A stretch of DNA of 64,000 bases, taken from Escherichia coli (lineage in GTDB: Bacteria > Pseudomonadota > Gammaproteobacteria > Enterobacterales > Enterobacteriaceae). Shown one piece after another: positions 1 through 64,000 of this stretch. Both the position numbers and the translations under genes were made by a program. How positions within the stretch are numbered: position 1 is the stretch's first letter; every line of letters starts with the position of its first letter. The notes beneath the pieces are model-generated. The model ran no database searches and was not told the origin of the DNA. It saw only the letters and a list, made by a program, of their open reading frames with translations. Where the stretch lies: assembly GCF_003019035.1 (NCBI RefSeq), contig NZ_CP027447.1. One strand, given 5' to 3'.

Positions 1-188
1 ATGGTAGTTATGCTCGGGTTTTGACTGCTCCATGTCGTTCACTGCTACTTGATCAGCAAAGCACTCCTGACAGTAAGTACCGTTTTATTCTTAAATAGAA
101 AATAACAGCTGAATTACCATGGGAGCAGAAAAAAGACAAAGGCGATATCATGCTGCGTTCTAAAATTTTAATGTAAAAGGTGATGAAC

Positions 189-290
189 ATGGCAGGGATT
201 CAGGTTATCGCAGGAAGTTTTCCTAAAGGGTGGGCAAGCATGGGGTTCGGTACCATCGTGTTTGCCACCAATCCATGGAACGATGGGTAA
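189..290 (+). other. small ORF (33 aa, MAGIQVIAGSFPKGWASMGFGTIVFATNPWNDG) with SD AAGGTG 6 nt upstream
   Basis: My own translation; good Shine-Dalgarno spacing; followed by palindrome and terminator. No recognisable family. Confidence 0.2.
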
Positions 291-410
291 TGTCTGCATT
301 TTCATAATCTGTAAGCCTTTTACAATTATTAAAAATATGGCAGGCTAGTCTGGTCTCGCGAGACTGACTGAACCTCGGTCGGCTCACAGTGCATTCCTGT
401 GGGACGATGG

Positions 411-448
411 CCAGCCCGGCTTTCGGGTGCCGGGCTGGTCGTTCTTTC
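411..448 (+). terminator. rho-independent terminator (10-bp stem CCAGCCCGGC / GCCGGGCTGG, then T-rich TCGTTCTTTC)
   Basis: Perfect inverted repeat with 8-nt loop followed by a T-rich run on the + strand. Confidence 0.55.
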
Positions 449-494
449 ATGATGCGGCAGGGATAGTGGGATTTCTGTTAATGTGGTTTAGGGA

Positions 495-710
495 TTATCC
501 GGGGTGATTGTCTGCCTTTATCTGGTCCAGGGCATAAGTGATCCCTTCAGCAAAAACAGAAGTATCGAACTGCTTTTGTATTTCCTGAAAATGAACAGTG
601 GCACGACAGATACTCAGTTCTCCGCGATGTAACCGGATAATATCTTCCAGAACATTGTTCACTGCTTCGGCACGGCGCTGATGTTCTGTTAACGTTAATC
701 GGGGATTCAT
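495..710 (-). CDS. hypothetical protein, 71 aa
   Basis: ATG preceded by strong SD (AAGGAG, 7 nt spacing) on the - strand; downstream of the NTPase gene in the same orientation. No family recognised. Confidence 0.4.
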   Translation of the reverse strand: MNPRLTLTEHQRRAEAVNNVLEDIIRLHRGELSICRATVHFQEIQKQFDTSVFAEGITYALDQIKADNHPG

Positions 711-1113
711 GATGCACTCCTTAAATGATGATTTTTATGTACTCACCGGCAAAATATTCTGCCGATTACTGAACACGCATCCGGCACCTCAGGTTTTGAT
801 TTATTCTGGTTTTTTCGATATCCCGGACCAGGTTGATCACGACCAGAAAAAGTGCCGGTATTTTATTGATACGCTGATATGGCTTCGGGATAACAGCTAT
901 ATTCGTTACTCTCAGTTGCTGGCTGTGGGAGCGGCTGATGTCGTCCTCACGGAAAAAACGCTCTGTCTGCTCAATGCCATGCCGACCTTTCTGCAGCCCC
1001 GGCCCGTACCATTTAAAGAGTTGCTTCTGGATGCAGTAAAAACCGGCGAAAATGCAGTCATCGCTGAATGCGTATCCCGGATTATGCGTTACGTGTTTAA
1101 TGAACGTAAGTGA
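709..1113 (+). CDS. hypothetical protein, 134 aa (start overlaps the divergent 71-aa ORF start; 3' end overlaps the NTPase gene 3' end)
   Basis: ORF-track ORF; weak SD-like GGGGA before ATG. Could be spurious antisense ORF. Confidence 0.25.
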   Translation: MMHSLNDDFYVLTGKIFCRLLNTHPAPQVLIYSGFFDIPDQVDHDQKKCRYFIDTLIWLRDNSYIRYSQLLAVGAADVVLTEKTLCLLNAMPTFLQPRPVPFKELLLDAVKTGENAVIAECVSRIMRYVFNERK

Positions 1114-1832
1114 GGTTTATCTGCTGTCTGCATAATCCCGATAGCCAGTGCGAGGGGAAGTAATTCCGGGGAAACTCTTTCAAACAGCGATGCCCATTCT
1201 CCTCTCGCCATCACTCTGTCCAGCCCGCCCCCCAGCTGCATTTCAGCAATCTTCCTGATTTCCCGGAACAACGCCGCTTTGATCTCTTCATGCTCAGCTT
1301 TATTTTCCGGTGTCAGAATGTATTCGTCGAAGAACCGGGGAGGCTGGTTAACGGGGATTGTGTTTACCGGGATGTGTTCCTGTTTCCCGTACTTCGGGGA
1401 CGAACAACATTCTGTTGGCTGACCGGTGAGTTTACGTAACTCCTTCATGAGCAGCTCCTGATCGTAAACTGTCATCAGTGCCGCAATGGTGGCATGCAGT
1501 GCATCGGGCAGTATCCAGGGTTGCCGGCCCGTGGGGCATATAACATCCAGTAGCTCATTCGTCCGACAGATACGCTCCTCTCCGTATGACAACAGGCCCT
1601 GTCCCGTGTATTCCTCCAGCCTGATCACTGTGCCAGCCCGTGGCTTCTGCCAGGTCGTCAGATCATCGCCACTCATACGGCGCTCATTCTCCACGTCAGC
1701 AGCATCGACAATGACGCTGTTTCCGAGTTCCTGTTTCACCACTTCCTCTATCCGCGCCAGTACGTAACTTTTACCGCTGCCCACAGGACCGGACACGGTG
1801 ACAGTGATGACCGGATTCAGTGTATGTGTCAT
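1089..1832 (-). CDS. P-loop NTPase, 247 aa, Walker A GPVGSGKS at residues 15-22 (nucleotide/polynucleotide-kinase-like N-terminus), unassigned family
   Basis: Walker A motif read directly; transcribed antisense to the phage late operon; C-terminal 130 aa without recognisable motifs. Confidence 0.6.
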   Translation of the reverse strand: MTHTLNPVITVTVSGPVGSGKSYVLARIEEVVKQELGNSVIVDAADVENERRMSGDDLTTWQKPRAGTVIRLEEYTGQGLLSYGEERICRTNELLDVICPTGRQPWILPDALHATIAALMTVYDQELLMKELRKLTGQPTECCSSPKYGKQEHIPVNTIPVNQPPRFFDEYILTPENKAEHEEIKAALFREIRKIAEMQLGGGLDRVMARGEWASLFERVSPELLPLALAIGIMQTADKPHLRSLNT

Positions 1833-1962
1833 GTTGCATTCTCCTCTGTGAATAATTCATCGTTTATCCTGCACATCCCGTATCCCCGGCTCTCTTAACG
1901 CGCTTTAAAATCCTTCGCGCCCTGTATTTGTGATGCTGTCTCCACCAGACAAGGAGACACAC
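1833..1962. promoter_or_regulatory. divergent intergenic region; 7-bp inverted repeat TGTCTCC(1937-1943)/GGAGACA(1953-1959) whose 3' arm contains the SD of the first late gene
   Basis: Inverted repeat seen directly; position corresponds to the lys late promoter of Mu-like phages. Confidence 0.3.
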
Positions 1963-2313
1963 ATGAAAAACCTGAAAAAATTCATTCCCCCTGTTAAAAA
2001 ACCTCGCCTCAGCGGCTGGCTGCTGACCTCAGTGCTGTTGCTGGGCACCATCGCTCTGGTCTCGCCACAGCAGCTGCCTGTTGTGATCTACAAGCTGGCA
2101 CTCATCACGCTGGCAGCAGTGCTGGGTTACTGGCTTGACCGTTCACTCTTCCCCAAAGCCCGTCCCGGTCAGTACCTGAAACATGAAGACAGGCTGATGG
2201 CTGAAGGGCGTTTCCCTGTGCAGACCGGCCTTCACCTTGTATTTTCTGCTGCGTTAATCCGCCGTGCACTGATTGTTGCAGCGGTCTGTCTGGCTGTGGC
2301 AACAGGACTGTGA
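1963..2313 (+). CDS. membrane protein with 2-3 predicted TM helices, putative holin (ORF-track start 1930 is GTG; ATG 1963 has SD AAGGAG)
   Basis: Hydrophobic segments in translation; directly upstream of and overlapping the endolysin gene. Confidence 0.5.
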   Translation: MKNLKKFIPPVKKPRLSGWLLTSVLLLGTIALVSPQQLPVVIYKLALITLAAVLGYWLDRSLFPKARPGQYLKHEDRLMAEGRFPVQTGLHLVFSAALIRRALIVAAVCLAVATGL

Positions 2314-3038
2314 CCATGAACTGGCCTCAAATCACCCTCATTATTCTGTTCGCCTTTGGTCTGGGCGTAACCGCCATCAGACACGGAGAACCACGTAACG
2401 ATAAATACAGCTTCTGGTGGCAGCTTGCTGGCAACCTGGTGATTGTCTGGCTGCTCTGGTGTGGCGGCTTCTTCAGTCAGGCCCGCGCAGCGCAGCCTCC
2501 GCAGGCTGCGCTGCAGTATCGCGATGATGTGATCCGTAATGCCCGGCTTGAATGGGGACTGTCTGCGCCGGTGGCCGATTTCGCTGCGCAACTGCATCAG
2601 GAAAGCGGCTGGCGACCTGATGCGGTCTCGCCGGCTGGCGCTCAGGGACTGGCGCAGTTCATGCCCGCCACTGCTGACTGGATAAGTCAGCTGATGCCGG
2701 GGCTTAACAGCCGTGAGCCGTTTAATCCGGCATGGGCCATCCGGGCGCTGGTCAGCTATGACCGCTGGCTGTGGCAGCGCGTCAGCGCCGCCAGTGACTG
2801 CGAACGTATGGCCATGACACTGTCGGGCTATAACGGTGGTCTGGGCTGGGTACAACGGGACAGGCAGCTAGCATCACAGAAAGGCCTGGACAGTACCCGC
2901 TGGTTCGGGCATGTCGCCACGGTGAATGCCGGACGCAATGCTGCCAGCTGGCGGGAGAACCGCCATTATCCGCAGCGCATCCTGCACGAACTGGCCCCCC
3001 GTTATCTGACATGGGGGGGCGGCAGCTGTGTGGACTAA
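2310..3038 (+). CDS. endolysin: lytic transglycosylase (SLT-domain) with N-terminal hydrophobic anchor, SAR-type candidate (alternative start ATG 2316)
   Basis: SLT-like catalytic region (QLHQESGW...GAQGLAQFMPATA); N-terminal hydrophobic stretches. Confidence 0.7.
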   Translation: MTMNWPQITLIILFAFGLGVTAIRHGEPRNDKYSFWWQLAGNLVIVWLLWCGGFFSQARAAQPPQAALQYRDDVIRNARLEWGLSAPVADFAAQLHQESGWRPDAVSPAGAQGLAQFMPATADWISQLMPGLNSREPFNPAWAIRALVSYDRWLWQRVSAASDCERMAMTLSGYNGGLGWVQRDRQLASQKGLDSTRWFGHVATVNAGRNAASWRENRHYPQRILHELAPRYLTWGGGSCVD

Positions 3039-3681
3039 CCTGCTAAAAAATCTGCCGTGGCGCAGTCTGCTGCTGGCTGTGCTCATAAATGCTTTTCTGA
3101 TTGGACTTTATTACCTGGGCTACAAAAGCGGGCATGAAAACGCCACGCGCGACGGCGATAAGGCGATCAGTGAGTTGCAGTCAGCATTCGACACATACAA
3201 AACGGAGCAGGCAATGCTTGAGAACGCTGCGTTGCGAGCATGGGCAAAACGGTATCAGGAGCAGGTGGCCGCCGGGCAGCGGGCTGAAGCCGGTTATCTT
3301 GAGCAGATTGCTCAACTGGAGAGCCGGAACAAACAACTACAGGGGCAAATTAACGATGTCACACAGCGCTGGATTGATGAAAAAGGTAAGAGCCATCCCA
3401 TTGAGTGCGTGTTTACTCGCGGTTTCGTGCGCCAGTACAACGCCGCACTCGGGTATGACAACGCATCCGTCGACACCGGTCATTCAGACGCAACTGCCGC
3501 CGCTGGCACCGGCACTGGCGCAGCGACCGGGCAACCTGAAACCGCTGACGCCCGGTTACGCAATTCGGGTGTCTCCCAGCGTGACGTCCTCGCCAACATC
3601 ATCGACAACGCAGGGCAATGTCGTCGCTGGCGAAACCAGATAAACGCGCTGCTGGATGAACGGGAAGGATTACAGAAATGA
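3028..3681 (+). CDS. i-spanin (Rz-like): N-terminal TM helix plus coiled-coil periplasmic domain (GTG start in ORF track)
   Basis: N-terminal TM (LLLAVLINAFLIGLYYLGY), coiled-coil region, and position directly after endolysin. Confidence 0.5.
   Translation: MWTNLLKNLPWRSLLLAVLINAFLIGLYYLGYKSGHENATRDGDKAISELQSAFDTYKTEQAMLENAALRAWAKRYQEQVAAGQRAEAGYLEQIAQLESRNKQLQGQINDVTQRWIDEKGKSHPIECVFTRGFVRQYNAALGYDNASVDTGHSDATAAAGTGTGAATGQPETADARLRNSGVSQRDVLANIIDNAGQCRRWRNQINALLDEREGLQK
3377..3643 (+). CDS. o-spanin (Rz1-like) lipoprotein, 88 aa, entirely embedded in the +1 frame of the i-spanin gene
   Basis: MKKVRAIPLSACLLAVSC signal/lipobox-like N-terminus followed by proline-rich sequence; ORF-track ORF 3101..3643 trimmed to internal ATG 3377. 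Confidence 0.45.
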   Translation: MKKVRAIPLSACLLAVSCASTTPHSGMTTHPSTPVIQTQLPPLAPALAQRPGNLKPLTPGYAIRVSPSVTSSPTSSTTQGNVVAGETR

Positions 3682-4004
3682 CACTGCAGGTTGAATTCTG
3701 GACGGTGGTGAGTTTTCTGCTCACCTTCATGGGGTTTGTTGGAGGGCTCGCCAAATGGTTGTTCAGTAAAACAGAAGAACGCCAGGCGGCACGATTCGCC
3801 TCCCTTGAACAGGCCCTGCAACAGTCCGCCTCCAACTGGGGCGAGCTGGAAAAGGAATTTATGCGATTTAAAGCGGATTTACCGCTGAATTATGTCCGTC
3901 GCGAGGATTATATCCGTGGCCAGACAGTCATCGAGGCCAAACTGGACGCACTTTACAACAAACTGGAAGTGGTACAGCAGTACCGCAATACCGGAGGTCA
4001 ATAA
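3678..4004 (+). CDS. small membrane-anchored coiled-coil protein, 108 aa (lysis-cassette accessory)
   Basis: N-terminal TM helix; SD GAAGGA before ATG; start overlaps spanin stop. Confidence 0.4.
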   Translation: MTLQVEFWTVVSFLLTFMGFVGGLAKWLFSKTEERQAARFASLEQALQQSASNWGELEKEFMRFKADLPLNYVRREDYIRGQTVIEAKLDALYNKLEVVQQYRNTGGQ

Positions 4005-4315
4005 TGGTCGATATTACCCGGGTACGCCGCGAATCCCTGCGCTGGAGTCTGCTGGTTGCCCTGAACAAAACCCGCCCTTACACCGCCAGCGAAACGTTGC
4101 TGCTGGACGTGTCCCGTGCCATCTACCCGGACACCACGCAACTGGAGCTGCGCCGGGAGCTTGATTATCTGGCAGATCGCAAAATGGTGGAGCTGGAGAA
4201 GAGACCGTCCGGTGACTGGTTTGCCGATCTGAGTCGCCTTGGTGTGGATATTGTGGAATACACCGTGGAATGCGGCCCGGGTATTGCCCGCCCGGAAAAA
4301 TACTGGAGTGAGTGA
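4004..4315 (+). CDS. hypothetical phage protein, 103 aa
   Basis: SD GGAGG before ATG; within the late operon. Confidence 0.4.
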   Translation: MVDITRVRRESLRWSLLVALNKTRPYTASETLLLDVSRAIYPDTTQLELRRELDYLADRKMVELEKRPSGDWFADLSRLGVDIVEYTVECGPGIARPEKYWSE

Positions 4316-4317
4316 TT

Positions 4318-4866
4318 ATGGGACGTCGCAGCAGCATTGATTCTCTGCCGACGGAGGTCCGCCGCTGGCTGGAGCGGGCACTGACGGAGAATAACTTCAG
4401 TGGATATGCCCGGCTGGAAGCCCTGCTGAAGGAGAAGGGATACGTCATCACCCGCTCTTCCCTGCAGCGGTTTGGCTACAAAATGGAGCGACAACTGGCC
4501 CGCATCCGCGCCGCCACCGAGGCCGCGCGTCTGATGGCGCAGGAAGCCGGTGACGAGGCGGACGATCGTTCTGCCGGGATGATGGCACTGATTCAGACCG
4601 AGATGCTGGATGTTCTGATGCGTCTGCAGGAAATCGGGGAAAGTGATGATCCTGCAAAACGCGCAAAACTGCTGGCCACTGCTTCGGAAAGTATAGCCAC
4701 ACTGGTACGGGCTTCGGTGACCCACAAGCGATTCCGGGCCGAGGTGCTGGCAAAAATTGAGGCGCGGATGAATGCTCTGGAAAAACAGGCGAAGTCCGGC
4801 GACACCCGCCTGAGTCTGGAAACCCTGAAGATGGTGCGGGAACAGATTTACGGGGTGATCTCATGA
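4318..4866 (+). CDS. DUF3486-like protein, Mu gp27 position (putative small terminase subunit); ORF-track start 4312 is GTG
   Basis: Position immediately upstream of large terminase and resemblance to Mu-type gp27 from memory. Confidence 0.55.
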   Translation: MGRRSSIDSLPTEVRRWLERALTENNFSGYARLEALLKEKGYVITRSSLQRFGYKMERQLARIRAATEAARLMAQEAGDEADDRSAGMMALIQTEMLDVLMRLQEIGESDDPAKRAKLLATASESIATLVRASVTHKRFRAEVLAKIEARMNALEKQAKSGDTRLSLETLKMVREQIYGVIS

Positions 4867-6179
4867 CAGCGGCCATTCAGCTGTATCCCTATCAGCAGTC
4901 GTGGTTTCTGGATCGTGCCCGTTTCAAGATTGGTATGTTTGCCCGTCAGACGGGCAAGACGTTCACCACCACGCTGGAACTGGTTGATGACTGTTTTGAA
5001 ACGGAGGCCTCAGGGGGACGTACACGCTGGGTGATCCTCTCGCGCGGGGAGCGTCAGGCAAAAGAAGCCATGGTGGAGGGGGTGAAAAAACACTGCAGCG
5101 CCTACCGGATGGCGGCCCGTGAGGTGGAAAGTTATTACCGTGCTGAAAGCGGCGAACGCTACACCATGCTTGAGGTGGAGTTACCCGGCGGCTCCCGTAT
5201 CACGGCCCTGCCGGCGAATCCCGACACGGCTCGTGGGTTTGCGGCTAACGTCTTTCTGGATGAGTTCGCCTTCCATGCCGACAGTCGCAAAATCTGGACC
5301 GCTCTGTTTCCGGTCATTTCCAACGGCTACAGACTGCGTGTGACATCGACACCGAACGGCAAGGGAAACAAGTTTTATGAACTGATGACCAGCAACGCCC
5401 TTGAAAATGTCTGGTCACGTCACATCGTGGATATTTACCGTGCCGTGCGTGATGGTCTGCCGCGGGATATTGCACAGATGCGACAGGCGCTCAACGATGA
5501 TGACGCCTGGGCACAGGAGTTTGAACTGAAGTGGCTGGATGAGGCATCGGCCTGGCTGACGTTTGAACTGATTGACGGCGTGGAGCACGATGCTGCCGGG
5601 CTGCCGGTGCACTATACGGGTGGCCCCTGCTTTGTGGGGGTGGATATTGCTGTTCGTAATGACCTGTTTGTCATCTGGGTGCTTGAACAGGTGGGGGATG
5701 TCTACTGGACCCGGGAAATCATCACCCGTAAACGGGCCACCTTTGCTGAGCAGGATGCTTTGCTGGATGACGTATTTTTCCGTTACCGCGTGCTGCGCTG
5801 CTGTATGGATCAGACCGGGATGGGAGAAAAGCCGGTGGAGGATGCACAGGGTCGCCATGGCAGAAGCCGTGTGGAGGGGGTGATATTTAACAGCCCGAAC
5901 AAGCTCACCCTCGCGACCCGTGGCAGGGAGATGTTTGAGGACCGCCGCCTGCGTATTCCGGCGGGAGATGTGGTCCTGCGCAGTGATCTGCATAAACTTC
6001 GCAAGGTTACCGGGCCTACCGGAACTCCCCGCTTTGTGGCCGAAAGTGATGCAGCAGGTCACGCCGACCGCACATGGGCCTGTTTTCTGGCAATAAACGC
6101 CACTGACGGACCGTCAGGGCCGGTGATGGCCCGTTCGCGTCACCGCCGTGAGGCTGGTCATATACTGGAGGGATTCTGA
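4863..6179 (+). CDS. terminase large subunit, 438 aa
   Basis: N-terminal ATPase motif (FARQTGKT) and position before the portal gene. Confidence 0.8.
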   Translation: MTAAIQLYPYQQSWFLDRARFKIGMFARQTGKTFTTTLELVDDCFETEASGGRTRWVILSRGERQAKEAMVEGVKKHCSAYRMAAREVESYYRAESGERYTMLEVELPGGSRITALPANPDTARGFAANVFLDEFAFHADSRKIWTALFPVISNGYRLRVTSTPNGKGNKFYELMTSNALENVWSRHIVDIYRAVRDGLPRDIAQMRQALNDDDAWAQEFELKWLDEASAWLTFELIDGVEHDAAGLPVHYTGGPCFVGVDIAVRNDLFVIWVLEQVGDVYWTREIITRKRATFAEQDALLDDVFFRYRVLRCCMDQTGMGEKPVEDAQGRHGRSRVEGVIFNSPNKLTLATRGREMFEDRRLRIPAGDVVLRSDLHKLRKVTGPTGTPRFVAESDAAGHADRTWACFLAINATDGPSGPVMARSRHRREAGHILEGF

Positions 6180-7675
6180 TGGCGAGGGGTATCTGGGTTT
6201 CACCCGATGAATTTGTTGCTTTTTCTGAGCCTCAGAAATCACTGACCGCGCAGATTGCCTCCCGCAGCCGCGCGATCGACTTTTACGGACTGGGCATGTA
6301 TCTGCCCAATCCTGATCCCATTCTCAAGGCTCAGGGACGGGATATCCGTATCTACCGCGAACTGCGCACCGACCCGCTGGTCGGGGGCTGTATCCGCAGA
6401 CGTAAAGCAGCGCTCAAATCGCTGGAGCGTGGACTGGAGCGCGGTCACGCTTCTGCCCGGGTCTTCCGTTTCATCCGCGACATGCTCGACGATCTGGATC
6501 TGTCCCGCATCATCGGTGAGATGAGCGATGCCGTGCTCTACGGGTATCAGCCCTGTGAAATCATGTGGGGCCGTTCGGTCAGGGCGTGGGCGGTGACGGA
6601 TATTGTCGGCAAACCGCCTGAGTGGTTTCAGTTTGATACGGACAACTGCCTGCGCTTCCGGGCGCGTGATGCGGGTGTGGAGGGTGAGCTGCTGTCACCG
6701 TCAAAATTCGTGGTGCCGGCACAGGATGCCTCGTATGACAATCCTTACGGTTTCCCTGACCTGTCCATGTGCTTCTGGCCGGTCGCCTTCAAGAAAGGCG
6801 GGATGAAATTCTGGCTCCGCTTTGCCGAAAAGTTTGGCTCCCCATGGGTGATCGGTAAGCACCCGAGGGGTGCAAATGATGCAGAGATTGAAAAACTGCT
6901 GGACTCCATGGAGCAGATGGTGGAGGACGCGGTGGCCGCCATCCCTGATGACAGCAGCATCGAACTCAAAGCAGCGGATGGCAAGGCGGACAGCAGCGAG
7001 GTATTCCGCGAGCTGATCACACTGTCACGCAGTGAGATCTCCATTGCATTACTCGGTCAGAATCAGACCACGGAAGCGAACAGTAACAAGGCCTCTGCAC
7101 AGGCCGGGCTGGAGGTGACGGCTGATATCCGCGATGCGGATGCGGACATCATTCAGGCGGCAGTGAATCAGGTCATAAGAACGGTGGTCACCCTGAACTT
7201 CGGCGATGTGCCGTGTCCGGTCTGGGCCATGTGGGAACAGGAGGCCATTGATGACACCCGTGCCACCCGCGACGAAAAACTCACCCGGGCGGGTCTGCGT
7301 CTGACCCCGCAATACTTCAAGCGTGAGTACCAGCTGCAGGACGGCGATATTGACGAGACACCACCGTCAGAACGCGAGAAGAACATGCTGCCGCTGTCAT
7401 TTGCCGAGGCGATTGATGCCGATATTCAGGCTCAACAGCAGCTTGACGACGCGCTGGACATTCTGATGAACGGAGGTGTGTTAAATGGCACGCTGGAACC
7501 CGTCCTGGCACCTCTGTTTAAGCGGGTCGAAAACGGGGTTAACCCGTCTGAGCTGCTGGGCGAACTGGCGGAGCTCTACCCTCAGATGAACACGGACGAT
7601 CTGCAGGAACGGCTGGCCCGCATTCTCTTTGTGGCAAATATCCGGGGGCGTCTGCATGAGCGTGACAACGGCTGA
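6179..7675 (+). CDS. portal protein (Mu gp29-like, DUF935 family), 498 aa
   Basis: Size, order and family resemblance. Confidence 0.75.
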   Translation: MARGIWVSPDEFVAFSEPQKSLTAQIASRSRAIDFYGLGMYLPNPDPILKAQGRDIRIYRELRTDPLVGGCIRRRKAALKSLERGLERGHASARVFRFIRDMLDDLDLSRIIGEMSDAVLYGYQPCEIMWGRSVRAWAVTDIVGKPPEWFQFDTDNCLRFRARDAGVEGELLSPSKFVVPAQDASYDNPYGFPDLSMCFWPVAFKKGGMKFWLRFAEKFGSPWVIGKHPRGANDAEIEKLLDSMEQMVEDAVAAIPDDSSIELKAADGKADSSEVFRELITLSRSEISIALLGQNQTTEANSNKASAQAGLEVTADIRDADADIIQAAVNQVIRTVVTLNFGDVPCPVWAMWEQEAIDDTRATRDEKLTRAGLRLTPQYFKREYQLQDGDIDETPPSEREKNMLPLSFAEAIDADIQAQQQLDDALDILMNGGVLNGTLEPVLAPLFKRVENGVNPSELLGELAELYPQMNTDDLQERLARILFVANIRGRLHERDNG

Positions 7676-8477
7676 ACTGGCGTACTGCATGACGCTTCCC
7701 CCGAAGCGGGCAGTCAGTTACCTGAAGTCCAAAGGGTATCAGATTACCTGGGACTGGGAAGAAATGTGGCAGGAAGCCCATGCCCGCGCCTTTACCGTCG
7801 CTAAAGTGACCCGCCTGGATATTCTGGAAGATATTCGCGGGGCACTGCAGCAGGCTGTCGATGAAGGAAAAACCGATCGCTGGTTCCGGCAGGAGCTGGA
7901 GCCGGTGCTGAAGCGTAAGGGATGGTGGGGACCACGTGACACGACTGACCCGGTAACGGGTGAGCCGGTCACCATTCAGCAGGGCAGCCCGTGGCGGCTC
8001 GACACCATCTTTCGCACCAATATGTCCGTACTCTACAGCGCCGGTCGTTGGGCGGAGCAGATGGAAAACGTCGACGACAGGCCGTACTGGATGTATACCG
8101 GCATCAACGACAGCCATACCCGCAGGAGCCATCTGGCGCTGCATGGTCTGGTGCTGCGCTGGGATGACCCGTTCTGGCAGGCATTTTACCCGCCGAACGG
8201 CTGGCGCTGCCGCTGTAGTGTGATTGCCCTGAGTGCGGCGGATGTACGTGCCCGGGGCCTGAAGGTTATCAGCTCCGGCTCTGCCATGGGCCAGGAACTG
8301 AAACTGGTCTCAGAGAAAACCGGCGAAATGCGGAACGTGGCCACCTTTAATACCGGCACCACGAAGGTGACCACCGACGTCGGCTGGTCTTATGCACCGG
8401 GGGCAGCATACCGTCCCGACCTGGCCCGCTATCAGGGTACGCTTCAGCCACTGGCACAACAGGAACTGAGAGGATAA
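7656..8477 (+). CDS. head morphogenesis protein (Mu F-like); ORF-track start 7629 is TTG, ATG 7656 preferred
   Basis: Mu F-like sequence and position after portal. Confidence 0.65.
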   Translation: MSVTTAELAYCMTLPPKRAVSYLKSKGYQITWDWEEMWQEAHARAFTVAKVTRLDILEDIRGALQQAVDEGKTDRWFRQELEPVLKRKGWWGPRDTTDPVTGEPVTIQQGSPWRLDTIFRTNMSVLYSAGRWAEQMENVDDRPYWMYTGINDSHTRRSHLALHGLVLRWDDPFWQAFYPPNGWRCRCSVIALSAADVRARGLKVISSGSAMGQELKLVSEKTGEMRNVATFNTGTTKVTTDVGWSYAPGAAYRPDLARYQGTLQPLAQQELRG

Positions 8478-8479
8478 CA

Positions 8480-8938
8480 ATGGCTTCCGATAACCTGGTC
8501 AGTATCACCATTAACGATAAATCCCTGCGCCGGAGCCTCCGTGCGCTGGATCTTGCTGCCACAGACCTGGAGCCCGCGATGCGCAAAATCGCCGGAACCC
8601 TGCTGGCGGAAACACAGTTTAACTTTCTTGATGAGGGGCGTCCGGGGTGGATGCCCTCGCTGGCAGCGGAAGAACGTGACGGGCAGACACTGCAGGATAC
8701 CGGGCGTCTGATGGGGTCAGTATCAACCGACCATGACGCCCGGCAGGCTGTTGTGGGGACCAACGTTGTTTACGGTGCCATTCACCAGTTCGGGGGTAAA
8801 ACGGGGCGTAATGAGTCTGTTGAACTTCCGGCCCGCCCGTTCCTGCCGGTGACGGGGGATGGAGAACTACAGCCTGAAGTGGTAATCCCCATCCTCGATA
8901 CCATTGTCCGCCATCTTGAATCAGCGGCCCGTCGCTGA
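8480..8938 (+). CDS. virion morphogenesis protein (Mu G-like), 152 aa
   Basis: Family resemblance; SD GAGAGGA. Confidence 0.6.
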   Translation: MASDNLVSITINDKSLRRSLRALDLAATDLEPAMRKIAGTLLAETQFNFLDEGRPGWMPSLAAEERDGQTLQDTGRLMGSVSTDHDARQAVVGTNVVYGAIHQFGGKTGRNESVELPARPFLPVTGDGELQPEVVIPILDTIVRHLESAARR

Positions 8939-9152
8939 GTTTTCTCTCTTCAGGCGGGTGATTTATCATTGCCAGCGAATGAGGGGCTGTATTACCTTTA
9001 TAAAGGCTTTACAGCCTCTGTTTTATAACCGCTTCCGGTTCACCGCATTGCTTTCCCTGTCCTTCTCCCCTGATGTTTTCTAAAGCAGATTAAAATCGCC
9101 GGGCCTGCATTTCTCACAAACTGTCTCCGACAACATAACGCGGGACAGCAAA
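8939..9152 (+). promoter_or_regulatory. 214-bp intergenic region inside the head operon with an imperfect palindrome centred on TTTATAAA; candidate late promoter (position of Mu PI)
   Basis: Long gap in an otherwise tightly packed operon; palindrome seen at ~8985-9020. Confidence 0.3.
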
Positions 9153-10268
9153 ATGTCAGCCATTCACATTTTTAAAGCCGGTACTCATACCGATATGCAC
9201 GGCAAAAAACTGCCGTTCACGCCAGACGATCTTGCCGCCTGCGTGAAAGCCTATGACCCGTCCGTCCATGAAGCACCACTCGTGATTGGTCATCCCAGAA
9301 CGGAAGACCCGGCGTGGGGCTGGGTGAAAGCCCTGTCGCTCAGCGGCGTCGATCTGATGGCAGAGCCTGCCCAGCTGGACCCGCAGTTTGCTGAGATGGT
9401 CACCGACGGACGATTCAAAAAAGTGTCCGCCTCTTTCTACCTCCCGGATTCACCGTCCAATCCGAAGCCCGGCGTGCTCTACCTGCGCCATGTGGGCTTT
9501 CTCGGGGCACAGCCACCTTCCGTCAAGGGGCTGAAACAGGTGTCCTTCAGTGAGCAGGAAGAAGGTGTGGTGGAGTTCGCCGACTGGCAGGCCATCACGA
9601 ATGCCTCCCTGTGGGGAAAGCTGCGCGATTTTCTGATCGCCCGCTTCAGTCTGGACGAGGCAGAAAAAGTCCTGCCGGAATGGCAGCTCAACAGTCTGCG
9701 CGAAGAGGCGTACCGCGACACACTGTCGCAGGATGCAGCAGGTGCCCAATTCAGTGAGACAGGCCCGGGGCCGTCTTCCGCAAGTAACGAGGAATCATCG
9801 ATGACAAAAGAAGAGATTGAAGCCCTTCAGGAGGAGAACCGCCGCCTGAAGCAGCAGGCTGCTGATCGCGATGCGCGTGATGCACAGGTCAGACAGGAGC
9901 AACTGCATAAGGACAATGTGGCCTTTGCAGAAAAACTGGTCGCAGAGGGCCGTCTGGCTCCCCGCGCCTCCTCCGTGGTGGTTGCCCTGCTGGATGCCGT
10001 CGCCGGTGGCGACAAGCCGGTGGAGTTTGCTGAGGGGGAAAGCCGCACACCGCTGGCCACCGCCTTTCGTTCATTGCTCTCCGACGGGGAGCCGGTGATG
10101 AATTTCGCCGAACAGGCCACAAAAGAGCGTGTCGGCGACACGGTGAAGGTGGATGTGGCGGAGTTTGCGGAAGCCGATCCTGAGCGTCTGGCCCTGCATC
10201 AGAAAGCAGTGGCCCTGTCCAAAAAAGAAGGCATCAGCTATGAGGCTGCTGTCGCACGCTGCCTGTAA
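9153..10268 (+). CDS. head maturation protease (Mu I-like) with C-terminal scaffold region
   Basis: Mu I-like N-terminal region; coiled-coil C-terminal half. Confidence 0.7.
   Translation: MSAIHIFKAGTHTDMHGKKLPFTPDDLAACVKAYDPSVHEAPLVIGHPRTEDPAWGWVKALSLSGVDLMAEPAQLDPQFAEMVTDGRFKKVSASFYLPDSPSNPKPGVLYLRHVGFLGAQPPSVKGLKQVSFSEQEEGVVEFADWQAITNASLWGKLRDFLIARFSLDEAEKVLPEWQLNSLREEAYRDTLSQDAAGAQFSETGPGPSSASNEESSMTKEEIEALQEENRRLKQQAADRDARDAQVRQEQLHKDNVAFAEKLVAEGRLAPRASSVVVALLDAVAGGDKPVEFAEGESRTPLATAFRSLLSDGEPVMNFAEQATKERVGDTVKVDVAEFAEADPERLALHQKAVALSKKEGISYEAAVARCL
9801..10268 (+). CDS. nested in-frame scaffold protein (Mu Z-like), internal ATG with SD GAGGAA
   Basis: In-frame ATG at 9801 preceded by GAGGAA at 7 nt; Mu makes Z from an internal start in I. 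Confidence 0.4.
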   Translation: MTKEEIEALQEENRRLKQQAADRDARDAQVRQEQLHKDNVAFAEKLVAEGRLAPRASSVVVALLDAVAGGDKPVEFAEGESRTPLATAFRSLLSDGEPVMNFAEQATKERVGDTVKVDVAEFAEADPERLALHQKAVALSKKEGISYEAAVARCL

Positions 10269-10282
10269 TTTAAGGAGAAATC

Positions 10283-11236
10283 ATGTCTGATTACTTAAAA
10301 GGTAAACGTGTCGTTGATCCGGTACTGACCAGTATCGCCCGTGGCTATAAAAATGCCGCATTCATCGGCGAACGTATTTTCCCCGTCGTGCTGACGGACA
10401 AGGAAGGCGTGCGTGTACCGACCTTCGGGAAAACCGCCTTTGTGGAATATGACACCGAGCGCGCCGTCGGGGCGGACAGCAATGTTCTGGTCCGTGAGAA
10501 AACCGGCACGCTTGATCTGGTGCTGGGTGAACACGATCTGGCAGCGCCGGTGGATTACCGCGAACAGGCGGAGTCCATGTTTAACGAGGAGAGCAAGGCC
10601 ATCCGTCGCGCCACGAATGGCGTGAACCTGCGCCGTGAACTTATCGCTGCCCGTCTGGCTCAGGATGAAAAGGTCTACCGTACCGGACACGTCAAAAAAC
10701 TGACGTCCGGCGACCGCTGGGCCGGTGGTAAGGGTGACCCCATCGGGGTGATTGAAGCCGGTATGGAAGCGGTCCGTACGGCCACAGGGCTGCGTCCTAA
10801 CCTGATGACCATGGGTGCCGGCGTGATGGCGCTGCTGAAGTTCCATCCAGCACTTCAGGCAGCCATCGGAGCCAACGAGCGTAAGCGCATCACCACGGAG
10901 ATCCTGCAGGACCTCTTTCAGATCGAAGAGATCGTCATCGGTGCTCCTGTTTCCCTGCCATCCATGAAAGCGGCAATGGATAAAAACAGCGTGCCGGCGG
11001 ATATCTGGGGAGACAACCTGATGCTGCACTATGTCGGCAAACCGCAGCCCGGGGCGGACAGCGCGGACGAGAACGAGCCGTCCTTCGGCTACACTCTGCG
11101 TCGTAAGGGGATGCCTGTTGCTGACAAATACGACGGAGCCGGTGGCAAGGTGAAGTACTGCCGTTATACCGATATCTACAAAGTCGCCGTGGTTGGTGGC
11201 GATGCCGGGTATCTCATCACCGGTATCAGTAAATAA
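10283..11236 (+). CDS. major head subunit (Mu T-like), 317 aa
   Basis: Size, strong SD AAGGAG, position after protease/scaffold. Confidence 0.8.
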   Translation: MSDYLKGKRVVDPVLTSIARGYKNAAFIGERIFPVVLTDKEGVRVPTFGKTAFVEYDTERAVGADSNVLVREKTGTLDLVLGEHDLAAPVDYREQAESMFNEESKAIRRATNGVNLRRELIAARLAQDEKVYRTGHVKKLTSGDRWAGGKGDPIGVIEAGMEAVRTATGLRPNLMTMGAGVMALLKFHPALQAAIGANERKRITTEILQDLFQIEEIVIGAPVSLPSMKAAMDKNSVPADIWGDNLMLHYVGKPQPGADSADENEPSFGYTLRRKGMPVADKYDGAGGKVKYCRYTDIYKVAVVGGDAGYLITGISK

Positions 11237-11245
11237 GGAGGCGTT

Positions 11246-11584
11246 ATGGGAACCACTCAGCAGGTCATTCTGATTACAACCGTAACGGCAGGGGCAGAAC
11301 TGGCACAGCAGCGTTTTGTCGGGGCAGATAATACCCCCTGTAAAGCCGGTGCCGCAGCGCTCGGGGTTGCCGATGTGGATGCTGTTACCGGCGACAGCAC
11401 GCCGGTGAGCGTTCTGGGCATTATTGCTGTTGAGGCCGGTGCTGCGGTCAGCCGTGGTGTGGCTGTTCAGTCAGATGCTCAGGCCAGAGCCGTGCCGCAG
11501 TCCGGCGACGGTAAATCCTGTGGTATTGCACTTGATGAAGCCGGGGGTGAAGGCGACGTCATTCGTATCCTGCGCGGGGTGTGA
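11246..11584 (+). CDS. small Gly/Ala/Val-rich head-associated protein, 112 aa
   Basis: SD AGGAGG; position after major head gene. Confidence 0.4.
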   Translation: MGTTQQVILITTVTAGAELAQQRFVGADNTPCKAGAAALGVADVDAVTGDSTPVSVLGIIAVEAGAAVSRGVAVQSDAQARAVPQSGDGKSCGIALDEAGGEGDVIRILRGV

Positions 11585-11585
11585 C

Positions 11586-12032
11586 ATGTACTGCACCCTG
11601 GAGGATTTGCTTGCGCAGGTGCCGGAACGAACGCTGATCGAGCTCACCAGTGAAGAGATGGACTTCGACTCGCCTGCAACAGTGAATACCCGTGTGGTGG
11701 ACAGCTGTATCCGCTATGCCGACGAGCTGATTGATGCCCATCTGCGCGGACGCTATATCCTGCCACTGGCAGAGATACCGACTGTTCTGCGGGACATTGC
11801 CATCACGCTGGTCCGTTACCGGCTCTACGCCCGCCGCCCGGAAGGTGACCTCCCGGATACGGTGAAGGATGACCACAAAGAAGCGCTGCGGCAACTCAGG
11901 GAGTTACGTGATAACAGGCTCACGCTGGGGCTGCCGTCCACTCAGAAAGATGTGCCTGAGCCTGGCGAGTTTCGTGTACGCAGCCGCCTGGCCACTTTCG
12001 GCGGTCGTGACGGTTTACTGGAGAAATACTGA
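11586..12032 (+). CDS. head-tail joining protein candidate (Mu gp36-like)
   Basis: ATG 11586 directly after upstream stop; ORF-track ORF 11424..12032 trimmed. Confidence 0.45.
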   Translation: MYCTLEDLLAQVPERTLIELTSEEMDFDSPATVNTRVVDSCIRYADELIDAHLRGRYILPLAEIPTVLRDIAITLVRYRLYARRPEGDLPDTVKDDHKEALRQLRELRDNRLTLGLPSTQKDVPEPGEFRVRSRLATFGGRDGLLEKY

Positions 12033-12496
12033 TGAACGTTCTGCCCGTCCTTGATGCGGTACTGGCCCGGTTACGCGAGAAGCTGCCGCAACTGCAGGTG
12101 GAGTACTTCCCGGAGAAACCGGCTGAATATCGCCTGAACCATCCGGTTGGCGCGTTGCTGCTGAGCTATGCCGGTTCGCGCTTTGACAGGCCGGATGATA
12201 CCGGTGCGGTGATCCAGTCTCAGACTATCCAGCTCTACGTCACGGTGGTCTTCCGCCAGCTCAACGGTAAAAAAGGGGCGATTAATGTCCTGGATGCTGT
12301 CCGCCGCATTCTCGGCGGCCACACCCCGCCCGGCTGCCGCCGCCGTATCTGGCTGACCCGCGAGGTGTTCATCGGTGAAGTCAGGGGGCTGTGGCAATAC
12401 GCCCTCGACTTCGCGACTGAAAGCGTCTTTATCGAAGACAGCGATTTACCGTCCGGCCCGCTGTTAACCGAAGTGAACTATGAGGAAAGCGAGTGA
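12032..12496 (+). CDS. neck/tail completion protein candidate (Mu gp37-like)
   Basis: Order and size. Confidence 0.45.
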   Translation: MNVLPVLDAVLARLREKLPQLQVEYFPEKPAEYRLNHPVGALLLSYAGSRFDRPDDTGAVIQSQTIQLYVTVVFRQLNGKKGAINVLDAVRRILGGHTPPGCRRRIWLTREVFIGEVRGLWQYALDFATESVFIEDSDLPSGPLLTEVNYEESE

Positions 12497-12747
12497 TGAA
12501 AGAATACCGCTATTCCGGCCCGGCCAGCGGCGTCACGCTGTGGGACGGAACCGAAATCCTGCTCTGGCCGGGGAAGACGGTTTCCCTGCCGGAGGAGCAT
12601 GACTACGTGAAGGTACTGGTGGCGCTGAAGCATCTGACGCCGGTACCAGAAGATACTAAACCCGCCGTCACACCGGCAGTGCAGTCACCAAAGCGCAGAA
12701 GCAGCAGTGACAGCGAAGTGAAAACGGAGGACTCCCATGGCAGCTAA
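12496..12747 (+). CDS. small phage protein (Mu gp38-like position), 83 aa
   Basis: ATG 12496 overlapping upstream stop. Confidence 0.4.
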   Translation: MKEYRYSGPASGVTLWDGTEILLWPGKTVSLPEEHDYVKVLVALKHLTPVPEDTKPAVTPAVQSPKRRSSSDSEVKTEDSHGS

Positions 12748-14164
12748 CTATCTGCATGGCGTCGAAACCATTGAGGTGGAAAACGGAGCCCGCCCGGTTA
12801 AAACGGTGAAATCTGCCGTTATTGGCCTGATTGGTACCGCCCCGATGGGGGATGTCAATACGCTGGTACAGTGCCTGTCTGAGAAAGACGCTGCGGCATT
12901 TGGCAGCCAGTTCACCGGCTTTACCATTCCGCAGGCGCTGGATGCGATTTATGACCATGGTGCAGGCACCGTTCTGGTCATTAACGTACTCGATCCGTCT
13001 GTGCATAAAACCGCTGTGGTCAGTGAGAATGTGTCGTTCGACAAGGCGACAGGCAGAGCCCGGCTGGCTAATCCGGTGGTCGCGCAGCTGGTACTGAAAC
13101 CGGACAGCGACGGTCAGCCTTATGTTGAAGGTCAGGACTACTCGCTTGATGCACAGACCGGGGTGATTACTAACCTGGGTAAAAGCATTGCTGCAGATGC
13201 AACGGTGAAGGCCAGCTATAACTATGCTGATCCGACCAAAGTCACCCCGGCTGATATCATCGGTACCGTTAACGCTGCAGGCAACCGTACCGGCATGAAG
13301 CTGCTTAACGACAGTTTTAACCTGTTTGGCTACTTCGCCAAAATCCTGATTGCTCCGGTATTCTGCACCCAGAATAGCGTCTCGGTTGAGCTTATCGCCA
13401 TGGCTGAGAAACTGGGAGCAGTAACCTATATTGATGCGCCGGTTGGTACCACTTTTGCGCAGGCTCTGGCGGGACGTGGCCCGGAAGGCACCATTAACTT
13501 TAATACCAGCTCTGACCGTGTCCGCCTGTGCTACCCGCATGTGAAGGTATATGACCCGGTGACGAACACGGAGCGTCTGGAGCCACTGAGCCAGCGTGCG
13601 GCGGGCCTGCGTGCCAAAGTCGACCTGGACAAAGGGTACTGGTGGTCATCCTCCAATCAGGAAATTCTGGGGATCACCGGCGTGGAGCGCCAGCTGTCGG
13701 CAATGATTGACGATCCGCAGAGCGAGGTGAACCTGCTTAACGAACAGGGGATCACCACGGTATTCAGCAGTTACGGCAGCGGCCTTCGTCTGTGGGGTAA
13801 CCGGACGGCAGCATGGCCAACGGTCACCCATATGCGTAACTTTGAGAACGTTCGCCGCACCGGTGATGTGATCAACGAGTCCATTCGTTACTTCAGCCAG
13901 CAGTACATCGACATGCCGATTACTCAGGCGCTGATTGATGCACTGACGGAGTCGGTCAACGCCTACGGTCGCAAAATGACTGGTGATGGTGCGGTACTGG
14001 GCTTCCGTTGCTGGTTTGATCCGGCCCGCAATCCGGAGACGGAGCTGGCCGCCGGGCACCTGTTGCTGAGCTACAAATATACGCCACCACCGCCGCTGGA
14101 GCGACTGACGTTTGAGACTGAAATCACCTCGGAATACCTGTTAACCCTGAAAGGGGGCAACTGA
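12737..14164 (+). CDS. contractile tail sheath protein (Mu L-like), 475 aa
   Basis: Size, order, sheath-like sequence. Confidence 0.8.
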   Translation: MAANYLHGVETIEVENGARPVKTVKSAVIGLIGTAPMGDVNTLVQCLSEKDAAAFGSQFTGFTIPQALDAIYDHGAGTVLVINVLDPSVHKTAVVSENVSFDKATGRARLANPVVAQLVLKPDSDGQPYVEGQDYSLDAQTGVITNLGKSIAADATVKASYNYADPTKVTPADIIGTVNAAGNRTGMKLLNDSFNLFGYFAKILIAPVFCTQNSVSVELIAMAEKLGAVTYIDAPVGTTFAQALAGRGPEGTINFNTSSDRVRLCYPHVKVYDPVTNTERLEPLSQRAAGLRAKVDLDKGYWWSSSNQEILGITGVERQLSAMIDDPQSEVNLLNEQGITTVFSSYGSGLRLWGNRTAAWPTVTHMRNFENVRRTGDVINESIRYFSQQYIDMPITQALIDALTESVNAYGRKMTGDGAVLGFRCWFDPARNPETELAAGHLLLSYKYTPPPPLERLTFETEITSEYLLTLKGGN

Positions 14165-14685
14165 TGTCAAAGATTGAGATAAACCGAATCACGAATGCCA
14201 ACATCTATCTGGATGGTACTAACCTGCTGGGACGGGCTGAGGAAGTTAAACTCCCCGATGTCTCCATGATTATGCAGGAGCACAAGGCACTGGGGATGGT
14301 GGGTAAGGTGGAACTCCCGGCTGGTTTTGACAAACTGGAAGGCGAAATCAAATGGAACAGCTTTTACCGCGATGCGATGTTGTCTGCCGCGAACCCGTAC
14401 AGGTCGCTGGCGCTGCAGTGTCGCTCCAGCGTCCAGCGCTACAGCTCGCAGGGGCTGATCGACGAAATCCCGCTGGTCACCTTCCTGACAATTATGTTCA
14501 AGAAGAACCCGCTGGGGACGTTCAAACAGCACGAGAACGCCGAGTTCTCCAGTAGCTTCACCTGCACGTATATCAGACAGGTACTGGATGGTGAAGAGTT
14601 GCTGCAACTGGACTATCTGGCCAACATCTTCCGCGTCGGTGGCGTTGATCAACTGACTGACTATCGAATCAATATCGGGGGCTGA
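14164..14685 (+). CDS. tail tube protein (Mu M-like), 173 aa
   Basis: Size and position after sheath. Confidence 0.75.
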   Translation: MSKIEINRITNANIYLDGTNLLGRAEEVKLPDVSMIMQEHKALGMVGKVELPAGFDKLEGEIKWNSFYRDAMLSAANPYRSLALQCRSSVQRYSSQGLIDEIPLVTFLTIMFKKNPLGTFKQHENAEFSSSFTCTYIRQVLDGEELLQLDYLANIFRVGGVDQLTDYRINIGG

Positions 14686-14687
14686 CG

Positions 14688-14969
14688 GTGAGTGTTGAAC
14701 TGACTGACAAAGGAGGGCGATGTGCGTCACTGGGCATGTCAAATGGTACGTGGTTTACCCTCCTTGATATTCCGGGGGTGGAGACCCTCTTTAATACCCG
14801 TAAAACCAATGACCCGATTGACTGCACACGTTCAAAGGCCCGCAAACTGGCCGATTTGATTGAAGCATGGGAGCCGCCCGACCAGTGGTTCTCCGGCACC
14901 GGCAACTCTGAGGGAAAGGCGCTTCTCATCGCTTTCCTGCGTAACTGCAAGGGTTTTCGCACTTGCTGA
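14688..14969 (+). CDS. hypothetical protein, 93 aa, GTG start, followed by a terminator
   Basis: ORF immediately after tube stop; strong terminator directly downstream. Confidence 0.35.
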   Translation: MSVELTDKGGRCASLGMSNGTWFTLLDIPGVETLFNTRKTNDPIDCTRSKARKLADLIEAWEPPDQWFSGTGNSEGKALLIAFLRNCKGFRTC

Positions 14970-14976
14970 CATCACA

Positions 14977-14998
14977 GGGGCTCCGGCCCCTTCTTTTT
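14977..14998 (+). terminator. rho-independent terminator GGGGC-TCCG-GCCCC followed by TTCTTTTT
   Basis: GC stem plus T-tract read directly. Confidence 0.6.
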
Positions 14999-15066
14999 AA
15001 TCCCCTTTAATATCCGTCACGTCCACCGCCAGACATACTGCTCTGAATTTACAAAGGAGTATGATC

Positions 15067-15402
15067 ATGTCACAGACCCAGTCCGATACTTTTACGCTGT
15101 CTTATCCTTTCACCACTGCTGCAGGTACCAGAATTGAACAGATTGAACTGAAACGCCTGACAGTAAAAGACCTGAAGCAGGTGCGCAAAATCAACAAAGA
15201 CCCGACAGACTGGGACGAACCACTGATTGCCCGTAGCACCGGTATCCTCCCGGAAGACCTCGATAACATGGATCTTGCCGACTATATGGAGCTGCAGAAA
15301 CGATTTCAGAAAATCACTGGGCTGGGCAAGAGCGACAAAAACACTGATGCAGGCGCAGGGCCTGCTGGCGAGATGGTTCAGGTTTCAACCGGGGGAGATT
15401 GA
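15067..15402 (+). CDS. tail assembly chaperone (Mu gp41 position); SD AAGGAGT
   Basis: Position immediately upstream of tape measure. Confidence 0.55.
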   Translation: MSQTQSDTFTLSYPFTTAAGTRIEQIELKRLTVKDLKQVRKINKDPTDWDEPLIARSTGILPEDLDNMDLADYMELQKRFQKITGLGKSDKNTDAGAGPAGEMVQVSTGGD

Positions 15403-15484
15403 TGCCCTCGATACTGACGATCTGGAGATGTGGCTGGAGCAGGCTGAAGAGCAAATCAAAAGCGAGTTCGGCGACAATCAGTAA
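15227..15484 (+). CDS. overlapping +1/-2 frame ORF, probable frameshift extension of the tail assembly chaperone
   Basis: Open frame overlapping the 3' half of the chaperone gene with no SD of its own. Confidence 0.35.
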   Translation: MPVAPVSSRKTSITWILPTIWSCRNDFRKSLGWARATKTLMQAQGLLARWFRFQPGEIDALDTDDLEMWLEQAEEQIKSEFGDNQ

Positions 15485-15577
15485 CAACGTATCACTTAAC
15501 AGCCGCCAGTCGCGGCTGTTCTGCATGGGTTTCAGACACTTCCCTTCCGTTTTTTTTGCTTTCAGAGGATAGCCACC

Positions 15578-18043
15578 GTGGCCAGTGAATTTTCAGTCGG
15601 CGTCATTATTGGCGGCATTGTCGGGAGCAGCTTCCGCTCAGCCGTCAGTGGCACCCGACGCGCCCTTGATTCCCTTGGTGATACCTCCCGCCGTCTGCAG
15701 GAACGCCAGAATGCCTTAACCCGGGCAACAGAACGTTATGGTCAACTGGGTTCTTCCCGGATGCAGCATCTCAACAGCGAGTTGCTGCGGGTAAGCCGCA
15801 CCATGGAGCAAATTGAACGTCAGCAGCGCCGTCTGTCAGCAGTATCAGCCACCGGTGATGCGTTGAAGGCTAACCGCCTGGCGCTCTATGGTCAGGGTGC
15901 AGAAACCTATGCTATTGGCAGAACGCTGGGCGCACCGGTCATGGCCTCGGTTAAACAATATGCCTCGTTTGAATCACAGTTGCGGGATATCAGTGTCACA
16001 GGAGACCTGGATGCAAAACAGGAACGTGCAATTGGCCAGGCTATCAGACAGGCCTCGCTGAAGGTTAACCAACTGCAGGAGTCTCTGTTAGGGGGAGTCG
16101 GACAATTAGTTGCTGATGGTATGGCCCCCGAACGGGCAGCAACGTTTGCAGAGATGCTTGGAAAGACCGCTACAGCAACCAAAGCCGATATGACCGACCT
16201 TGCCAAAATGACTTATGCCTTCAGCGATGCACTCAGAATCACTGATGCGAAAGAACTTGAACAGGCGTTTGGTATTGCGGCAACAGGAGCCAAACTTGGG
16301 TCATTTGAGCTGAAGGATATGGCAAAAGCATTACCCGGTATGGCTAAAGCCTTCGCTGCTCGTGGTATTTATGGAAAAGATGCGATTACCCAGATTGTTG
16401 CCAGTCTGGAGGTCGGTAAAGGTAGTGGCTCTGCAGAGGAAGCGGTCACCAATATGTCCAACTGGCTGGCAGCAATGGGCCGCGGAGATACCATCCAGAA
16501 ATATGCTAAAGCCGGGGTGGATTACCAGGGGTCAATGCAGAATTACGTCGCTCAGGGTTTTTCGCAGTACGAAGCTTCACTGATGATTGCCAACCGTTTT
16601 ATCGACAGTAAAGGCAAAGCGTTCTTGCAGCAATGGAAAGCTGCAGGAGCAAGAGGCGATCAGGAAGGTCAGCAGAAACTCATGGAGTCATTTGGTCTGG
16701 CTGAGGTCTTTACCGATATTCAGACTGTCAACCATTTACTGTCAATGCGACAGGGCTGGGATAAATACCTTTCCAGTAAGCAGGAAATGAATGCTCCGGC
16801 TGCAATGTCTACCCTGGATAAGGATGCTGCAAAGCAGAATGATACGCTTGAAGGTCGCTGGCGCAGAATGCAGATCGGCTTTAATGATTCTGCTATCAGC
16901 ATCGGGCAATCCTTGCGTCCGGCTTTGCTCCAGTTGGGTGAAACATTTATTCCTTTAATGGACAGCGTCGGCAAATGGATAGCGGCAAATCCGCAGCTCG
17001 TCAGCAGCACCATAAAGGTTGTGGGCGCATTACTCGCTTTCAGGATGGCCACTATCGGTCTCAAGTTTGGGCTGAATCTCCTTATTTCCCCCTTTGTAAG
17101 CGTCTGGAAAAATGCTGTTTTACTTCGGGCCAACTGGCTTCGTCTGATGCTCGCACTGGGGGAAGGCGGTAAACTCCGCTGGCTGGTGACAGGCTTTGGT
17201 GCCGTCGCCAGAGGAGCCAGAACACTGGGGGGTGTGCTCTCAGGGGGGCTGGTTCGCGGAATTATGAGCGCCGGGCGTGCCGTTCTCTGGATTGGCCGGG
17301 CGCTGATGATGAATCCCATCGGTCTCGCTATCACCGCCGTCGCGGCAGCAGCTTACCTTATCTACCGCAACTGGGGCGCGGTCAGTAGCTGGTTTAAACA
17401 GCGCTGGGCTGACATTCAGGAAGCCTTTAACGGCGGTATCGCGGGAATTGGTAAACTGCTGGTTAACTGGTCTCCGGCAGGTCTGCTTTATAAAGCCTTT
17501 GCGGCTGCGCTGAAATATCTCGGCGTTGATTTGCCGGCGAAATTCACCGACTTCGGTGGTCATCTTATTGACGGGCTGATAAATGGCATCAGAAACAAAT
17601 GGGAGTCACTGAAAACCAGCATAACCGGAATGGGTGACAGCATCAGTGACTGGTTCAGCGAAAAGCTGGGCATCCATTCACCGAGTCGCGTGTTTATAGG
17701 CTTTGGTGACAATATCGCGCAGGGTGCCGCCATTGGCCTGCAACGGACCACTCCGCTTGCTGCACTGGCCGGGCAGCGCCTGGCCGCTGAAATGACACCG
17801 GATGTTCCCCGTATCCCGTCGCCGGAAATCATGGCTGCCGGATATTCAGGCCGTGGCGCAACGGCAACCGGCGGTGGAGCGTCTGGCGGTATCCAGGTCA
17901 GCTTTAATCCTCAGTTTTTCCTCAATGGTAAGGAAACCGCAGCGCCTGCCGGGCTGACTGGTGCCCTGAATATGAGCCTGCATGAGCTGGAAAAAATGCT
18001 GGAGCGTCTGCTGGCTCAGAAACAACGTAAGGAGTACAGCTGA
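15578..18043 (+). CDS. tail tape measure protein, 821 aa (GTG start)
   Basis: Length, Ala/Gly-rich repetitive sequence, position. Confidence 0.8.
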   Translation: MASEFSVGVIIGGIVGSSFRSAVSGTRRALDSLGDTSRRLQERQNALTRATERYGQLGSSRMQHLNSELLRVSRTMEQIERQQRRLSAVSATGDALKANRLALYGQGAETYAIGRTLGAPVMASVKQYASFESQLRDISVTGDLDAKQERAIGQAIRQASLKVNQLQESLLGGVGQLVADGMAPERAATFAEMLGKTATATKADMTDLAKMTYAFSDALRITDAKELEQAFGIAATGAKLGSFELKDMAKALPGMAKAFAARGIYGKDAITQIVASLEVGKGSGSAEEAVTNMSNWLAAMGRGDTIQKYAKAGVDYQGSMQNYVAQGFSQYEASLMIANRFIDSKGKAFLQQWKAAGARGDQEGQQKLMESFGLAEVFTDIQTVNHLLSMRQGWDKYLSSKQEMNAPAAMSTLDKDAAKQNDTLEGRWRRMQIGFNDSAISIGQSLRPALLQLGETFIPLMDSVGKWIAANPQLVSSTIKVVGALLAFRMATIGLKFGLNLLISPFVSVWKNAVLLRANWLRLMLALGEGGKLRWLVTGFGAVARGARTLGGVLSGGLVRGIMSAGRAVLWIGRALMMNPIGLAITAVAAAAYLIYRNWGAVSSWFKQRWADIQEAFNGGIAGIGKLLVNWSPAGLLYKAFAAALKYLGVDLPAKFTDFGGHLIDGLINGIRNKWESLKTSITGMGDSISDWFSEKLGIHSPSRVFIGFGDNIAQGAAIGLQRTTPLAALAGQRLAAEMTPDVPRIPSPEIMAAGYSGRGATATGGGASGGIQVSFNPQFFLNGKETAAPAGLTGALNMSLHELEKMLERLLAQKQRKEYS

Positions 18044-18927
18044 TGTTTGCCGTACTGGGTGATATTGAGTTTGAACTGATTACCTACTGGGACGGCTTCG
18101 AGGCCACGTTTGGCGTCGATTATGCGGAGCATGCCCGCATCGAGGGTAAACCCGGCCTGCAGTTCGTCGGCGACAGGCTGGACGAAATCCAGATAAGCCT
18201 GGTCTTCCATCAGCATTATTGTGTGCCCGACGTGGAGCTGGCGAGAGTGCGAACAGCCATGAAGGCCCATCAGGCACTGGCGCTGGTCTTCGGCAACGGT
18301 GACTATCGCGGCTGGTTCGTGATTACCGATGTGACCGCAACCAGCGAGCAGACAGACAGCACCGGTAACGTGCTGGCTGTCAGTGCCACCGTGTCTCTCC
18401 GGGAATACACCGGTGACCCGAAAAATCCTCTGCAACCGCCGGCAATACGCAGGCAGGTTCCCGGTGCCGGGGCCGTATCTGGTGCTGTTCCATCGCCTTC
18501 CGGGGTGGCGCAGTTCGTCCGTAACGGCGTCAACTATGCGAAACAGGCGCAGTCTGTACTCCAGACCACCATCAGTGCCGTTCGGGTGGCACAGAAAATG
18601 AAGGGTAACCCTGTTGTCGCGCTGACCCGTGTACCGGGACTGATGAGCGGACTGGGTAATATATCCGTGGCTCTGGGGAAAAGTGTTCCGGCGTTTAATG
18701 CACTCTCTGAATCCATGCCCGATGCCATCAGTCTGGCCAGAACAGCCAGTGAGGCAGCCACGTATGTACAGCAGGCGCAGTCGGCGCTGAGTGGTGTGGA
18801 CAAAAGAAATATTGCAGGTGCTCTGGATACCGTTTCCGGGCAGCTTAACGCCGCCGGCACAGCATTCAACCGCATGTCTCCGGGATTAAGTGCAATGGCC
18901 GCCAGAATACTGACGAGGAGTGTGTGA
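18043..18927 (+). CDS. tail protein (Mu N / DNA-circulation-like)
   Basis: Order after tape measure; family resemblance from memory. Confidence 0.5.
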   Translation: MFAVLGDIEFELITYWDGFEATFGVDYAEHARIEGKPGLQFVGDRLDEIQISLVFHQHYCVPDVELARVRTAMKAHQALALVFGNGDYRGWFVITDVTATSEQTDSTGNVLAVSATVSLREYTGDPKNPLQPPAIRRQVPGAGAVSGAVPSPSGVAQFVRNGVNYAKQAQSVLQTTISAVRVAQKMKGNPVVALTRVPGLMSGLGNISVALGKSVPAFNALSESMPDAISLARTASEAATYVQQAQSALSGVDKRNIAGALDTVSGQLNAAGTAFNRMSPGLSAMAARILTRSV

Positions 18928-19139
18928 TGTTTCTTGAACATATTACCCGTGACGGAGAGCGCTGGGATTCGCTGGCATGGCAGTACTACGGTGACCCGCT
19001 GGGCTATCCCCGGATTATTGCAGCCAATCCGCACGTGGCCATTACGCCGGTGCTGCCCTCCGGGTTGTTGTTACTGATCCCGGTTATTGAGGCTGAAGAT
19101 GCCCGTACAGAAGAGGATATTGCCCCATGGCTGAGATAA
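18927..19139 (+). CDS. tail protein X-like (LysM-like small tail protein)
   Basis: Small protein between N-like and D-like genes resembling P2 gpX. Confidence 0.45.
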   Translation: MFLEHITRDGERWDSLAWQYYGDPLGYPRIIAANPHVAITPVLPSGLLLLIPVIEAEDARTEEDIAPWLR

Positions 19140-20281
19140 ACAGTACTGCGCAAGCCACATCAGCGTTAACCGGCGTCAGCGATGTGCTGACGCCGGTATT
19201 CACTCTGTGGTATCTGCAGAAAAACATCACCTCTGATATCGCGCCTTATGTCACCCGTGTGGTCTGGAGCGATAACATCAAAAATGAGTCCGATACCATT
19301 GAGGTGGAGCTGGACGACACCGATGGCCGCTGGCTGGATAAGTGGTATCCGGGCAAGGGTGACACGCTGACGCTGAAAATGGGTTATCAGGGCGAGAAAC
19401 TGCTGTCCTGCGGTACATTCTCAATAGACGAGATCGAAGTGAGTTCGCCCGCGTCCGTTGTCGCTATCCGTGGGGTGGCCACCTCGGTTAACAGTGCTCT
19501 GCGGACTAAATCCAGCCGTGGTTTTGAGAACACCACGCTGGCAGCTGTTGCGGGGCGGATTGCCAGAAAGCACCGGCTGAAACTGGTGGGCAGCATTGAG
19601 TCCATCAGAATCGACCGGGTGACCCAGTATGCTGAAACCGACGTGGGTTTTCTGCGCCGGCTGGCCAGCGAGTATGGTTATGCAGTGAAAGTGGTCAGTG
19701 ACCAGTTGATTTTTTCTCATCTGGCCACACTGCGCAGTCAGGAGCCGGTCAGGCAGTTAAAACCGCAGGATGTGGCCTGCTTTTCCCTGCGTGACACCAT
19801 CAACCGGGTCTATAAATCTGCAAAGGTAAAACACCAGAAAAGCAGCAGTAAAAAACTGATCGTCTACGAAGCTGATGGTGGTACCCGTGAAAGCGACAAA
19901 AAGCTCAAAGGCGGTAAGGTTACCAGCGCTGACTCACTTAAAGTTAACAGCCGCGTCAGCGACCCGGACAGTGCCCGGATTAAAGCGGATTCAGCACTGG
20001 CCAGACATAACGAATACCAGCAGAACGGCTCCCTGACGCTGACGGGAACGCCTCAACTGACAGCAGGCAACAAAATTGAACTGGTGGGCTTTGGACAGTT
20101 ATCCGGTCCATGGCTGATAATCACTGCCCGCCATGCGTTTGAGCGTAACAGCGGCTACACCACAGAGCTGGAAGTGGCACGGGGGCCAGTCACAAGAGGG
20201 AAAAAACAAAAAACTCAGAAACTCACGGTTTATCACCCGGATGGCAGTACATCGACGGTGATTAAGGAGAAGAAAAAATGA
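19127..20281 (+). CDS. tail/baseplate hub protein (P2 gpD-like / Mu P-like), 384 aa
   Basis: Order and family resemblance. Confidence 0.65.
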   Translation: MAEINSTAQATSALTGVSDVLTPVFTLWYLQKNITSDIAPYVTRVVWSDNIKNESDTIEVELDDTDGRWLDKWYPGKGDTLTLKMGYQGEKLLSCGTFSIDEIEVSSPASVVAIRGVATSVNSALRTKSSRGFENTTLAAVAGRIARKHRLKLVGSIESIRIDRVTQYAETDVGFLRRLASEYGYAVKVVSDQLIFSHLATLRSQEPVRQLKPQDVACFSLRDTINRVYKSAKVKHQKSSSKKLIVYEADGGTRESDKKLKGGKVTSADSLKVNSRVSDPDSARIKADSALARHNEYQQNGSLTLTGTPQLTAGNKIELVGFGQLSGPWLIITARHAFERNSGYTTELEVARGPVTRGKKQKTQKLTVYHPDGSTSTVIKEKKK

Positions 20282-20805
20282 CTGGTGTCACCCGTCAGAT
20301 CGGTACGGTCAGTGCCGTTGATGCCGACAGGGTTCAGGCCCGCGTTCGTCTGCCTGAATGCGATAATCTGCGCACAAACTGGCTTAACGTGCTACAGCGC
20401 AATACCCAGGATAACAAGGATTACTGGCTCCCTGACGTGGGGGAGCAGGTTGAGGTGCTGCTCGATGCCAACGGCGAGGATGGTGTTATTCTGGGCGCGG
20501 TGTACTCAGACGTCGATAAACCGCCGTTCAGTGATAAAAACGTCCGGGGTACGAAATACGCTGATGGCGCGGAGTTCAGTTATAACCGCGCGACCCATAC
20601 GCTGACGGTCAGAGGAGGTATTGAGCGTATCGTGGTGGAGGTTGCCGCTGATATCTCTCTCAAAGGGAAAAAACTCGACCTCACGGGAGTTACCACGATC
20701 AACGGCCCCGCGACACTCAATGGTGATCTGGAAATCAACGGAAGCGCCCATGCAACGGGTAACATATTTGCTGATGGTCAGAACTCTAATCACCATTCCC
20801 ATTGA
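20278..20805 (+). CDS. baseplate assembly protein V (spike), 175 aa
   Basis: gpV-like sequence. Confidence 0.7.
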   Translation: MTGVTRQIGTVSAVDADRVQARVRLPECDNLRTNWLNVLQRNTQDNKDYWLPDVGEQVEVLLDANGEDGVILGAVYSDVDKPPFSDKNVRGTKYADGAEFSYNRATHTLTVRGGIERIVVEVAADISLKGKKLDLTGVTTINGPATLNGDLEINGSAHATGNIFADGQNSNHHSH

Positions 20806-20861
20806 ACCTTCTTAAACGCCTTTAATATCGGCGCTTACTTCCCGGGGGCAATACTGCCTCC

Positions 20862-21209
20862 ATGAAAACGACCTCAGTATTCTGGCAACCAGCTCTGCAG
20901 GCTCCCGGCGAAATCGTCCGGGGGCTGGATGATATCCGGCAGTCCATCCAGATCATCCTGCGGACTCCCCGCGGCAGCGACCCGCATCGCCCGGAGTTCG
21001 GCAGCAATCTGCACCTTTATATCGACTGGCCTGTCGACCGGGCCATTCCGCATGTGGTTCGCGAATCCGTCGATGCCATCAGGCGCTGGGAACCCCGCTG
21101 CCAGCTTATGTCGGTTAAACCCGCCGTCGACGGCGAACATCTTACGCTCCGGGTGAGCTGGAAAGGCTCAGACGGACAACCCCGTACTCAGGAACTGCTA
21201 TGGCGCTGA
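20862..21209 (+). CDS. baseplate wedge protein gpW/gp25-like, 115 aa
   Basis: GPW_gp25-like sequence. Confidence 0.7.
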   Translation: MKTTSVFWQPALQAPGEIVRGLDDIRQSIQIILRTPRGSDPHRPEFGSNLHLYIDWPVDRAIPHVVRESVDAIRRWEPRCQLMSVKPAVDGEHLTLRVSWKGSDGQPRTQELLWR

Positions 21210-22303
21210 CAGAACCCGATTTTATTGAACGCGATGCCGATAAAATCACGGCAGAAATGATTGCGAAGTATGAAGAGGATACCGGAAAAACGCTGTACCC
21301 GGCACAGGCTGAACGTCTGCTGATTGACCTGTGGGCCTATCGCGAAATGCTGGTCAGGGTGGCAGTACAGGAGGCGGCGAAGCAGAATCTGGTCGCTTTT
21401 TCCCGTGAGCCGATGATTGATTACCTCGGTGAACTGGTCGGTGTATACCGCCTTGCCGCGCAGCCTGCCACCACCACACTTCAGTTCTCTGTGGATGAGG
21501 CACTGGCCATTGATGTGCTGATCCCGGCAGGCACCCGCGTCAGCGCTTCCGACAGTATTATTTTTGCCACCGATACAGACGTGGTGCTGAAGGCCGGATT
21601 GCTGCTGGTCAATGTCACGGCCACCTGTACCGAGCCGGGTACCGCTGGCAACGGCTGGCAACCGGCGCAGGTCAGTCAGTTACTCGATGAGATTGATAAC
21701 ATTGACCTGCTGGTGACCAATCTGACGGCCAGCTCTGGCGGTTCAGAGCAGGAAGACGATGACCGGCTCCGGGAGCGTATCAGGCTGGCCCCGGAGTCAT
21801 TCACCAATGCCGGAAGCCGTGGTGCATACCGTTTTCATGCTATGGGGGCGCATCCCGGCATTGTCGACGTTGCTGTTCTTTCTCCCGCTCCCGGCACTGT
21901 CGAGCTGTATCCGCTGCTCAGCACTGGTCTGCCGGACAGCAGTATCCTCACTCTGGTAGAGAGTTTCTGTTCTGACGAAAAAGTCAGACCACTCACTGAT
22001 ACCGTGCGGGCTAAAACACCTGTTCAGGTGGATTACACCATTGAAGCCAGGATTACGATCTATCGTGATCAGGATGCAAGGTTGGTAAAGGACAACGCTA
22101 ACAGCGCCATACAGAACTGGGTGGCATCCCGTACCGCCACGCTGGGGCGCGATATTGTTCCCAGCCAGATTATCAGCGTGTTGTCCGTTTCCGGGGTGTA
22201 CCAGGTCGAACTGGTGACACCGGCACTGAGGGTGGTGGCAGAAAACGAATGGGCAAACTGTACGGCGATCACTCTTAACATGACCGGGGTGTCCGATGGC
22301 TAA
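21200..22303 (+). CDS. baseplate protein J-like, 367 aa
   Basis: Baseplate_J-like sequence and order. Confidence 0.8.
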   Translation: MALTEPDFIERDADKITAEMIAKYEEDTGKTLYPAQAERLLIDLWAYREMLVRVAVQEAAKQNLVAFSREPMIDYLGELVGVYRLAAQPATTTLQFSVDEALAIDVLIPAGTRVSASDSIIFATDTDVVLKAGLLLVNVTATCTEPGTAGNGWQPAQVSQLLDEIDNIDLLVTNLTASSGGSEQEDDDRLRERIRLAPESFTNAGSRGAYRFHAMGAHPGIVDVAVLSPAPGTVELYPLLSTGLPDSSILTLVESFCSDEKVRPLTDTVRAKTPVQVDYTIEARITIYRDQDARLVKDNANSAIQNWVASRTATLGRDIVPSQIISVLSVSGVYQVELVTPALRVVAENEWANCTAITLNMTGVSDG

Positions 22304-22874
22304 GGTGCTACAACTCCCGCCACCGCTTGAGGGTGATATCAGTCTCAGAACGCTGGGAAGACTGGCCGGACGGCTGGATAACATCGACCTGAGCGTACTG
22401 ATGGTCGGTCTCGTCGATATTGTCGACAGTTCCGCGCTGCCATGGCTTGGCGAGCAGTTCTCGCTGTTCGGCGATGGCTGGGAACTGGCGGAATCGGACG
22501 ATGTACGCCGCATGCTTATCAAATCCGCTATCGAGCTACACCGCTATAAAGGAACACCGTGGTCAATCCGGGAAATTATCCGCCGTTTTGGCTTCGGCGA
22601 AGTGGATCTGATTGAAGGTACGGGGCAGATTGGCTATGACGGCAGACACACGTACAACGGGCTTTTCGTCCATGGTGATGCACAAGCCTGGGCAGTCTAT
22701 CGCGTCATCTTTCAACAACCCATCACTAACGATCAGGCGGCGCTGTTACGTCAGACGCTTGCTGCCTTTGCTCCGGCTCGCTGTCATCTGGCAAGTCTGG
22801 AATATCAGTCTGTCGCCATTCGATACAACAGTACTACCTGTTATGACGGTAGTTACAACCACGGGAGCAGTTAA
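22296..22874 (+). CDS. tail protein I-like (P2 gpI / Mu gp48-like), 192 aa
   Basis: Family resemblance and order. Confidence 0.7.
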   Translation: MAKVLQLPPPLEGDISLRTLGRLAGRLDNIDLSVLMVGLVDIVDSSALPWLGEQFSLFGDGWELAESDDVRRMLIKSAIELHRYKGTPWSIREIIRRFGFGEVDLIEGTGQIGYDGRHTYNGLFVHGDAQAWAVYRVIFQQPITNDQAALLRQTLAAFAPARCHLASLEYQSVAIRYNSTTCYDGSYNHGSS

Positions 22875-22876
22875 TT

Positions 22877-23845
22877 ATGGCAAATCTACCCGAAACCCCG
22901 CAGTGGGAAAGCGGCATCTACCAGATTGAGGTCTCTGACCCCGTTCTGGGCGGACCTGACGGAATTTCTAACCGCCAGGCTAAACAACTGGCCAGCCGAA
23001 CGTCATACCTCAAACAGAAGGTCGAAAAAAGCGGAACAGACCTGGCTGCACATATCGCGGCAGTTGACCCGCATACCCAGTACGCGACGAAAGCCAGTCC
23101 GACATTCACCGGCACACCAACAGCACCTACACCTGCAAATGGTGATAACAGCAAAAAGCTGGCGACGACGGAGTTTGTGGCCAAAGCACTTGCGGCACTT
23201 GCAGGCAGCGCCCCTGAGACACTGGATACGCTTAAAGAGCTGGCTGACGCTCTCGGTAATGATCCAAACTTTGCGACTACGGTACTGAACAAGCTGGCGG
23301 AAAAGCTGGCTAAAGACCAGAACGGCGCAGATATTCCTGAGCCTGCGCTGTTTGTCAAAAACCTTGGTTTGGGGGAAGGCTCTGCACTGCCCGTTGGTGT
23401 GCCCGTTCCGTGGCCCTTAGCAACACCACCAACGGGCTGGCTGAAATGTAACGGTGCAGCATTTTCTTCTGAAATGTACCCCAAACTGGCAAAAGCCTAC
23501 CCCGCGAATAAATTACCGGATTTACGCGGAGAATTTATCCGTGGCTGGGATGATGGGCGAGGAATTGATGCGGCACGCGCTTTATTGAGCATTCAAAACG
23601 GGATGTTGGAAAAACACCGCCATATTGTTGTAGCTAACGATGGATATGACACAAAAGATGAATGGGAGTTGGCTACGATTTTCAAAAAAACATATACACA
23701 AGGCAGGGGGCTTGATGCCACAAATACAGGAGGGAGTTTGACTCCATCACCAACGCTTCATTCACGAGGAAGTATTGGTAACACAGGTGGTAGTGAAACC
23801 CGCCCCCGCAATATTGCATTTAACTATATCGTGAGGGCGGCTTAG
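22877..23845 (+). CDS. tail fibre protein: constant N-terminal part fused to the variable C-terminal part currently in the + orientation
   Basis: Tail-fibre-like N-terminus; C-terminal ~155 aa lie inside the invertible segment. Confidence 0.75.
   Translation: MANLPETPQWESGIYQIEVSDPVLGGPDGISNRQAKQLASRTSYLKQKVEKSGTDLAAHIAAVDPHTQYATKASPTFTGTPTAPTPANGDNSKKLATTEFVAKALAALAGSAPETLDTLKELADALGNDPNFATTVLNKLAEKLAKDQNGADIPEPALFVKNLGLGEGSALPVGVPVPWPLATPPTGWLKCNGAAFSSEMYPKLAKAYPANKLPDLRGEFIRGWDDGRGIDAARALLSIQNGMLEKHRHIVVANDGYDTKDEWELATIFKKTYTQGRGLDATNTGGSLTPSPTLHSRGSIGNTGGSETRPRNIAFNYIVRAA
23361..23386 (+). other. gix/hix-like recombination site, left (TTGTCAAAAACCTTGGTTTGGGGGAA)
   Basis: Matches the AAACC-NN-GGTTT core of Gin/Hin sites; sits at the outer edge of the long inverted repeat. 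Confidence 0.55.
23371..23569 (+). repeat. inverted repeat, left copy (~200 bp, high identity to reverse complement of 24772..24978)
   Basis: Direct comparison of the two stretches; both encode GEGSALPVGVPVPWP...GRGID. Confidence 0.8.
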
Positions 23846-23851
23846 TTATAT

Positions 23852-24469
23852 TCAACTGGCTGCTGCCAGAGGCATTTCCGGCCAGTTGATATCCGGTGCA
23901 GTGCTGATGTCAGTCGCATTAAGCACATCTATGAAATCAAGCACGGCGTTTAGTTTTTCCGTCTCCTGGGGCGTCAATCGGCGTCCGGCTCGTAGTTTGA
24001 GATTTATAAGCTCAACAGATGCCATTGCCTGTTCCTCAAGTTGCTGACGATGCACTCCGGCAGCTTCCAGTTCTGCTGCGTGCTGTCGTCCCGCATCTGT
24101 CACCCAGGTCTCACCATCCCAGACATCATAGATAGTAGCTGGCTGTTTCACCGTCGTATCAGGAGGGTAATCTCCCGGTTGTGTGATTTGCACAGCGTTA
24201 CCATTCTCTGTGCTGTAAACCGTTTCGCCTCTGTGGTCTGGAACATATTTCCAGATGTTCTGGTCGGTATCACGACAGACAGCGAAGCCGGGGCGTTTTT
24301 CTGGTGGCGCGTCAATGCATGAGTGAGCCGGAATTCCAACACCATAAGCGAGATACTCAACAGTGGCAGAGAGATATTCACGGTTTTCAGCATCGTAGTT
24401 ATAAACGGTAATATCGCCTGCAGTTATAGCGATACCATTCTGATCAAGTACTGCAGCAGCATTATTCAT
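23852..24469 (-). CDS. tail fibre assembly protein (Tfa/U-like), 205 aa
   Basis: Tfa-like sequence; start overlaps stop of the inverted alternative fibre segment. Confidence 0.7.
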   Translation of the reverse strand: MNNAAAVLDQNGIAITAGDITVYNYDAENREYLSATVEYLAYGVGIPAHSCIDAPPEKRPGFAVCRDTDQNIWKYVPDHRGETVYSTENGNAVQITQPGDYPPDTTVKQPATIYDVWDGETWVTDAGRQHAAELEAAGVHRQQLEEQAMASVELINLKLRAGRRLTPQETEKLNAVLDFIDVLNATDISTAPDINWPEMPLAAAS

Positions 24470-24972
24470 TAAGTAGCCCTTACAATATAGTTAAACGCAA
24501 TATTACGGGGGCGGTTTTCCGTTCCTGTATTCCCTCCGTTGGCACCTAATCTATAAACACCACGAGTGCCAATAGCACGTAGTGAAGATGGAACTTTTAC
24601 ACCTGACTCATCTGTTTTAACAATCCCGCCATCACCGTATGTAGCCAGTATACCAGGGTTTGTTCCTGCACGGGTGCTATTTGCGGCAAGCCCTTCACCA
24701 GTCCATAACTCCATATAGTGAATATGATCTATAACCGAATGTGATTGTGCATTAAGCAAGGAACGCCCTGAATCAATTCCCCGCCCGTCATCCCAGCCGC
24801 GAATAAACTCACCCCGTAAATCCGGTAATTTATTCGCGGGGTAGGCTTTTGCCAGTTTGGGGTACATTTCAGAAGAAAATGCTGCACCGTTACATTTCAG
24901 CCACCCTGCTGGCGGTGTGGCTGAGGGCCACGGAACGGGCACACCAACGGGCAGTGCAGAGCCTTCCCCCAA
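24469..24972 (-). CDS. alternative tail fibre C-terminal segment (silent in this orientation; no own start expected)
   Basis: First 65 aa near-identical to internal part of the + strand fibre; different C-terminal ~100 aa ending in the same RPRNIAFNYIVRA motif. Confidence 0.65.
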   Translation of the reverse strand: MGEGSALPVGVPVPWPSATPPAGWLKCNGAAFSSEMYPKLAKAYPANKLPDLRGEFIRGWDDGRGIDSGRSLLNAQSHSVIDHIHYMELWTGEGLAANSTRAGTNPGILATYGDGGIVKTDESGVKVPSSLRAIGTRGVYRLGANGGNTGTENRPRNIAFNYIVRAT

Positions 24973-24978
24973 ACCAAC
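24772..24978 (-). repeat. inverted repeat, right copy
   Basis: Reverse complement matches 23371..23569. Confidence 0.8.
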
Positions 24979-24988
24979 GTTTTCGTCT
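24963..24988 (-). other. gix/hix-like recombination site, right (reads GACGAAAACGTTGGTTTGGGGGAA on the - strand)
   Basis: Same AAAC-NN-GGTTT core in inverted orientation. Confidence 0.5.
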
Positions 24989-25043
24989 TAACTCCCACCT
25001 ATACCAGCTATGTATTTTTAACAAAACAAAGAGGATATTTTTC

Positions 25044-25616
25044 ATGCAAATTGGCTACATTCGTGTGTCAACAAATGACCAGAATACAGATTTACAACGA
25101 AACGCACTGAACTGCGCAGGATGTGAACTGATTTTTGAGGATAAAATCAGCGGAACAAAGTCAGCCCGACCGGGATTGAAAAAGCTGCTCAGAACGTTAT
25201 CAGAAGGAGATACGCTCGTTGTCTGGAAGCTGGACAGGCTGGGCAGAAGCATGAAACACCTCATCACTCTTATTGAGGAACTGCGGGAAAAAGGGGTTAA
25301 CTTCCGTAGTCTTACAGACAGCATTGATACGTCAACACCCATGGGACGTTTCTTTTTTCACGTCATGGGGGCTTTAGCGGAAATGGAGCGTGAATTAATA
25401 GTTGAACGAACACTGGCCGGACTTGAAGCAGCACGTGCACAGGGGCGTATTGGTGGACGTCGTCCGAAACTGACAAAAGAGCAACATGAACAAATAGCAA
25501 GGCTGATCAAAAATGGCTATAGCAGGAAACAGTTGGCAATTATTTACGATATCGGTATATCGACGATTTATCGTTATCACCCTGTAGAGGAACTTCAAAC
25601 TCAAGCTGAGTTGTAA
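25044..25616 (+). CDS. Gin/Pin/Hin-family serine DNA invertase, 190 aa
   Basis: N-terminal MQIGYIRVSTNDQ catalytic-serine motif and near-identity of long blocks to Gin/Pin as I remember them; SD AAGAGGA. Confidence 0.85.
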   Translation: MQIGYIRVSTNDQNTDLQRNALNCAGCELIFEDKISGTKSARPGLKKLLRTLSEGDTLVVWKLDRLGRSMKHLITLIEELREKGVNFRSLTDSIDTSTPMGRFFFHVMGALAEMERELIVERTLAGLEAARAQGRIGGRRPKLTKEQHEQIARLIKNGYSRKQLAIIYDIGISTIYRYHPVEELQTQAEL

Positions 25617-25691
25617 TTCTTTTTCTGATATTGAAATGCCGCGGCGATGTAATTTATCTCACGGAAATAGGTACGTTTATCGCGCGGCGCA

Positions 25692-26204
25692 TCAATTCCT
25701 TTGTAAATCCAGCAAATCATCAATGCCAGTTTCACTTGCGGTATAAAAACTATCGGACTGAAAAACACACGGGCGACCTTGCTGATTAAAGGTCATCAGA
25801 ATCAAAAACGCGTTAGGTGCCAGACCATTTCCTGAAATACCCCGCCAGATAACCAGATCCTGAATGCCGTTACGATCAAGATCGGCACGGTAAAGTTGCG
25901 CATTACCCGCCATATTTTGCAGCACCCCCACAGGCACAGACCAGGATTTACCGGCGCGATCTTTACCGTTCAATTGCCATTCACTATCATCATTTGGCAT
26001 CTTTTCAAGCGTCACGCCAGCAACGCCGACTTTTCTAAAATGCCAGGTTTGCTCGGCATCATAAGGCATGGTCAGGAGAGGTTTCAGCGCCCGCTTTTGC
26101 GCGTATTCGCTGTCACTCATCGGCAGATATTCGGTAAAGCTGGTGGCCTGTGCAGGCAGCACTAAGCTCAATAAAAAAGCGCACATCCCTGTTCTGATGT
26201 TCAA
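25692..26204 (-). CDS. secreted hypothetical protein, 170 aa (signal peptide ...LSLVLPAQA), between invertase and hycI
   Basis: Signal-peptide-like N-terminus; TTG at 26204 or ATG at 26186 as start. No family recognised. Confidence 0.5.
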   Translation of the reverse strand: MNIRTGMCAFLLSLVLPAQATSFTEYLPMSDSEYAQKRALKPLLTMPYDAEQTWHFRKVGVAGVTLEKMPNDDSEWQLNGKDRAGKSWSVPVGVLQNMAGNAQLYRADLDRNGIQDLVIWRGISGNGLAPNAFLILMTFNQQGRPCVFQSDSFYTASETGIDDLLDLQRN

Positions 26205-26228
26205 TTCCCTGAATTCCTTACTGAAAAA

Positions 26229-26699
26229 CTACTCTTCTTCCACCGCTAACTGCGCGAAGCCGCCGTTCCCTTCCCAGCCTTCCAGACGTTGATAAACGGT
26301 TTCCACCGCATCTTTAATCGGCTGGGTCATCGGGTAGTAAAAGCCGACGATATCCGGCTGGATGCCGAGGAAAATCACTTCGCCAATGTCTTCTTTCAAC
26401 TGGTCGATAAGGTAGTTCAGCGGCATGTTATGGGTAGTCATCATAAACATCTCGGCGATGTCATCCGGGTCGATGATGCGGATCTCGCCGGGGTTTAGCC
26501 CCATATCCGTGGCGTCGACAATCAGCAGTCGTGTCGGGCGCAGTTCACGGATGGCGACGATATCGTTTTCCGGTGCGCTACCGCCGTCAATCACCACCCA
26601 GTTACCTTTCGGCGCGGCGGCGCACTTTTCCGCCAGCAGCGGGCCTGCGCCATCATCGCCCATCATGCTATTGCCAACACAGAGTAAAACGTCAGTCAC
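26229..26699 (-). CDS. hycI: hydrogenase 3 maturation protease
   Basis: Recognised E. coli protein sequence; operon context. Confidence 0.9.
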   Translation of the reverse strand: MTDVLLCVGNSMMGDDGAGPLLAEKCAAAPKGNWVVIDGGSAPENDIVAIRELRPTRLLIVDATDMGLNPGEIRIIDPDDIAEMFMMTTHNMPLNYLIDQLKEDIGEVIFLGIQPDIVGFYYPMTQPIKDAVETVYQRLEGWEGNGGFAQLAVEEE

Positions 26700-27102
26700 G
26701 CAATCTCCTCACCATCAAATAGATGGCATTTTCCTGATAAATATCATGCAGCATACTTAACAGCATGGTACTCCATTCTTTCTGCTGCGAAGTTTGCGCT
26801 GCCCGGGCTTTATCGAATGCGTTAGCCAGCATCGGCACATGGTTAATGTCGATGACGATCTCACCGTACTTCGGCACGCCTTCCATTTTACGGCGGGCTT
26901 CACTGCCCGCCTCCAGAGTGGCAATCCATGCCAGATATTCATCCCACGGGCAGGTGAGCGCGGCTTCCAGGCAATCGATAACCCCAAGGTGGTGACCAAT
27001 CGCCAGGCTGTAATAGACCACCTGCTGCGCCTCGGCGGGCGTGGCATCGTTCTCATCAATAAATTTACGGCTCAGTTGACTGAACACCACCTTTTCACTC
27101 AT
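26692..27102 (-). CDS. hycH: formate hydrogenlyase maturation protein HycH
   Basis: Sequence and gene order. Confidence 0.9.
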
Positions 27103-27866
27103 CGGATACGCGCCTCTTCAACAACATGATTCAGATGGCTGACAATCTCGTTCAGACGCGGATCGTTTTCCGCTTCCAGCCAGCGTGCAACCTGTTCTTC
27201 ACCCTGCCCTAACTGTGTCAGGAAGTCATCGGCAATCTGACGACCGTAACGATAACCCGCCAGGCGGCGTGCTTCGCGATCCACTTTCACACGCAGCGGC
27301 TGCACCATATCGCCATGAAGGATTTCCGCCGGTTGTTCATCCTGCTCACCCGGGCCACGGGCGTGAATTTTCTGCTCCAGCAGGCCGAGCGCCATTGCAA
27401 AGCCGTACAGCGTGGCGGCTGGCGTTGGCGGGCACCCCGGAATGTAGACATCCACCGGGACGATTTTATCCGTACCGCCCCACACGCAGTAGAGATCGTG
27501 GAAAATGCCGCCGCTGTTACCGCAGGCACCGTAGGAGATACAGATTTTCGGGTCCGGCGCGGACTGCCACGCACGCAGCGCAGGGGATCGCATTGCACGG
27601 GTGACCGCGCCGGTAAACAGTAAAATATCCGCATGACGCGGTGACGGGACGACTTTAATGCCGAAGCGTTCTGCATCGAACAGCGGCGAAAGCGTGGCGA
27701 AAATTTCGATTTCACAGCCGTTGCAGCCGCCGCAGTCCACGCGGTAAACGTAGGCAGAACGTTTGATTTTTTTCAGTAACGACGCCTTCATGCTGGCGAT
27801 GGATTCATCCACCGTCATCGGGACCGGAATGCCGTTGGCGTCACGGGGGCCTAATAAATTGCTCAT
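27099..27866 (-). CDS. hycG: hydrogenase 3 small subunit
   Basis: Sequence and gene order. Confidence 0.9.
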
Positions 27867-28408
27867 CAGATGGCCTCTTTCATATGGCGAGTCAGTTCAA
27901 TACGGTCGGACGGCACCAGGCATTTCTGGCGCTTACATTCCGGGCAAGTCTCAAAGCTTTCGCGGTGGTTTTCCGCGCGGCTGTCACCATTGTGCTTAAG
28001 CAGCGCAATGGCGTAGTCGATCTCTTTCTGGACGGCGAAAGGACGATTGCAGACGCGGCAGTTGCACAGCGCGAAGCGGGACTGTTGCAGGAAGTCTTCT
28101 TTCTTCCACACCGCCAGTTCGTACTCTTGCGACAGTTTGATCGCCGCCGTCGGGCAAACTTCTTCGCAGCGTCCACAGAAGATGCAGCGCCCGAGATTAA
28201 ACTCCCAGGCAAGCTCTCCTGTGGCGAGGTCGGTTTCAACCGTTAAGGCGTTTGACGGGCAGGCATTGACGCAGGCCGCGCAGCCGATGCACTGCTGCGG
28301 GTTCTGCTCTGGCTTACCACGGAAGTTTTTATCAACCGCAATCGGCTCCAGCGGATAAGACGAGGTCGCCGTGCCGGTTTTGATGACTTTTTTGATAAAG
28401 GTAAACAT
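27866..28408 (-). CDS. hycF: formate hydrogenlyase iron-sulfur subunit (4Fe-4S ferredoxin-type)
   Basis: CxxCxxCxxxCP motifs; gene order. Confidence 0.9.
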
Positions 28409-28417
28409 GGCGATTCC

Positions 28418-30127
28418 TTATTTCAGCGGCGAGTTTTTACGCTCAATGCTGTAGCGCTCGAGTTCTTTGTACGGCACCACTTTGCTCTTCTTCTTACGTA
28501 CATCGACCACGGTCATGCGGTCGGTACAGGAGTAGCAAGGGTCCAGGCTACCGATAATCAGCGGCGCATCGGAAACGGTGTTGCCGCGCAGCATGTAGCG
28601 CAGGGTCGGCCAGTTCGCGTAGGTCGCCGCACGGCAGCGCCAGCGGTACAGCTTCTGGTTGTCGCCGGTCATGCTCCAGTGGATATCGTCGCCGCGCGGC
28701 GCTTCGGCAAAGCCCAGCGCGAAACGGTGCGGAATATAGGTAAAGCCTTCCACCATCAGCGGACCGCCCGGCAGGTTATCCAGACCGTAGTCGATCATGT
28801 TCAGCGCGGTATAGACCTCGTTGATTCGCACTTTCAGACGGGAAATAACGTCGCAGCCCTGCTCGCTGTGGACTTCCATTGGCAGCAGGCCATAACCGAC
28901 AAACGGGTGATCGGCGCGAGTATCGCGGGCGTGACCGCTGGCGCGAACCATCGGGCCAACGTTACTGAAGTCGCGAGCGATTTCCGGGTCCAGACGACCA
29001 ATACCGACGGTGCGTTGTTCCATGTTCGGTGTGCTCAGCAGCACATCCACCAGCTCCTGCACTTCACGACGCATCTGTTGTGCCAGCTGGCGGGTCTGGA
29101 TCATGTCGTCTTTCAGCAGATCGCGACGAATCCCGCCGATCAGGTTCAGGCCGTAGGTTTTACGTGCACCGGTAAGGATCTCTGCCATTTTCATGGAGGT
29201 TTCACGCACGCGGAAGAACTGCATAAAGCCGGAGTCGAAGCCGGTAAAGTGACAGGCCAGGCCGAGATTGAGCAGATGCGAGTGCAGGCGTTCTACCTCC
29301 AGCAGAATGGCGCGGATCATCTGCGCGCGTTCTGGCACCTGAATACCCATCGCGTTTTCCACCGACGTGGTATAGGCGGTGCTGTGAGCAAAGCCGCAGA
29401 TCCCGCACACACGGTCAGAGAGGAAGGTCACTTCGTTGTAACCCATACGGGTTTCCGCCAGTTTTTCCATGCCGCGATGGACGTAGAACAGGCGGTAGTC
29501 GGCGTCGATAATGTTTTCACCATCGACGAACAGACGGAAGTGACCCGGTTCGTCAGAAGTGACGTGCAGTGGACCAATCGGCACGACATTGTTTTTCTTG
29601 TCGCCCAGTTCGTTGATGAACTCGTAGGTTTCAGCATCAGTAGTCGGTGCCGGACGCTGACGATAATCCATGCTGTCTTTACGCAGCGGATAAAGTTCAT
29701 CCGGCCAGTCATCCGGCAGCACCAGACGACGTTCATCCGGCAGACCAACCGGAATCAAACCGTACATATCGCGCACTTCGCGCTCGCCCCACACCGCCGC
29801 CGGAACGCGCGGCGTTACGGACGGATATTCCGGTTTGTTGGCGTCAACTTCGACGCGCACCGTTACCCAGCACTTAGTCCCCTTCTCCATCGACAGCACG
29901 TAGTAAACGGCGTAATGACCATTAAGTTTGCGTTCGTCGTTACCAAACAGCACCGACAGCCAGCCCCCCTGCTTGTAATAGAGAAACTCCACCACTTCCG
30001 GCAGGTAGTTCACCTTCACGGTCACGGTCAGCTGATCTTTGGTCTGCCAGGCGTGGTCCAGCACGACGCCCGGAAATGCCTCATTCAGCGCGGCGAGATA
30101 ATGTTGACCTAATTTTTCTTCAGACAT
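28418..30127 (-). CDS. hycE: hydrogenase 3 large subunit (start MSEEKLGQ; ORF track extends 7 codons upstream)
   Basis: Recognised sequence; NiFe large-subunit motifs. Confidence 0.9.
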   Translation of the reverse strand: MSEEKLGQHYLAALNEAFPGVVLDHAWQTKDQLTVTVKVNYLPEVVEFLYYKQGGWLSVLFGNDERKLNGHYAVYYVLSMEKGTKCWVTVRVEVDANKPEYPSVTPRVPAAVWGEREVRDMYGLIPVGLPDERRLVLPDDWPDELYPLRKDSMDYRQRPAPTTDAETYEFINELGDKKNNVVPIGPLHVTSDEPGHFRLFVDGENIIDADYRLFYVHRGMEKLAETRMGYNEVTFLSDRVCGICGFAHSTAYTTSVENAMGIQVPERAQMIRAILLEVERLHSHLLNLGLACHFTGFDSGFMQFFRVRETSMKMAEILTGARKTYGLNLIGGIRRDLLKDDMIQTRQLAQQMRREVQELVDVLLSTPNMEQRTVGIGRLDPEIARDFSNVGPMVRASGHARDTRADHPFVGYGLLPMEVHSEQGCDVISRLKVRINEVYTALNMIDYGLDNLPGGPLMVEGFTYIPHRFALGFAEAPRGDDIHWSMTGDNQKLYRWRCRAATYANWPTLRYMLRGNTVSDAPLIIGSLDPCYSCTDRMTVVDVRKKKSKVVPYKELERYSIERKNSPLK

Positions 30128-30144
30128 GCTCAAACTCTCTTTAA

Positions 30145-31068
30145 TCACGCCGCCAGCAAGGAGACGAACGCTAAAAATGCAAAGCCAAACCCGGCCCAGG
30201 TAATGCGTGGTGTAATATCAAGACGCAGACGGGCCATGCTGTTTTCGAACAGCGCGATAACCAGGACGCCAACCACCAGTTTGACGATGGCAATCACCAG
30301 CGCCAGCAGCAGCCCACCGACGGTGAAGGTTTCCATTTGTCCCCACGGAATAAACACCCCGACGAACATCTGCAACACCACCAACTGTTTCAGGCTGATG
30401 CCCCATTTCATGACGCCAAAACCGCTGCCGCTATACTCAGAGAGCGGACCTTCCTGCAACTCCTGCTCGGCTTCCGCCAGGTCGAACGGCAGTTTGCCCA
30501 TTTCGATAAAAGTGGCGAACGCACAGGCACAAAGCGCCAGCACCAGCGGGATGCTCTGGCTCAGTGGCCAGTGATAAACGGTGTCGGTGATGTTGCTGAT
30601 GTTGGTGGAACCGGCAACCTGTGCGGCAACCCACAGACCAAGCAGCAGCATCGGTTCAACCAACACGCCAAGCATCGCTTCACGGCTCGCGCCGATAGCG
30701 GTAAACGGGCTACCGGTATCCAGACCAGAAATGGCAAAGAAGAAACGCGCGATGGCGAAGAGATACAGTAAGGTGATCAAATCGCCCAGTTGCGGCAGCG
30801 GAGAACCGACGGTCACCACCGGCAGCGCAGTGGCGATAGTCAGCATGACGCCCACCATCACATACGGCGTCAGGCGGAACACCCAGCCGGAGGCATCCGG
30901 GCCAACGCTCTGACGCCCCAGCAGTTTGATAATGTCGCGATACTCCTGCAACACACCCGGCCCACGACGGTTATGCAGACGGGCGCGCGCTACGCGGGTA
31001 ATACCGGAGAGCAGCGGCGCAACGGCAAATAGCACCAGCGCCTGAATTAACGGATATAAAACACTCAT
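30145..31068 (-). CDS. hycD: formate hydrogenlyase membrane subunit
   Basis: Sequence and gene order. Confidence 0.9.
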   Translation of the reverse strand: MSVLYPLIQALVLFAVAPLLSGITRVARARLHNRRGPGVLQEYRDIIKLLGRQSVGPDASGWVFRLTPYVMVGVMLTIATALPVVTVGSPLPQLGDLITLLYLFAIARFFFAISGLDTGSPFTAIGASREAMLGVLVEPMLLLGLWVAAQVAGSTNISNITDTVYHWPLSQSIPLVLALCACAFATFIEMGKLPFDLAEAEQELQEGPLSEYSGSGFGVMKWGISLKQLVVLQMFVGVFIPWGQMETFTVGGLLLALVIAIVKLVVGVLVIALFENSMARLRLDITPRITWAGFGFAFLAFVSLLAA

Positions 31069-31070
31069 TC

Positions 31071-32897
31071 TCAGGCTCCTCGTGAAACAATAATCACCAC
31101 CAGCACCGCCAGTTCAACCAGCGCCATCCGGCGGAACAGCAACGCACTCCCCTCGCACTGCCAGCCCGGTACCAGCGACACCGGATTCAGCCATTTGCGC
31201 AGTTTCAGCACCGGCGCAAACGCCTGTTTCACCGGCATGGCAAAACCGTGAGCGGTAATCACCATTGATTTTTCATGGTCGTAGCCGCACACCCAGGCCG
31301 CGCCGCGGGAACGCGACGGCAAACGATCGCCTTTGCAAATCGCCATAATGATGAATGGCAGCAGCGGGCAGGCAATCAGCAGCAACGTGATCATTGGTTG
31401 AGAAACGGTGGTGTTAGCAGGCTCCAGCGGCAGAGGTACAGCAGCAGAGAGCATCGGCAGTAGCCACGGCGCAGCAACACCGCCAATTACGCAGCAAATC
31501 GCCAGTGCCACTACGCTTACGCTCATCAGGAGCGGCGCACAGGTGGCGTTTTCGGCTTCTTTGGTACGCGGCGCGCCGAGGAAAGTAACACCATAGACTT
31601 TCGCCATACACATCACCGCCAGCGCACCGGTAATTGCCAGCCCCACGGCGAGCAGCGGCCCGAGAAGACGGGCAACAAACGCGCCACTATTGCTCAGTTT
31701 GAAGAAGGATTGATAGATAACCCATTCCCCGGCAAACCCGTTCAGTGGCGGCAGCGCAGCCATTGCCATCAGCCCGACTAACATGGCGATGGAGATAACC
31801 GGCATTTTCTTGCCAATACCACCGAGTTTTTCGATATCGCGATGACCGGTACGGAACCAGACGCTCCCCGCCCCGAGGAAAAGCACGCTTTTGAACAGGC
31901 TATGGTTAAGCAGATGGTACAGACCACCGACCAGGCCAAGGGCAATCAGCGCCGGTTGTTCGAGCGCGATACCCGTTACGCCAGCGCCCAGCCCCAGCAG
32001 GATAATGCCGATATTTTCCAGGGTGTGGTAAGCCAGCAGGCGCTGGATGTTGTGTTCCATCAACGCATACAGACCACCGACGAACGCGGTGATCATACCG
32101 AGCACCAGCAGCGCGATCCCCCACCACAGCGGTGCGTTACCGCCCAGCAGTGACAGGGTTAAAATGCCCAGCAGGCCAATTTTCATGACTACCGTAGAAA
32201 ACAACGCGGCAGCTGGCGCAGAGGCGTTAGCATGTGCCTGCGGCACCCAGCCGTGCAGCGGAATAATCCCTGCCAGCAGACCAAAGCCAATCACACCGAG
32301 CAGCCAGATATCGGAACCGAGCGGCAGCTGTTGCATACGCATATCCAGCAGGCGCAGATCCAGCGTGCCGTAACGCTGCCACAGCAGCCAGCAAGCAATC
32401 GCCAGCAGCAGAGTGCCAAGACGCCCCAGCGCAAACCACAGTTTGCCCTCTTTGCTGTTGCTGGTGAGGAACACCGCACACAGGGCCATGATTTCGGCCA
32501 TTACCACGAACATGCCGAGGTTGCTGGCGATGACGGCACAGACGGCGGCAGCCATCAACATATTGATCTGCAAGCCGTTGCACTTCACCTGCGCGTGGCG
32601 ATGCCAGTCAATGTTGTAGAGGCTGACAAACAGACCGCACATACCGAGCGTAATCAGCCAAATCGCGTTAAGCGGAGAGATTTGCACATCGTAGCTTACC
32701 AGCGACAGCGCACCGCTCACGCCAACCGCGCCAGTCAGCACAGTAAAGCCCGCGGCTGCCGTATACAGGCTACCCACCGCGCCGCCAATTCCGGCTATCC
32801 AGCCACTTAGCGCTTTTTGAAAAGAAAAGAGAAATGCCAGAACAGCGGCGGCGACAAACCACGCCACGCCGCTATTGATCAGGGAAATTGCGCTCAT
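31071..32897 (-). CDS. hycC: formate hydrogenlyase membrane subunit (antiporter-like)
   Basis: Sequence and gene order. Confidence 0.9.
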   Translation of the reverse strand: MSAISLINSGVAWFVAAAVLAFLFSFQKALSGWIAGIGGAVGSLYTAAAGFTVLTGAVGVSGALSLVSYDVQISPLNAIWLITLGMCGLFVSLYNIDWHRHAQVKCNGLQINMLMAAAVCAVIASNLGMFVVMAEIMALCAVFLTSNSKEGKLWFALGRLGTLLLAIACWLLWQRYGTLDLRLLDMRMQQLPLGSDIWLLGVIGFGLLAGIIPLHGWVPQAHANASAPAAALFSTVVMKIGLLGILTLSLLGGNAPLWWGIALLVLGMITAFVGGLYALMEHNIQRLLAYHTLENIGIILLGLGAGVTGIALEQPALIALGLVGGLYHLLNHSLFKSVLFLGAGSVWFRTGHRDIEKLGGIGKKMPVISIAMLVGLMAMAALPPLNGFAGEWVIYQSFFKLSNSGAFVARLLGPLLAVGLAITGALAVMCMAKVYGVTFLGAPRTKEAENATCAPLLMSVSVVALAICCVIGGVAAPWLLPMLSAAVPLPLEPANTTVSQPMITLLLIACPLLPFIIMAICKGDRLPSRSRGAAWVCGYDHEKSMVITAHGFAMPVKQAFAPVLKLRKWLNPVSLVPGWQCEGSALLFRRMALVELAVLVVIIVSRGA

Positions 32898-33505
32898 TTA
32901 GCCTCTCCACTTTGAGCCTGCTGAAACAAGGTGAGATCGCCAAAGTCCGTGTTAAAGGTCAGCTCACGCTTACGTTTGCTGACGCGGGCGATATCGGTGT
33001 TATCCACCAGATGCAGGGCTTTAGTCGGGCACATCCGCACGCAGGCCGGACCTTGTTCATCAAAACTGCAAAGGTCACATTTGACGGCGATCGCGCGAAT
33101 ACCTGGCACCCAGTCAAGCAATGTGCTGACACGCGCCGGAGCAGGCGGTGCCGGTGGCGCTTTCGGGGTATTGGCGTTTGCCGGAATATCCAGCGGACGG
33201 CTGCCGGAAAATTCAATTGCGCCAAACGGGCAGGCGATGCCGCACAGTTTGCAGCTTACGCACAGACTTTCATTCAACTGCACGGCCCCATCAACGCGGG
33301 TGATGGCGTTAACCGGGCAAACCACCGCACAGGGCGCATCTTCACAGTGGTGACAGAGCTGCGGCGCAGATTCTTTTTCATTGAGCATCACTCGCAGGCG
33401 CGGCATTGATTGCAGGCCGTGCTGGCGATGCGTCTCTGAACAGGCAGCCTCACAAGTGTGGCAGCCGATACAGAGCGTGGAGTCAGCAATTACAAAACGA
33501 TTCAC
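32894..33505 (-). CDS. hycB: formate hydrogenlyase iron-sulfur subunit
   Basis: Multiple ferredoxin Cys motifs; gene order. Confidence 0.9.
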   Translation of the reverse strand: MNRFVIADSTLCIGCHTCEAACSETHRQHGLQSMPRLRVMLNEKESAPQLCHHCEDAPCAVVCPVNAITRVDGAVQLNESLCVSCKLCGIACPFGAIEFSGSRPLDIPANANTPKAPPAPPAPARVSTLLDWVPGIRAIAVKCDLCSFDEQGPACVRMCPTKALHLVDNTDIARVSKRKRELTFNTDFGDLTLFQQAQSGEAK

Positions 33506-33629
33506 CAGGCATTCCTCAGGTGATTGTCATTTTTGACGAAAACATGCCGATGAAATGTCATTTTCGACACTCATCGACACGCCCATCCCCAAACAGGCGT
33601 AACGCCTGCAAAACGGGCAAAGCCTCAGC

Positions 33630-34091
33630 TCATGCTGCCGGGCTTTGTCCCTTTACCAGTTGGCTTAAATTCACCGGCACATTGTTTTCAATGGCGGTAT
33701 ATAAGCTGTCGTAAACGCCAGCGATTTTTTCGAGATAGTGTTCCAGAACCTGTTCGCGATCGCGGATGTTGACCTTGCCATCAATCATGCCGTCAATGCT
33801 CAGTTGCGCCTGCGCAATCCGCTGTTTGTCTTCACCCTCTTTCGTTTCGACGTAATACTCGATGGTGTGGCTGTTAAAGCCATCCGCCAGGGTGACGTAA
33901 ATACGAAAATGTTCAAAAAGGACGAAACAGAGTTCTTTGTCCGGCGCGCAGCTCATGGCGTGATGCAGGCGCGCTTTCGATAACGTGATCCCCTGAACCA
34001 GCGAATTACAGTAGATGTGCCACTGGTCCTGTAGGCGACGATGCCGCTGTGCGATGTAATCGGCTTTCTCGCTTATTTCCCAAATAGTCAT
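33630..34091 (-). CDS. hycA: formate hydrogenlyase regulatory protein
   Basis: Recognised sequence; first gene of hyc operon. Confidence 0.9.
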   Translation of the reverse strand: MTIWEISEKADYIAQRHRRLQDQWHIYCNSLVQGITLSKARLHHAMSCAPDKELCFVLFEHFRIYVTLADGFNSHTIEYYVETKEGEDKQRIAQAQLSIDGMIDGKVNIRDREQVLEHYLEKIAGVYDSLYTAIENNVPVNLSQLVKGQSPAA

Positions 34092-34125
34092 TGTCAGGTT
34101 ACCCGTTTAACAGAGATGCCAGCTT

Positions 34126-34143
34126 TAAGCATTTTTTATGCCA
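34126..34143 (-). promoter_or_regulatory. sigma-54 promoter of hyc operon (- strand reads TGGCAT-N8-TGC)
   Basis: GG and GC elements spaced as in -24/-12 consensus, upstream of hycA. Confidence 0.6.
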
Positions 34144-34186
34144 ACTTTTAATTCATTGTTATTAAAACGATTTTTAAGCTAAAGAT

Positions 34187-34230
34187 GAATTTCGTCGCCG
34201 TGTCGACGTGTCATTTCGACATCATCGACA
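34187..34230. promoter_or_regulatory. FhlA upstream activating region (repeated TTTCGTCG / TGTCGACG / TTTCGACA / CATCGACA motifs)
   Basis: Repeated motifs in the hycA-hypA intergenic region; FhlA is known to bind here. Confidence 0.5.
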
Positions 34231-34256
34231 TTATTTACCGCAGGGATAATCAATGC

Positions 34257-34272
34257 TGGCACAATTATTGCT
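34257..34272 (+). promoter_or_regulatory. sigma-54 promoter of hyp operon (TGGCAC-N5-TTGCT)
   Basis: Near-consensus -24/-12 element ~30 bp upstream of hypA. Confidence 0.65.
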
Positions 34273-34302
34273 TGTAGCTGGCAATAGTTAATGGGAGGCG
34301 AT

Positions 34303-34653
34303 ATGCACGAAATAACCCTCTGCCAACGGGCACTGGAATTGATCGAACAGCAGGCCGCAAAACACGGCGCAAAACGCGTAACTGGGGTCTGGCTCAAAAT
34401 TGGCGCATTTTCTTGTGTCGAAACCAGCTCTCTTGCCTTTTGTTTTGATCTGGTTTGCCGCGGCAGCGTGGCGGAAGGTTGTAAACTGCACCTCGAAGAA
34501 CAAGAGGCCGAATGCTGGTGTGAAACATGCCAACAGTATGTGACGCTACTGACCCAGCGCGTCCGCCGCTGTCCACAGTGTCATGGTGACATGCTACAGA
34601 TTGTGGCAGACGACGGTTTACAGATTCGGCGGATAGAAATAGACCAGGAGTGA
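34303..34653 (+). CDS. hypA: hydrogenase nickel incorporation protein
   Basis: Recognised sequence (MHEITLCQ...); ORF track extends 4 codons upstream. Confidence 0.9.
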   Translation: MHEITLCQRALELIEQQAAKHGAKRVTGVWLKIGAFSCVETSSLAFCFDLVCRGSVAEGCKLHLEEQEAECWCETCQQYVTLLTQRVRRCPQCHGDMLQIVADDGLQIRRIEIDQE

Positions 34654-34656
34654 GCG

Positions 34657-35529
34657 ATGTGTACAACATGCGGTTGCGGTGAAGGCAACCTGTATATCGA
34701 GGGTGATGAACATAACCCTCATTCCGCGTTTCGTAGCGCGCCATTTGCCCCGGCGGCACGCCCGAAGATGAAAATCACCGGCATTAAAACGTCTGAATTT
34801 ACCCCCAGCCAGACTGAAGAAGGCGACCTGCATTACGGTCATGGCGAAGCGGGCACTCACGCGCCGGGCATGAGCCAGCGTCGGATGCTGGAAGTCGAAA
34901 TTGACGTGCTGGACAAAAATAACCGTCTGGCTGAACGCAACCGCGCGCGCTTTGCTGCCCGCAAGCAACTGGTGCTCAACCTGGTTTCCAGCCCTGGTTC
35001 CGGTAAAACCACCCTGCTGACGGAAACCTTAATGCGCCTGAAAGACAGCGTTCCGTGTGCAGTTATTGAAGGCGACCAGCAAACCGTGAACGATGCCGCG
35101 CGCATTCGCGCTACCGGCACACCAGCGATTCAGGTGAACACCGGTAAAGGCTGCCATCTCGACGCTCAGATGATCGCCGACGCCGCACCGCGCCTGCCAC
35201 TGGCCGATAACGGTATTCTGTTTATCGAAAACGTTGGCAACCTCGTATGTCCGGCGAGCTTCGATCTCGGTGAAAAACACAAAGTGGCGGTGCTTTCCGT
35301 TACCGAAGGTGAAGACAAACCGCTGAAATATCCACATATGTTTGCCGCCGCCTCACTGATGCTGCTCAACAAAGTTGACCTGCTACCGTATCTCAATTTC
35401 GACGTTGAGAAGTGCATCGCCTGCGCCCGTGAAGTCAATCCAGAAATTGAAATCATCCTTATTTCCGCCACCAGCGGCGAAGGGATGGACCAGTGGCTGA
35501 ACTGGCTGGAGACACAGCGATGTGCATAG
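34657..35529 (+). CDS. hypB: hydrogenase maturation GTPase/nickel-binding protein
   Basis: Recognised sequence; GSGKTT P-loop. Confidence 0.9.
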
Positions 35530-35792
35530 GCGTTCCCGGCCAGATCCGCACCATTGACGGCAACCAGGCGAAAGTCGACGTCTGCGGTATTCAGCGCGAC
35601 GTCGACCTAACGTTAGTCGGCAGCTGCGATGAAAACGGTCAGCCACGTGTGGGCCAGTGGGTACTGGTTCACGTTGGCTTTGCCATGAGCATAATTAATG
35701 AAGCCGAAGCGCGCGACACTCTCGACGCCTTACAAAATATGTTTGACGTTGAGCCGGATGTCGGCGCGCTGTTGTATGGCGAGGAAAAATAA
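35520..35792 (+). CDS. hypC: hydrogenase maturation chaperone (starts MCIGVPGQ)
   Basis: Recognised sequence; ATG overlaps hypB stop. Confidence 0.9.
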
Positions 35793-36913
35793 TGCGTTTT
35801 GTTGATGAATATCGCGCGCCGGAACAGGTGATGCAGTTAATTGAGCATCTACGCGAACGTGCTTCACATCTCTCTTACACCGCTGAACGCCCTCTGCGAA
35901 TTATGGAAGTGTGCGGCGGCCATACCCACGCCATTTTTAAATTCGGCCTCGACCAGTTACTGCCGGAGAACGTTGAGTTTATCCACGGTCCGGGTTGCCC
36001 GGTATGTGTACTGCCGATGGGAAGAATCGACACCTGCGTGGAGATTGCCAGCCATCCGGAAGTCATCTTCTGTACCTTTGGCGACGCCATGCGCGTACCA
36101 GGGAAACAGGGGTCGTTGTTACAGGCAAAAGCGCGCGGTGCCGATGTGCGCATCGTTTACTCGCCAATGGATGCGTTAAAACTGGCGCAGGAGAATCCAA
36201 CCCGCAAAGTGGTGTTCTTCGGCTTAGGTTTTGAAACCACCATGCCGACCACCGCCATCACTCTGCAACAGGCAAAAGCCCGCGATGTGCAGAATTTTTA
36301 CTTCTTCTGCCAGCACATTACGCTCATCCCAACACTGCGCAGTTTGCTGGAACAGCCGGATAACGGTATCGACGCGTTCCTCGCGCCCGGCCACGTCAGT
36401 ATGGTTATCGGCACCGACGCCTATAATTTTATCGCCAGCGATTTTCATCGTCCGCTGGTGGTGGCTGGTTTCGAACCGCTTGATCTACTGCAAGGCGTGG
36501 TCATGCTGGTGGAGCAGAAAATAGCAGCCCACAGCAAGGTAGAGAATCAGTATCGTCGGGTGGTGCCGGATGCCGGTAACCTGCTGGCGCAACAGGCGAT
36601 TGCCGATGTGTTCTGTGTCAACGGCGACAGCGAATGGCGCGGCTTAGGCGTGATTGAATCTTCTGGTGTACACCTGACGCCGGATTATCAACGATTCGAT
36701 GCCGAAGCGCATTTCCGCCCGGCACCGCAGCAGGTCTGCGATGACCCGCGCGCACGTTGTGGCGAAGTATTAACGGGCAAATGTAAGCCGCATCAATGCC
36801 CGCTGTTTGGTAACACCTGTAATCCTCAAACCGCGTTTGGTGCGCTGATGGTTTCCTCCGAAGGAGCGTGCGCCGCGTGGTATCAGTATCGTCAGCAGGA
36901 GAGTGAAGCGTGA
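35792..36913 (+). CDS. hypD: hydrogenase maturation protein
   Basis: Recognised sequence and order. Confidence 0.9.
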   Translation: MRFVDEYRAPEQVMQLIEHLRERASHLSYTAERPLRIMEVCGGHTHAIFKFGLDQLLPENVEFIHGPGCPVCVLPMGRIDTCVEIASHPEVIFCTFGDAMRVPGKQGSLLQAKARGADVRIVYSPMDALKLAQENPTRKVVFFGLGFETTMPTTAITLQQAKARDVQNFYFFCQHITLIPTLRSLLEQPDNGIDAFLAPGHVSMVIGTDAYNFIASDFHRPLVVAGFEPLDLLQGVVMLVEQKIAAHSKVENQYRRVVPDAGNLLAQQAIADVFCVNGDSEWRGLGVIESSGVHLTPDYQRFDAEAHFRPAPQQVCDDPRARCGEVLTGKCKPHQCPLFGNTCNPQTAFGALMVSSEGACAAWYQYRQQESEA

Positions 36914-37920
36914 ATAATATCCAACTCGCCCACGGTAGCGGCGGCCAGGCGATGCAGCAATTAATCAACAGCCTGTTTATGGAAGCCTTTGCCAACCCGT
37001 GGCTGGCAGAACAGGAAGACCAGGCGCGCCTTGATCTGGCGCAACTGGTGGCGGAAGGCGACCGTCTGGCGTTCTCCACCGACAGTTACGTTATTGACCC
37101 GCTGTTCTTCCCTGGCGGTAATATCGGCAAGCTGGCGATTTGCGGCACCGCGAATGACGTTGCGGTCAGTGGCGCTATTCCGCGCTATCTCTCCTGTGGC
37201 TTTATCCTCGAAGAAGGATTGCCGATGGAGACACTGAAAGCCGTAGTGACCAGCATGGCAGAAACCGCCCGCGCGGCAGGCATTGCCATCGTTACTGGCG
37301 ATACTAAAGTGGTGCAGCGCGGCGCGGCAGATAAACTGTTTATCAACACCGCTGGCATGGGCGCAATTCCGGCGAATATTCACTGGGGCGCACAAACGCT
37401 AACCGCAGGCGATGTTCTGCTGGTGAGTGGAACTCTCGGCGACCACGGGGCGACTATCCTTAACCTGCGTGAGCAGCTGGGGCTGGATGGCGAACTGGTC
37501 AGCGACTGTGCGGTACTAACGCCGGTTATTCAGACGCTGCGTGACATTCCCGGCGTGAAAGCGCTGCGTGATGCCACCCGTGGTGGAGTGAACGCGGTAG
37601 TTCATGAGTTCGCGGCAGCCTGCGGTTGTGGTATTGAAATTTCAGAAGCGGCACTGCCGGTTAAACCTGCTGTACGCGGCGTTTGCGAACTGCTGGGACT
37701 GGACGCCCTTAATTTTGCCAACGAAGGCAAACTGGTGATCGCCGTTGAACGCAACGCAGCAGAGCAAGTGCTGGCGGCGTTACATTCCCATCCATTGGGA
37801 AAAGACGCGGCGCTGATTGGTGAAGTGGTGGAACGTAAAGGTGTTCGTCTTGCCGGTCTGTATGGCGTGAAACGAACCCTCGATTTACCACACGCCGAAC
37901 CGCTTCCGCGTATATGCTAA
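36910..37920 (+). CDS. hypE: hydrogenase maturation carbamoyl dehydratase
   Basis: Recognised sequence and order. Confidence 0.9.
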   Translation: MNNIQLAHGSGGQAMQQLINSLFMEAFANPWLAEQEDQARLDLAQLVAEGDRLAFSTDSYVIDPLFFPGGNIGKLAICGTANDVAVSGAIPRYLSCGFILEEGLPMETLKAVVTSMAETARAAGIAIVTGDTKVVQRGAADKLFINTAGMGAIPANIHWGAQTLTAGDVLLVSGTLGDHGATILNLREQLGLDGELVSDCAVLTPVIQTLRDIPGVKALRDATRGGVNAVVHEFAAACGCGIEISEAALPVKPAVRGVCELLGLDALNFANEGKLVIAVERNAAEQVLAALHSHPLGKDAALIGEVVERKGVRLAGLYGVKRTLDLPHAEPLPRIC

Positions 37921-37993
37921 TAAAATTCTAAATCTCCTATAGTTAGTCAATGACCTTTTGCACCGCTTTGCGGTGCTTTCCTGGAAGAACAAA

Positions 37994-40072
37994 ATGTCAT
38001 ATACACCGATGAGTGATCTCGGACAACAAGGGTTGTTCGACATCACTCGGACACTATTGCAGCAGCCCGATCTGGCCTCGCTGTGTGAGGCTCTTTCGCA
38101 ACTGGTAAAGCGTTCTGCGCTCGCCGACAACGCGGCTATTGTGTTGTGGCAAGCGCAGACTCAACGTGCGTCTTATTACGCGTCGCGTGAAAAAGACACC
38201 CCCATTAAATATGAAGACGAAACTGTTCTGGCACACGGTCCGGTACGCAGCATTTTGTCGCGCCCTGATACGCTGCATTGCAGTTACGAAGAATTTTGTG
38301 AAACCTGGCCGCAGCTGGCCGCAGGTGGACTATACCCCAAATTTGGTCACTATTGCCTGATGCCACTGGCGGCGGAAGGGCATATTTTTGGTGGCTGTGA
38401 ATTTATTCGTTATGACGATCGCCCCTGGAGCGAAAAAGAGTTCAATCGTCTGCAAACATTTACGCAGATCGTTTCGGTCGTCACCGAACAAATCCAGAGC
38501 CGCGTCGTTAACAATGTCGACTATGAGTTGTTATGCCGGGAGCGCGATAACTTCCGCATCCTGGTTGCCATTACCAACGCGGTGCTTTCCCGCCTGGATA
38601 TGGACGAACTGGTCAGCGAAGTCGCCAAAGAAATCCATTACTACTTCGACATTGACGATATCAGCATCGTCTTACGCAGCCACCGTAAAAACAAACTCAA
38701 CATCTACTCCACTCACTATCTTGATAAACAGCATCCCGCCCACGAACAGAGCGAAGTCGATGAAGCCGGAACCCTCACCGAACGCGTCTTCAAAAGTAAA
38801 GAGATGCTGTTGATTAATCTCCACGAGCGGGACGATTTAGCCCCCTATGAACGCATGTTGTTCGACACCTGGGGCAACCAGATTCAAACCTTGTGCCTGT
38901 TACCGCTGATGTCTGGCGACACCATGCTGGGCGTGCTGAAACTGGCGCAATGCGAAGAGAAAGTATTTACCACTACCAATCTGAGCTTACTGCGCCAGAT
39001 TGCCGAACGTGTGGCAATCGCTGTCGATAACGCCCTCGCCTATCAGGAAATTCATCGTCTGAAAGAACGGCTGGTTGATGAAAACCTCGCCCTGACCGAG
39101 CAGCTCAACAATGTTGATAGTGAATTTGGCGAGATTATTGGCCGCAGCGAAGCCATGTACAGCGTACTTAAACAAGTTGAAATGGTGGCGCAAAGTGACA
39201 GTACCGTTCTGATCCTCGGTGAAACTGGTACAGGTAAAGAGCTGATTGCCCGCGCGATCCATAATCTCAGTGGGCGTAATAATCGCCGCATGGTCAAAAT
39301 GAACTGCGCGGCGATGCCTGCCGGATTGCTGGAGAGCGATCTATTTGGTCATGAGCGTGGGGCTTTTACCGGTGCCAGCGCTCAGCGCATTGGTCGTTTT
39401 GAACTGGCGGATAAAAGCTCACTATTCCTCGATGAAGTGGGCGATATGCCGCTGGAGTTACAGCCGAAGTTGCTGCGTGTATTACAGGAACAGGAGTTTG
39501 AACGTCTTGGCAGCAACAAAATCATTCAGACGGACGTACGTTTAATTGCCGCGACTAACCGCGATCTGAAAAAAATGGTCGCAGACCGAGAGTTCCGTAG
39601 CGATCTCTATTACCGCCTGAACGTATTCCCGATCCACCTGCCGCCACTACGCGAGCGTCCGGAAGATATTCCGCTGCTGGCGAAAGCCTTTACCTTCAAA
39701 ATTGCCCGTCGTCTGGGGCGCAATATCGACAGCATTCCTGCCGAGACGCTGCGCATCCTGAGCAACATGGAATGGCCGGGCAACGTGCGTGAGCTGGAAA
39801 ACGTCATCGAGCGCGCGGTATTGCTGACACGTGGCAACGTGCTGCAGCTGTCATTGCCTGATATTGCTTTACCAGAACCTGAAACGCCGCCTGCCGCAAC
39901 GGTTGTCGCTCAGGAGGGCGAAGATGAATATCAGTTGATTGTTCGCGTGCTGAAAGAAACTAACGGCGTGGTTGCCGGACCTAAAGGCGCTGCGCAACGT
40001 CTGGGGCTGAAACGCACGACCCTGCTGTCACGGATGAAGCGACTGGGAATTGATAAATCGGCATTGATTTAA
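37994..40072 (+). CDS. fhlA: formate hydrogenlyase transcriptional activator (sigma-54 enhancer-binding protein)
   Basis: Recognised sequence starting MSYTPMSD; AAA+ GETGTGKE motif; ORF track extends 12 codons upstream. Confidence 0.9.
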   Translation: MSYTPMSDLGQQGLFDITRTLLQQPDLASLCEALSQLVKRSALADNAAIVLWQAQTQRASYYASREKDTPIKYEDETVLAHGPVRSILSRPDTLHCSYEEFCETWPQLAAGGLYPKFGHYCLMPLAAEGHIFGGCEFIRYDDRPWSEKEFNRLQTFTQIVSVVTEQIQSRVVNNVDYELLCRERDNFRILVAITNAVLSRLDMDELVSEVAKEIHYYFDIDDISIVLRSHRKNKLNIYSTHYLDKQHPAHEQSEVDEAGTLTERVFKSKEMLLINLHERDDLAPYERMLFDTWGNQIQTLCLLPLMSGDTMLGVLKLAQCEEKVFTTTNLSLLRQIAERVAIAVDNALAYQEIHRLKERLVDENLALTEQLNNVDSEFGEIIGRSEAMYSVLKQVEMVAQSDSTVLILGETGTGKELIARAIHNLSGRNNRRMVKMNCAAMPAGLLESDLFGHERGAFTGASAQRIGRFELADKSSLFLDEVGDMPLELQPKLLRVLQEQEFERLGSNKIIQTDVRLIAATNRDLKKMVADREFRSDLYYRLNVFPIHLPPLRERPEDIPLLAKAFTFKIARRLGRNIDSIPAETLRILSNMEWPGNVRELENVIERAVLLTRGNVLQLSLPDIALPEPETPPAATVVAQEGEDEYQLIVRVLKETNGVVAGPKGAAQRLGLKRTTLLSRMKRLGIDKSALI

Positions 40073-40116
40073 CAGATGTGGTTATACTCGATCAACATTC
40101 AATGAAAGGAGGCAGT

Positions 40117-40545
40117 ATGGCAGTTTCAGCAAGAAATCAATTAACCGGAACAGTTAGCGCAGTAGCAATGGGCGCTGTGAATGACGAAGTAGAACTGACG
40201 CTGGCAGGTGGTGCAAAGCTGGTGGCAATTGTGACTCACAGCAGCCAGCAAGCGCTGGGTCTGGCGAAAGGGAAAGAAGCGATTGCCCTGATTAAAGCCC
40301 CGTGGGTAACGCTGGCAACGGAAGACTGTGGACTGAAATTCTCTGCTCGCAACCAGTTTGCTGGCAGCGTGTCGACAATCACCGAAGGCGCAGTGAACGC
40401 CACTGTCCATATCAAAACGGATGCGGGTTTTGAAATTGTGGCAGTGGTAACAAATGAAAGTCAGGATGAAATGAAACTCACCACTGGCTCGCGCGTTATT
40501 GCATTGATCAAAGCATCAGCCATCCTGATTGCCACCAAAGCGTAA
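40117..40545 (+). CDS. tandem Mop/TOBE-domain molybdate-binding-type protein, 142 aa
   Basis: Two internal repeats each starting SARNQ; strong SD AAGGAGG before ATG 40117. Confidence 0.75.
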   Translation: MAVSARNQLTGTVSAVAMGAVNDEVELTLAGGAKLVAIVTHSSQQALGLAKGKEAIALIKAPWVTLATEDCGLKFSARNQFAGSVSTITEGAVNATVHIKTDAGFEIVAVVTNESQDEMKLTTGSRVIALIKASAILIATKA

Positions 40546-40556
40546 GCGCCTTATTT

Positions 40557-40593
40557 GCCGGAGAGTATGGCTCTCCGGCAGATTTATTTCTTT
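40557..40593 (+). terminator. terminator hairpin GCCGGAGAG-TATGG-CTCTCCGGC followed by T-rich tract; overlaps ygbA 3' end
   Basis: Perfect 9-bp stem and T-tract. Confidence 0.6.
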
Positions 40594-40928
40594 GGACGAT
40601 ATTTTTCTGGCAACTCCGGCACCGGACGCTTGTCATCGATGAGATGACGCACGGTTAAGATCGGATGACGCCACAGCATTCTCGGCCCGGCCCAACGCAT
40701 AATCTGTTTCATCTCTTCACGCTTTGCAGGCTGGTAACAGTGCACCGGACACTGCTTACAGGCTGGTTTCTCTTCGCCGAACACACATTTATCCAGCCGC
40801 TTTTGCGCGTAGGCAAACAGCGCGTCGTAATGCTCCGGCTCCGCTGACGCCTGCGGGCATTTCGCTTGATAAAGATCGATCATTTTTTTAATCGTCAGTT
40901 TTTCACGAGAGATACGCTTGCCGGACAT
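40584..40928 (-). CDS. ygbA: conserved protein YgbA
   Basis: Recognised sequence; position between fhlA and mutS. Confidence 0.85.
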   Translation of the reverse strand: MSGKRISREKLTIKKMIDLYQAKCPQASAEPEHYDALFAYAQKRLDKCVFGEEKPACKQCPVHCYQPAKREEMKQIMRWAGPRMLWRHPILTVRHLIDDKRPVPELPEKYRPKK

Positions 40929-41214
40929 GCTGCCTCCATACTCTTAAGGTGTATTTATATTACAACTTAATTTGAAAGGGGACTATGGCTCTGAAGGAGG
41001 AGGTTTATTCAACCGACGCAATTTTGCGTACTTGCTTCATAAGCATCACGCAAAAGCTGCAAAACAGCATCTTTCCCGGAATCACCATCAAGAACTCGCC
41101 GTTCGCTTCTTCCCCTGAAATGATTAACTCCGGTATCATGTGCGCCTTATGTGATTACAACGAAAATAAAAACCATCACACCCCATTTAATATCAGGGAA
41201 CCGGACATAACCCC

Positions 41215-43776
41215 ATGAGTGCAATAGAAAATTTTGATGCCCATACGCCCATGATGCAGCAGTATCTCAAGCTGAAAGCCCAGCATCCCGAGATCCTGCT
41301 GTTCTATCGGATGGGTGACTTTTACGAACTGTTTTATGACGACGCGAAACGCGCCTCGCAGCTGCTGGATATTTCACTGACCAAACGCGGTGCTTCCGCG
41401 GGAGAGCCGATCCCGATGGCGGGGATCCCCTACCATGCGGTGGAAAACTATCTCGCCAAACTGGTGAATCAGGGCGAGTCCGTTGCCATCTGCGAACAAA
41501 TTGGCGATCCGGCGACCAGCAAAGGTCCGGTTGAGCGCAAAGTTGTGCGTATCGTTACGCCGGGCACCATCAGCGATGAAGCGCTGTTGCAGGAGCGTCA
41601 GGATAACCTGCTGGCAGCTATCTGGCAGGACAGCAAAGGGTTCGGCTACGCGACGCTGGATATCAGTTCCGGGCGTTTTCGCCTGAGCGAACCGGCTGAC
41701 CGGGAAACGATGGCGGCAGAACTGCAACGCACTAATCCGGCGGAACTGCTGTATGCAGAAGATTTTGCTGAAATGTCGTTAATTGAAGGTCGTCGCGGTC
41801 TGCGCCGTCGTCCGCTGTGGGAGTTTGAAATCGACACCGCGCGCCAGCAGTTGAATCTGCAATTTGGCACCCGCGATCTGGTCGGTTTTGGCGTCGAGAA
41901 CGCGCCGCGCGGACTTTGTGCTGCCGGTTGTCTGTTGCAGTATGCGAAAGATACCCAACGTACGACTCTGCCGCATATTCGTTCCATCACCATGGAACGT
42001 GAGCAGGACAGCATCATTATGGATGCCGCGACGCGTCGTAATCTGGAAATCACCCAGAACCTGGCGGGCGGTGCGGAAAACACGCTGGCTTCAGTGCTCG
42101 ACTGCACCGTCACGCCGATGGGCAGCCGTATGCTGAAACGCTGGCTGCATATGCCAGTGCGCGATACCCGCGTGTTGCTTGAGCGCCAGCAAACTATTGG
42201 CGCATTGCAGGATTTCACCGCCGAGCTGCAGCCGGTACTGCGTCAGGTCGGCGACCTGGAACGTATTCTGGCGCGTCTGGCTTTACGAACTGCTCGCCCA
42301 CGCGATCTGGCCCGTATGCGTCACGCTTTCCAGCAACTGCCGGAGCTGCGTGCGCTATTAGAAAATGTCGATAGCGCTCCGGTACAGGCGTTGCGTGAAA
42401 AAATGGGCGAGTTTGCCGAGCTGCGCGATCTGCTGGAGCGAGCAATCATCGACACACCGCCAGTGCTGGTACGCGACGGTGGTGTTATCGCACCGGGCTA
42501 TAACGAAGAGCTGGATGAGTGGCGCGCGCTGGCTGACGGCGCGACCGATTATCTGGAGCGTCTGGAAGTCCGCGAGCGTGAACGTACTGGCCTGGACACG
42601 CTGAAAGTCGGCTTTAACGCGGTTCATGGTTATTACATTCAGATCAGCCGTGGACAAAGCCATCTGGCACCCATCAATTACATGCGTCGCCAGACGCTGA
42701 AAAACGCCGAGCGCTACATTATTCCAGAGCTAAAAGAGTACGAAGATAAAGTTCTCACCTCAAAAGGCAAAGCACTGGCACTGGAAAAACAGCTTTATGA
42801 AGAGCTGTTCGACCTGCTGTTGCCGCATCTGGAAGCGTTGCAACAGAGCGCAAGCGCACTGGCAGAACTTGATGTGCTGGTTAACCTGGCGGAGCGGGCC
42901 TATACCCTGAACTACACCTGCCCGACCTTTATTGATAAACCGGGTATTCGCATCACCGAAGGCCGCCATCCGGTGGTTGAACAGGTACTGAACGAGCCAT
43001 TTATCGCCAACCCGCTGAACCTGTCGCCGCAGCGCCGCATGTTGATCATCACCGGTCCGAACATGGGCGGTAAAAGTACCTATATGCGCCAGACCGCGTT
43101 GATTGCGCTGATGGCCTATATCGGCAGCTACGTACCGGCGCAAAAAGTCGAGATTGGGCCGATCGACCGTATCTTCACGCGCGTAGGAGCAGCGGACGAT
43201 CTGGCATCCGGGCGTTCAACCTTTATGGTGGAAATGACCGAAACCGCCAATATTTTACATAACGCCACCGAGTACAGTCTGGTGCTGATGGATGAGATTG
43301 GGCGCGGAACCTCCACTTACGATGGTCTGTCGCTGGCGTGGGCGTGCGCGGAAAATCTGGCGAATAAGATTAAAGCGTTGACGTTGTTTGCCACCCACTA
43401 TTTCGAGCTAACCCAGTTACCGGAGAAAATGGAAGGCGTCGCCAACGTGCATCTTGATGCACTGGAGCACGGCGACACCATTGCCTTTATGCACAGCGTG
43501 CAGGATGGCGCGGCGAGCAAAAGCTACGGCCTGGCGGTTGCTGCTCTGGCGGGCGTGCCAAAAGAGGTTATTAAGCGCGCACGGCAAAAACTGCGTGAGC
43601 TGGAAAGCATTTCGCCGAACGCCGCCGCTACGCAAGTGGATGGTACGCAAATGTCTTTGCTGTCAGTGCCAGAAGAAACGTCGCCTGCGGTCGAGGCACT
43701 GGAAAACCTGGACCCGGATTCACTCACCCCGCGTCAGGCGCTGGAATGGATTTATCGCTTGAAGAGTCTGGTGTAA
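41215..43776 (+). CDS. mutS: DNA mismatch repair protein MutS
   Basis: Recognised sequence; Walker [10 protein letters not shown]. Confidence 0.95.
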
Positions 43777-43782
43777 TAACAA

Positions 43783-43815
43783 TTCCCGATAGTCTTTTGC
43801 TATCGGGAATATTAA
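43783..43815 (+). terminator. hairpin TTCCCGATAG-TCTTTTG-CTATCGGGAA after mutS
   Basis: 10-bp stem seen; weak T-tract. Confidence 0.45.
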
Positions 43816-43881
43816 CGACAACTGACGAATCAAATAAAAATACCCTGTATAATAGGAAAGCTTATTTTACAGGGTAAAACC

Positions 43882-44538
43882 ATGCCATCTACACGCTATC
43901 AAAAAATCAATGCCCATCACTATCGCCATATATGGGCCGTTGGTGATATTCATGGTGACTATCAATTATTACAATCCCGCTTACATCAACTCTCTTTTTG
44001 CCCTGAAACCGACTTACTTATTTCTGTCGGCGATAATATTGATCGTGGGCCGGAGAGTCTTAACGTACTACGCCTGTTAAACCAGCCCTGGTTTACATCG
44101 GTTAAAGGCAACCATGAAGCGATGGCGCTTGATGCATTCGAAACTGGCGATGGAAATATGTGGCTTGCCAGCGGTGGTGACTGGTTTTTCGATTTAAATG
44201 ATTCAGAGCAACAAGAGGCAATAAATCTGTTGCTGAAATTTCATCGCCTTCCACATATTATTGAAATCACTAACGACATAATAAAATATGTCATCGCACA
44301 TGCAGATTATCCGGAGAATGAATATCTCTTTGGCAAAGAAATAGCGGAGAGCGAATTACTCTGGCCTGTTGATCGTGTGCAGAAATCACTTAATAGCGAA
44401 TTACAAAAAATAAACGGTGCCGACTTCTTTATATTTGGTCATATGATGTTTGATAACACTCAGACGTTCGCTAACCAGATTTATATTGATACCGGATCGC
44501 CGAAAAGCGGGCGGCTGTCATTTTATAAAATAAAGTAG
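43882..44538 (+). CDS. pphB: serine/threonine protein phosphatase 2
   Basis: Recognised sequence (GDIHG, GNHE motifs). Confidence 0.9.
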   Translation: MPSTRYQKINAHHYRHIWAVGDIHGDYQLLQSRLHQLSFCPETDLLISVGDNIDRGPESLNVLRLLNQPWFTSVKGNHEAMALDAFETGDGNMWLASGGDWFFDLNDSEQQEAINLLLKFHRLPHIIEITNDIIKYVIAHADYPENEYLFGKEIAESELLWPVDRVQKSLNSELQKINGADFFIFGHMMFDNTQTFANQIYIDTGSPKSGRLSFYKIK

Positions 44539-44539
44539 T

Positions 44540-44566
44540 CTCATGCTTCTTCTGTGAAGCATGAGT
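44540..44566. terminator. hairpin CTCATGCTTC-TTCTGTG-GAAGCATGAG between convergent pphB and ygbI
   Basis: 10-bp stem; T-rich on the - strand side. Confidence 0.45.
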
Positions 44567-44588
44567 AACCCGGTGTTATTGCAGGCCA

Positions 44589-45356
44589 TTATTCATTTTT
44601 CGCTACCAGCAAAGAGAGATCCTGCTTCGCCAGCGCGCGACTGGCACTCTCCGGCAAACCGTCGTCTGTAATAATCTGATCAAACTCGCTTAATGGTAAC
44701 GCCAGCCATGTCGCCACCTGACCATATTTCGTCGCATCACAGACCAAAACTCGCTGGCGGCTGGCACTGGCAATCGCCCGTTTCACCGTGACTTTATCTT
44801 CCGCTGGCGTAGAAATCCCCCGCACACTCCATGACGATGCAGAAATAAAAGCCTGATCAATCATCAGGCTGCGCAGCATGGTCGCAGCGGCTTCCCCGAC
44901 ACAGGAACGGTTTTCCCGACACACTGCACCGCCAGTGTGAATAATTGTGCAATTACTGTTGTCGAGCAAGTAGTCCGCAATAACGAAATCGTTTGTGACC
45001 ACAGTCAGTGACTCCATGTGAATCAGATGCTGTGCTATCGCTAGCGTGGTCGTTCCCGCATCCAGATAGATACAACTTCCCGGCTGAACAAGACTTGCCG
45101 CCAGCTTGCCAATAGCCGCTTTTTGCGTCATTGCCAGCGCAGTTTTTACCTGATGAGAAGGTTCATGCGCCACGCGTCCCGGAGACTGGACGCCTCCGGA
45201 CACCAGCACAACGGCTCCCTGCTGCTCCAGTTTTTGTAAATCCCGACGAATGGTCATATGTGACACATTCATTCTGTCCGTTAGTTCAGCAATACTGACA
45301 ATGCCTTTTTCAGCTACCATCTCAAGGATGATTTGGCGACGCTCTACGGGTATCAA
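44589..45356 (-). CDS. ygbI: DeoR-family transcriptional regulator; TTG start with SD AAGGAG
   Basis: Recognised sequence; ORF track extends 10 codons upstream to an ATG without SD. Confidence 0.85.
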   Translation of the reverse strand: MIPVERRQIILEMVAEKGIVSIAELTDRMNVSHMTIRRDLQKLEQQGAVVLVSGGVQSPGRVAHEPSHQVKTALAMTQKAAIGKLAASLVQPGSCIYLDAGTTTLAIAQHLIHMESLTVVTNDFVIADYLLDNSNCTIIHTGGAVCRENRSCVGEAAATMLRSLMIDQAFISASSWSVRGISTPAEDKVTVKRAIASASRQRVLVCDATKYGQVATWLALPLSEFDQIITDDGLPESASRALAKQDLSLLVAKNE

Positions 45357-45551
45357 CTTTTGCTCCTTCCTTTGTCCTGCTGACATTCTACGCTATTTGC
45401 CTGCGAAACGTGCGCGGCGCAACTAACGCTTAGTTCACATAAAATAACACACAATGTTAATTTTTGTGAATCAGCTCACCATATCGTTATCTTCCAGCGC
45501 TTATATTCACAATATCAAACAAAATATCACTTAAATTAACAAGGAGAACAG

Positions 45552-46460
45552 ATGAAAACGGGATCTGAGTTTCATGTCGGTATCGTTGGCTTAGGGTCAA
45601 TGGGAATGGGAGCAGCACTGTCATGTGTCCGCGCAGGTCTTTCTACCTGGGGCGCAGACCTGAACAGCAATGCCTGCGCTACGTTGAAAGAGGCAGGTGC
45701 TTGCGGGGTTTCTGATAACGCCGCGACGTTTGCCGAAAAACTGGACGCTCTGCTGGTGCTGGTGGTCAATGCGGCCCAGGTTAAACAGGTGCTGTTTGGT
45801 GAAACAGGCGTTACACAACATCTGAAACCCGGTACGGCAGTAATGGTTTCTTCCACTATCGCTAGTGCTGATGCGCAAGAAATTGCTACCGCTCTGGCTG
45901 GATTCGATCTGGAAATGCTGGATGCGCCAGTTTCTGGTGGTGCAGTAAAAGCCGCTAACGGTGAAATGACTGTCATGGCCTCCGGTAGCGATATTGCCTT
46001 TGAACGACTGGCACCCGTGCTGGAAGCCGTTGCCGGAAAAGTTTATCGCATAGGTGCAGAACCGGGACCAGGTTCGACCGTAAAAATTATTCACCAGTTG
46101 TTAGCGGGCGTACATATTGCTGCCGGAGCCGAAGCGATGGCACTTGCAGCCCGTGCGGGGATCCCGCTGGATGTGATGTATGACGTCGTGACCAATGCCG
46201 CCGGAAATTCCTGGATGTTCGAAAACCGGATGCGTCATGTGGTGGATGGCGATTACACCCCGCATTCAGCCGTCGATATTTTTGTTAAGGATCTTGGTCT
46301 GGTTGCCGATACAGCCAAAGCCCTGCACTTCCCGCTGCCATTGGCCTCAACAGCATTGAATATGTTCACCAGCGCCAGTAACGCGGGTTACGGGAAAGAA
46401 GACGATAGCGCAGTTATCAAGATTTTCTCTGGCATCACTCTACCGGGAGCGAAATCATGA
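45552..46460 (+). CDS. ygbJ: L-threonate dehydrogenase (3-hydroxyisobutyrate dehydrogenase family)
   Basis: Recognised sequence; NAD-binding GLGSMG. Confidence 0.9.
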   Translation: MKTGSEFHVGIVGLGSMGMGAALSCVRAGLSTWGADLNSNACATLKEAGACGVSDNAATFAEKLDALLVLVVNAAQVKQVLFGETGVTQHLKPGTAVMVSSTIASADAQEIATALAGFDLEMLDAPVSGGAVKAANGEMTVMASGSDIAFERLAPVLEAVAGKVYRIGAEPGPGSTVKIIHQLLAGVHIAAGAEAMALAARAGIPLDVMYDVVTNAAGNSWMFENRMRHVVDGDYTPHSAVDIFVKDLGLVADTAKALHFPLPLASTALNMFTSASNAGYGKEDDSAVIKIFSGITLPGAKS

Positions 46461-47719
46461 TCAAGATTGGCGTTATCGCCGATGATTTTACCGGCGCGAC
46501 GGATATCGCCAGTTTTCTGGTGGAAAACGGTCTACCAACGGTACAAATTAACGGTGTTCCAACAGGTAAAATGCCGGAAGCAATCGACGCACTGGTGATC
46601 AGCCTGAAAACGCGTTCCTGTCCGGTGGTTGAAGCCACACAGCAATCGCTGGCGGCTCTGAGCTGGTTGCAACAGCAAGGTTGCAAACAGATCTATTTCA
46701 AATACTGCTCTACTTTCGACAGTACGGCGAAAGGTAATATCGGCCCGGTTACCGATGCATTAATGGATGCTCTCGACACGCCGTTTACGGTCTTCTCTCC
46801 GGCCCTGCCGGTCAACGGACGTACGGTTTATCAGGGGTATTTGTTCGTAATGAATCAACTGCTGGCCGAATCCGGGATGCGCCATCACCCGGTAAATCCC
46901 ATGACCGACAGCTATCTTCCTCGTCTGGTTGAAGCGCAATCCACAGGGCGCTGCGGCGTCGTTTCGGCACATGTTTTCGAACAAGGTGTGGATGCCGTTC
47001 GTCAAGAGCTGGCTCGCTTACAGCAAGAGGGCTACCGCTACGCGGTGCTTGATGCGCTGACCGAATACCATCTGGAAATTCAGGGAGAAGCCTTGCGCGA
47101 TGCCCCACTGGTAACGGGCGGTTCTGGTCTGGCGATTGGCCTTGCCCGGCAGTGGGCGCAAGAAAACGGTAACCAGGCTCGCAAAGCAGGGCATCCGCTC
47201 GCTGGGCGCGGCGTAGTGCTCTCCGGTTCATGCTCTCAAATGACCAACCGCCAGGTAGCACATTACCGTCAAATTGCACCAGCCCGTGAAGTTGATGTGG
47301 CACGCTGCCTCTCAATTGAAACTCTGGCCGCTTATGCACACGAACTGGCAGAGTGGGTTCTGGGCCAGGAAAGTGTACTTGCTCCACTGGTTTTTGCCAC
47401 CGCAAGCACTGACGCATTGGCAGCAATTCAACAGCAATACGGTGCACAAAAAGCCAGTCAGGCAGTAGAAACACTGTTTTCTCAACTAGCGGCGCGGTTA
47501 GCAGCGGAAGGCGTGACACGCTTTATTGTCGCAGGCGGTGAGACCTCCGGCGTAGTCACACAGAGCCTGGGAATAAAAGGGTTTCATATTGGCCCAACCA
47601 TTTCCCCTGGCGTGCCGTGGGTAAACGCACTGGATAAGCCTGTCTCACTCGCCCTTAAATCTGGCAACTTCGGTGATGAAGCCTTTTTTTCACGAGCCCA
47701 AAGAGAGTTTTTATCATGA
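46457..47719 (+). CDS. ygbK: 3-oxo-tetronate kinase
   Basis: Sequence and operon order. Confidence 0.85.
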   Translation: MIKIGVIADDFTGATDIASFLVENGLPTVQINGVPTGKMPEAIDALVISLKTRSCPVVEATQQSLAALSWLQQQGCKQIYFKYCSTFDSTAKGNIGPVTDALMDALDTPFTVFSPALPVNGRTVYQGYLFVMNQLLAESGMRHHPVNPMTDSYLPRLVEAQSTGRCGVVSAHVFEQGVDAVRQELARLQQEGYRYAVLDALTEYHLEIQGEALRDAPLVTGGSGLAIGLARQWAQENGNQARKAGHPLAGRGVVLSGSCSQMTNRQVAHYRQIAPAREVDVARCLSIETLAAYAHELAEWVLGQESVLAPLVFATASTDALAAIQQQYGAQKASQAVETLFSQLAARLAAEGVTRFIVAGGETSGVVTQSLGIKGFHIGPTISPGVPWVNALDKPVSLALKSGNFGDEAFFSRAQREFLS

Positions 47720-48354
47720 GCGATTTCGCAAAAGTAGAGCAGTCTTTGCGAGAGGAGATGACGCGGATTGCCAGTTCATTCTTTCAGCGCGGCTATGCAA
47801 CCGGTTCGGCTGGCAATCTGTCGCTGCTTTTACCTGACGGGAATTTACTGGCGACACCGACAGGTTCATGCCTGGGCAATCTCGATCCGCAGCGGCTTTC
47901 CAAAGTCGCCGCGGATGGCGAATGGTTAAGTGGTGACAAACCCTCGAAAGAGGTGCTCTTTCATCTGGCGCTGTATCGCAACAATCCGCGCTGTAAAGCG
48001 GTGGTGCATTTGCACAGCACATGGTCGACGGCGCTTTCCTGCCTGCAAGGGCTGGACAGCAGCAACGTTATTCGTCCGTTCACACCATACGTGGTGATGC
48101 GGATGGGAAATATCCCGCTGGTGCCTTATTACCGACCGGGCGATAAACGCATCGCACAGGATCTGGCGGAACTGGCAGCAGACAATCAGGCTTTTTTACT
48201 GGCAAATCATGGCCCAGTGGTTTGCGGTGAAAGCCTGCAAGAAGCCGCCAACAATATGGAAGAGCTGGAGGAAACGGCAAAGCTGATTTTTATTCTCGGT
48301 GACCGCCCGATCCGTTATCTGACCGCAGGTGAAATTGCGGAATTAAGGAGTTAA
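47716..48354 (+). CDS. ygbL: class II aldolase family 3-oxo-tetronate 4-phosphate decarboxylase
   Basis: Sequence and operon order. Confidence 0.85.
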
Positions 48355-48358
48355 TGCA

Positions 48359-49135
48359 ATGCCTCGTTTTGCAGCTAATTTATCCATGATGTTCACCGAA
48401 GTGCCTTTTATTGAACGCTTCGCCGCAGCGCGAAAAGCCGGGTTCGATGCTGTGGAATTTCTGTTTCCCTATAACTACTCCACCCTGCAAATCCAAAAGC
48501 AACTGGAGCAAAACCATCTGACACTGGCGCTGTTCAATACCGCTCCCGGAGATATTAATGCGGGGGAATGGGGATTATCCGCCCTTCCCGGACGTGAGCA
48601 CGAAGCACACGCAGACATCGACCTGGCACTGGAATATGCATTGGCGCTCAATTGTGAACAAGTCCATGTGATGGCAGGCGTCGTGCCCGCTGGCGAAGAT
48701 GCTGAACGGTACAGGGCAGTATTTATCGATAATCTCCGCTACGCTGCCGACCGCTTTGCGCCACACGGCAAGCGAATATTAGTTGAAGCACTCAGCCCCG
48801 GCGTTAAGCCTCATTATCTCTTCTCCAGCCAGTATCAGGCACTGGCTATTGTTGAAGAAGTTGCGCGAGATAACGTGTTTATTCAACTAGATACTTTTCA
48901 TGCGCAAAAAGTAGATGGCAACCTGACGCATTTAATCCGCGACTACGCCGGGAAATATGCGCACGTACAAATTGCCGGACTACCTGATCGACATGAACCG
49001 GACGATGGAGAAATCAACTATCCGTGGCTGTTCCGCCTGTTCGATGAGGTGGGATATCAGGGCTGGATCGGTTGTGAATATAAACCTCGTGGCCTCACCG
49101 AAGAAGGGCTTGGCTGGTTTGACGCCTGGCGCTAA
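48359..49135 (+). CDS. ygbM: 2-oxo-tetronate isomerase (hydroxypyruvate isomerase family)
   Basis: Sequence and operon order. Confidence 0.85.
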
Positions 49136-49223
49136 TTCGTTAAATCCCTAATTACAACGTACCCATACATCCCCCCATCTACGGATGGGGTAGGTTAACT
49201 ATAACTTTCAGACAGGGTTTCCC

Positions 49224-50588
49224 ATGTCCACAATTACATTGTTATGCATTGCGTTAACTGGCGTAATCATGCTGTTGCTGCTGGTCATCAAGGCAAAGGT
49301 ACAACCATTCGTTGCTCTGCTCCTCGTCAGCCTGTTAGTCGCACTTGCGGCGGGTATACCGGCGGGCGAAGTGGGTAAAGTGATGATCGCCGGGATGGGC
49401 GGTGTGCTTGGTTCCGTCACTATTATTATTGGTCTGGGCGCTATGCTGGGGCGTATGATCGAACACTCTGGTGGTGCAGAGTCACTGGCTAATTATTTCA
49501 GTCGCAAGTTAGGTGACAAACGAACTATCGCTGCACTGACTCTGGCAGCGTTCTTCCTCGGTATCCCCGTCTTCTTTGATGTCGGCTTTATTATTCTTGC
49601 GCCAATCATTTACGGTTTTGCCAAGGTTGCCAAAATATCGCCACTCAAATTTGGCCTGCCTGTCGCTGGGATCATGCTCACTGTTCATGTGGCGGTACCG
49701 CCGCATCCAGGCCCTGTCGCCGCAGCGGGGTTACTCCACGCAGACATCGGCTGGCTAACCATCATCGGTATTGCGATTTCTATTCCCGTAGGGATTGTTG
49801 GCTACTTTGCAGCGAAAATAATCAATAAGCGCCAATATGCAATGTCGGTGGAAGTACTGGAACAGATGCAACTGGCTCCGACCAGTGAGGAAGGCGCGAC
49901 AAAATTAAGCGATAAAATAAATCCACCGGGCGTCGCGCTGGTCACCTCGCTAATTGTTATTCCTATCGCGATTATCATGGCGGGTACGGTTTCCGCAACA
50001 CTGATGCCGCCTTCGCATCCCCTGCTTGGTACGCTACAGCTGATCGGCTCACCAATGGTAGCTCTAATGATTGCGCTGGTGCTGGCATTCTGGTTATTGG
50101 CTTTACGTCGCGGCTGGAGCTTACAACACACCAGCGACATTATGGGCTCAGCCCTTCCCACCGCGGCGGTAGTGATTTTGGTTACTGGTGCTGGAGGGGT
50201 ATTTGGCAAAGTGCTGGTGGAATCGGGCGTCGGCAAAGCCCTTGCCAACATGCTACAAATGATTGACCTGCCTCTGTTACCAGCCGCATTTATTATTTCA
50301 CTGGCGCTGCGTGCATCGCAGGGGTCAGCAACCGTAGCAATCCTGACAACCGGCGGGTTACTCTCAGAAGCGGTGATGGGATTGAATCCGATTCAGTGCG
50401 TATTGGTGACGCTGGCAGCCTGCTTTGGTGGGCTTGGCGCGTCACATATTAATGACTCAGGGTTCTGGATTGTGACCAAATATCTGGGGTTGTCGGTAGC
50501 AGACGGTCTGAAAACCTGGACAGTGTTAACGACCATTCTCGGTTTTACCGGATTCTTAATTACCTGGTGCGTATGGGCGGTAATTTGA
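49224..50588 (+). CDS. ygbN: GntP-family transporter
   Basis: Polytopic membrane protein; operon order. Confidence 0.85.
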   Translation: MSTITLLCIALTGVIMLLLLVIKAKVQPFVALLLVSLLVALAAGIPAGEVGKVMIAGMGGVLGSVTIIIGLGAMLGRMIEHSGGAESLANYFSRKLGDKRTIAALTLAAFFLGIPVFFDVGFIILAPIIYGFAKVAKISPLKFGLPVAGIMLTVHVAVPPHPGPVAAAGLLHADIGWLTIIGIAISIPVGIVGYFAAKIINKRQYAMSVEVLEQMQLAPTSEEGATKLSDKINPPGVALVTSLIVIPIAIIMAGTVSATLMPPSHPLLGTLQLIGSPMVALMIALVLAFWLLALRRGWSLQHTSDIMGSALPTAAVVILVTGAGGVFGKVLVESGVGKALANMLQMIDLPLLPAAFIISLALRASQGSATVAILTTGGLLSEAVMGLNPIQCVLVTLAACFGGLGASHINDSGFWIVTKYLGLSVADGLKTWTVLTTILGFTGFLITWCVWAVI

Positions 50589-50594
50589 CCTTAA

Positions 50595-50627
50595 TAAAAA
50601 GGTCCGATGGGCATCGGACCTTTTATT
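50595..50627. terminator. bidirectional terminator AAAAA-GGTCCGATG-GGC-CATCGGACC-TTTTATT
   Basis: A-tract, 8-9-bp stem, T-tract between convergent ygbN and ecdD-like gene. Confidence 0.7.
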
Positions 50628-50863
50628 TAGCGCTTACCTTCCGCCAGCAGCGGCGGGATGCTCGGCACCATCGGCGCGTCATCAATATCTTTCTGCGTCA
50701 TGCGGAACGCTTCGGGATAATGTTCGCGGCTGGTGCGGCGCAGCGGTTCGGTATCGCGCCAGGTATAGAGGCAATGCTGGCACTGGTAGACCGTCCAGAC
50801 ATCTTTTACCGGCGATTTCGCCATCACTTCAATCTGTTCATCAGCACAACGTGGACAAATCAT
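50627..50863 (-). CDS. small subunit of UbiD/UbiX-type aromatic acid decarboxylase (EcdD/YclD-like), 78 aa, CxxC...CxxC
   Basis: Two Cys pairs (CPRC, CQHC); position downstream of UbiD-like gene. Confidence 0.7.
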   Translation of the reverse strand: MICPRCADEQIEVMAKSPVKDVWTVYQCQHCLYTWRDTEPLRRTSREHYPEAFRMTQKDIDDAPMVPSIPPLLAEGKR

Positions 50864-50873
50864 CTTGTTCTCC

Positions 50874-52325
50874 TTATTGACGTGCGGCCAGCATAGCGGT
50901 CAGTTTTTCAGCCCAGGCTTTGGTTTCCGGTAAATCCACCACCGGCTGACTGTAGTGACCGCGGTTGTCCGGGGCGACAGGCGTGGTGGCGTCGATAATC
51001 AGCTTGTCGGTGATCCCCGCCGGGCTTGAGCCTGGGTCGAGTTCCAGCACGGACATATTCGGCAACTGCACCAAATCCCCTGCCGGGTTCACTTTCGAGG
51101 AGAGCGCCCACATCACCTGCGGCAGGTTGAACGGATCAACGTCTTCATCGACCATAATCACCATCTTCACATAGCCCAGACCGTGCGGCGTGGTCATCGC
51201 ACGGAGGCCCACCGCGCGGGCAAAGCCACCGTAGCGTTTTTTGGTGGAGATAATCGCCAGCAGGCCGTGGGTGTACATGGCGTTTACCGCCTGCACTTCC
51301 GGGAACTCGGCTTTCAGTTGCTGATACAGCGGCACGCAGGTGGCTGGCCCCATCAGGTAGTCGATTTCCGTCCACGGCATCCCGAGATAGAGCGATTCAA
51401 AAATGGGTTTGCTGCGATAAGAGACGTTATCGATGCGCACCACGGTCATGTTGCGCCCGCCGGAGTAGTGCCCGGTAAACTCACCGAACGGCCCTTCGAT
51501 TTCACGTTTACGGCTTTCGATGACACCTTCGAGGATCACTTCTGAACCCCACGGCACATCAAAACCAGTCAGCGGGGCGGTGGCGATCGGGTACGGGCTT
51601 TCACGCAGCGCGCCTGCCATTTCGTACTCGGACTGATCATATTTCAGCGGCGTGGCCCCCATCAGCGTGATGATCGGATCGTTACCGAGGGTGATCGCAA
51701 TCGGCAGATCTTCACCGCGCTCTTCCGCTTTATGCAGATGCAGGGCGATATCGTGCATCGGCACCGGTTGCAGGCCGAGCTTACGTTTGCCCTTCACTTC
51801 CATGCGGTAGATACCGACGTTCTGCTTGCCGAAGTTATCCGGATCAAGCGGATCGCGGGAAACCACGCACGCTTTGTCGAGATAGAAACCGCCATCGCCA
51901 TCGTTTAAACGAAACAGCGGCAGGATATCGAACAGGTTGATCTCGTCTCCATCGACGGTGTTCTGCGCCCAGGCTGGATTGGCTCGGCGTTCCGGGGCAA
52001 TCGGGAAGTTGTCCCAGCGGCGGATAAACTCATCGATCTGTTTTTTAACCGGGGTATTTGGCGGCAGGCCGAGGGAAATCGCGTGGTTCTGCCAGGAACC
52101 GATGGTGTTCATCGCCACGCGGGCATCGGTAAAGCCGCGAATATTATCAAACCACAGCGCTGGCGCGCCGTCGCCGATACGCCCGGTGGCGTTGGCTGCG
52201 GCTGCCAGATCCGGTTCTGCGTTCACCTCTTCGCTGATTTTCAGCAATTGCCCATGGTCGTCGAGCGCCCTACCAGGCCATCGGCGTAACCGGCACGGAT
52301 ACCGGCGAGCGTTTTCATACTGCAC
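50874..52325 (-). CDS. UbiD-family decarboxylase (EcdC/YclC-like); homology begins ~ALDDHGQ, N-terminal ~20 codons of the ORF derive from out-of-frame upstream sequence
   Basis: UbiD-like sequence through most of the ORF; N-terminus disrupted by the junction near 52270. Confidence 0.7.
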   Translation of the reverse strand: MQYENARRYPCRLRRWPGRALDDHGQLLKISEEVNAEPDLAAAANATGRIGDGAPALWFDNIRGFTDARVAMNTIGSWQNHAISLGLPPNTPVKKQIDEFIRRWDNFPIAPERRANPAWAQNTVDGDEINLFDILPLFRLNDGDGGFYLDKACVVSRDPLDPDNFGKQNVGIYRMEVKGKRKLGLQPVPMHDIALHLHKAEERGEDLPIAITLGNDPIITLMGATPLKYDQSEYEMAGALRESPYPIATAPLTGFDVPWGSEVILEGVIESRKREIEGPFGEFTGHYSGGRNMTVVRIDNVSYRSKPIFESLYLGMPWTEIDYLMGPATCVPLYQQLKAEFPEVQAVNAMYTHGLLAIISTKKRYGGFARAVGLRAMTTPHGLGYVKMVIMVDEDVDPFNLPQVMWALSSKVNPAGDLVQLPNMSVLELDPGSSPAGITDKLIIDATTPVAPDNRGHYSQPVVDLPETKAWAEKLTAMLAARQ

Positions 52326-52579
52326 GGAATAACGATCATGCCGTCGGTACGAAAGGAACCTGAGGAGATGGTCGCCGCCTGATCCGCCGAGTTATGGCTG
52401 AAGTCTGCGAGGGCAGCAACATCGCGAGCGCTGTAAGGCGTTTCCAGTTCAATGGTGGTTTTCGCCCACGTCGACATCACCAGATGAGTCTCGACATTCG
52501 GCATCTCCCGCAGCGCTTGCAGTAATGCCACACCAAGAGGCGCACCGGTAGCCCCTGTCATCCCGACGATCAGTTTCAT
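52241..52579 (-). pseudogene. truncated UbiX-like flavin prenyltransferase (EcdB/Pad1-like): 105 aa of ~190 retained, C-terminal half missing
   Basis: N-terminal UbiX homology up to GYADGLVGR then STTMGNC-stop; no UbiX C-terminal coding sequence in any frame downstream. Confidence 0.65.
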
Positions 52580-52725
52580 TGCTTACTCTCTTAATTGTTC
52601 GTATACGAACGTTATTATTAACATACTCCTTCATTTCCACAGCGGCAAGGATTGAAAAGTAACAACATCTTCTTCGTCACTGAAAAACCGCTATGATAGC
52701 GACAGAGAATTAGCCCGGAGTTTAC

Positions 52726-53133
52726 ATGGCGTTACGAAATAAAGCGTTCCATCAGTTACGACAGCTTTTTCAGCAGCATACGGCCCGCTGGCAGCACGAG
52801 TTACCTGACCTGACCAAACCACAGTACGCGGTGATGCGCGCCATTGCTGATAAGCCTGGTATCGAACAGGTGGCACTGATAGAAGCAGCAGTCAGCACCA
52901 AAGCAACGCTGGCAGAAATGTTGGCAAGAATGGAAAATCGTGGCTTAGTCAGACGTGAACATGACGCCGCTGATAAGCGGCGACGCTTTGTCTGGCTGAC
53001 TGCCGAAGGAGAAAAGGTACTTGCTGCGGCGATACCGATTGGCGACAGTGTGGATGAGGAATTTTTGGGGCGTTTGAGTGGAGAAGAGCAGGAGCTGTTT
53101 ATGCAGCTGGTGCGCAAGATGATGAGCAAATAG
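52726..53133 (+). CDS. MarR/SlyA-family transcriptional regulator, 135 aa
   Basis: MarR-like winged-helix region; divergent from the ecd-like cluster. Confidence 0.7.
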   Translation: MALRNKAFHQLRQLFQQHTARWQHELPDLTKPQYAVMRAIADKPGIEQVALIEAAVSTKATLAEMLARMENRGLVRREHDAADKRRRFVWLTAEGEKVLAAAIPIGDSVDEEFLGRLSGEEQELFMQLVRKMMSK

Positions 53134-53252
53134 GATGTTGATTGCCGGATGGGACGCTGACGTGTCTTATCCAGGCGACAAAACACACCGACTCCCAAAT
53201 AAAAGAAAAAGGCCAGCCTCGCTTGAGACTGGCCTTTCTGACAGATGCTTAC

Positions 53253-54245
53253 TTATTCGCGGAACAGCGCTTCGATATTCAGCCCCTGCGTTTGCAGGAT
53301 TTCGCGCAAACGGCGCAGGCCTTCAACCTGAATCTGGCGAACACGTTCACGGGTGAGGCCAATTTCACGACCTACATCTTCCAGTGTTGCCGCTTCGTAC
53401 CCCAGCAAACCGAATCGACGTGCCAGTACTTCACGCTGTTTGGCGTTCAGCTCGAACAGCCATTTGACGATGCTCTGCTTCATATCGTCATCTTGCGTGG
53501 TATCTTCCGGACCGTTCTCTTTTTCATCGGCCAGGATGTCCAGCAACGCTTTTTCGGAATCACCACCCAGCGGGGTGTCTACCGAGGTAATGCGCTCGTT
53601 AAGACGAAGCATACGGCTGACGTCATCAACTGGCTTATCCAGTTGCTCTGCGATCTCTTCCGCACTTGGTTCATGGTCCAGTTTATGGGACAACTCGCGT
53701 GCGGTTCGCAGGTAAACGTTCAGCTCCTTTACGATGTGAATCGGCAAACGAATAGTACGGGTTTGGTTCATAATCGCCCGTTCGATCGTCTGGCGAATCC
53801 ACCAGGTTGCGTATGTTGAGAAGCGGAAACCACGTTCCGGGTCAAACTTCTCTACCGCGCGGATCAGCCCCAGGTTGCCCTCTTCGATAAGATCCAGCAA
53901 AGCCAGACCACGATTGCCATAACGGCGGGCAATTTTTACCACCAGGCGCAAGTTACTCTCGATCATCCGGCGGCGAGAGGCAACATCTCCACGCAGTGCG
54001 CGACGCGCAAAATAAACTTCTTCTTCGGCCGTTAACAGTGGTGAATAACCAATCTCACCAAGGTAAAGCTGAGTCGCGTCCAGCACACGCTGTGTGGCTC
54101 CCTGCGATAACAGTTCCTCTTCGGCCAAATCGTTATCACTGGGTTCCTCTTCTACTAAGGCCTTTTCGTCAAAAACCTCAACTCCGTTCTCATCAAATTC
54201 CGCATCTTCATTTAAATCATGAACTTTCAGCGTATTCTGACTCAT
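53253..54245 (-). CDS. rpoS: RNA polymerase sigma factor RpoS (sigma-38), full length, Glu at codon 33
   Basis: Recognised sequence starting MSQNTLKV; ORF track extends 12 codons upstream. Confidence 0.95.
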
Positions 54246-54307
54246 AAGGTGGCTCCTACCCGTGATCCCTTGACGGAACATTCAAGCAAAAGCCTGGTTC
54301 CGCCGAT

Positions 54308-55447
54308 TTATCGCTGCGGCAAATAACGCAGCGGGTTTACGGATTTCCCCTTGTAACGAATTTCAAAATGCAAGCGTGTTGAACTGGTTCCGGTGCTACC
54401 CATGGTTGCTATTTTTTGCCCCGCCTTCACTTCTTGTTGTTCCCGGACCAGCATTGTGTCGTTATGGGCGTAGGCACTCAGGTAATCATCATTATGTTTG
54501 ATGATAATCAGATTACCGTAGCCGCGCAGCGCGTTACCGGCATAAACAACGCGGCCATCTGCAGTCGCGATAATTGCCTGTCCTTTGCTGCCTGCGATAT
54601 CAATCCCCTTGTTGCCCCCCTCAGAAGCGCCAAAGGTTTCGATCACTTTGCCCTCAGTCGGCCAGCGCCAGGTGGAGATAGGCGTACTGGTTGATGTACT
54701 GCTGACAGTCGGCTCGGTTGTGCTTGCTGTTGGTACCGTTACAGGCGCTGTGACCGTGGTCGCAGTTGGCTTGTTGTTCGGCAACATTTTGTTAGCACTC
54801 TGTTCACCCGAAGACTCAGAATACGTAATTGTCGGTTGCGACGCAACAGCAACGGTGGAATTTTGTGCAGGCTTGATCACAACTCCTTGCTCTGCTGCGT
54901 CGGCCTGGGTAATGGCATTTCCGCCAGTGATTGGCGTACCGGAAGCATTCCCCACCTGTAAGGTCTGACCGACGTTCAGCGCGTATGGTGCCTGAATATT
55001 GTTGCGCTGAGCAAGGTCACGGAAATCGTTGCCAGTAATCCAGGCGATATAGAAAAGTGTGTCGCCTTTTTTCACTGTATAGGTACTGCCGCTATAACTG
55101 CCTTTCGGAATGTTCCCATACTGACGGTTATAGACGATGCGTCCGTTTTCCATCTGTACCGGCTGCTGAGCTACTGGCTGCACCGGCTGGATTTGCGGTT
55201 GTTGAGTGGCCTGAATTTGTGGCTGCTGTACCGGCTGAATTTGCGGTTGCTGCGCTGTAGACGTCGTCCCCATTTTCGGCGGCGGCGTAATCAACATACC
55301 AGAATTGGTATTTGCAGGCGCATTGCCATTAACGGAGCTGACCGGGGCCGGTGGATTTGAAGTGTCAGAACAGCCTGCCAGCCATAGCGAAACCAGTGAC
55401 AAAGCCGCAATGCGGCGAACGGTGAATTTTGGGCTTCCCGCGCTCAT
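54308..55447 (-). CDS. nlpD: murein hydrolase activator lipoprotein NlpD (LysM + M23 domain)
   Basis: Lipobox LAGC, Gln/Pro-rich repeats, recognised sequence. Confidence 0.9.
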
Positions 55448-55586
55448 TTATCCCCCAGGAAAAATTGGTTAATAACCAGTGACATAATTACCGTGCAAGG
55501 CACCATACTGAACACTGGAAAAGATGTTCACGATACGCTGACCTGCGGCAAAATAACCAGGAAAAATCCAGGTATTTCCTCACGTT

Positions 55587-56948
<1,362 letters not shown>

Positions 56949-56968
<20 letters not shown>

Positions 56969-57998
56969 AATCACCTGTTGTGTTGATAAGTTCCCTGACA
57001 ACGCTGGTTGCAAAACTACCCGCCGGAAGCCAGAAACGGATTTCTACGGTGACGTCATCCCACCAGTTCCAGCTTAATTGTTGCGGATACAGCAGCATCG
57101 CTCTGCGCGCGGCTTCAACTTTTTCGCGCACCAGTAAGGCTTGTAATTCAGTTTCTGCGGCGACAGCTGCTTGTTCGAATGCCAGCGCTTCACGCTGAGT
57201 TCCCCATTCGCCACTGCCCGGCAATGCGGCGGTTATCATTAGCTCTTTATCGTTGACGCGACACTGTAATTCCGCCAGTTCTTCGGTGGTTGCGACAAAC
57301 CAGCTACCACGTCCGGCTAATTGTAGCGCATCGCCGTCAACAACTTGATTAACGTCTGCTTTTTTGAGGCGCTCAGCAACAATCTGATTAAACAACGCAC
57401 TGCGGGCTGCCGACAACCAAAAACTCCGTTTATTGCGATCGCGCACCGGAGTATTGGTTTGCGCCCAGCGCAGCGCGCCCTGCAAGTTGCTACCGCCAAT
57501 CCCAAAACGTTGGGCACCGAAGTAGTTCGGTACACCTTTTACGCAAATATCGATCAGACGTTGTTCAACGTCATCGCGATTGCTCACTTCGCGTAGTACC
57601 AGGGTAAAGGCGTTACCTTTCAGCGCCCCTAAACGCAGCTTGCGCTTGTGCCGCGCATACTCCAGCACCTGGCAGCCTTCCAGTTGAAAGGCGCTCAGAT
57701 CGGGCATCTCTTTGCCCGGCACGCGAGCGCATAACCACTGTTCCGTAACAGCATGTTTGTCTTTTTGCCCAGCGAAGCTGACTTCACGGGAATGAATTTT
57801 CAGGAATTTCGCCAGTGCATCCGCCACAAAACGGGTATTGCAGCCGTTTTTGAGGATTCTAACCAGAATATGCTCACCTTCACCATCAGGCTCAAAGCCC
57901 AAATCTTCCACCACCACAAAGTCTTCCGGATTGGCTTTCAGCAGCCCGGTGCCTTGCGGTTTACCGTGGAGGTAAGTGAGATTATCAAACTCAATCAT
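56949..57998 (-). CDS. truD: tRNA pseudouridine(13) synthase
   Basis: Recognised sequence and order. Confidence 0.9.
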
Positions 57999-58474
57999 TT
58001 TGTTGCCTTAATGAGTAGCGCCACCGCTTCACAGGCAATCCCTTCCCCACGTCCGGTAAATCCAAGTTTTTCCGTAGTAGTGGCTTTCACGTTAACATCA
58101 TCCATATGGCAGCCGAGATCTTCGGCAATAAACACGCGCATTTGTGGAATGTGCGGCAACATCTTCGGTGCCTGAGCGATGATAGTGACATCGACGTTGC
58201 CAAGGGTATAACCCTTCGCCTGAATACGACGCCAGGCTTCGCGTAGCAGCTCGCGGCTGTCGGCACCTTTAAATGCCGGATCGGTATCCGGGAACAGCTT
58301 GCCGATATCTCCCAGCGCCGCCGCGCCAAGCAATGCATCGGTCAACGCATGGAGCGCCACATCGCCATCAGAATGCGCCAGCAATCCTTTTTCGTAAGGA
58401 ATGCGTACGCCACCAATGATAATTGGGCCTTCACCGCCAAAGGCGTGTACGTCAAAACCGTGTCCAATTCGCAT
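57995..58474 (-). CDS. ispF: 2-C-methyl-D-erythritol 2,4-cyclodiphosphate synthase
   Basis: Recognised sequence. Confidence 0.9.
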
Positions 58475-59184
58475 TATGTATTCTCCTGATGGATGGTTCG
58501 GGTGAGGTAAAACTCGGCCAGTGCCAAATCTTCCGGGCGCGTGACTTTAATGTTATCCGCGCGGCCTTCGACCAACTGCGGATGAAATCCGCAATATTCC
58601 AGCGCCGAGGCTTCGTCGGTAATGGTAGCGCCTTCATTTAGAGCGCGCGTCAGGCAGTCATGTAACAGCTCACGAGGGAAAAATTGCGGCGTCAGCGCGT
58701 GCCATAAGCCGTTGCGATCAACGGTATGAGCAATGGCATTTTTGCCCGGTTCGGCACGTTTCATCGTATCGCGCACTGGTGCGGCGAGGATCCCCCCCGT
58801 GCGGCTGGTTTCGCTCAACGCCAACAGGCGCGCGAGGTCATCCTGATGCAGACAAGGACGAGCGGCGTCATGCACCAATACCCACTGCGCGTCGCCAGCG
58901 GCTTTCAGACCTGCCAGCACGGAATCGGCACGCTCTTCACCACCATCAACAACCGTGATTTGTGGATGATTCGCCAGAGGAAGTTGTGCAAAACGGCTAT
59001 CGCCAGGACTTATGGCAATGACGACATGTTTCACCCGGGGATGCGCCAGCAGCGCATGCACCGAGTGTTCAAGAATGGTTTGATTACCGATTGAGAGATA
59101 TTGCTTAGGACATTCCGTTTGCATTCGACGGCCAAATCCGGCCGCCGGAACCACGGCGCAAACATCCAAATGAGTGGTTGCCAT
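58474..59184 (-). CDS. ispD: 2-C-methyl-D-erythritol 4-phosphate cytidylyltransferase
   Basis: Recognised sequence. Confidence 0.9.
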
Positions 59185-59202
59185 GTTAATTCCTGGGCTG
59201 AT

Positions 59203-59514
59203 TTATCGATTGTTTTGCCCCGCAGACTGTGCGCGCTTCGACGCGTCAGGCACCAGACGATAAAAAGTTTCGCCCGGCCTGGTCATGCTGAGTTCATTAC
59301 GCGCACGCTCTTCGAGCGCCTCCTGGCCGCCATTGAGATCGTCAATTTCGGCAAAAAGTTGATCGTTTCGCGCTTTAAGTTTCGCGTTTGTAGCTTGCTG
59401 TGCCGCCACATCATCATTGACGCGGGTATAGTCATGTATACCGTTCTTACCGAACCACAGCGAATACTGTAGCCAGACCAGAATAGCCAGCAACAGCAGC
59501 GTTAGTTTACCCAT
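59203..59514 (-). CDS. ftsB: cell division protein FtsB
   Basis: Recognised sequence; TM plus coiled coil. Confidence 0.9.
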
Positions 59515-59707
59515 CCTGCCCCCTGAAAAACGGCATCATCATCCCATGCATCCGAAGACGACTCTACATCCTCTGTTGGGGATACCGCGACAACGCGGGC
59601 AAATGTACCACATTTGTCCATTGTTACGTATACCCAGGGCGTGCAGAACATAATCTCATTATTAGTTACGGTTTGAATTATGAACAGAGGAGACAAGAAA
59701 GTACAAA

Positions 59708-60031
59708 TTAGCCCAGTAGCCACATAAACAGTGCGCCAAACATAATGCCTACTGTCACCAGGGTGAAAACAATACTGTAGCGTAGCTTTCCGTCCATCAA
59801 TGAATGCAGCGCAATCCCCACCACTACCGCGACAGGCATCAGTGCCAGAAAGAAAGGCCAGGTGTAGATAAAGAAGAACAGCGTGTTAGAGCCATAAATC
59901 AACATCGGCATCGCCAGCGCAAATAACCATGAGATAAAACCGACCACGGCACCAGGCAGTGACCATGTGGTTTCTTCATCCTCAGTAAGGCTGTCGTTAT
60001 TTGTTAGTGTAATGTTATGGCTATTACGCAT
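59708..60031 (-). CDS. ygbE: inner membrane protein YgbE
   Basis: Hydrophobic small protein; position. Confidence 0.8.
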   Translation of the reverse strand: MRNSHNITLTNNDSLTEDEETTWSLPGAVVGFISWLFALAMPMLIYGSNTLFFFIYTWPFFLALMPVAVVVGIALHSLMDGKLRYSIVFTLVTVGIMFGALFMWLLG

Positions 60032-60080
60032 ATTTGATCCTGTTACTTTGACGAACCGGGCATGGAAACCCGGTGGTGTC

Positions 60081-60686
60081 TCAGGATCTGATAATATCGT
60101 TCTGTCTCAACAGATCTAATAATTGCTGTACCAAATTTGTTACTAATTGTTCACCATTGAGATGAATTTCTGCCGATTCAGGCGCTTCGTAAACGGAATC
60201 TATTCCCGTAAAGTTGCGCAGTTCACCGGCACGCGCTTTCTTATATAAGCCTTTTGGATCGCGGGCTTCGCAAATCGCCAGCGGTGTATCGACAAACACT
60301 TCGATAAAGCGCCCTTCTCCTACGCGTTCGCGAACCATCTGGCGTTCGGCGCGGTGTGGCGAGATAAATGCGGTCAGCACCACCAGTCCGGCTTCAACCA
60401 TCAAATTCGCCACTTCACCGACGCGACGGATATTTTCTTTACGATCGGCATCGCTAAAACCGAGATCGCTGCATAATCCGTGGCGAACATTGTCGCCATC
60501 CAGCAGATACGTACTGACGCCAAGTTTATGTAACGCCTCCTCCAGCGCCCCCGCGACGGTTGATTTACCGGAACCAGAGAGGCCGGTAAACCACAGCACA
60601 ACACCACGATGACCGTGGTGCTGTTCGCGTTGTTGCGGAGTTACTGGGTGGCTATGCCAGACGACGTTTTCGTCATGCAGCGCCAT
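60081..60686 (-). CDS. cysC: adenylylsulfate kinase
   Basis: Recognised sequence; Walker [10 protein letters not shown]. Confidence 0.9.
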
Positions 60687-62113
60687 TATTTATCTCCCAG
60701 TAAATCGCGCGCACCCCAATGCGGGAAATGGCGGCGAACCAGGGCATTCAATTCCAGTTCGAATGCACTGAATTGAGATGGCGCAGCAGTTGCCTGGCTA
60801 ACTGGCTCGTGCACCATACCGGCACCTACGGTCACATTGCTCAGGCGATCGATAAAAATCAGCCCACCGGTCACCGGATTTTGCTGATAACGATCTAACA
60901 CCAGTGGCTCGTCAAAAGTGAGATCCACCAGGCCGATGCCGTTCAGCGGCAGGTTTTCAACTTCGCGTTGGGTAAGGTTATTGATATCAACCTGATAACG
61001 AATGCCATCAACACGAGCACGCGTCTTCTTACCGGCAATTTTGATGTCGTAACTCTGGCCCGGGGAAAGCGGCTGTTCCGCCATCCATACCACATCCACC
61101 GACGCGCTCTGCACAGCCGGTAACGCTTCGTCTGCCGCCAGCAGCAGATCGCCACGGCTGATGTCGATTTCATCCGTCAGCACCAGGGTGATCGCTTCTC
61201 CGGCAAAGGCTTCTTCGCGATCACCATCAAAAGTCACGATCCGCGCGACGTTTGATTCCACACCAGAGGGCAGCACTTTTACACGTTGCCCGACTTCCAC
61301 GCGACCGGATGCCAGCGTTCCGGCGTAGCCACGAAAATCGAGATTCGGACGGTTAACGTACTGCACCGGGAAGCGCATTGGCTGAGCATCCACCACTCGC
61401 TGGATCTCCACGGTTTCCAGCACTTCGAGCAGTGTCGGACCGCTGTACCACGGCATACTTTCACTTTGCGAAGCCACGTTGTCGCCTTCCAGTGCGGAGA
61501 GCGGCACAAAGCGGATATCCAGATTACCCGGCAGCTGCCCGGCAAAAGTCAGATAATCTTCACGAATACGGGTGAACGTCTCTTCACTGTAATCCACCAG
61601 ATCCATTTTGTTGATCGCCACGACCAGATGTTTGATCCCCAACAGTGTGGAGATAAAACTGTGACGACGGGTTTGATCGAGCACGCCTTTACGGGCATCG
61701 ATCAGTAAGATCGCCAGTTCACATGTCGATGCGCCAGTCGCCATATTGCGGGTGTACTGCTCGTGCCCCGGGGTGTCGGCGATAATAAATTTACGCTTCT
61801 CGGTAGAGAAATAGCGGTAGGCCACATCAATAGTGATGCCCTGTTCGCGCTCAGCTTGCAGGCCGTCCACCAGCAGTGCCAGATCCAGCTTTTCGCCCTG
61901 GGTGCCGTGACGCTTACTGTCGTTATGCAGCGATGAGAGCTGATCTTCGTAGATTTGGCGGGTATCGTGTAGCAGGCGACCAATCAGGGTACTTTTGCCG
62001 TCATCGACGCTACCACAGGTCAGAAAACGCAGCAGGCTTTTATGTTGTTGCGCAATCATCCAGGCTTCGACGCCGCCTTCATTGGCGATTTGTTGTGCAA
62101 GTGCGGTGTTCAT
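60686..62113 (-). CDS. cysN: sulfate adenylyltransferase subunit 1 (GTPase)
   Basis: Recognised sequence; GTPase motifs. Confidence 0.9.
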
Positions 62114-62114
62114 C

Positions 62115-63023
62115 TTAAAAATACCCCTGACGTTTTTTCAGCTCCATAGACCCCGCCTGGTCGCGGTCAATCACGCGGCCCTGACGTTCACTGGTGGTGG
62201 AAACCAGCATCTCTTCGATGATCTCCGGCAGTGTTTGTGCATTTGACTCCACCGCACCGGTCAGCGGCCAGCAGCCCAGCGTACGGAAACGCACCATCCG
62301 TTTTTTAATCACTTCGCCCGGTTGCAGGTCGATACGGTTGTCATCAATCATCATCAACATACCGTCGCGTTCCAGAACCGGACGTTCCGCAGCGAGATAC
62401 AGCGGCACAATGTCGATATTTTCCAGCCAGATGTATTGCCAGATATCCTGCTCGGTCCAGTTAGAGAGCGGGAAGACGCGGATGCTTTCGCCTTTGTTAA
62501 TTTGCCCGTTGTAGTTGTGCCACAGCTCCGGGCGCTGATTTTTCGGATCCCAGCGATGGAAGCGGTCACGGAAAGAGTAGATTCGCTCTTTAGCGCGGGA
62601 TTTCTCTTCGTCACGACGTGCGCCACCGAAGGCGGCATCAAAACCGTATTTGTTCAGCGCCTGTTTCAGGCCTTCAGTTTTCATAATATCGGTATGTTTC
62701 GCGCTGCCGTGTACGAATGGATTAATCCCCATCGCCACGCCTTCCGGGTTTTTATGCACCAGCAGCTCGCAGCCGTAGGCTTTCGCCGTACGATCGCGGA
62801 ACTCATACATCTCGCGGAATTTCCAGCCGGTATCGACATGCAGCAACGGGAAAGGCAGCGTACCTGGATAAAACGCCTTGCGCGCCAGATGCAGCATGAC
62901 GCTGGAATCTTTACCGATAGAGTAGAGCATCACCGGATTTGAGAATTCTGCAGCCACCTCGCGAATAATGTGGATGCTTTCCGCCTCCAGTTGCCGCAGG
63001 TGAGTAAGTCGTTTTTGATCCAT
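62115..63023 (-). CDS. cysD: sulfate adenylyltransferase subunit 2
   Basis: Recognised sequence. Confidence 0.9.
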
Positions 63024-63275
63024 AACCGTTCCTTTGCAATACCGCTATTTTCTTGCCATCAGATGTTTCGACTATAGGGAGCGCAGGAGAACGAATGAAA
63101 TTACCAATTAGAATGAGTAGTTCCTTAACGGAATAACGATTTGGCAAAGCTAATATCAAAAAGTGCTTAAGGCACCGGATTTCGGGCGTTTAGGAAGATT
63201 TGAAATTGTTTTAGCGCATCGGCAGTTTCATACTATGGCGGTAAAAAAAATTTGCATGGTATTTAAGGACTCACT

Positions 63276-64000
63276 ATGTTTTCCGCATTGCGCCACCGTA
63301 CCGCTGCCCTGGCGCTCGGCGTATGCTTTATTCTCCCCGTACACGCCTCGTCACCTAAACCTGGCGATTTTGCTAATACCCAGGCACGACATATTGCTAC
63401 TTTCTTTCCGGGACGCATGACCGGAACTCCAGCAGAAATGTTATCTGCCGATTATATTCGCCAACAGTTTCAGCAAATGGGTTATCGCAGTGATATTCGG
63501 ACATTTAATAGTCGGTATATTTATACCGCCCGCGATAATCGCAAGAGCTGGCATAACGTGACGGGAAGTACGGTGATTGCCGCTCATGAAGGCAAAGCGC
63601 CGCAGCAGATCATCATTATGGCGCATCTGGATACTTACGCCCCGCTGAGCGATGCTGACGCCGATGCCAATCTCGGCGGGCTGACGTTACAAGGAATGGA
63701 TGATAACGCCGCAGGTTTAGGTGTCATGCTGGAATTGGCAGAACGCCTGAAAAATACGCCTACCGAGTATGGTATTCGATTTGTGGCGACCAGCGGCGAA
63801 GAGGAAGGGAAATTAGGCGCTGAGAATTTACTCAAGCGGATGAGTGACTCCGAAAAGAAAAATACACTGCTGGTGATTAATCTCGATAACTTAATTGTTG
63901 GCGATAAATTGTATTTCAACAGCGGTGTAAAAACCCCTGAAGCAGTAAGGAAATTAACGCGCGACAGGGCGCTGGCAATTGCGCGTAGTCATGGAATTGC
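63276..64000 (+). CDS. iap: alkaline phosphatase isozyme conversion aminopeptidase, 5' part (runs off window end)
   Basis: ATG 63276 then signal peptide; open to end of window; recognised sequence and position divergent from cysD. Confidence 0.8.
   Translation, partial: MFSALRHRTAALALGVCFILPVHASSPKPGDFANTQARHIATFFPGRMTGTPAEMLSADYIRQQFQQMGYRSDIRTFNSRYIYTARDNRKSWHNVTGSTVIAAHEGKAPQQIIIMAHLDTYAPLSDADADANLGGLTLQGMDDNAAGLGVMLELAERLKNTPTEYGIRFVATSGEEEGKLGAENLLKRMSDSEKKNTLLVINLDNLIVGDKLYFNSGVKTPEAVRKLTRDRALAIARSHGI

Follow-up and report, generated by a model that had tools for sequence, protein, structure and literature searches.

The arrangement of the genes between mutS and rpoS is a textbook polymorphism of Escherichia coli, and its four main states, including the one described here, were reported between 1999 and 2014. 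O157:H7 (pattern I) carries a 2.9-kb block in this interval, whereas K-12 (pattern II) carries a 6.1-kb block. Of 510 strains, 94 showed pattern IV of the o454–nlpD region, the type of EPEC E2348/69 (Ewers et al. 2014, PMC4209514). An earlier reference for the EPEC-type mutS–rpoS region is Herbelin et al. 2000, as cited in PMC5491219.

The closest described enzyme systems are the BCD operons, namely ecdBCD of E. coli (pad1/yclC/yclD), kpdBCD of Klebsiella, bsdBCD of Bacillus, and vdcBCD of Streptomyces. An intact ecdBCD operon encodes a reversible, nonoxidative decarboxylase of 4-hydroxybenzoate and other hydroxyarylic acids. EcdB, of the UbiX/Pad1 type, produces prenylated FMN (prFMN), and the UbiD-type EcdC together with the small, zinc finger-like EcdD uses it to convert the acid to phenol. 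HosA represses ecdBCD at a palindrome just upstream of ecdB until 4-hydroxybenzoate (4-HBA) releases it; HosA, 4-HBA, and the repression of the operon are summarized in 10.1101/2024.04.24.590444 and PMC6261655.

Layout of the mutS–rpoS interval

We analyzed a 64,000-nucleotide stretch of E. coli DNA (the window), whose source strain is probably very near SCU-301, a strain of phylogroup F and ST967. The gene order in the window is mutS–pphB–ygbI..ygbN–ecdD–ecdC–ecdB–hosA–rpoS–nlpD. The 6.1-kb K-12-type block occupies positions 44538 to 50619 and comprises ygbI on the minus strand, followed by ltnD/ygbJ, otnK/ygbK, otnC/ygbL, ygbM, and ygbN on the plus strand, with names taken from the SCU-301 annotation. 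This set of genes is an L-threonate/tetronate utilization block, which precedes the hosA–ecdBCD block. In BLAST comparisons, homology to the O157:H7 locus ended at window position 44537 and restarted at 50620, that is, 6,082 bp are missing in O157:H7. The final gene of the block, ygbN (o454; 49224–50588, plus strand), encodes a GntP-family transporter identical to WP_096986966.1 of SCU-301. A hairpin, GGTCCGAT-GGGC-ATCGGACC (50601–50620), separates ygbN from the convergent ecdD, and the indel boundaries of both K-12 (50627) and O157 (50620) were located at this hairpin by BLAST.

The O157/EPEC-type 2.9-kb block (50628–53206) consists of ecdD, shortened forms of ecdC and ecdB (ecdC′ and ecdB′), and hosA. 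The K-12 locus matched only window positions 40555 to 50627 and 53207 to 56194, so K-12 MG1655 lacks 50628 to 53206. Because of a 315-bp deletion, the block measures 2,579 bp in the window, compared with 2,894 bp when intact. Its right edge falls at the rpoS terminator hairpin (53206–53239, minus strand), with K-12 homology restarting at 53207, and beyond it lies an intact rpoS (53253–54245, minus strand) identical to WP_000081550.1 of SCU-301. The layout combines the 6.1-kb block of K-12 with the 2.9-kb block of O157, both present at 95 to 99% identity, whereas O157:H7 and K-12 each hold only one of them. A 481-bp segment of a TOBE-domain gene (40074–40554) is missing from both of these strains.

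A prior sequence-only reading had placed EcdD-like, UbiD-like, truncated UbiX-like, and divergent MarR-type genes between ygbN and rpoS, and had called this interval classically polymorphic among E. coli lineages. All four genes are there, position for position, and the interval is the classical mutS–rpoS region. Alignment to both strain types likewise bore out the claim that the alternative blocks coexist. The coexistence had also been presented as notable, a view that did not hold, since the both-block layout is already known and named pattern IV. Moreover, of 5,426 complete E. coli genomes, 1,592 (29%) have a contiguous ygbN–ecdD junction, which makes the coexistence of both blocks common. 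The ecd cluster was found in 2,417 of these complete genomes, with at least 80% of the cluster in 2,380 of them.

The order mutS–pphB–ygbI..ygbN–kpdD/ecdD–kpdC/ecdC–kpdB/ecdB–slyA/hosA–rpoS–nlpD is common to the window and pattern IV, with o454/ygbN followed directly by kpdD–kpdC–kpdB–slyA and then rpoS. In-silico PCR with the primer pairs F5/R4 and F6/R2 of PMC4209514 gave the expected products from the window. However, the F5/R2 (o454–nlpD) amplicon was 4,231 bp, as opposed to 4,546 bp for SCU-301 and for E2348/69 as published (PMC4209514). This 315-bp difference is the deletion in ecdB/ecdC, which makes the window a pattern IV size variant. Occasional size variants (e.g., ECOR32 and ECOR36) are reported in PMC4209514, the 4,231-bp one not being among them.

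Genes and operator of the ecd cluster

The regulatory part of the cluster is intact. Divergent from ecdB, hosA (52726–53133, plus strand) encodes a 135-residue repressor of the MarR/SlyA family (Pfam MarR) that senses 4-hydroxybenzoate, with 132 of 134 residues (98.5%) identical to PDB 8AGA, "Transcriptional regulator HosA." Its operator, the perfect 14-bp palindrome GTTCGTATACGAAC, lies at 52597 to 52610, 18 nt upstream of the ecdB start codon; hence, both a near-identical match to a characterized HosA and a palindromic operator upstream of ecdB are present. The same palindrome core is found within HosA binding-site oligonucleotides (PMC6261655, table S1). A scan for sigma-70 consensus promoters over window positions 50400 to 53400 gave no matches; therefore, the operon promoter was not placed by sequence, and its position relative to the HosA operator is taken from the literature (10.1101/2024.04.24.590444).

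Of the three enzyme genes, ecdD/vdcD (50627–50863, minus strand) is intact. It encodes the small Cys4 subunit D of 78 residues, identical to WP_000562982.1 of SCU-301 and O157:H7, and matches NCBIfam NF041205 (VdcD) over its full length (profile positions 1–70 of 70) with 121 bits against a cutoff of 30. The remnant ecdC′ (50874–52269, minus strand) covers codon 12 through the stop of a UbiD-family, prFMN-dependent decarboxylase subunit C, scores 774 bits against NF041204 (VdcC; cutoff 650), and matches Pfam UbiD_N, UbiD, and UbiD_C. Its native N-terminus (MAFDDLRSFL...) is gone, along with the ATG, the Shine-Dalgarno sequence, and codons 1 to 11. In the SCU-301 reference, AGGAG stands 8 nt upstream of the ATG; the only candidate in-frame starts for ecdC′ are GTG 52325 and TTG 52247, and a Shine-Dalgarno sequence was found at neither. 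PGAP and the gene callers start ecdC at TTG 52247, giving 457 residues against 475 in the reference C subunit. All intact EcdC orthologues compared from Salmonella, E. albertii, and Vibrio keep MAFDDLRSFL. Residues 3 to 20 of intact EcdC, which is nearest to 7AE4, a phenolic acid decarboxylase, align with the conserved segment DLRxFLxxLxxxGQL. An AlphaFold2 model of intact EcdC, built on a shallow alignment of 7 sequences, had a mean pLDDT of 28.7, too low to be of use. The loss of the ecdC start, Shine-Dalgarno sequence, and first 11 codons had gone unmentioned in the sequence-only reading.

The third gene, ecdB′ (52241–52579, minus strand), encodes a truncated UbiX-type flavin prenyltransferase (Pad1) of 112 residues, of which 104 are native and 8 are out of frame before a TGA; residues 105 to 197 of EcdB are missing. 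It reaches only 161 bits on NF041206 (VdcB), below the equivalog cutoff of 290, and covers just profile positions 1 to 106 of 184 and positions 1 to 89 of 162 of Pfam Flavoprotein. Intact SCU-301 EcdB scores 311 bits on NF041206 and is 97% identical to O157:H7 Pad1 (PDB 1SBZ). The SCU-301 cluster is intact throughout, with D, C, B, and MarR genes of 237, 1,428, 594, and 408 nt. Like the described BCD operons, the cluster in the window has the B–C–D order, matches to the VdcB, VdcC, and VdcD equivalog models, and the divergent HosA with its 14-bp operator, while the overlap of B stop and C start is present in the intact relative SCU-301. Unlike in those operons, its B subunit is cut to the N-terminal 104 residues and its C subunit lacks a start.

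A 315-bp deletion across ecdB and ecdC

When we compared window positions 37500 to 64000 (∼26.5 kb) with SCU-301, the only differences were one SNP (ltnD A88T) and a 315-bp gap. The gap falls at the 5-bp microhomology GCGCC (52265–52269) and corresponds to positions 14771 to 15085 of the SCU-301 locus L001, with GGTCGTCGAGCGCC/CTACCAGG as the sequence across the junction. The flanks of the deletion form a 5-bp perfect direct repeat, extending to 9 of 11 positions when imperfect matches are allowed, and the chance of microhomology of at least 5 bp is ∼0.005. No insertion sequence or other mobile element was found at the junction, which is clean. The deletion probably arose by slippage or illegitimate recombination.

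Since ecdB and ecdC are read in different frames (TAATG overlap), the EcdB frame ends 8 codons after the junction. An in-frame EcdB–EcdC fusion, which a length divisible by 3 might suggest, was rejected as the two frames differ. The deletion also takes the ecdC ribosome-binding site and is the single lesion in the ecd cluster, which is otherwise identical to that of SCU-301. Thus, the cluster is damaged as the sequence-only reading had claimed, the truncation being real, but not decayed, as one deletion accounts for it and the rest is intact. That reading would have been refuted by an intact cluster on re-sequencing; the damage stands, with the same junction in many independent assemblies. In a look-up of the exact protein, which detects only the allelic background of the window, the 112-residue EcdB′ was encoded on 99 contigs of up to 5.17 Mb in 102 index blocks of NCBI and Logan data. 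Two cluster mates of the truncated EcdB′ were dropped as assembly or clustering noise, one an unrelated protein (P0002) and the other, from a 1-kb ENA contig, a fusion of an EcdB N-terminus with an unrelated membrane protein (P0003).

Readings of the deletion allele

The deletion is real and clonally inherited. That it might instead be an assembly or sequencing artefact, with the real cluster of this genome intact, could be argued from its absence in all 5,426 RefSeq complete E. coli genomes, where all of the best matches are split into two alignment segments across 506 bp, from the intact cluster of the nearest complete genome, SCU-301, and from a deletion length that is a multiple of 3 with a short GC-rich repeat on its flanks. 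This explanation is effectively refuted. The exact product, including its out-of-frame tail, recurs on the 99 contigs, the identical junction is present in loci from four separate SRA runs (SRR27538830, SRR28454960, SRR23081266, and SRR27538930), NCBI nr holds at least 4 independent accessions of the 457-residue EcdC′ (e.g., EOA2780230.1), and assemblies do not reproducibly collapse by 315 bp at a 5-bp repeat. It is also very improbable that the site is a recurrent hotspot with independent origins in several strains. Although the flanking repeat could favor repeated slippage, all four of the SRA loci are 99.99 to 100% identical to the window over 7 to 20 kb including the junction, and no complete genome of another lineage carries the deletion despite the 2,417 that hold the cluster, with the caveat that the look-up covers one allelic background.

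We favor, with a probability of roughly 0.85, a clonal microhomology deletion in a SCU-301-like strain with a full pattern IV region, yielding a recent, sequence-predicted loss-of-function allele of ecdBC. One deletion between the two GCGCC copies, reaching across the overlap of the ecdB stop with the ecdC start, removed the C-terminal 47% of EcdB, shifted what is left of the EcdB frame so that it stops after 8 foreign codons, and deprived EcdC of its ATG, its Shine-Dalgarno sequence, and 11 conserved N-terminal residues. HosA, its operator, ecdD, ygbN, and rpoS are untouched, and the allele, inherited clonally, is present in ∼100 public assemblies. Since B is shortened and C is start-less, the enzyme part is most likely a pseudogene pair accompanied by an intact D subunit and regulator. 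Most likely, this lineage alone has recently lost 4-hydroxybenzoate decarboxylase, with HosA and operator intact. The deletion has very probably disabled the phenolic acid decarboxylase operon, which would be gene loss of an ordinary kind.

Some observations speak against full inactivation. The truncated EcdC′ reading frame keeps its 774 bits on the VdcC model, and PGAP labels the TTG-start protein a normal "subunit C" (EOA2780230.1 and others). Some translation by termination–reinitiation is conceivable because the frame opening at TTG 52247–52245 overlaps the EcdB′ stop TGA at 52243–52241. Furthermore, the housekeeping UbiX of E. coli can supply prFMN to UbiD-type enzymes, including heterologous decarboxylases (PMC5779730); therefore, the loss of EcdB alone need not abolish activity. 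On this basis the operon could be remodeled and alive, with a shortened EcdC′ coupled to the EcdB′ stop, prFMN from UbiX, EcdD, and activity under HosA control. The intact promoter, operator, ecdB ribosome-binding site, and ecdD would fit such an operon, as would a Pantoea stewartii orthologue likewise annotated at 457 residues and the ∼100 assemblies that carry the allele. We consider it unlikely, as TTG starts poorly when no Shine-Dalgarno sequence precedes it and the 18 missing residues include both the first Pfam UbiD_N positions and the N-terminal stretch whose conservation extends from the E. coli protein to the solved homologue 7AE4. More broadly, it is doubtful that the allele is non-neutral, whether through this remodeling or through adaptive loss, in which dietary or paraben-derived 4-hydroxybenzoate would no longer be turned into toxic phenol and HosA would still sense 4-HBA on behalf of its other targets, for example motility. 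If true, either could help explain the ∼100 sequenced isolates of this phylogroup F sublineage with the allele. Because the lineage and SCU-301 differ by one SNP, persistence of the allele is uninformative on selection.

Under the favored loss-of-function reading, the locus has little significance beyond bookkeeping. The deletion provides a usable lineage marker through the shortened o454–nlpD amplicon, and the strain would constitute a natural, near-isogenic knockout relative to SCU-301 (∼1 SNP per 26 kb), usable for testing the role of ecdBCD in the gut. Because PGAP names the start-less, truncated EcdC an ordinary subunit C, gene-presence surveys would score the operon as two-thirds intact.

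Gene content and nearest relative of the region

Listing the ORFs and comparing the sequence with complete E. coli genomes in RefSeq placed the interval in the mutS-rpoS region, with E. coli SCU-301 (NZ_CP051751.1) as the top match to the window. The annotated order in SCU-301 is hypE, fhlA, a TOBE-domain gene, ygbA, mutS, pphB, ygbI, ltnD, otnK, otnC, ygbM and ygbN, then opposite-strand subunits D, C and B of a non-oxidative hydroxyarylic acid decarboxylase (ecdD, ecdC and ecdB, also named vdc or kpd), a divergent MarR regulator, rpoS and nlpD. By direct BLAST, window 37500-52269 and 52259-64000 form two collinear blocks that differ from SCU-301 over 26.5 kb by one true SNP and one 315-bp gap. 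The lone SNP, G to A at window 45813, produces A88T in ltnD (ygbJ, L-threonate dehydrogenase). Since SCU-301 is phylogroup F, ST967 (PMC11251922), the window strain almost certainly belongs to the same lineage or to a very close neighbour of it.

A sequence-only reading had placed an EcdD-like subunit, a UbiD-like decarboxylase, a truncated UbiX-like gene and a divergent MarR-type regulator between ygbN and rpoS, and profile, structure-homologue and palindrome identities confirmed this. EcdD/VdcD (50627-50863, minus strand) matched NCBIfam NF041205 at 121 bits (cutoff 30). The UbiD-type ORF matched VdcC (NF041204) at 774 bits (cutoff 650) together with all three Pfam UbiD domains, and the nearest protein to EcdC in similarity is the phenolic acid decarboxylase 7AE4. 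The UbiX-type ORF (52241-52579, minus strand) reached only 161 bits against VdcB (NF041206, cutoff 290), over profile positions 1-106 of 184; intact SCU-301 EcdB scored 311 bits over positions 1-184 and is 97% identical to O157:H7 Pad1 (solved structure 1SBZ). The MarR protein is identical at 132 of 134 residues to PDB 8AGA, "Transcriptional regulator HosA", and 18 nt before the ecdB ATG lies a perfect palindrome, GTTCGTATACGAAC (52597-52610), that agrees with the core of HosA binding-site oligonucleotides (PMC6261655).

The 315-bp deletion and its predicted effect

The stretch missing from the window corresponds to 14771-15085 of the SCU-301 locus. Its ends have GCGCC in common, inside an imperfect 9/11 repeat (CGTCGAGCGCC / CGCCGCGCGCC), and by chance about 0.5% of random junctions would show at least 5 bases of microhomology. 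Such ends would fit an origin by replication slippage or by microhomology-mediated illegitimate recombination. In SCU-301, ecdB ends and ecdC begins in a shared TAATG, with AGGAG 8 nt upstream of the ATG, and this overlap falls within the deletion. The truncated EcdB (EcdB') keeps residues 1-104, followed by 8 out-of-frame codons and a TGA stop at 52243-52241, and EcdC is left without its Shine-Dalgarno sequence, ATG and residues 1-11. In losing its C-terminal half, EcdB presumably also lost the conserved PAFY region, which contributes to the dimethylallyl-phosphate/FMN site of UbiX enzymes. Intact orthologues from Salmonella, E. albertii and Vibrio conserve the lost EcdC N-terminus (MAFDDLRSFLQ...), which also aligns with the matching segment of 7AE4.

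When intact, the system would be a 4-hydroxybenzoate-inducible, HosA-repressed BCD decarboxylase. Binding of 4-HBA releases HosA from its palindromic site (PMC6261655), and HosA represses both itself and the decarboxylase operon, according to the summary of Roy and Ranjan 2016 in 10.1101/2024.04.24.590444. The prenylated FMN used by the C decarboxylase is made by B-type proteins, a role that E. coli UbiX can also fill (PMC5779730). Because EcdB is half-length and EcdC lacks a proper translation start and a conserved N-terminal segment, the enzyme part is most probably dead in the window, where HosA, its operator and EcdD are retained. The only remaining in-frame EcdC starts are GTG 52325, inside ecdB sequence, and TTG 52247, and no Shine-Dalgarno sequence was found at either. 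Residual function through TTG 52247, which overlaps the EcdB' stop, with UbiX supplying prFMN, seems improbable.

Distribution of the deletion allele

The junction was found in none of the 5,426 complete RefSeq E. coli genomes; each of the five records tied at 100% identity gives a split alignment, two pieces over a 506-bp span. An exact-sequence look-up of the 112-aa EcdB', frameshifted tail included, nevertheless returned 99 contigs in 102 index blocks across NCBI and Logan assemblies, the longest a 5.17-Mb chromosome. Over 7-20 kb that include the junction, loci from four SRA runs match the window at 99.99-100% identity. The 457-aa EcdC' (TTG start) is represented by four or more NCBI protein accessions, called simply "subunit C". 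Taken together, these matches indicate that the deletion is genuine and clonally inherited. An assembly artefact is effectively excluded by the 99 contigs and the shared SRA junction, and the same evidence counts against the proviso that re-sequencing might show an intact cluster. Recurrent deletion at a hotspot is unlikely given that all loci examined are clonally identical, in a look-up by exact protein that could see only this allelic background. With a single SNP in 26.5 kb against SCU-301, the deletion appears very recent, and sequence decay therefore gives no inference on selection. It is apparently a lineage-restricted loss of function, the only specific feature of this region and already in public data; we found no discussion of it in the literature.

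PGAP labels the start-less EcdC (50877-52247, minus strand, 457 aa, TTG) as an ordinary "non-oxidative hydroxyarylic acid decarboxylases subunit C", so the lesion would escape presence/absence surveys; the accessions are EOA2780230.1, EOC6810148.1, EOP0639983.1 and EOP0890222.1. The Pantoea stewartii VdcC orthologue (WP_164483170.1) is also 457 aa, with a divergent N-terminus, MMPVKEKMTVDKDI..., replacing the conserved MAFDDLRSFL; this may reflect a lesion of independent origin, a wrongly called start or a form that is naturally short. A 1,092-bp ENA contig (P0003), probably a chimeric metagenome contig, encodes a 247-aa product joining EcdB residues 1-101 to unrelated membrane-protein sequence.

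Coexistence of the two blocks and flanking features

The K-12 MG1655 alignment covers window 40555-50627 and 53207-56194; what is missing is 50628-53206, the classical "2.9-kb" segment (2,579 bp here, 2,894 bp intact). For O157:H7 the alignment covers 40555-44537 and then resumes at 50620, lacking 44538-50619, the classical "6.1-kb" segment of 6,082 bp. The interpretation in the sequence-only reading is partly supported: both blocks coexist and the cluster is damaged, but coexistence itself is not unusual, and the arrangement and system were already known. Ewers et al. 2014 (PMC4209514) described four states: pattern I (O157:H7/EHEC 1, o454/ygbN absent), II (K-12, rpoS directly beside o454), III (B2/CFT073, c3302-c3304) and IV (EPEC E2348/69, o454 and rpoS flanking kpdD-kpdC-kpdB-slyA), the last in 94 of 510 strains. 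In silico, the SCU-301 product of their F5/R2 primers has exactly the published length, 4,546 bp; the window product is 4,231 bp. EPEC is also credited with a 2.9-kb hosA-pad1-yclC segment in PMC5491219, which cites Herbelin et al. 2000. A contiguous ygbN-ecdD junction occurs in 1,592 of the 5,426 complete genomes. Of these genomes, 2,417 carry the ecd-hosA cluster, and 2,380 of the carriers have 80% or more of it; carriers nearly always have the whole cluster, and large lesions of this kind are uncommon.

Each end of the 2.9-kb block abuts a hairpin, one between convergent ygbN and ecdD (50601-50627) and the other the rpoS terminator (53206-53239). The K-12 (50627) and O157 (50620) breakpoints lie at most 8 bp apart at the ygbN-ecdD hairpin.

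Window 1-25694 is a Mu-like prophage (DUF935 portal-type protein, tape measure, tail sheath, late control D) whose closest E. coli matches are only 97-98% identical; bases 1-259 had no match in the ten best hits, all of which start at base 260. Compared with SCU-301, the prophage splits the hypothetical gene HHJ43_RS05785, located between hycI and ascB, and SCU-301 homology begins inside that gene at window 25695 (position 12035 of SCU-301 locus L006). The TOBE-domain gene (molybdenum-pterin-binding-like, c3292-type; 40074-40554, ORF 40078-40545, plus strand), between fhlA and ygbA, is shared with SCU-301 and absent from K-12 MG1655 and O157:H7; its segment adds a third small indel to the region, on its fhlA-mutS side. 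In the window (46457-47719) and SCU-301, otnK is 1,263 nt and overlaps otnC, whereas K-12 MG1655 ygbK (6336-7502 of locus L008) is annotated at 1,167 nt with a 91-nt gap before ygbL, so K-12 ygbK may have its own 3' lesion.

Follow-up and report, generated by a model that had tools for sequence, protein, structure and literature searches.

The window analysed here, a 64,000-nucleotide stretch of an Escherichia coli chromosome, lies, at the locus studied, in the variable mutS-rpoS region. Comparing its open reading frame (ORF) map with the annotated genomes SCU-172 and SCU-301, we observe that hosA, a gene of the MarR family, and ecdB-ecdC-ecdD are located between rpoS and ygbN (Table 1). The minus strand carries nlpD, rpoS, a truncated UbiX-like ORF, a UbiD-like ORF, and a 78-aa ORF, and the MarR-type regulator is divergent from the B-C-D genes, which is the arrangement of hosA-ecdBCD in the pattern IV mutS-rpoS region. 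This "pattern IV" form of the E. coli o454(ygbN)-nlpD region has been described previously (PMC4209514). The annotation of both SCU-172 and SCU-301 names the products of the three genes [quoted passage not shown] and that of the hosA-like gene a MarR family regulator (WP_001208067.1). The 78-aa ORF encodes an intact small subunit D, and the Pfam family EcdD_BsdD_detox is recorded for the identical ecdD gene in related loci. From position 52270 to 64000, including hosA, there are 0 mismatches to SCU-301. The region between hosA and ecdB is unchanged as well; the role in regulation that we assign to it follows published work, according to which HosA represses the operon and 4-hydroxybenzoate (4-HBA) induces it (bioRxiv 10.1101/2024.04.24.590444).

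In the annotated relatives, intact ecdB and ecdC have 197 and 475 codons, respectively, and overlap as TAATG in different frames, with the native ecdC ribosome-binding site (RBS), AGGAG, 8 nt 5' of its ATG. EcdB is a flavin prenyltransferase of the UbiX/Pad1 type, the maker of the prFMN cofactor. The intact protein of 197 aa is near-identical, end to end, to that of PDB entry 1SBZ (the structure of O157:H7 Pad1, also 197 aa; E = 9e-125), which identifies the remnant in the window as an ortholog of E. coli EcdB/Pad1; structure-sequence comparison also relates it to characterised UbiX flavin prenyltransferases.

Table 1 Features of the hosA-ecdBCD locus and its neighbours in the window.
Feature	Positions	Strand	Basis
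ygbN	49224-50588	+	ORF map
ecdD, small subunit D, 78 aa, intact	50627-50863	-	WP_000562982.1 in SCU-172 and SCU-301; DNA identical to SCU-301
ecdC remnant, native codons 12-475 and stop, UbiD-like decarboxylase subunit C	50874-52268	-	Alignments; rest of gene 100% identical to SCU-301
Out-of-frame EcdB tail, seven foreign codons (STTMGNC) and TGA stop, from ecdC DNA in the wrong frame	52241-52264	-	ORF translation and alignment with the intact locus
TTG, native Leu19 of EcdC, start of 457-aa EcdC' chosen by gene callers	52245-52247	-	Logan and NCBI gene calls
Deletion junction, single kept copy of the 5-bp direct repeat GGCGC	52265-52269	-	SCU-172 and SCU-301 alignments
ecdB remnant, native codons 1-105 of a UbiX/Pad1-like flavin prenyltransferase	52265-52579	-	First 315 nt identical to SCU-172/SCU-301 ecdB
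GTG opening the 483-aa ORF, within ecdB	52323-52325	-	ORF list and sequence
hosA-ecdB intergenic region, unchanged; promoter and operator expected here	52580-52725	-	100% identity to SCU-172 and SCU-301
hosA-like MarR-family repressor gene, 135 aa, intact, divergent from the decarboxylase operon	52726-53133	+	Pfam MarR, E = 5.8e-12
rpoS	53253-54245	-	ORF map

Beside the locus, positions 1-25694 of the window (boundary 25694/25695) are absent from SCU-301 and not collinear with it. They match, at ~97%, structural modules of Mu-like prophages in other E. coli genomes (DUF935 portal, terminase, tail sheath, tape measure, late control D). The phage side ends in ...TTTATCGCGCGGCGCATCA, with a terminal CA as at the right end of Mu, and the host side continues within the hypothetical CDS HHJ43_RS05785, downstream of hycI and between hycI and ascB. 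The window's strain thus has a transposable-phage insertion at this site, and positions 1-25694 represent the right-hand portion of this Mu-like prophage.

The ecdB-ecdC junction

The truncated UbiX-like ORF (52241-52579, minus strand) encodes 112 aa ending in ...GYADGLVGR-STTMGNC-stop, and the same bases encode the UbiD-like region in the adjacent frame; on both points the ORF translations agree with a sequence-only reading of this DNA. The 112-aa product covers only profile positions 1-89 of 162 of the Pfam Flavoprotein family (PF02441) and does not amount to a full-length Flavoprotein fold (~190-200 residues).

We used window positions 51900-52700 (801 bases) as a megablast query against 5426 complete E. 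coli genomes. In the top matches, the 801-base query covers 1116-1117 bases in two pieces. Alignment of these 801 bases with SCU-172 shows one gap of exactly 315 bases, with the remainder 100% identical and with no foreign bases, IS element, or recombinase scar at the junction. The nearest complete genome, SCU-301, when compared with window positions 31729-64000 (32.3 kb), differs by the 315-bp deletion and one SNP (45813).

The sequence-only reading had proposed a deletion of ~0.3 kb that left ~105 of ~190 UbiX residues and removed ~10 codons of the UbiD-like gene. Alignment with intact ecdB-ecdC bears this out and refines it to exactly 315 bp, 105 of the 197 EcdB residues kept, and 11 EcdC codons missing. 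The out-of-frame junction had been placed inside GGGCGCTC, and we locate it in the GGCGC within that sequence. The absence of UbiX C-terminal coding sequence from every frame also holds, as a tblastn search of the window with the C-terminal half of EcdB returned chance matches only (E > 4). The deleted 315-bp DNA itself was not found elsewhere in the 64-kb window (blastn, chance matches only, E > 0.05).

In intact genomes, GGCGC flanks the 315-bp segment at both ends, one copy at EcdB codons 104-105 and the other at EcdC codons 11-13, and with an imperfect extension the two ends match at 9 of 11 positions. According to the SCU-172 and SCU-301 alignments, the intact sequence around the left endpoint reads ...CTGGTAG and then, across the endpoint, GGCGCGCGGCGG, while around the right endpoint TTTTTACA, also written CAGCTTTTTACA, is followed by GGCGCTCGACGA. 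Lost in the deletion are EcdB codons 106-197 with the stop codon, the AGGAG RBS of ecdC, and EcdC codons 1-11 (MAFDDLRSFLQ). The deletion length is divisible by three, but since the native reading frames of ecdB and ecdC differ, the fusion is still out of frame.

A length that is a clean multiple of three might also suggest a deletion engineered in a laboratory strain. We see no FRT, loxP, restriction-site, or marker scar, the endpoints coincide with a natural 5-bp repeat and not with gene boundaries, and the product is a frame-shifted fusion instead of a designed in-frame knockout, all of which makes this origin extremely unlikely. Moreover, several NCBI assemblies of the surveillance type are among the carriers described below, and these differ by a SNP.

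Deletions by slippage or illegitimate recombination classically leave a single copy of a short sequence that both ends had shared, with no filler DNA. The junction studied here has these features, with GGCGC at both parental ends, one copy left, and no filler DNA. We propose that the deletion arose by slippage during replication, or by RecA-independent illegitimate recombination, between the two GGCGC copies, one of which would have been kept. Among 200,000 random deletions of 50-1000 bp simulated within the intact hosA-ecdD interval, only 0.6% had a junction homology of at least 5 bp (P about 0.006). A repeat search of the intact interval found no longer repeats and no convincing hairpin joining the endpoints, only weak, unrelated direct and inverted repeats, which leaves the 5-bp GGCGC as the only remaining cause. 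Judging from the junction, slippage or illegitimate recombination between short repeats is the most likely origin of the deletion.

Distribution of the junction among E. coli genomes

In the megablast search, the locus was present in 2382 of the 5426 complete E. coli genomes and absent from the other 3044 (56%). The 315-bp segment is found in one piece in 2381 of the 2382 locus-bearing genomes, across 90-100% identity; the one remaining genome has no match to the segment, and the junction seen in the window occurs in none of them. Likewise, a 38-mer centred on the junction (window positions 52249-52286) matches 0 of the 5426 complete genomes, whereas a positive control 38-mer located 30 bases away has matches in 2156.

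The sequence-only reading had noted that intact homologues with the same short gene and overlap would make this the native arrangement. Such a native form, with the long form derived from it, has in its favour only that open reading frames are found on either side of the junction. We regard it as highly improbable, since the long form is present in 2381 of the 2382 locus-bearing genomes, the junction is shared by 0 of the 5426 complete genomes, and the long form corresponds to a full enzyme of 197 aa whose structure has been solved (1SBZ), whereas the short form halves the Flavoprotein domain and carries a frame-shifted tail. In addition, SCU-301, one SNP apart over 32.3 kb, keeps the intact locus, which identifies the deletion as the derived state. 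With only this SNP and the deletion between the two sequences over that distance, the deletion must be recent.

Assembly error was the other caveat raised from the sequence, and we consider here any assembly or sequencing artefact by which a region of a single genome was collapsed or wrongly joined. The absence of the junction from all complete RefSeq E. coli genomes speaks for it, as a difference confined to one assembly would be suspect. Nevertheless, the identical junction with its flanks is found in at least five independent assemblies (Logan SRR27538830, SRR28454960, SRR27538930, and SRR28454721, and NCBI GCA_032174115.2), which excludes an assembly error. Each of these carrier contigs runs collinear with the window across the junction (0-1 mismatches in 12-21 kb). 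In the public assembly collection, 99 contigs, of which the longest measures 5,168,620 bp, encode exactly the 112-aa truncated protein, and 63 contigs encode the 457-aa EcdC'. As the region also has no long repeat that could collapse, the probability of an artefact is very small.

The recurrence of the junction in independent assemblies and of the truncated protein on 99 contigs establishes the deletion as a real clonal allele of an E. coli clone close to SCU-301, neither an assembly error nor the native arrangement. Between GCA_032174115.2 and the window there is one synonymous SNP, at position 50886, in a third codon position near the 3' end of ecdC. The carriers therefore represent a clone that has diversified slightly, and not the repeated sequencing of a single culture.

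Besides the deletion, the sole point differences that we found are those at 45813 (relative to SCU-301) and 50886 (relative to the carrier GCA_032174115.2). The Logan contigs with the deletion (L002, L003, L008, L009) come from two tight SRA series (SRR275388xx-389xx and SRR284547xx-549xx) and have high contig numbers and lengths of 20-30 kb. The two series suggest repeated metagenome recovery of one strain from one or two studies, and if the runs are metagenomes of related samples, the 99 contigs may overstate the spread of the clone.

Two proteins that cluster with the truncated protein were considered as further alleles and rejected. The first (P0003, 247 aa, from an ENA metagenome contig of 1092 bp) consists of approximately the first 100 EcdB residues followed by an unrelated membrane-protein-like sequence, and its contig is most likely a chimeric metagenome product. 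The second (P0002) corresponds to the unrelated part of P0003 alone.

Predicted consequences for the decarboxylase operon

With 47% of the protein gone, we infer that EcdB has lost its prenyltransferase activity and is non-functional, since half of a Rossmann-type flavoprotein would be unable to make prFMN.

The ecdC remnant lacks its ATG, its AGGAG RBS, and residues 1-11; the native start codon, RBS, and N-terminus all lie inside the deleted 315 bp, so the gene is not complete. The longest ORF in its frame (50874-52325, minus strand) runs for 483 aa from an upstream GTG, reads ...ALDDHGQLLKISEEV across the junction, and retains the three Pfam domains UbiD_N (PF20695, E = 1.2e-13), UbiD (PF01977, E = 9.7e-55), and UbiD_C (PF20696, E = 6.5e-32). 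Inspection of the sequence upstream of this GTG reveals no evident Shine-Dalgarno. The TTG at Leu19, which sits 4 nt upstream of the TGA ending truncated ecdB, is a possible weak re-initiation site for EcdC', and EcdC would at best be weakly translated from it. The product starting at this TTG would lack residues 1-18, including the conserved N-terminal DLRxFL helix. Intact EcdC aligns with VdcC (7AE4) over residues 3-471 (E = 2e-160), and its N-terminus, from residue 3 onwards, aligns with conserved residues of VdcC, 7PDA, and UbiD.

All UbiD enzymes require prFMN from UbiX, and VdcC also requires its small D subunit (PMC8379154). It is conceivable that the deletion kills EcdB only, and that EcdC', re-initiated at the TTG or the upstream GTG, joins EcdD and receives prFMN from the housekeeping UbiX, in which case some decarboxylase activity would be kept. 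The ecdC' frame remains open and shows no other change from the intact gene, neither ecdD nor hosA is damaged, the TTG lies close to the ecdB stop codon, and Pfam still recognises all three UbiD domains. NCBI annotation also treats the 457-aa product as a normal subunit C and not as a pseudogene. In principle, prFMN could come from the housekeeping UbiX, whose gene lies elsewhere in the E. coli genome, and loading of VdcC enzymes with prFMN by a heterologous UbiX works in vitro (PMC8379154). Nevertheless, we consider such residual activity unlikely. Both AGGAG and ATG are lost, a TTG lacking a Shine-Dalgarno is a poor start, and residues 1-18 would be missing, among them the DLRxFL segment, which is conserved among VdcC, 7PDA, and UbiD. 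Furthermore, co-expression of UbiX in E. coli yielded no holo-VdcCD, even with intact enzymes (PMC8379154).

These features suggest that the ecdBCD operon is now most probably a pseudogene, and that the clone has most probably lost the HosA-regulated decarboxylation of 4-hydroxybenzoate and vanillate. In the work of Lupa and colleagues, activity in an E. coli host reportedly depended on each of the three genes B, C, and D. Overall, we assign a probability of roughly 0.93 to the reading that a derived, lineage-specific deletion of 315 bp in hosA-ecdBCD, mediated by GGCGC, inactivates EcdB and most probably makes the operon a pseudogene. More speculatively, the clone could run a two-gene, UbiX-dependent EcdC'-EcdD decarboxylase under HosA control, or loss of the operon could have been selected, e.g. 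by avoiding the production of phenol from dietary 4-hydroxybenzoate; we hold these ideas to be slightly less probable still than the residual activity considered above.

In public annotation, the 457-aa EcdC' (P0004; window positions 50874-52247, minus strand) is named "non-oxidative hydroxyarylic acid decarboxylases subunit C" and given the TTG start, with the NCBI entries EOA2780230.1, EOC6810148.1, EOP0639983.1, and EOP0890222.1. Beside EcdC', no gene is recorded for truncated ecdB in GCA_032174115.2. The probable pseudogene status of the operon is thus inconsistently reflected in public records.

Relation to known systems

The genes, their regulator, the polymorphic mutS-rpoS setting, and the type of deletion are all already known, and the allele is a real but ordinary gene-loss mutation. 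Size differences have been noted in this region before, among them a deletion of ~300 bp in one ECOR strain of pattern III and an insertion of ~250 bp in a strain of pattern IV (PMC4209514). We found no description of this particular allele in the literature, and it is already present in public assemblies and annotations. Since 56% of complete E. coli genomes do without the operon, it is clearly dispensable, and we would expect it to decay in individual lineages such as this one. The finding has mostly annotation and strain-typing value. The junction 38-mer is a clean and specific marker for one clone closely related to SCU-301, which is predicted to be without an EcdB of its own and probably unable to decarboxylate 4-hydroxybenzoate or vanillate via EcdBCD. 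The allele also exposes the naming of the 457-aa EcdC as "subunit C" in spite of its deleted start codon, RBS, and partner gene.

Compared with the known hosA-ecdBCD locus, also called slyA/kpdR-kpdBCD or pad1-yclC-yclD, the window has the same position, gene order, and orientation, and shares 96-100% DNA identity with the locus of 2380 complete genomes, but lacks the 315 bp across the ecdB-ecdC boundary. At the protein level, residues 1-105 are almost identical to those of E. coli O157:H7 Pad1/EcdB (1SBZ), whereas residues 106-197 are absent and replaced by STTMGNC. As in VdcC/VdcD of Sedimentibacter hydroxybenzoicus (7AE4/7AE5/7AE7), a vanillate/4-hydroxybenzoate decarboxylase, a gene for the small D subunit follows that of subunit C; in contrast to VdcC and the wider UbiD family, the subunit C gene of the window has no start codon, RBS, first 11 residues, or DLRxFL segment.

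The deletion itself resembles those of the E. coli lacI gene, the classic case of spontaneous deletions between short direct repeats. As in such deletions, a short exact repeat is present at both parental ends, one copy is kept, there is no insert, and the segment lost is a few hundred bp long, although the repeat of only 5 bp lies at the short end of what is typical for deletions of this type.

Follow-up and report, generated by a model that had tools for sequence, protein, structure and literature searches.

A full-length rpoS gene with glutamate at codon 33, very probably the ordinary wild-type allele of a non-K-12 Escherichia coli

The rpoS gene lies on the minus strand of the window (the whole stretch of Escherichia coli DNA that was analysed, 64,000 nucleotides), where pcm, nlpD and rpoS follow one another in that order on the same strand, in agreement with the annotations of strains SCU-301 and MG1655; rpoS has this place throughout E. 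coli. The 993 nt read from 54245 down to 53253 were translated into 330 residues with one stop, at the end. The original prediction had placed the gene on the same 993 nt, which proved to be the RefSeq-annotated rpoS CDS on the minus strand, and its description of a full-length frame with no internal stop was borne out by the translation. The coordinates of rpoS and of the features around it are collected in Table 1.

Table 1. Positions of rpoS, its expression signals and neighbouring features in the window
Feature	Position	Strand	Basis
rpoS CDS, 330 codons + TAA	53253..54245	(-)	translation, HMM, Pfam, DNA identity to SCU-301
Codon 33, GAG (Glu)	54147..54149	(-)	read directly; 'ctc' on the plus strand
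Shine-Dalgarno AGGAG, 7 nt upstream of ATG	54253..54257	(-)	read from sequence; same as K-12
Leader segment -91 to -124 with UUCGUUACA motif	54336..54369	(-)	read from sequence; same as K-12
rpoS 5' untranslated leader, 567 nt, mostly within nlpD	54246..54812	(-)	length from literature on the main rpoS promoter
rpoS intrinsic terminator, 15-pair stem then T-run, beginning 14 nt past the stop	53206..53239	(-)	terminator scan
nlpD, 379-aa ORF upstream of rpoS, containing the rpoS leader and promoter	54308..55447	(-)	ORF list; SCU-301/MG1655 annotation
pcm	55587-56213	same strand as rpoS	ORF list
ORFs affected by the 315-bp deletion	52241-52579 and 50874-52325	(-)	

The translated protein was compared with profile models of the sigma factors. 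It scored 604.6 bits against NF004207, the NCBIfam equivalog for RpoS (cut-off 394), with positions 1-329 of the 329 in the model covered, and 480.7 against the RpoS equivalog model TIGR02394 (cut-off 378.7). When the RpoD and RpoH models were used, every score fell under its cut-off. The Pfam families PF00140, PF04542, PF04539 and PF04545 passed their gathering scores, so that sigma-70 regions 1.2, 2, 3 and 4 are all present. Lys173, known as the residue by which sigma-S selects its promoters and is recognised by RssB, is present in the protein of the window and was invariant across the alignment.

An in-frame ATG at 54281, located 36 nt upstream of the rpoS start, opens a longer ORF of 342 aa. 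This ORF was tried as the true protein and was rejected, as no support for that start was found. By comparison, the start at 54245 has AGGAG 7 nt upstream, matches the RpoS model from its first position, and is the RefSeq start in SCU-301, in an ST648 strain and in MG1655. On the opposite strand, two ORFs were also seen over rpoS, at 53142-53819 (+, 225 aa) and 53353-53715 (+, 120 aa); both probably stay open only by chance, facing a conserved gene.

The rpoS gene and its flanks were aligned with those of K-12 MG1655, and the alignment ran ungapped from -1300 (upstream of the ATG) to +1039, that is, to 46 nt beyond the stop, with zero indels. Since no indel was observed, rpoS is without a frameshift, and the original reading of the frame withstood the alignment that had been proposed as its check. 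Within the 567 nt upstream of rpoS, only four substitutions relative to K-12 were found, at -318, -294, -183 and -162, all of them silent in nlpD, as the protein encoded in the window is 100% identical to NlpD of K-12. The stretch from -161 to -1, which includes the ribosome-binding site as well as the UUCGUUACA segment, showed no difference from K-12, and the same held for the region of the rpoS promoter (-704 to -319). The UUCGUUACA segment is presumably where the activating small RNAs DsrA, RprA and ArcZ pair; likewise, the main rpoS leader is taken to be 567 nt long, as published, and its promoter to lie inside nlpD. A consensus promoter scan of 53050-55000 returned no sigma-70-like site; the scan was a crude one, and K-12 does not differ from the window in that sequence. 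Given that the scan gave no match, the location of the promoter rests on identity to K-12. No family was found in an Rfam scan of the whole 64-kb window at gathering thresholds, the rpoS leader included, and no tRNA genes were found across the 64 kb.

Downstream of the gene, homology to K-12 ends at 53207, which is 46 nt past the rpoS stop and just beyond the strong intrinsic terminator. It is here that the variable rpoS-mutS region, which is well known, begins. From 53207 leftwards to ~50600, a MarR-family regulator (52726-53133, plus strand) and the decarboxylase BCD genes lie between rpoS and ygbN, and this block is one form of the known variable region. Compared with SCU-301, and with every other close genome among those listed, 315 bp were absent at 52265-52269, and the deletion was flanked by two 5-bp GGCGC repeats. 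It cuts subunit B of the hydroxyarylic-acid decarboxylase (UbiX-like) after ~105 residues, with loss of the 3' half, and also takes the start and the first ~10 codons of subunit C (UbiD-like). The decarboxylase operon beside rpoS is probably dead. As a single piece, the deletion junction was present in none of 5,426 complete E. coli genomes.

The part of the window from 1 to 25694 is the late part (lysis, head, tail) of a Mu-like prophage. The relative nearest to it, a prophage of strain 12089 (97.5% identity), carries DUF3486, terminase, DUF935 portal, minor head, virion morphogenesis, DUF1320 and Gp37-family genes and then P2-type tail genes, and it is the head genes of this relative that are Mu-type. 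Among the matches listed from complete genomes, none was a full-length match of >98% identity to the prophage part. At its end at 25694 the prophage reads ...GCGCGGCGCATCA (...GCATCA), and it interrupts what is in SCU-301 a hypothetical gene downstream of hycI; SCU-301 itself has no prophage at this site and has other DNA beyond hycI. From 25695 to 64000, the window differs from SCU-301 by one base and the 315-bp deletion. With the prophage and this deletion, the window does not come from SCU-301 itself. The sole substitution is located at position 45813, in ltnD (L-threonate dehydrogenase), with A in the window and G in SCU-301.

To place the gene among reference alleles, rpoS was compared by megablast with 5,426 complete E. 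coli genomes, in 5,414 of which it was found. DNA identity reached 100% in SCU-301 only, and the next best genomes showed 99.9%. The RefSeq protein accession of the identical gene in SCU-301 is WP_000081550.1, an accession shared by RpoS of the ST648 strain and of O157:H7 EDL933, and no difference was observed at the protein level between it and RpoS of the window. All three strains have the gene order nlpD-rpoS-MarR regulator, as in the window. At the DNA level, the ST648 strain differs by 1 synonymous base, codon 100 being CGC in the window and CGT in that strain. At least 1000 contigs carry exactly this protein, which is named 'MULTISPECIES RpoS [Enterobacteriaceae]'.

Relative to K-12 MG1655, rpoS of the window showed 11 substitutions and 0 indels, and 10 of the substitutions are synonymous. 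RpoS of MG1655 (NP_417221.1) also has 330 aa, and 329/330 residues are the same, the sole change being Q33 in K-12 versus E33 in the window. Solved holoenzyme structures, 6KJ6 among them, contain the Q33 sequence of K-12. The amber-33 allele of K-12 (W3110, EMG2, WG1, J53 and BLR(DE3)) concerns the same polymorphic codon of the same gene, but with TAG, whereas the window is without a stop. As the original prediction had it, codon 33 is Glu (GAG), neither the amber nor the Gln codon, which in MG1655 is CAG. The window therefore has neither of the codons that mark the K-12 laboratory allele (CAG or TAG); it has the GAG of the wild-type E33 allele, and all other residues agree with the common E. 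coli sequence.

The distribution of codon 33 was surveyed with 61-nt probes centred on the codon, whose exact matches were counted in the 5,426 complete E. coli genomes. GAG (Glu) was matched exactly in 4,818 genomes, and the examples listed were natural isolates of many lineages. CAG (Gln) was matched in 173 genomes, with MG1655, named K-12 laboratory strains and further genomes of ~4.6 Mb among those listed, and TAG (amber) was matched in 121, with W3110, EMG2, WG1, J53, NCM3722, S17-1 and BLR(DE3) listed. E33 is the majority allele, carried by about 9 in 10 sequenced E. coli (4,818/5,426 exact contexts), a count that leaves unclassified ~300 genomes with other differences inside the probe and 12 without a match. 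Among the matches listed, the carriers of CAG or TAG were nearly all K-12 laboratory strains or genomes of K-12 size (~4.6 Mb). In the alignment, RpoS of E. albertii and of Leclercia also has E33, and Glu is therefore the ancestral state.

The polymorphism at rpoS codon 33 was already known, with descriptions going back at least to 2002, and the allele of the window is the commonest one. GAG has been reported as usual in natural non-K-12 isolates (PMC2700278, citing Atlung et al. 2002 and Subbarayan & Sarkar 2004), and 33E was found in all isolates examined in another study (PMC1852560). In BLR(DE3), the rpoS region came from K-12, and the nonsense mutation at codon 33 lowers sigma-S activity (PMC5454202). 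The 'codon 33' of PMC11148124 concerns lacZ only.

By itself, E33 excludes only the two K-12 alleles (Q33 and amber-33). It is found species-wide, also in non-K-12 laboratory strains, and alone it is not diagnostic of a natural isolate. A laboratory origin, either from a non-K-12 laboratory lineage or from a K-12 stock with GAG, could accordingly be put forward, the more so as codon 33 of K-12 stocks has been recorded as TAG, CAG, TAT or GAG, with Glu in some strains (PMC2700278). The flanking DNA makes such an origin scarcely credible: the part of the window outside the prophage is nearly identical to that of a natural isolate, SCU-301, which is a human commensal from a rectal swab of a healthy student; the MarR-family regulator and the hydroxyarylic-acid decarboxylase genes beside rpoS are absent in K-12; and rpoS itself carries 10 synonymous differences from the K-12 gene. 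The original remark that the locus is consistent with a natural isolate holds because the flanks match a human commensal isolate and carry genes absent from K-12, codon 33 being weak evidence as a species-wide allele.

The natural-isolate reading leaves the matter of whether the sigma factor is active. The gene had been described as apparently functional, and the intact ORF, together with a protein accession shared with EDL933, whose RpoS is active (PMC2700278), speaks for that description as far as sequence can. Wild-type EDL933 is positive for catalase HPII and can be told apart in phenotype from its rpoS deletion mutant and from its spontaneous rpoS mutants (PMC2700278). Given this activity and the common accession, this exact protein is known to be active, and identity to EDL933 RpoS suggests that sigma-S would be active in the strain of the window as well. 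An intact rpoS may nevertheless sit in a strain that is low in sigma-S, attenuated through changes elsewhere, such as in rssB, crl, hfq, the activating small RNAs or ppGpp levels. Sigma-S activities vary among isolates that are all 33E (PMC1852560), RpoS expression or activity is variable among isolates (PMC7527412), and sigma-S levels depend on loci beyond the window (rssB, crl, hfq, dsrA, rprA, arcZ and the ira genes). Against this, there was no pointer to attenuation in the window, and known RpoS-positive strains have the same leader, ribosome-binding site and CDS, which makes attenuation decidedly improbable here. We consider it very likely, judging from the DNA, that rpoS of the window is an ordinary intact wild-type E33 gene of a non-K-12 E. 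coli, encoding full-length sigma-S, the sigma factor of stationary phase and general stress.

As such a gene, rpoS would yield a sigma factor that displaces sigma-70 on core RNA polymerase, leading to transcription of the general stress regulon. The control of its synthesis would be as in K-12, from a promoter within nlpD, and the long leader would keep the ribosome-binding site masked as long as no small RNA has opened it. Turnover of sigma-S would run via proteolysis by RssB/ClpXP, also as in K-12. It is unlikely that Glu33 in place of Gln33, in the acidic N-terminal tail before region 1.2, alters the stability or activity of sigma-S, or that expression is affected by the CGC at codon 100, a synonymous codon private to the lineage. 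If the effect of E33 versus Q33 were true, knowledge of RpoS based on K-12, including the Q33 structures, would slightly misrepresent the natural protein.

The finding adds nothing to the biology of RpoS and has housekeeping value only. Inactivation of rpoS during laboratory storage is reportedly the subject of Bleibtreu et al. 2014, cited in PMC7527412. With an intact E33 rpoS, the strain has probably escaped the RpoS loss that often occurs in laboratory storage or under nutrient-limited selection, and sigma-S-dependent phenotypes of stress resistance, biofilm formation and virulence can be expected in it.
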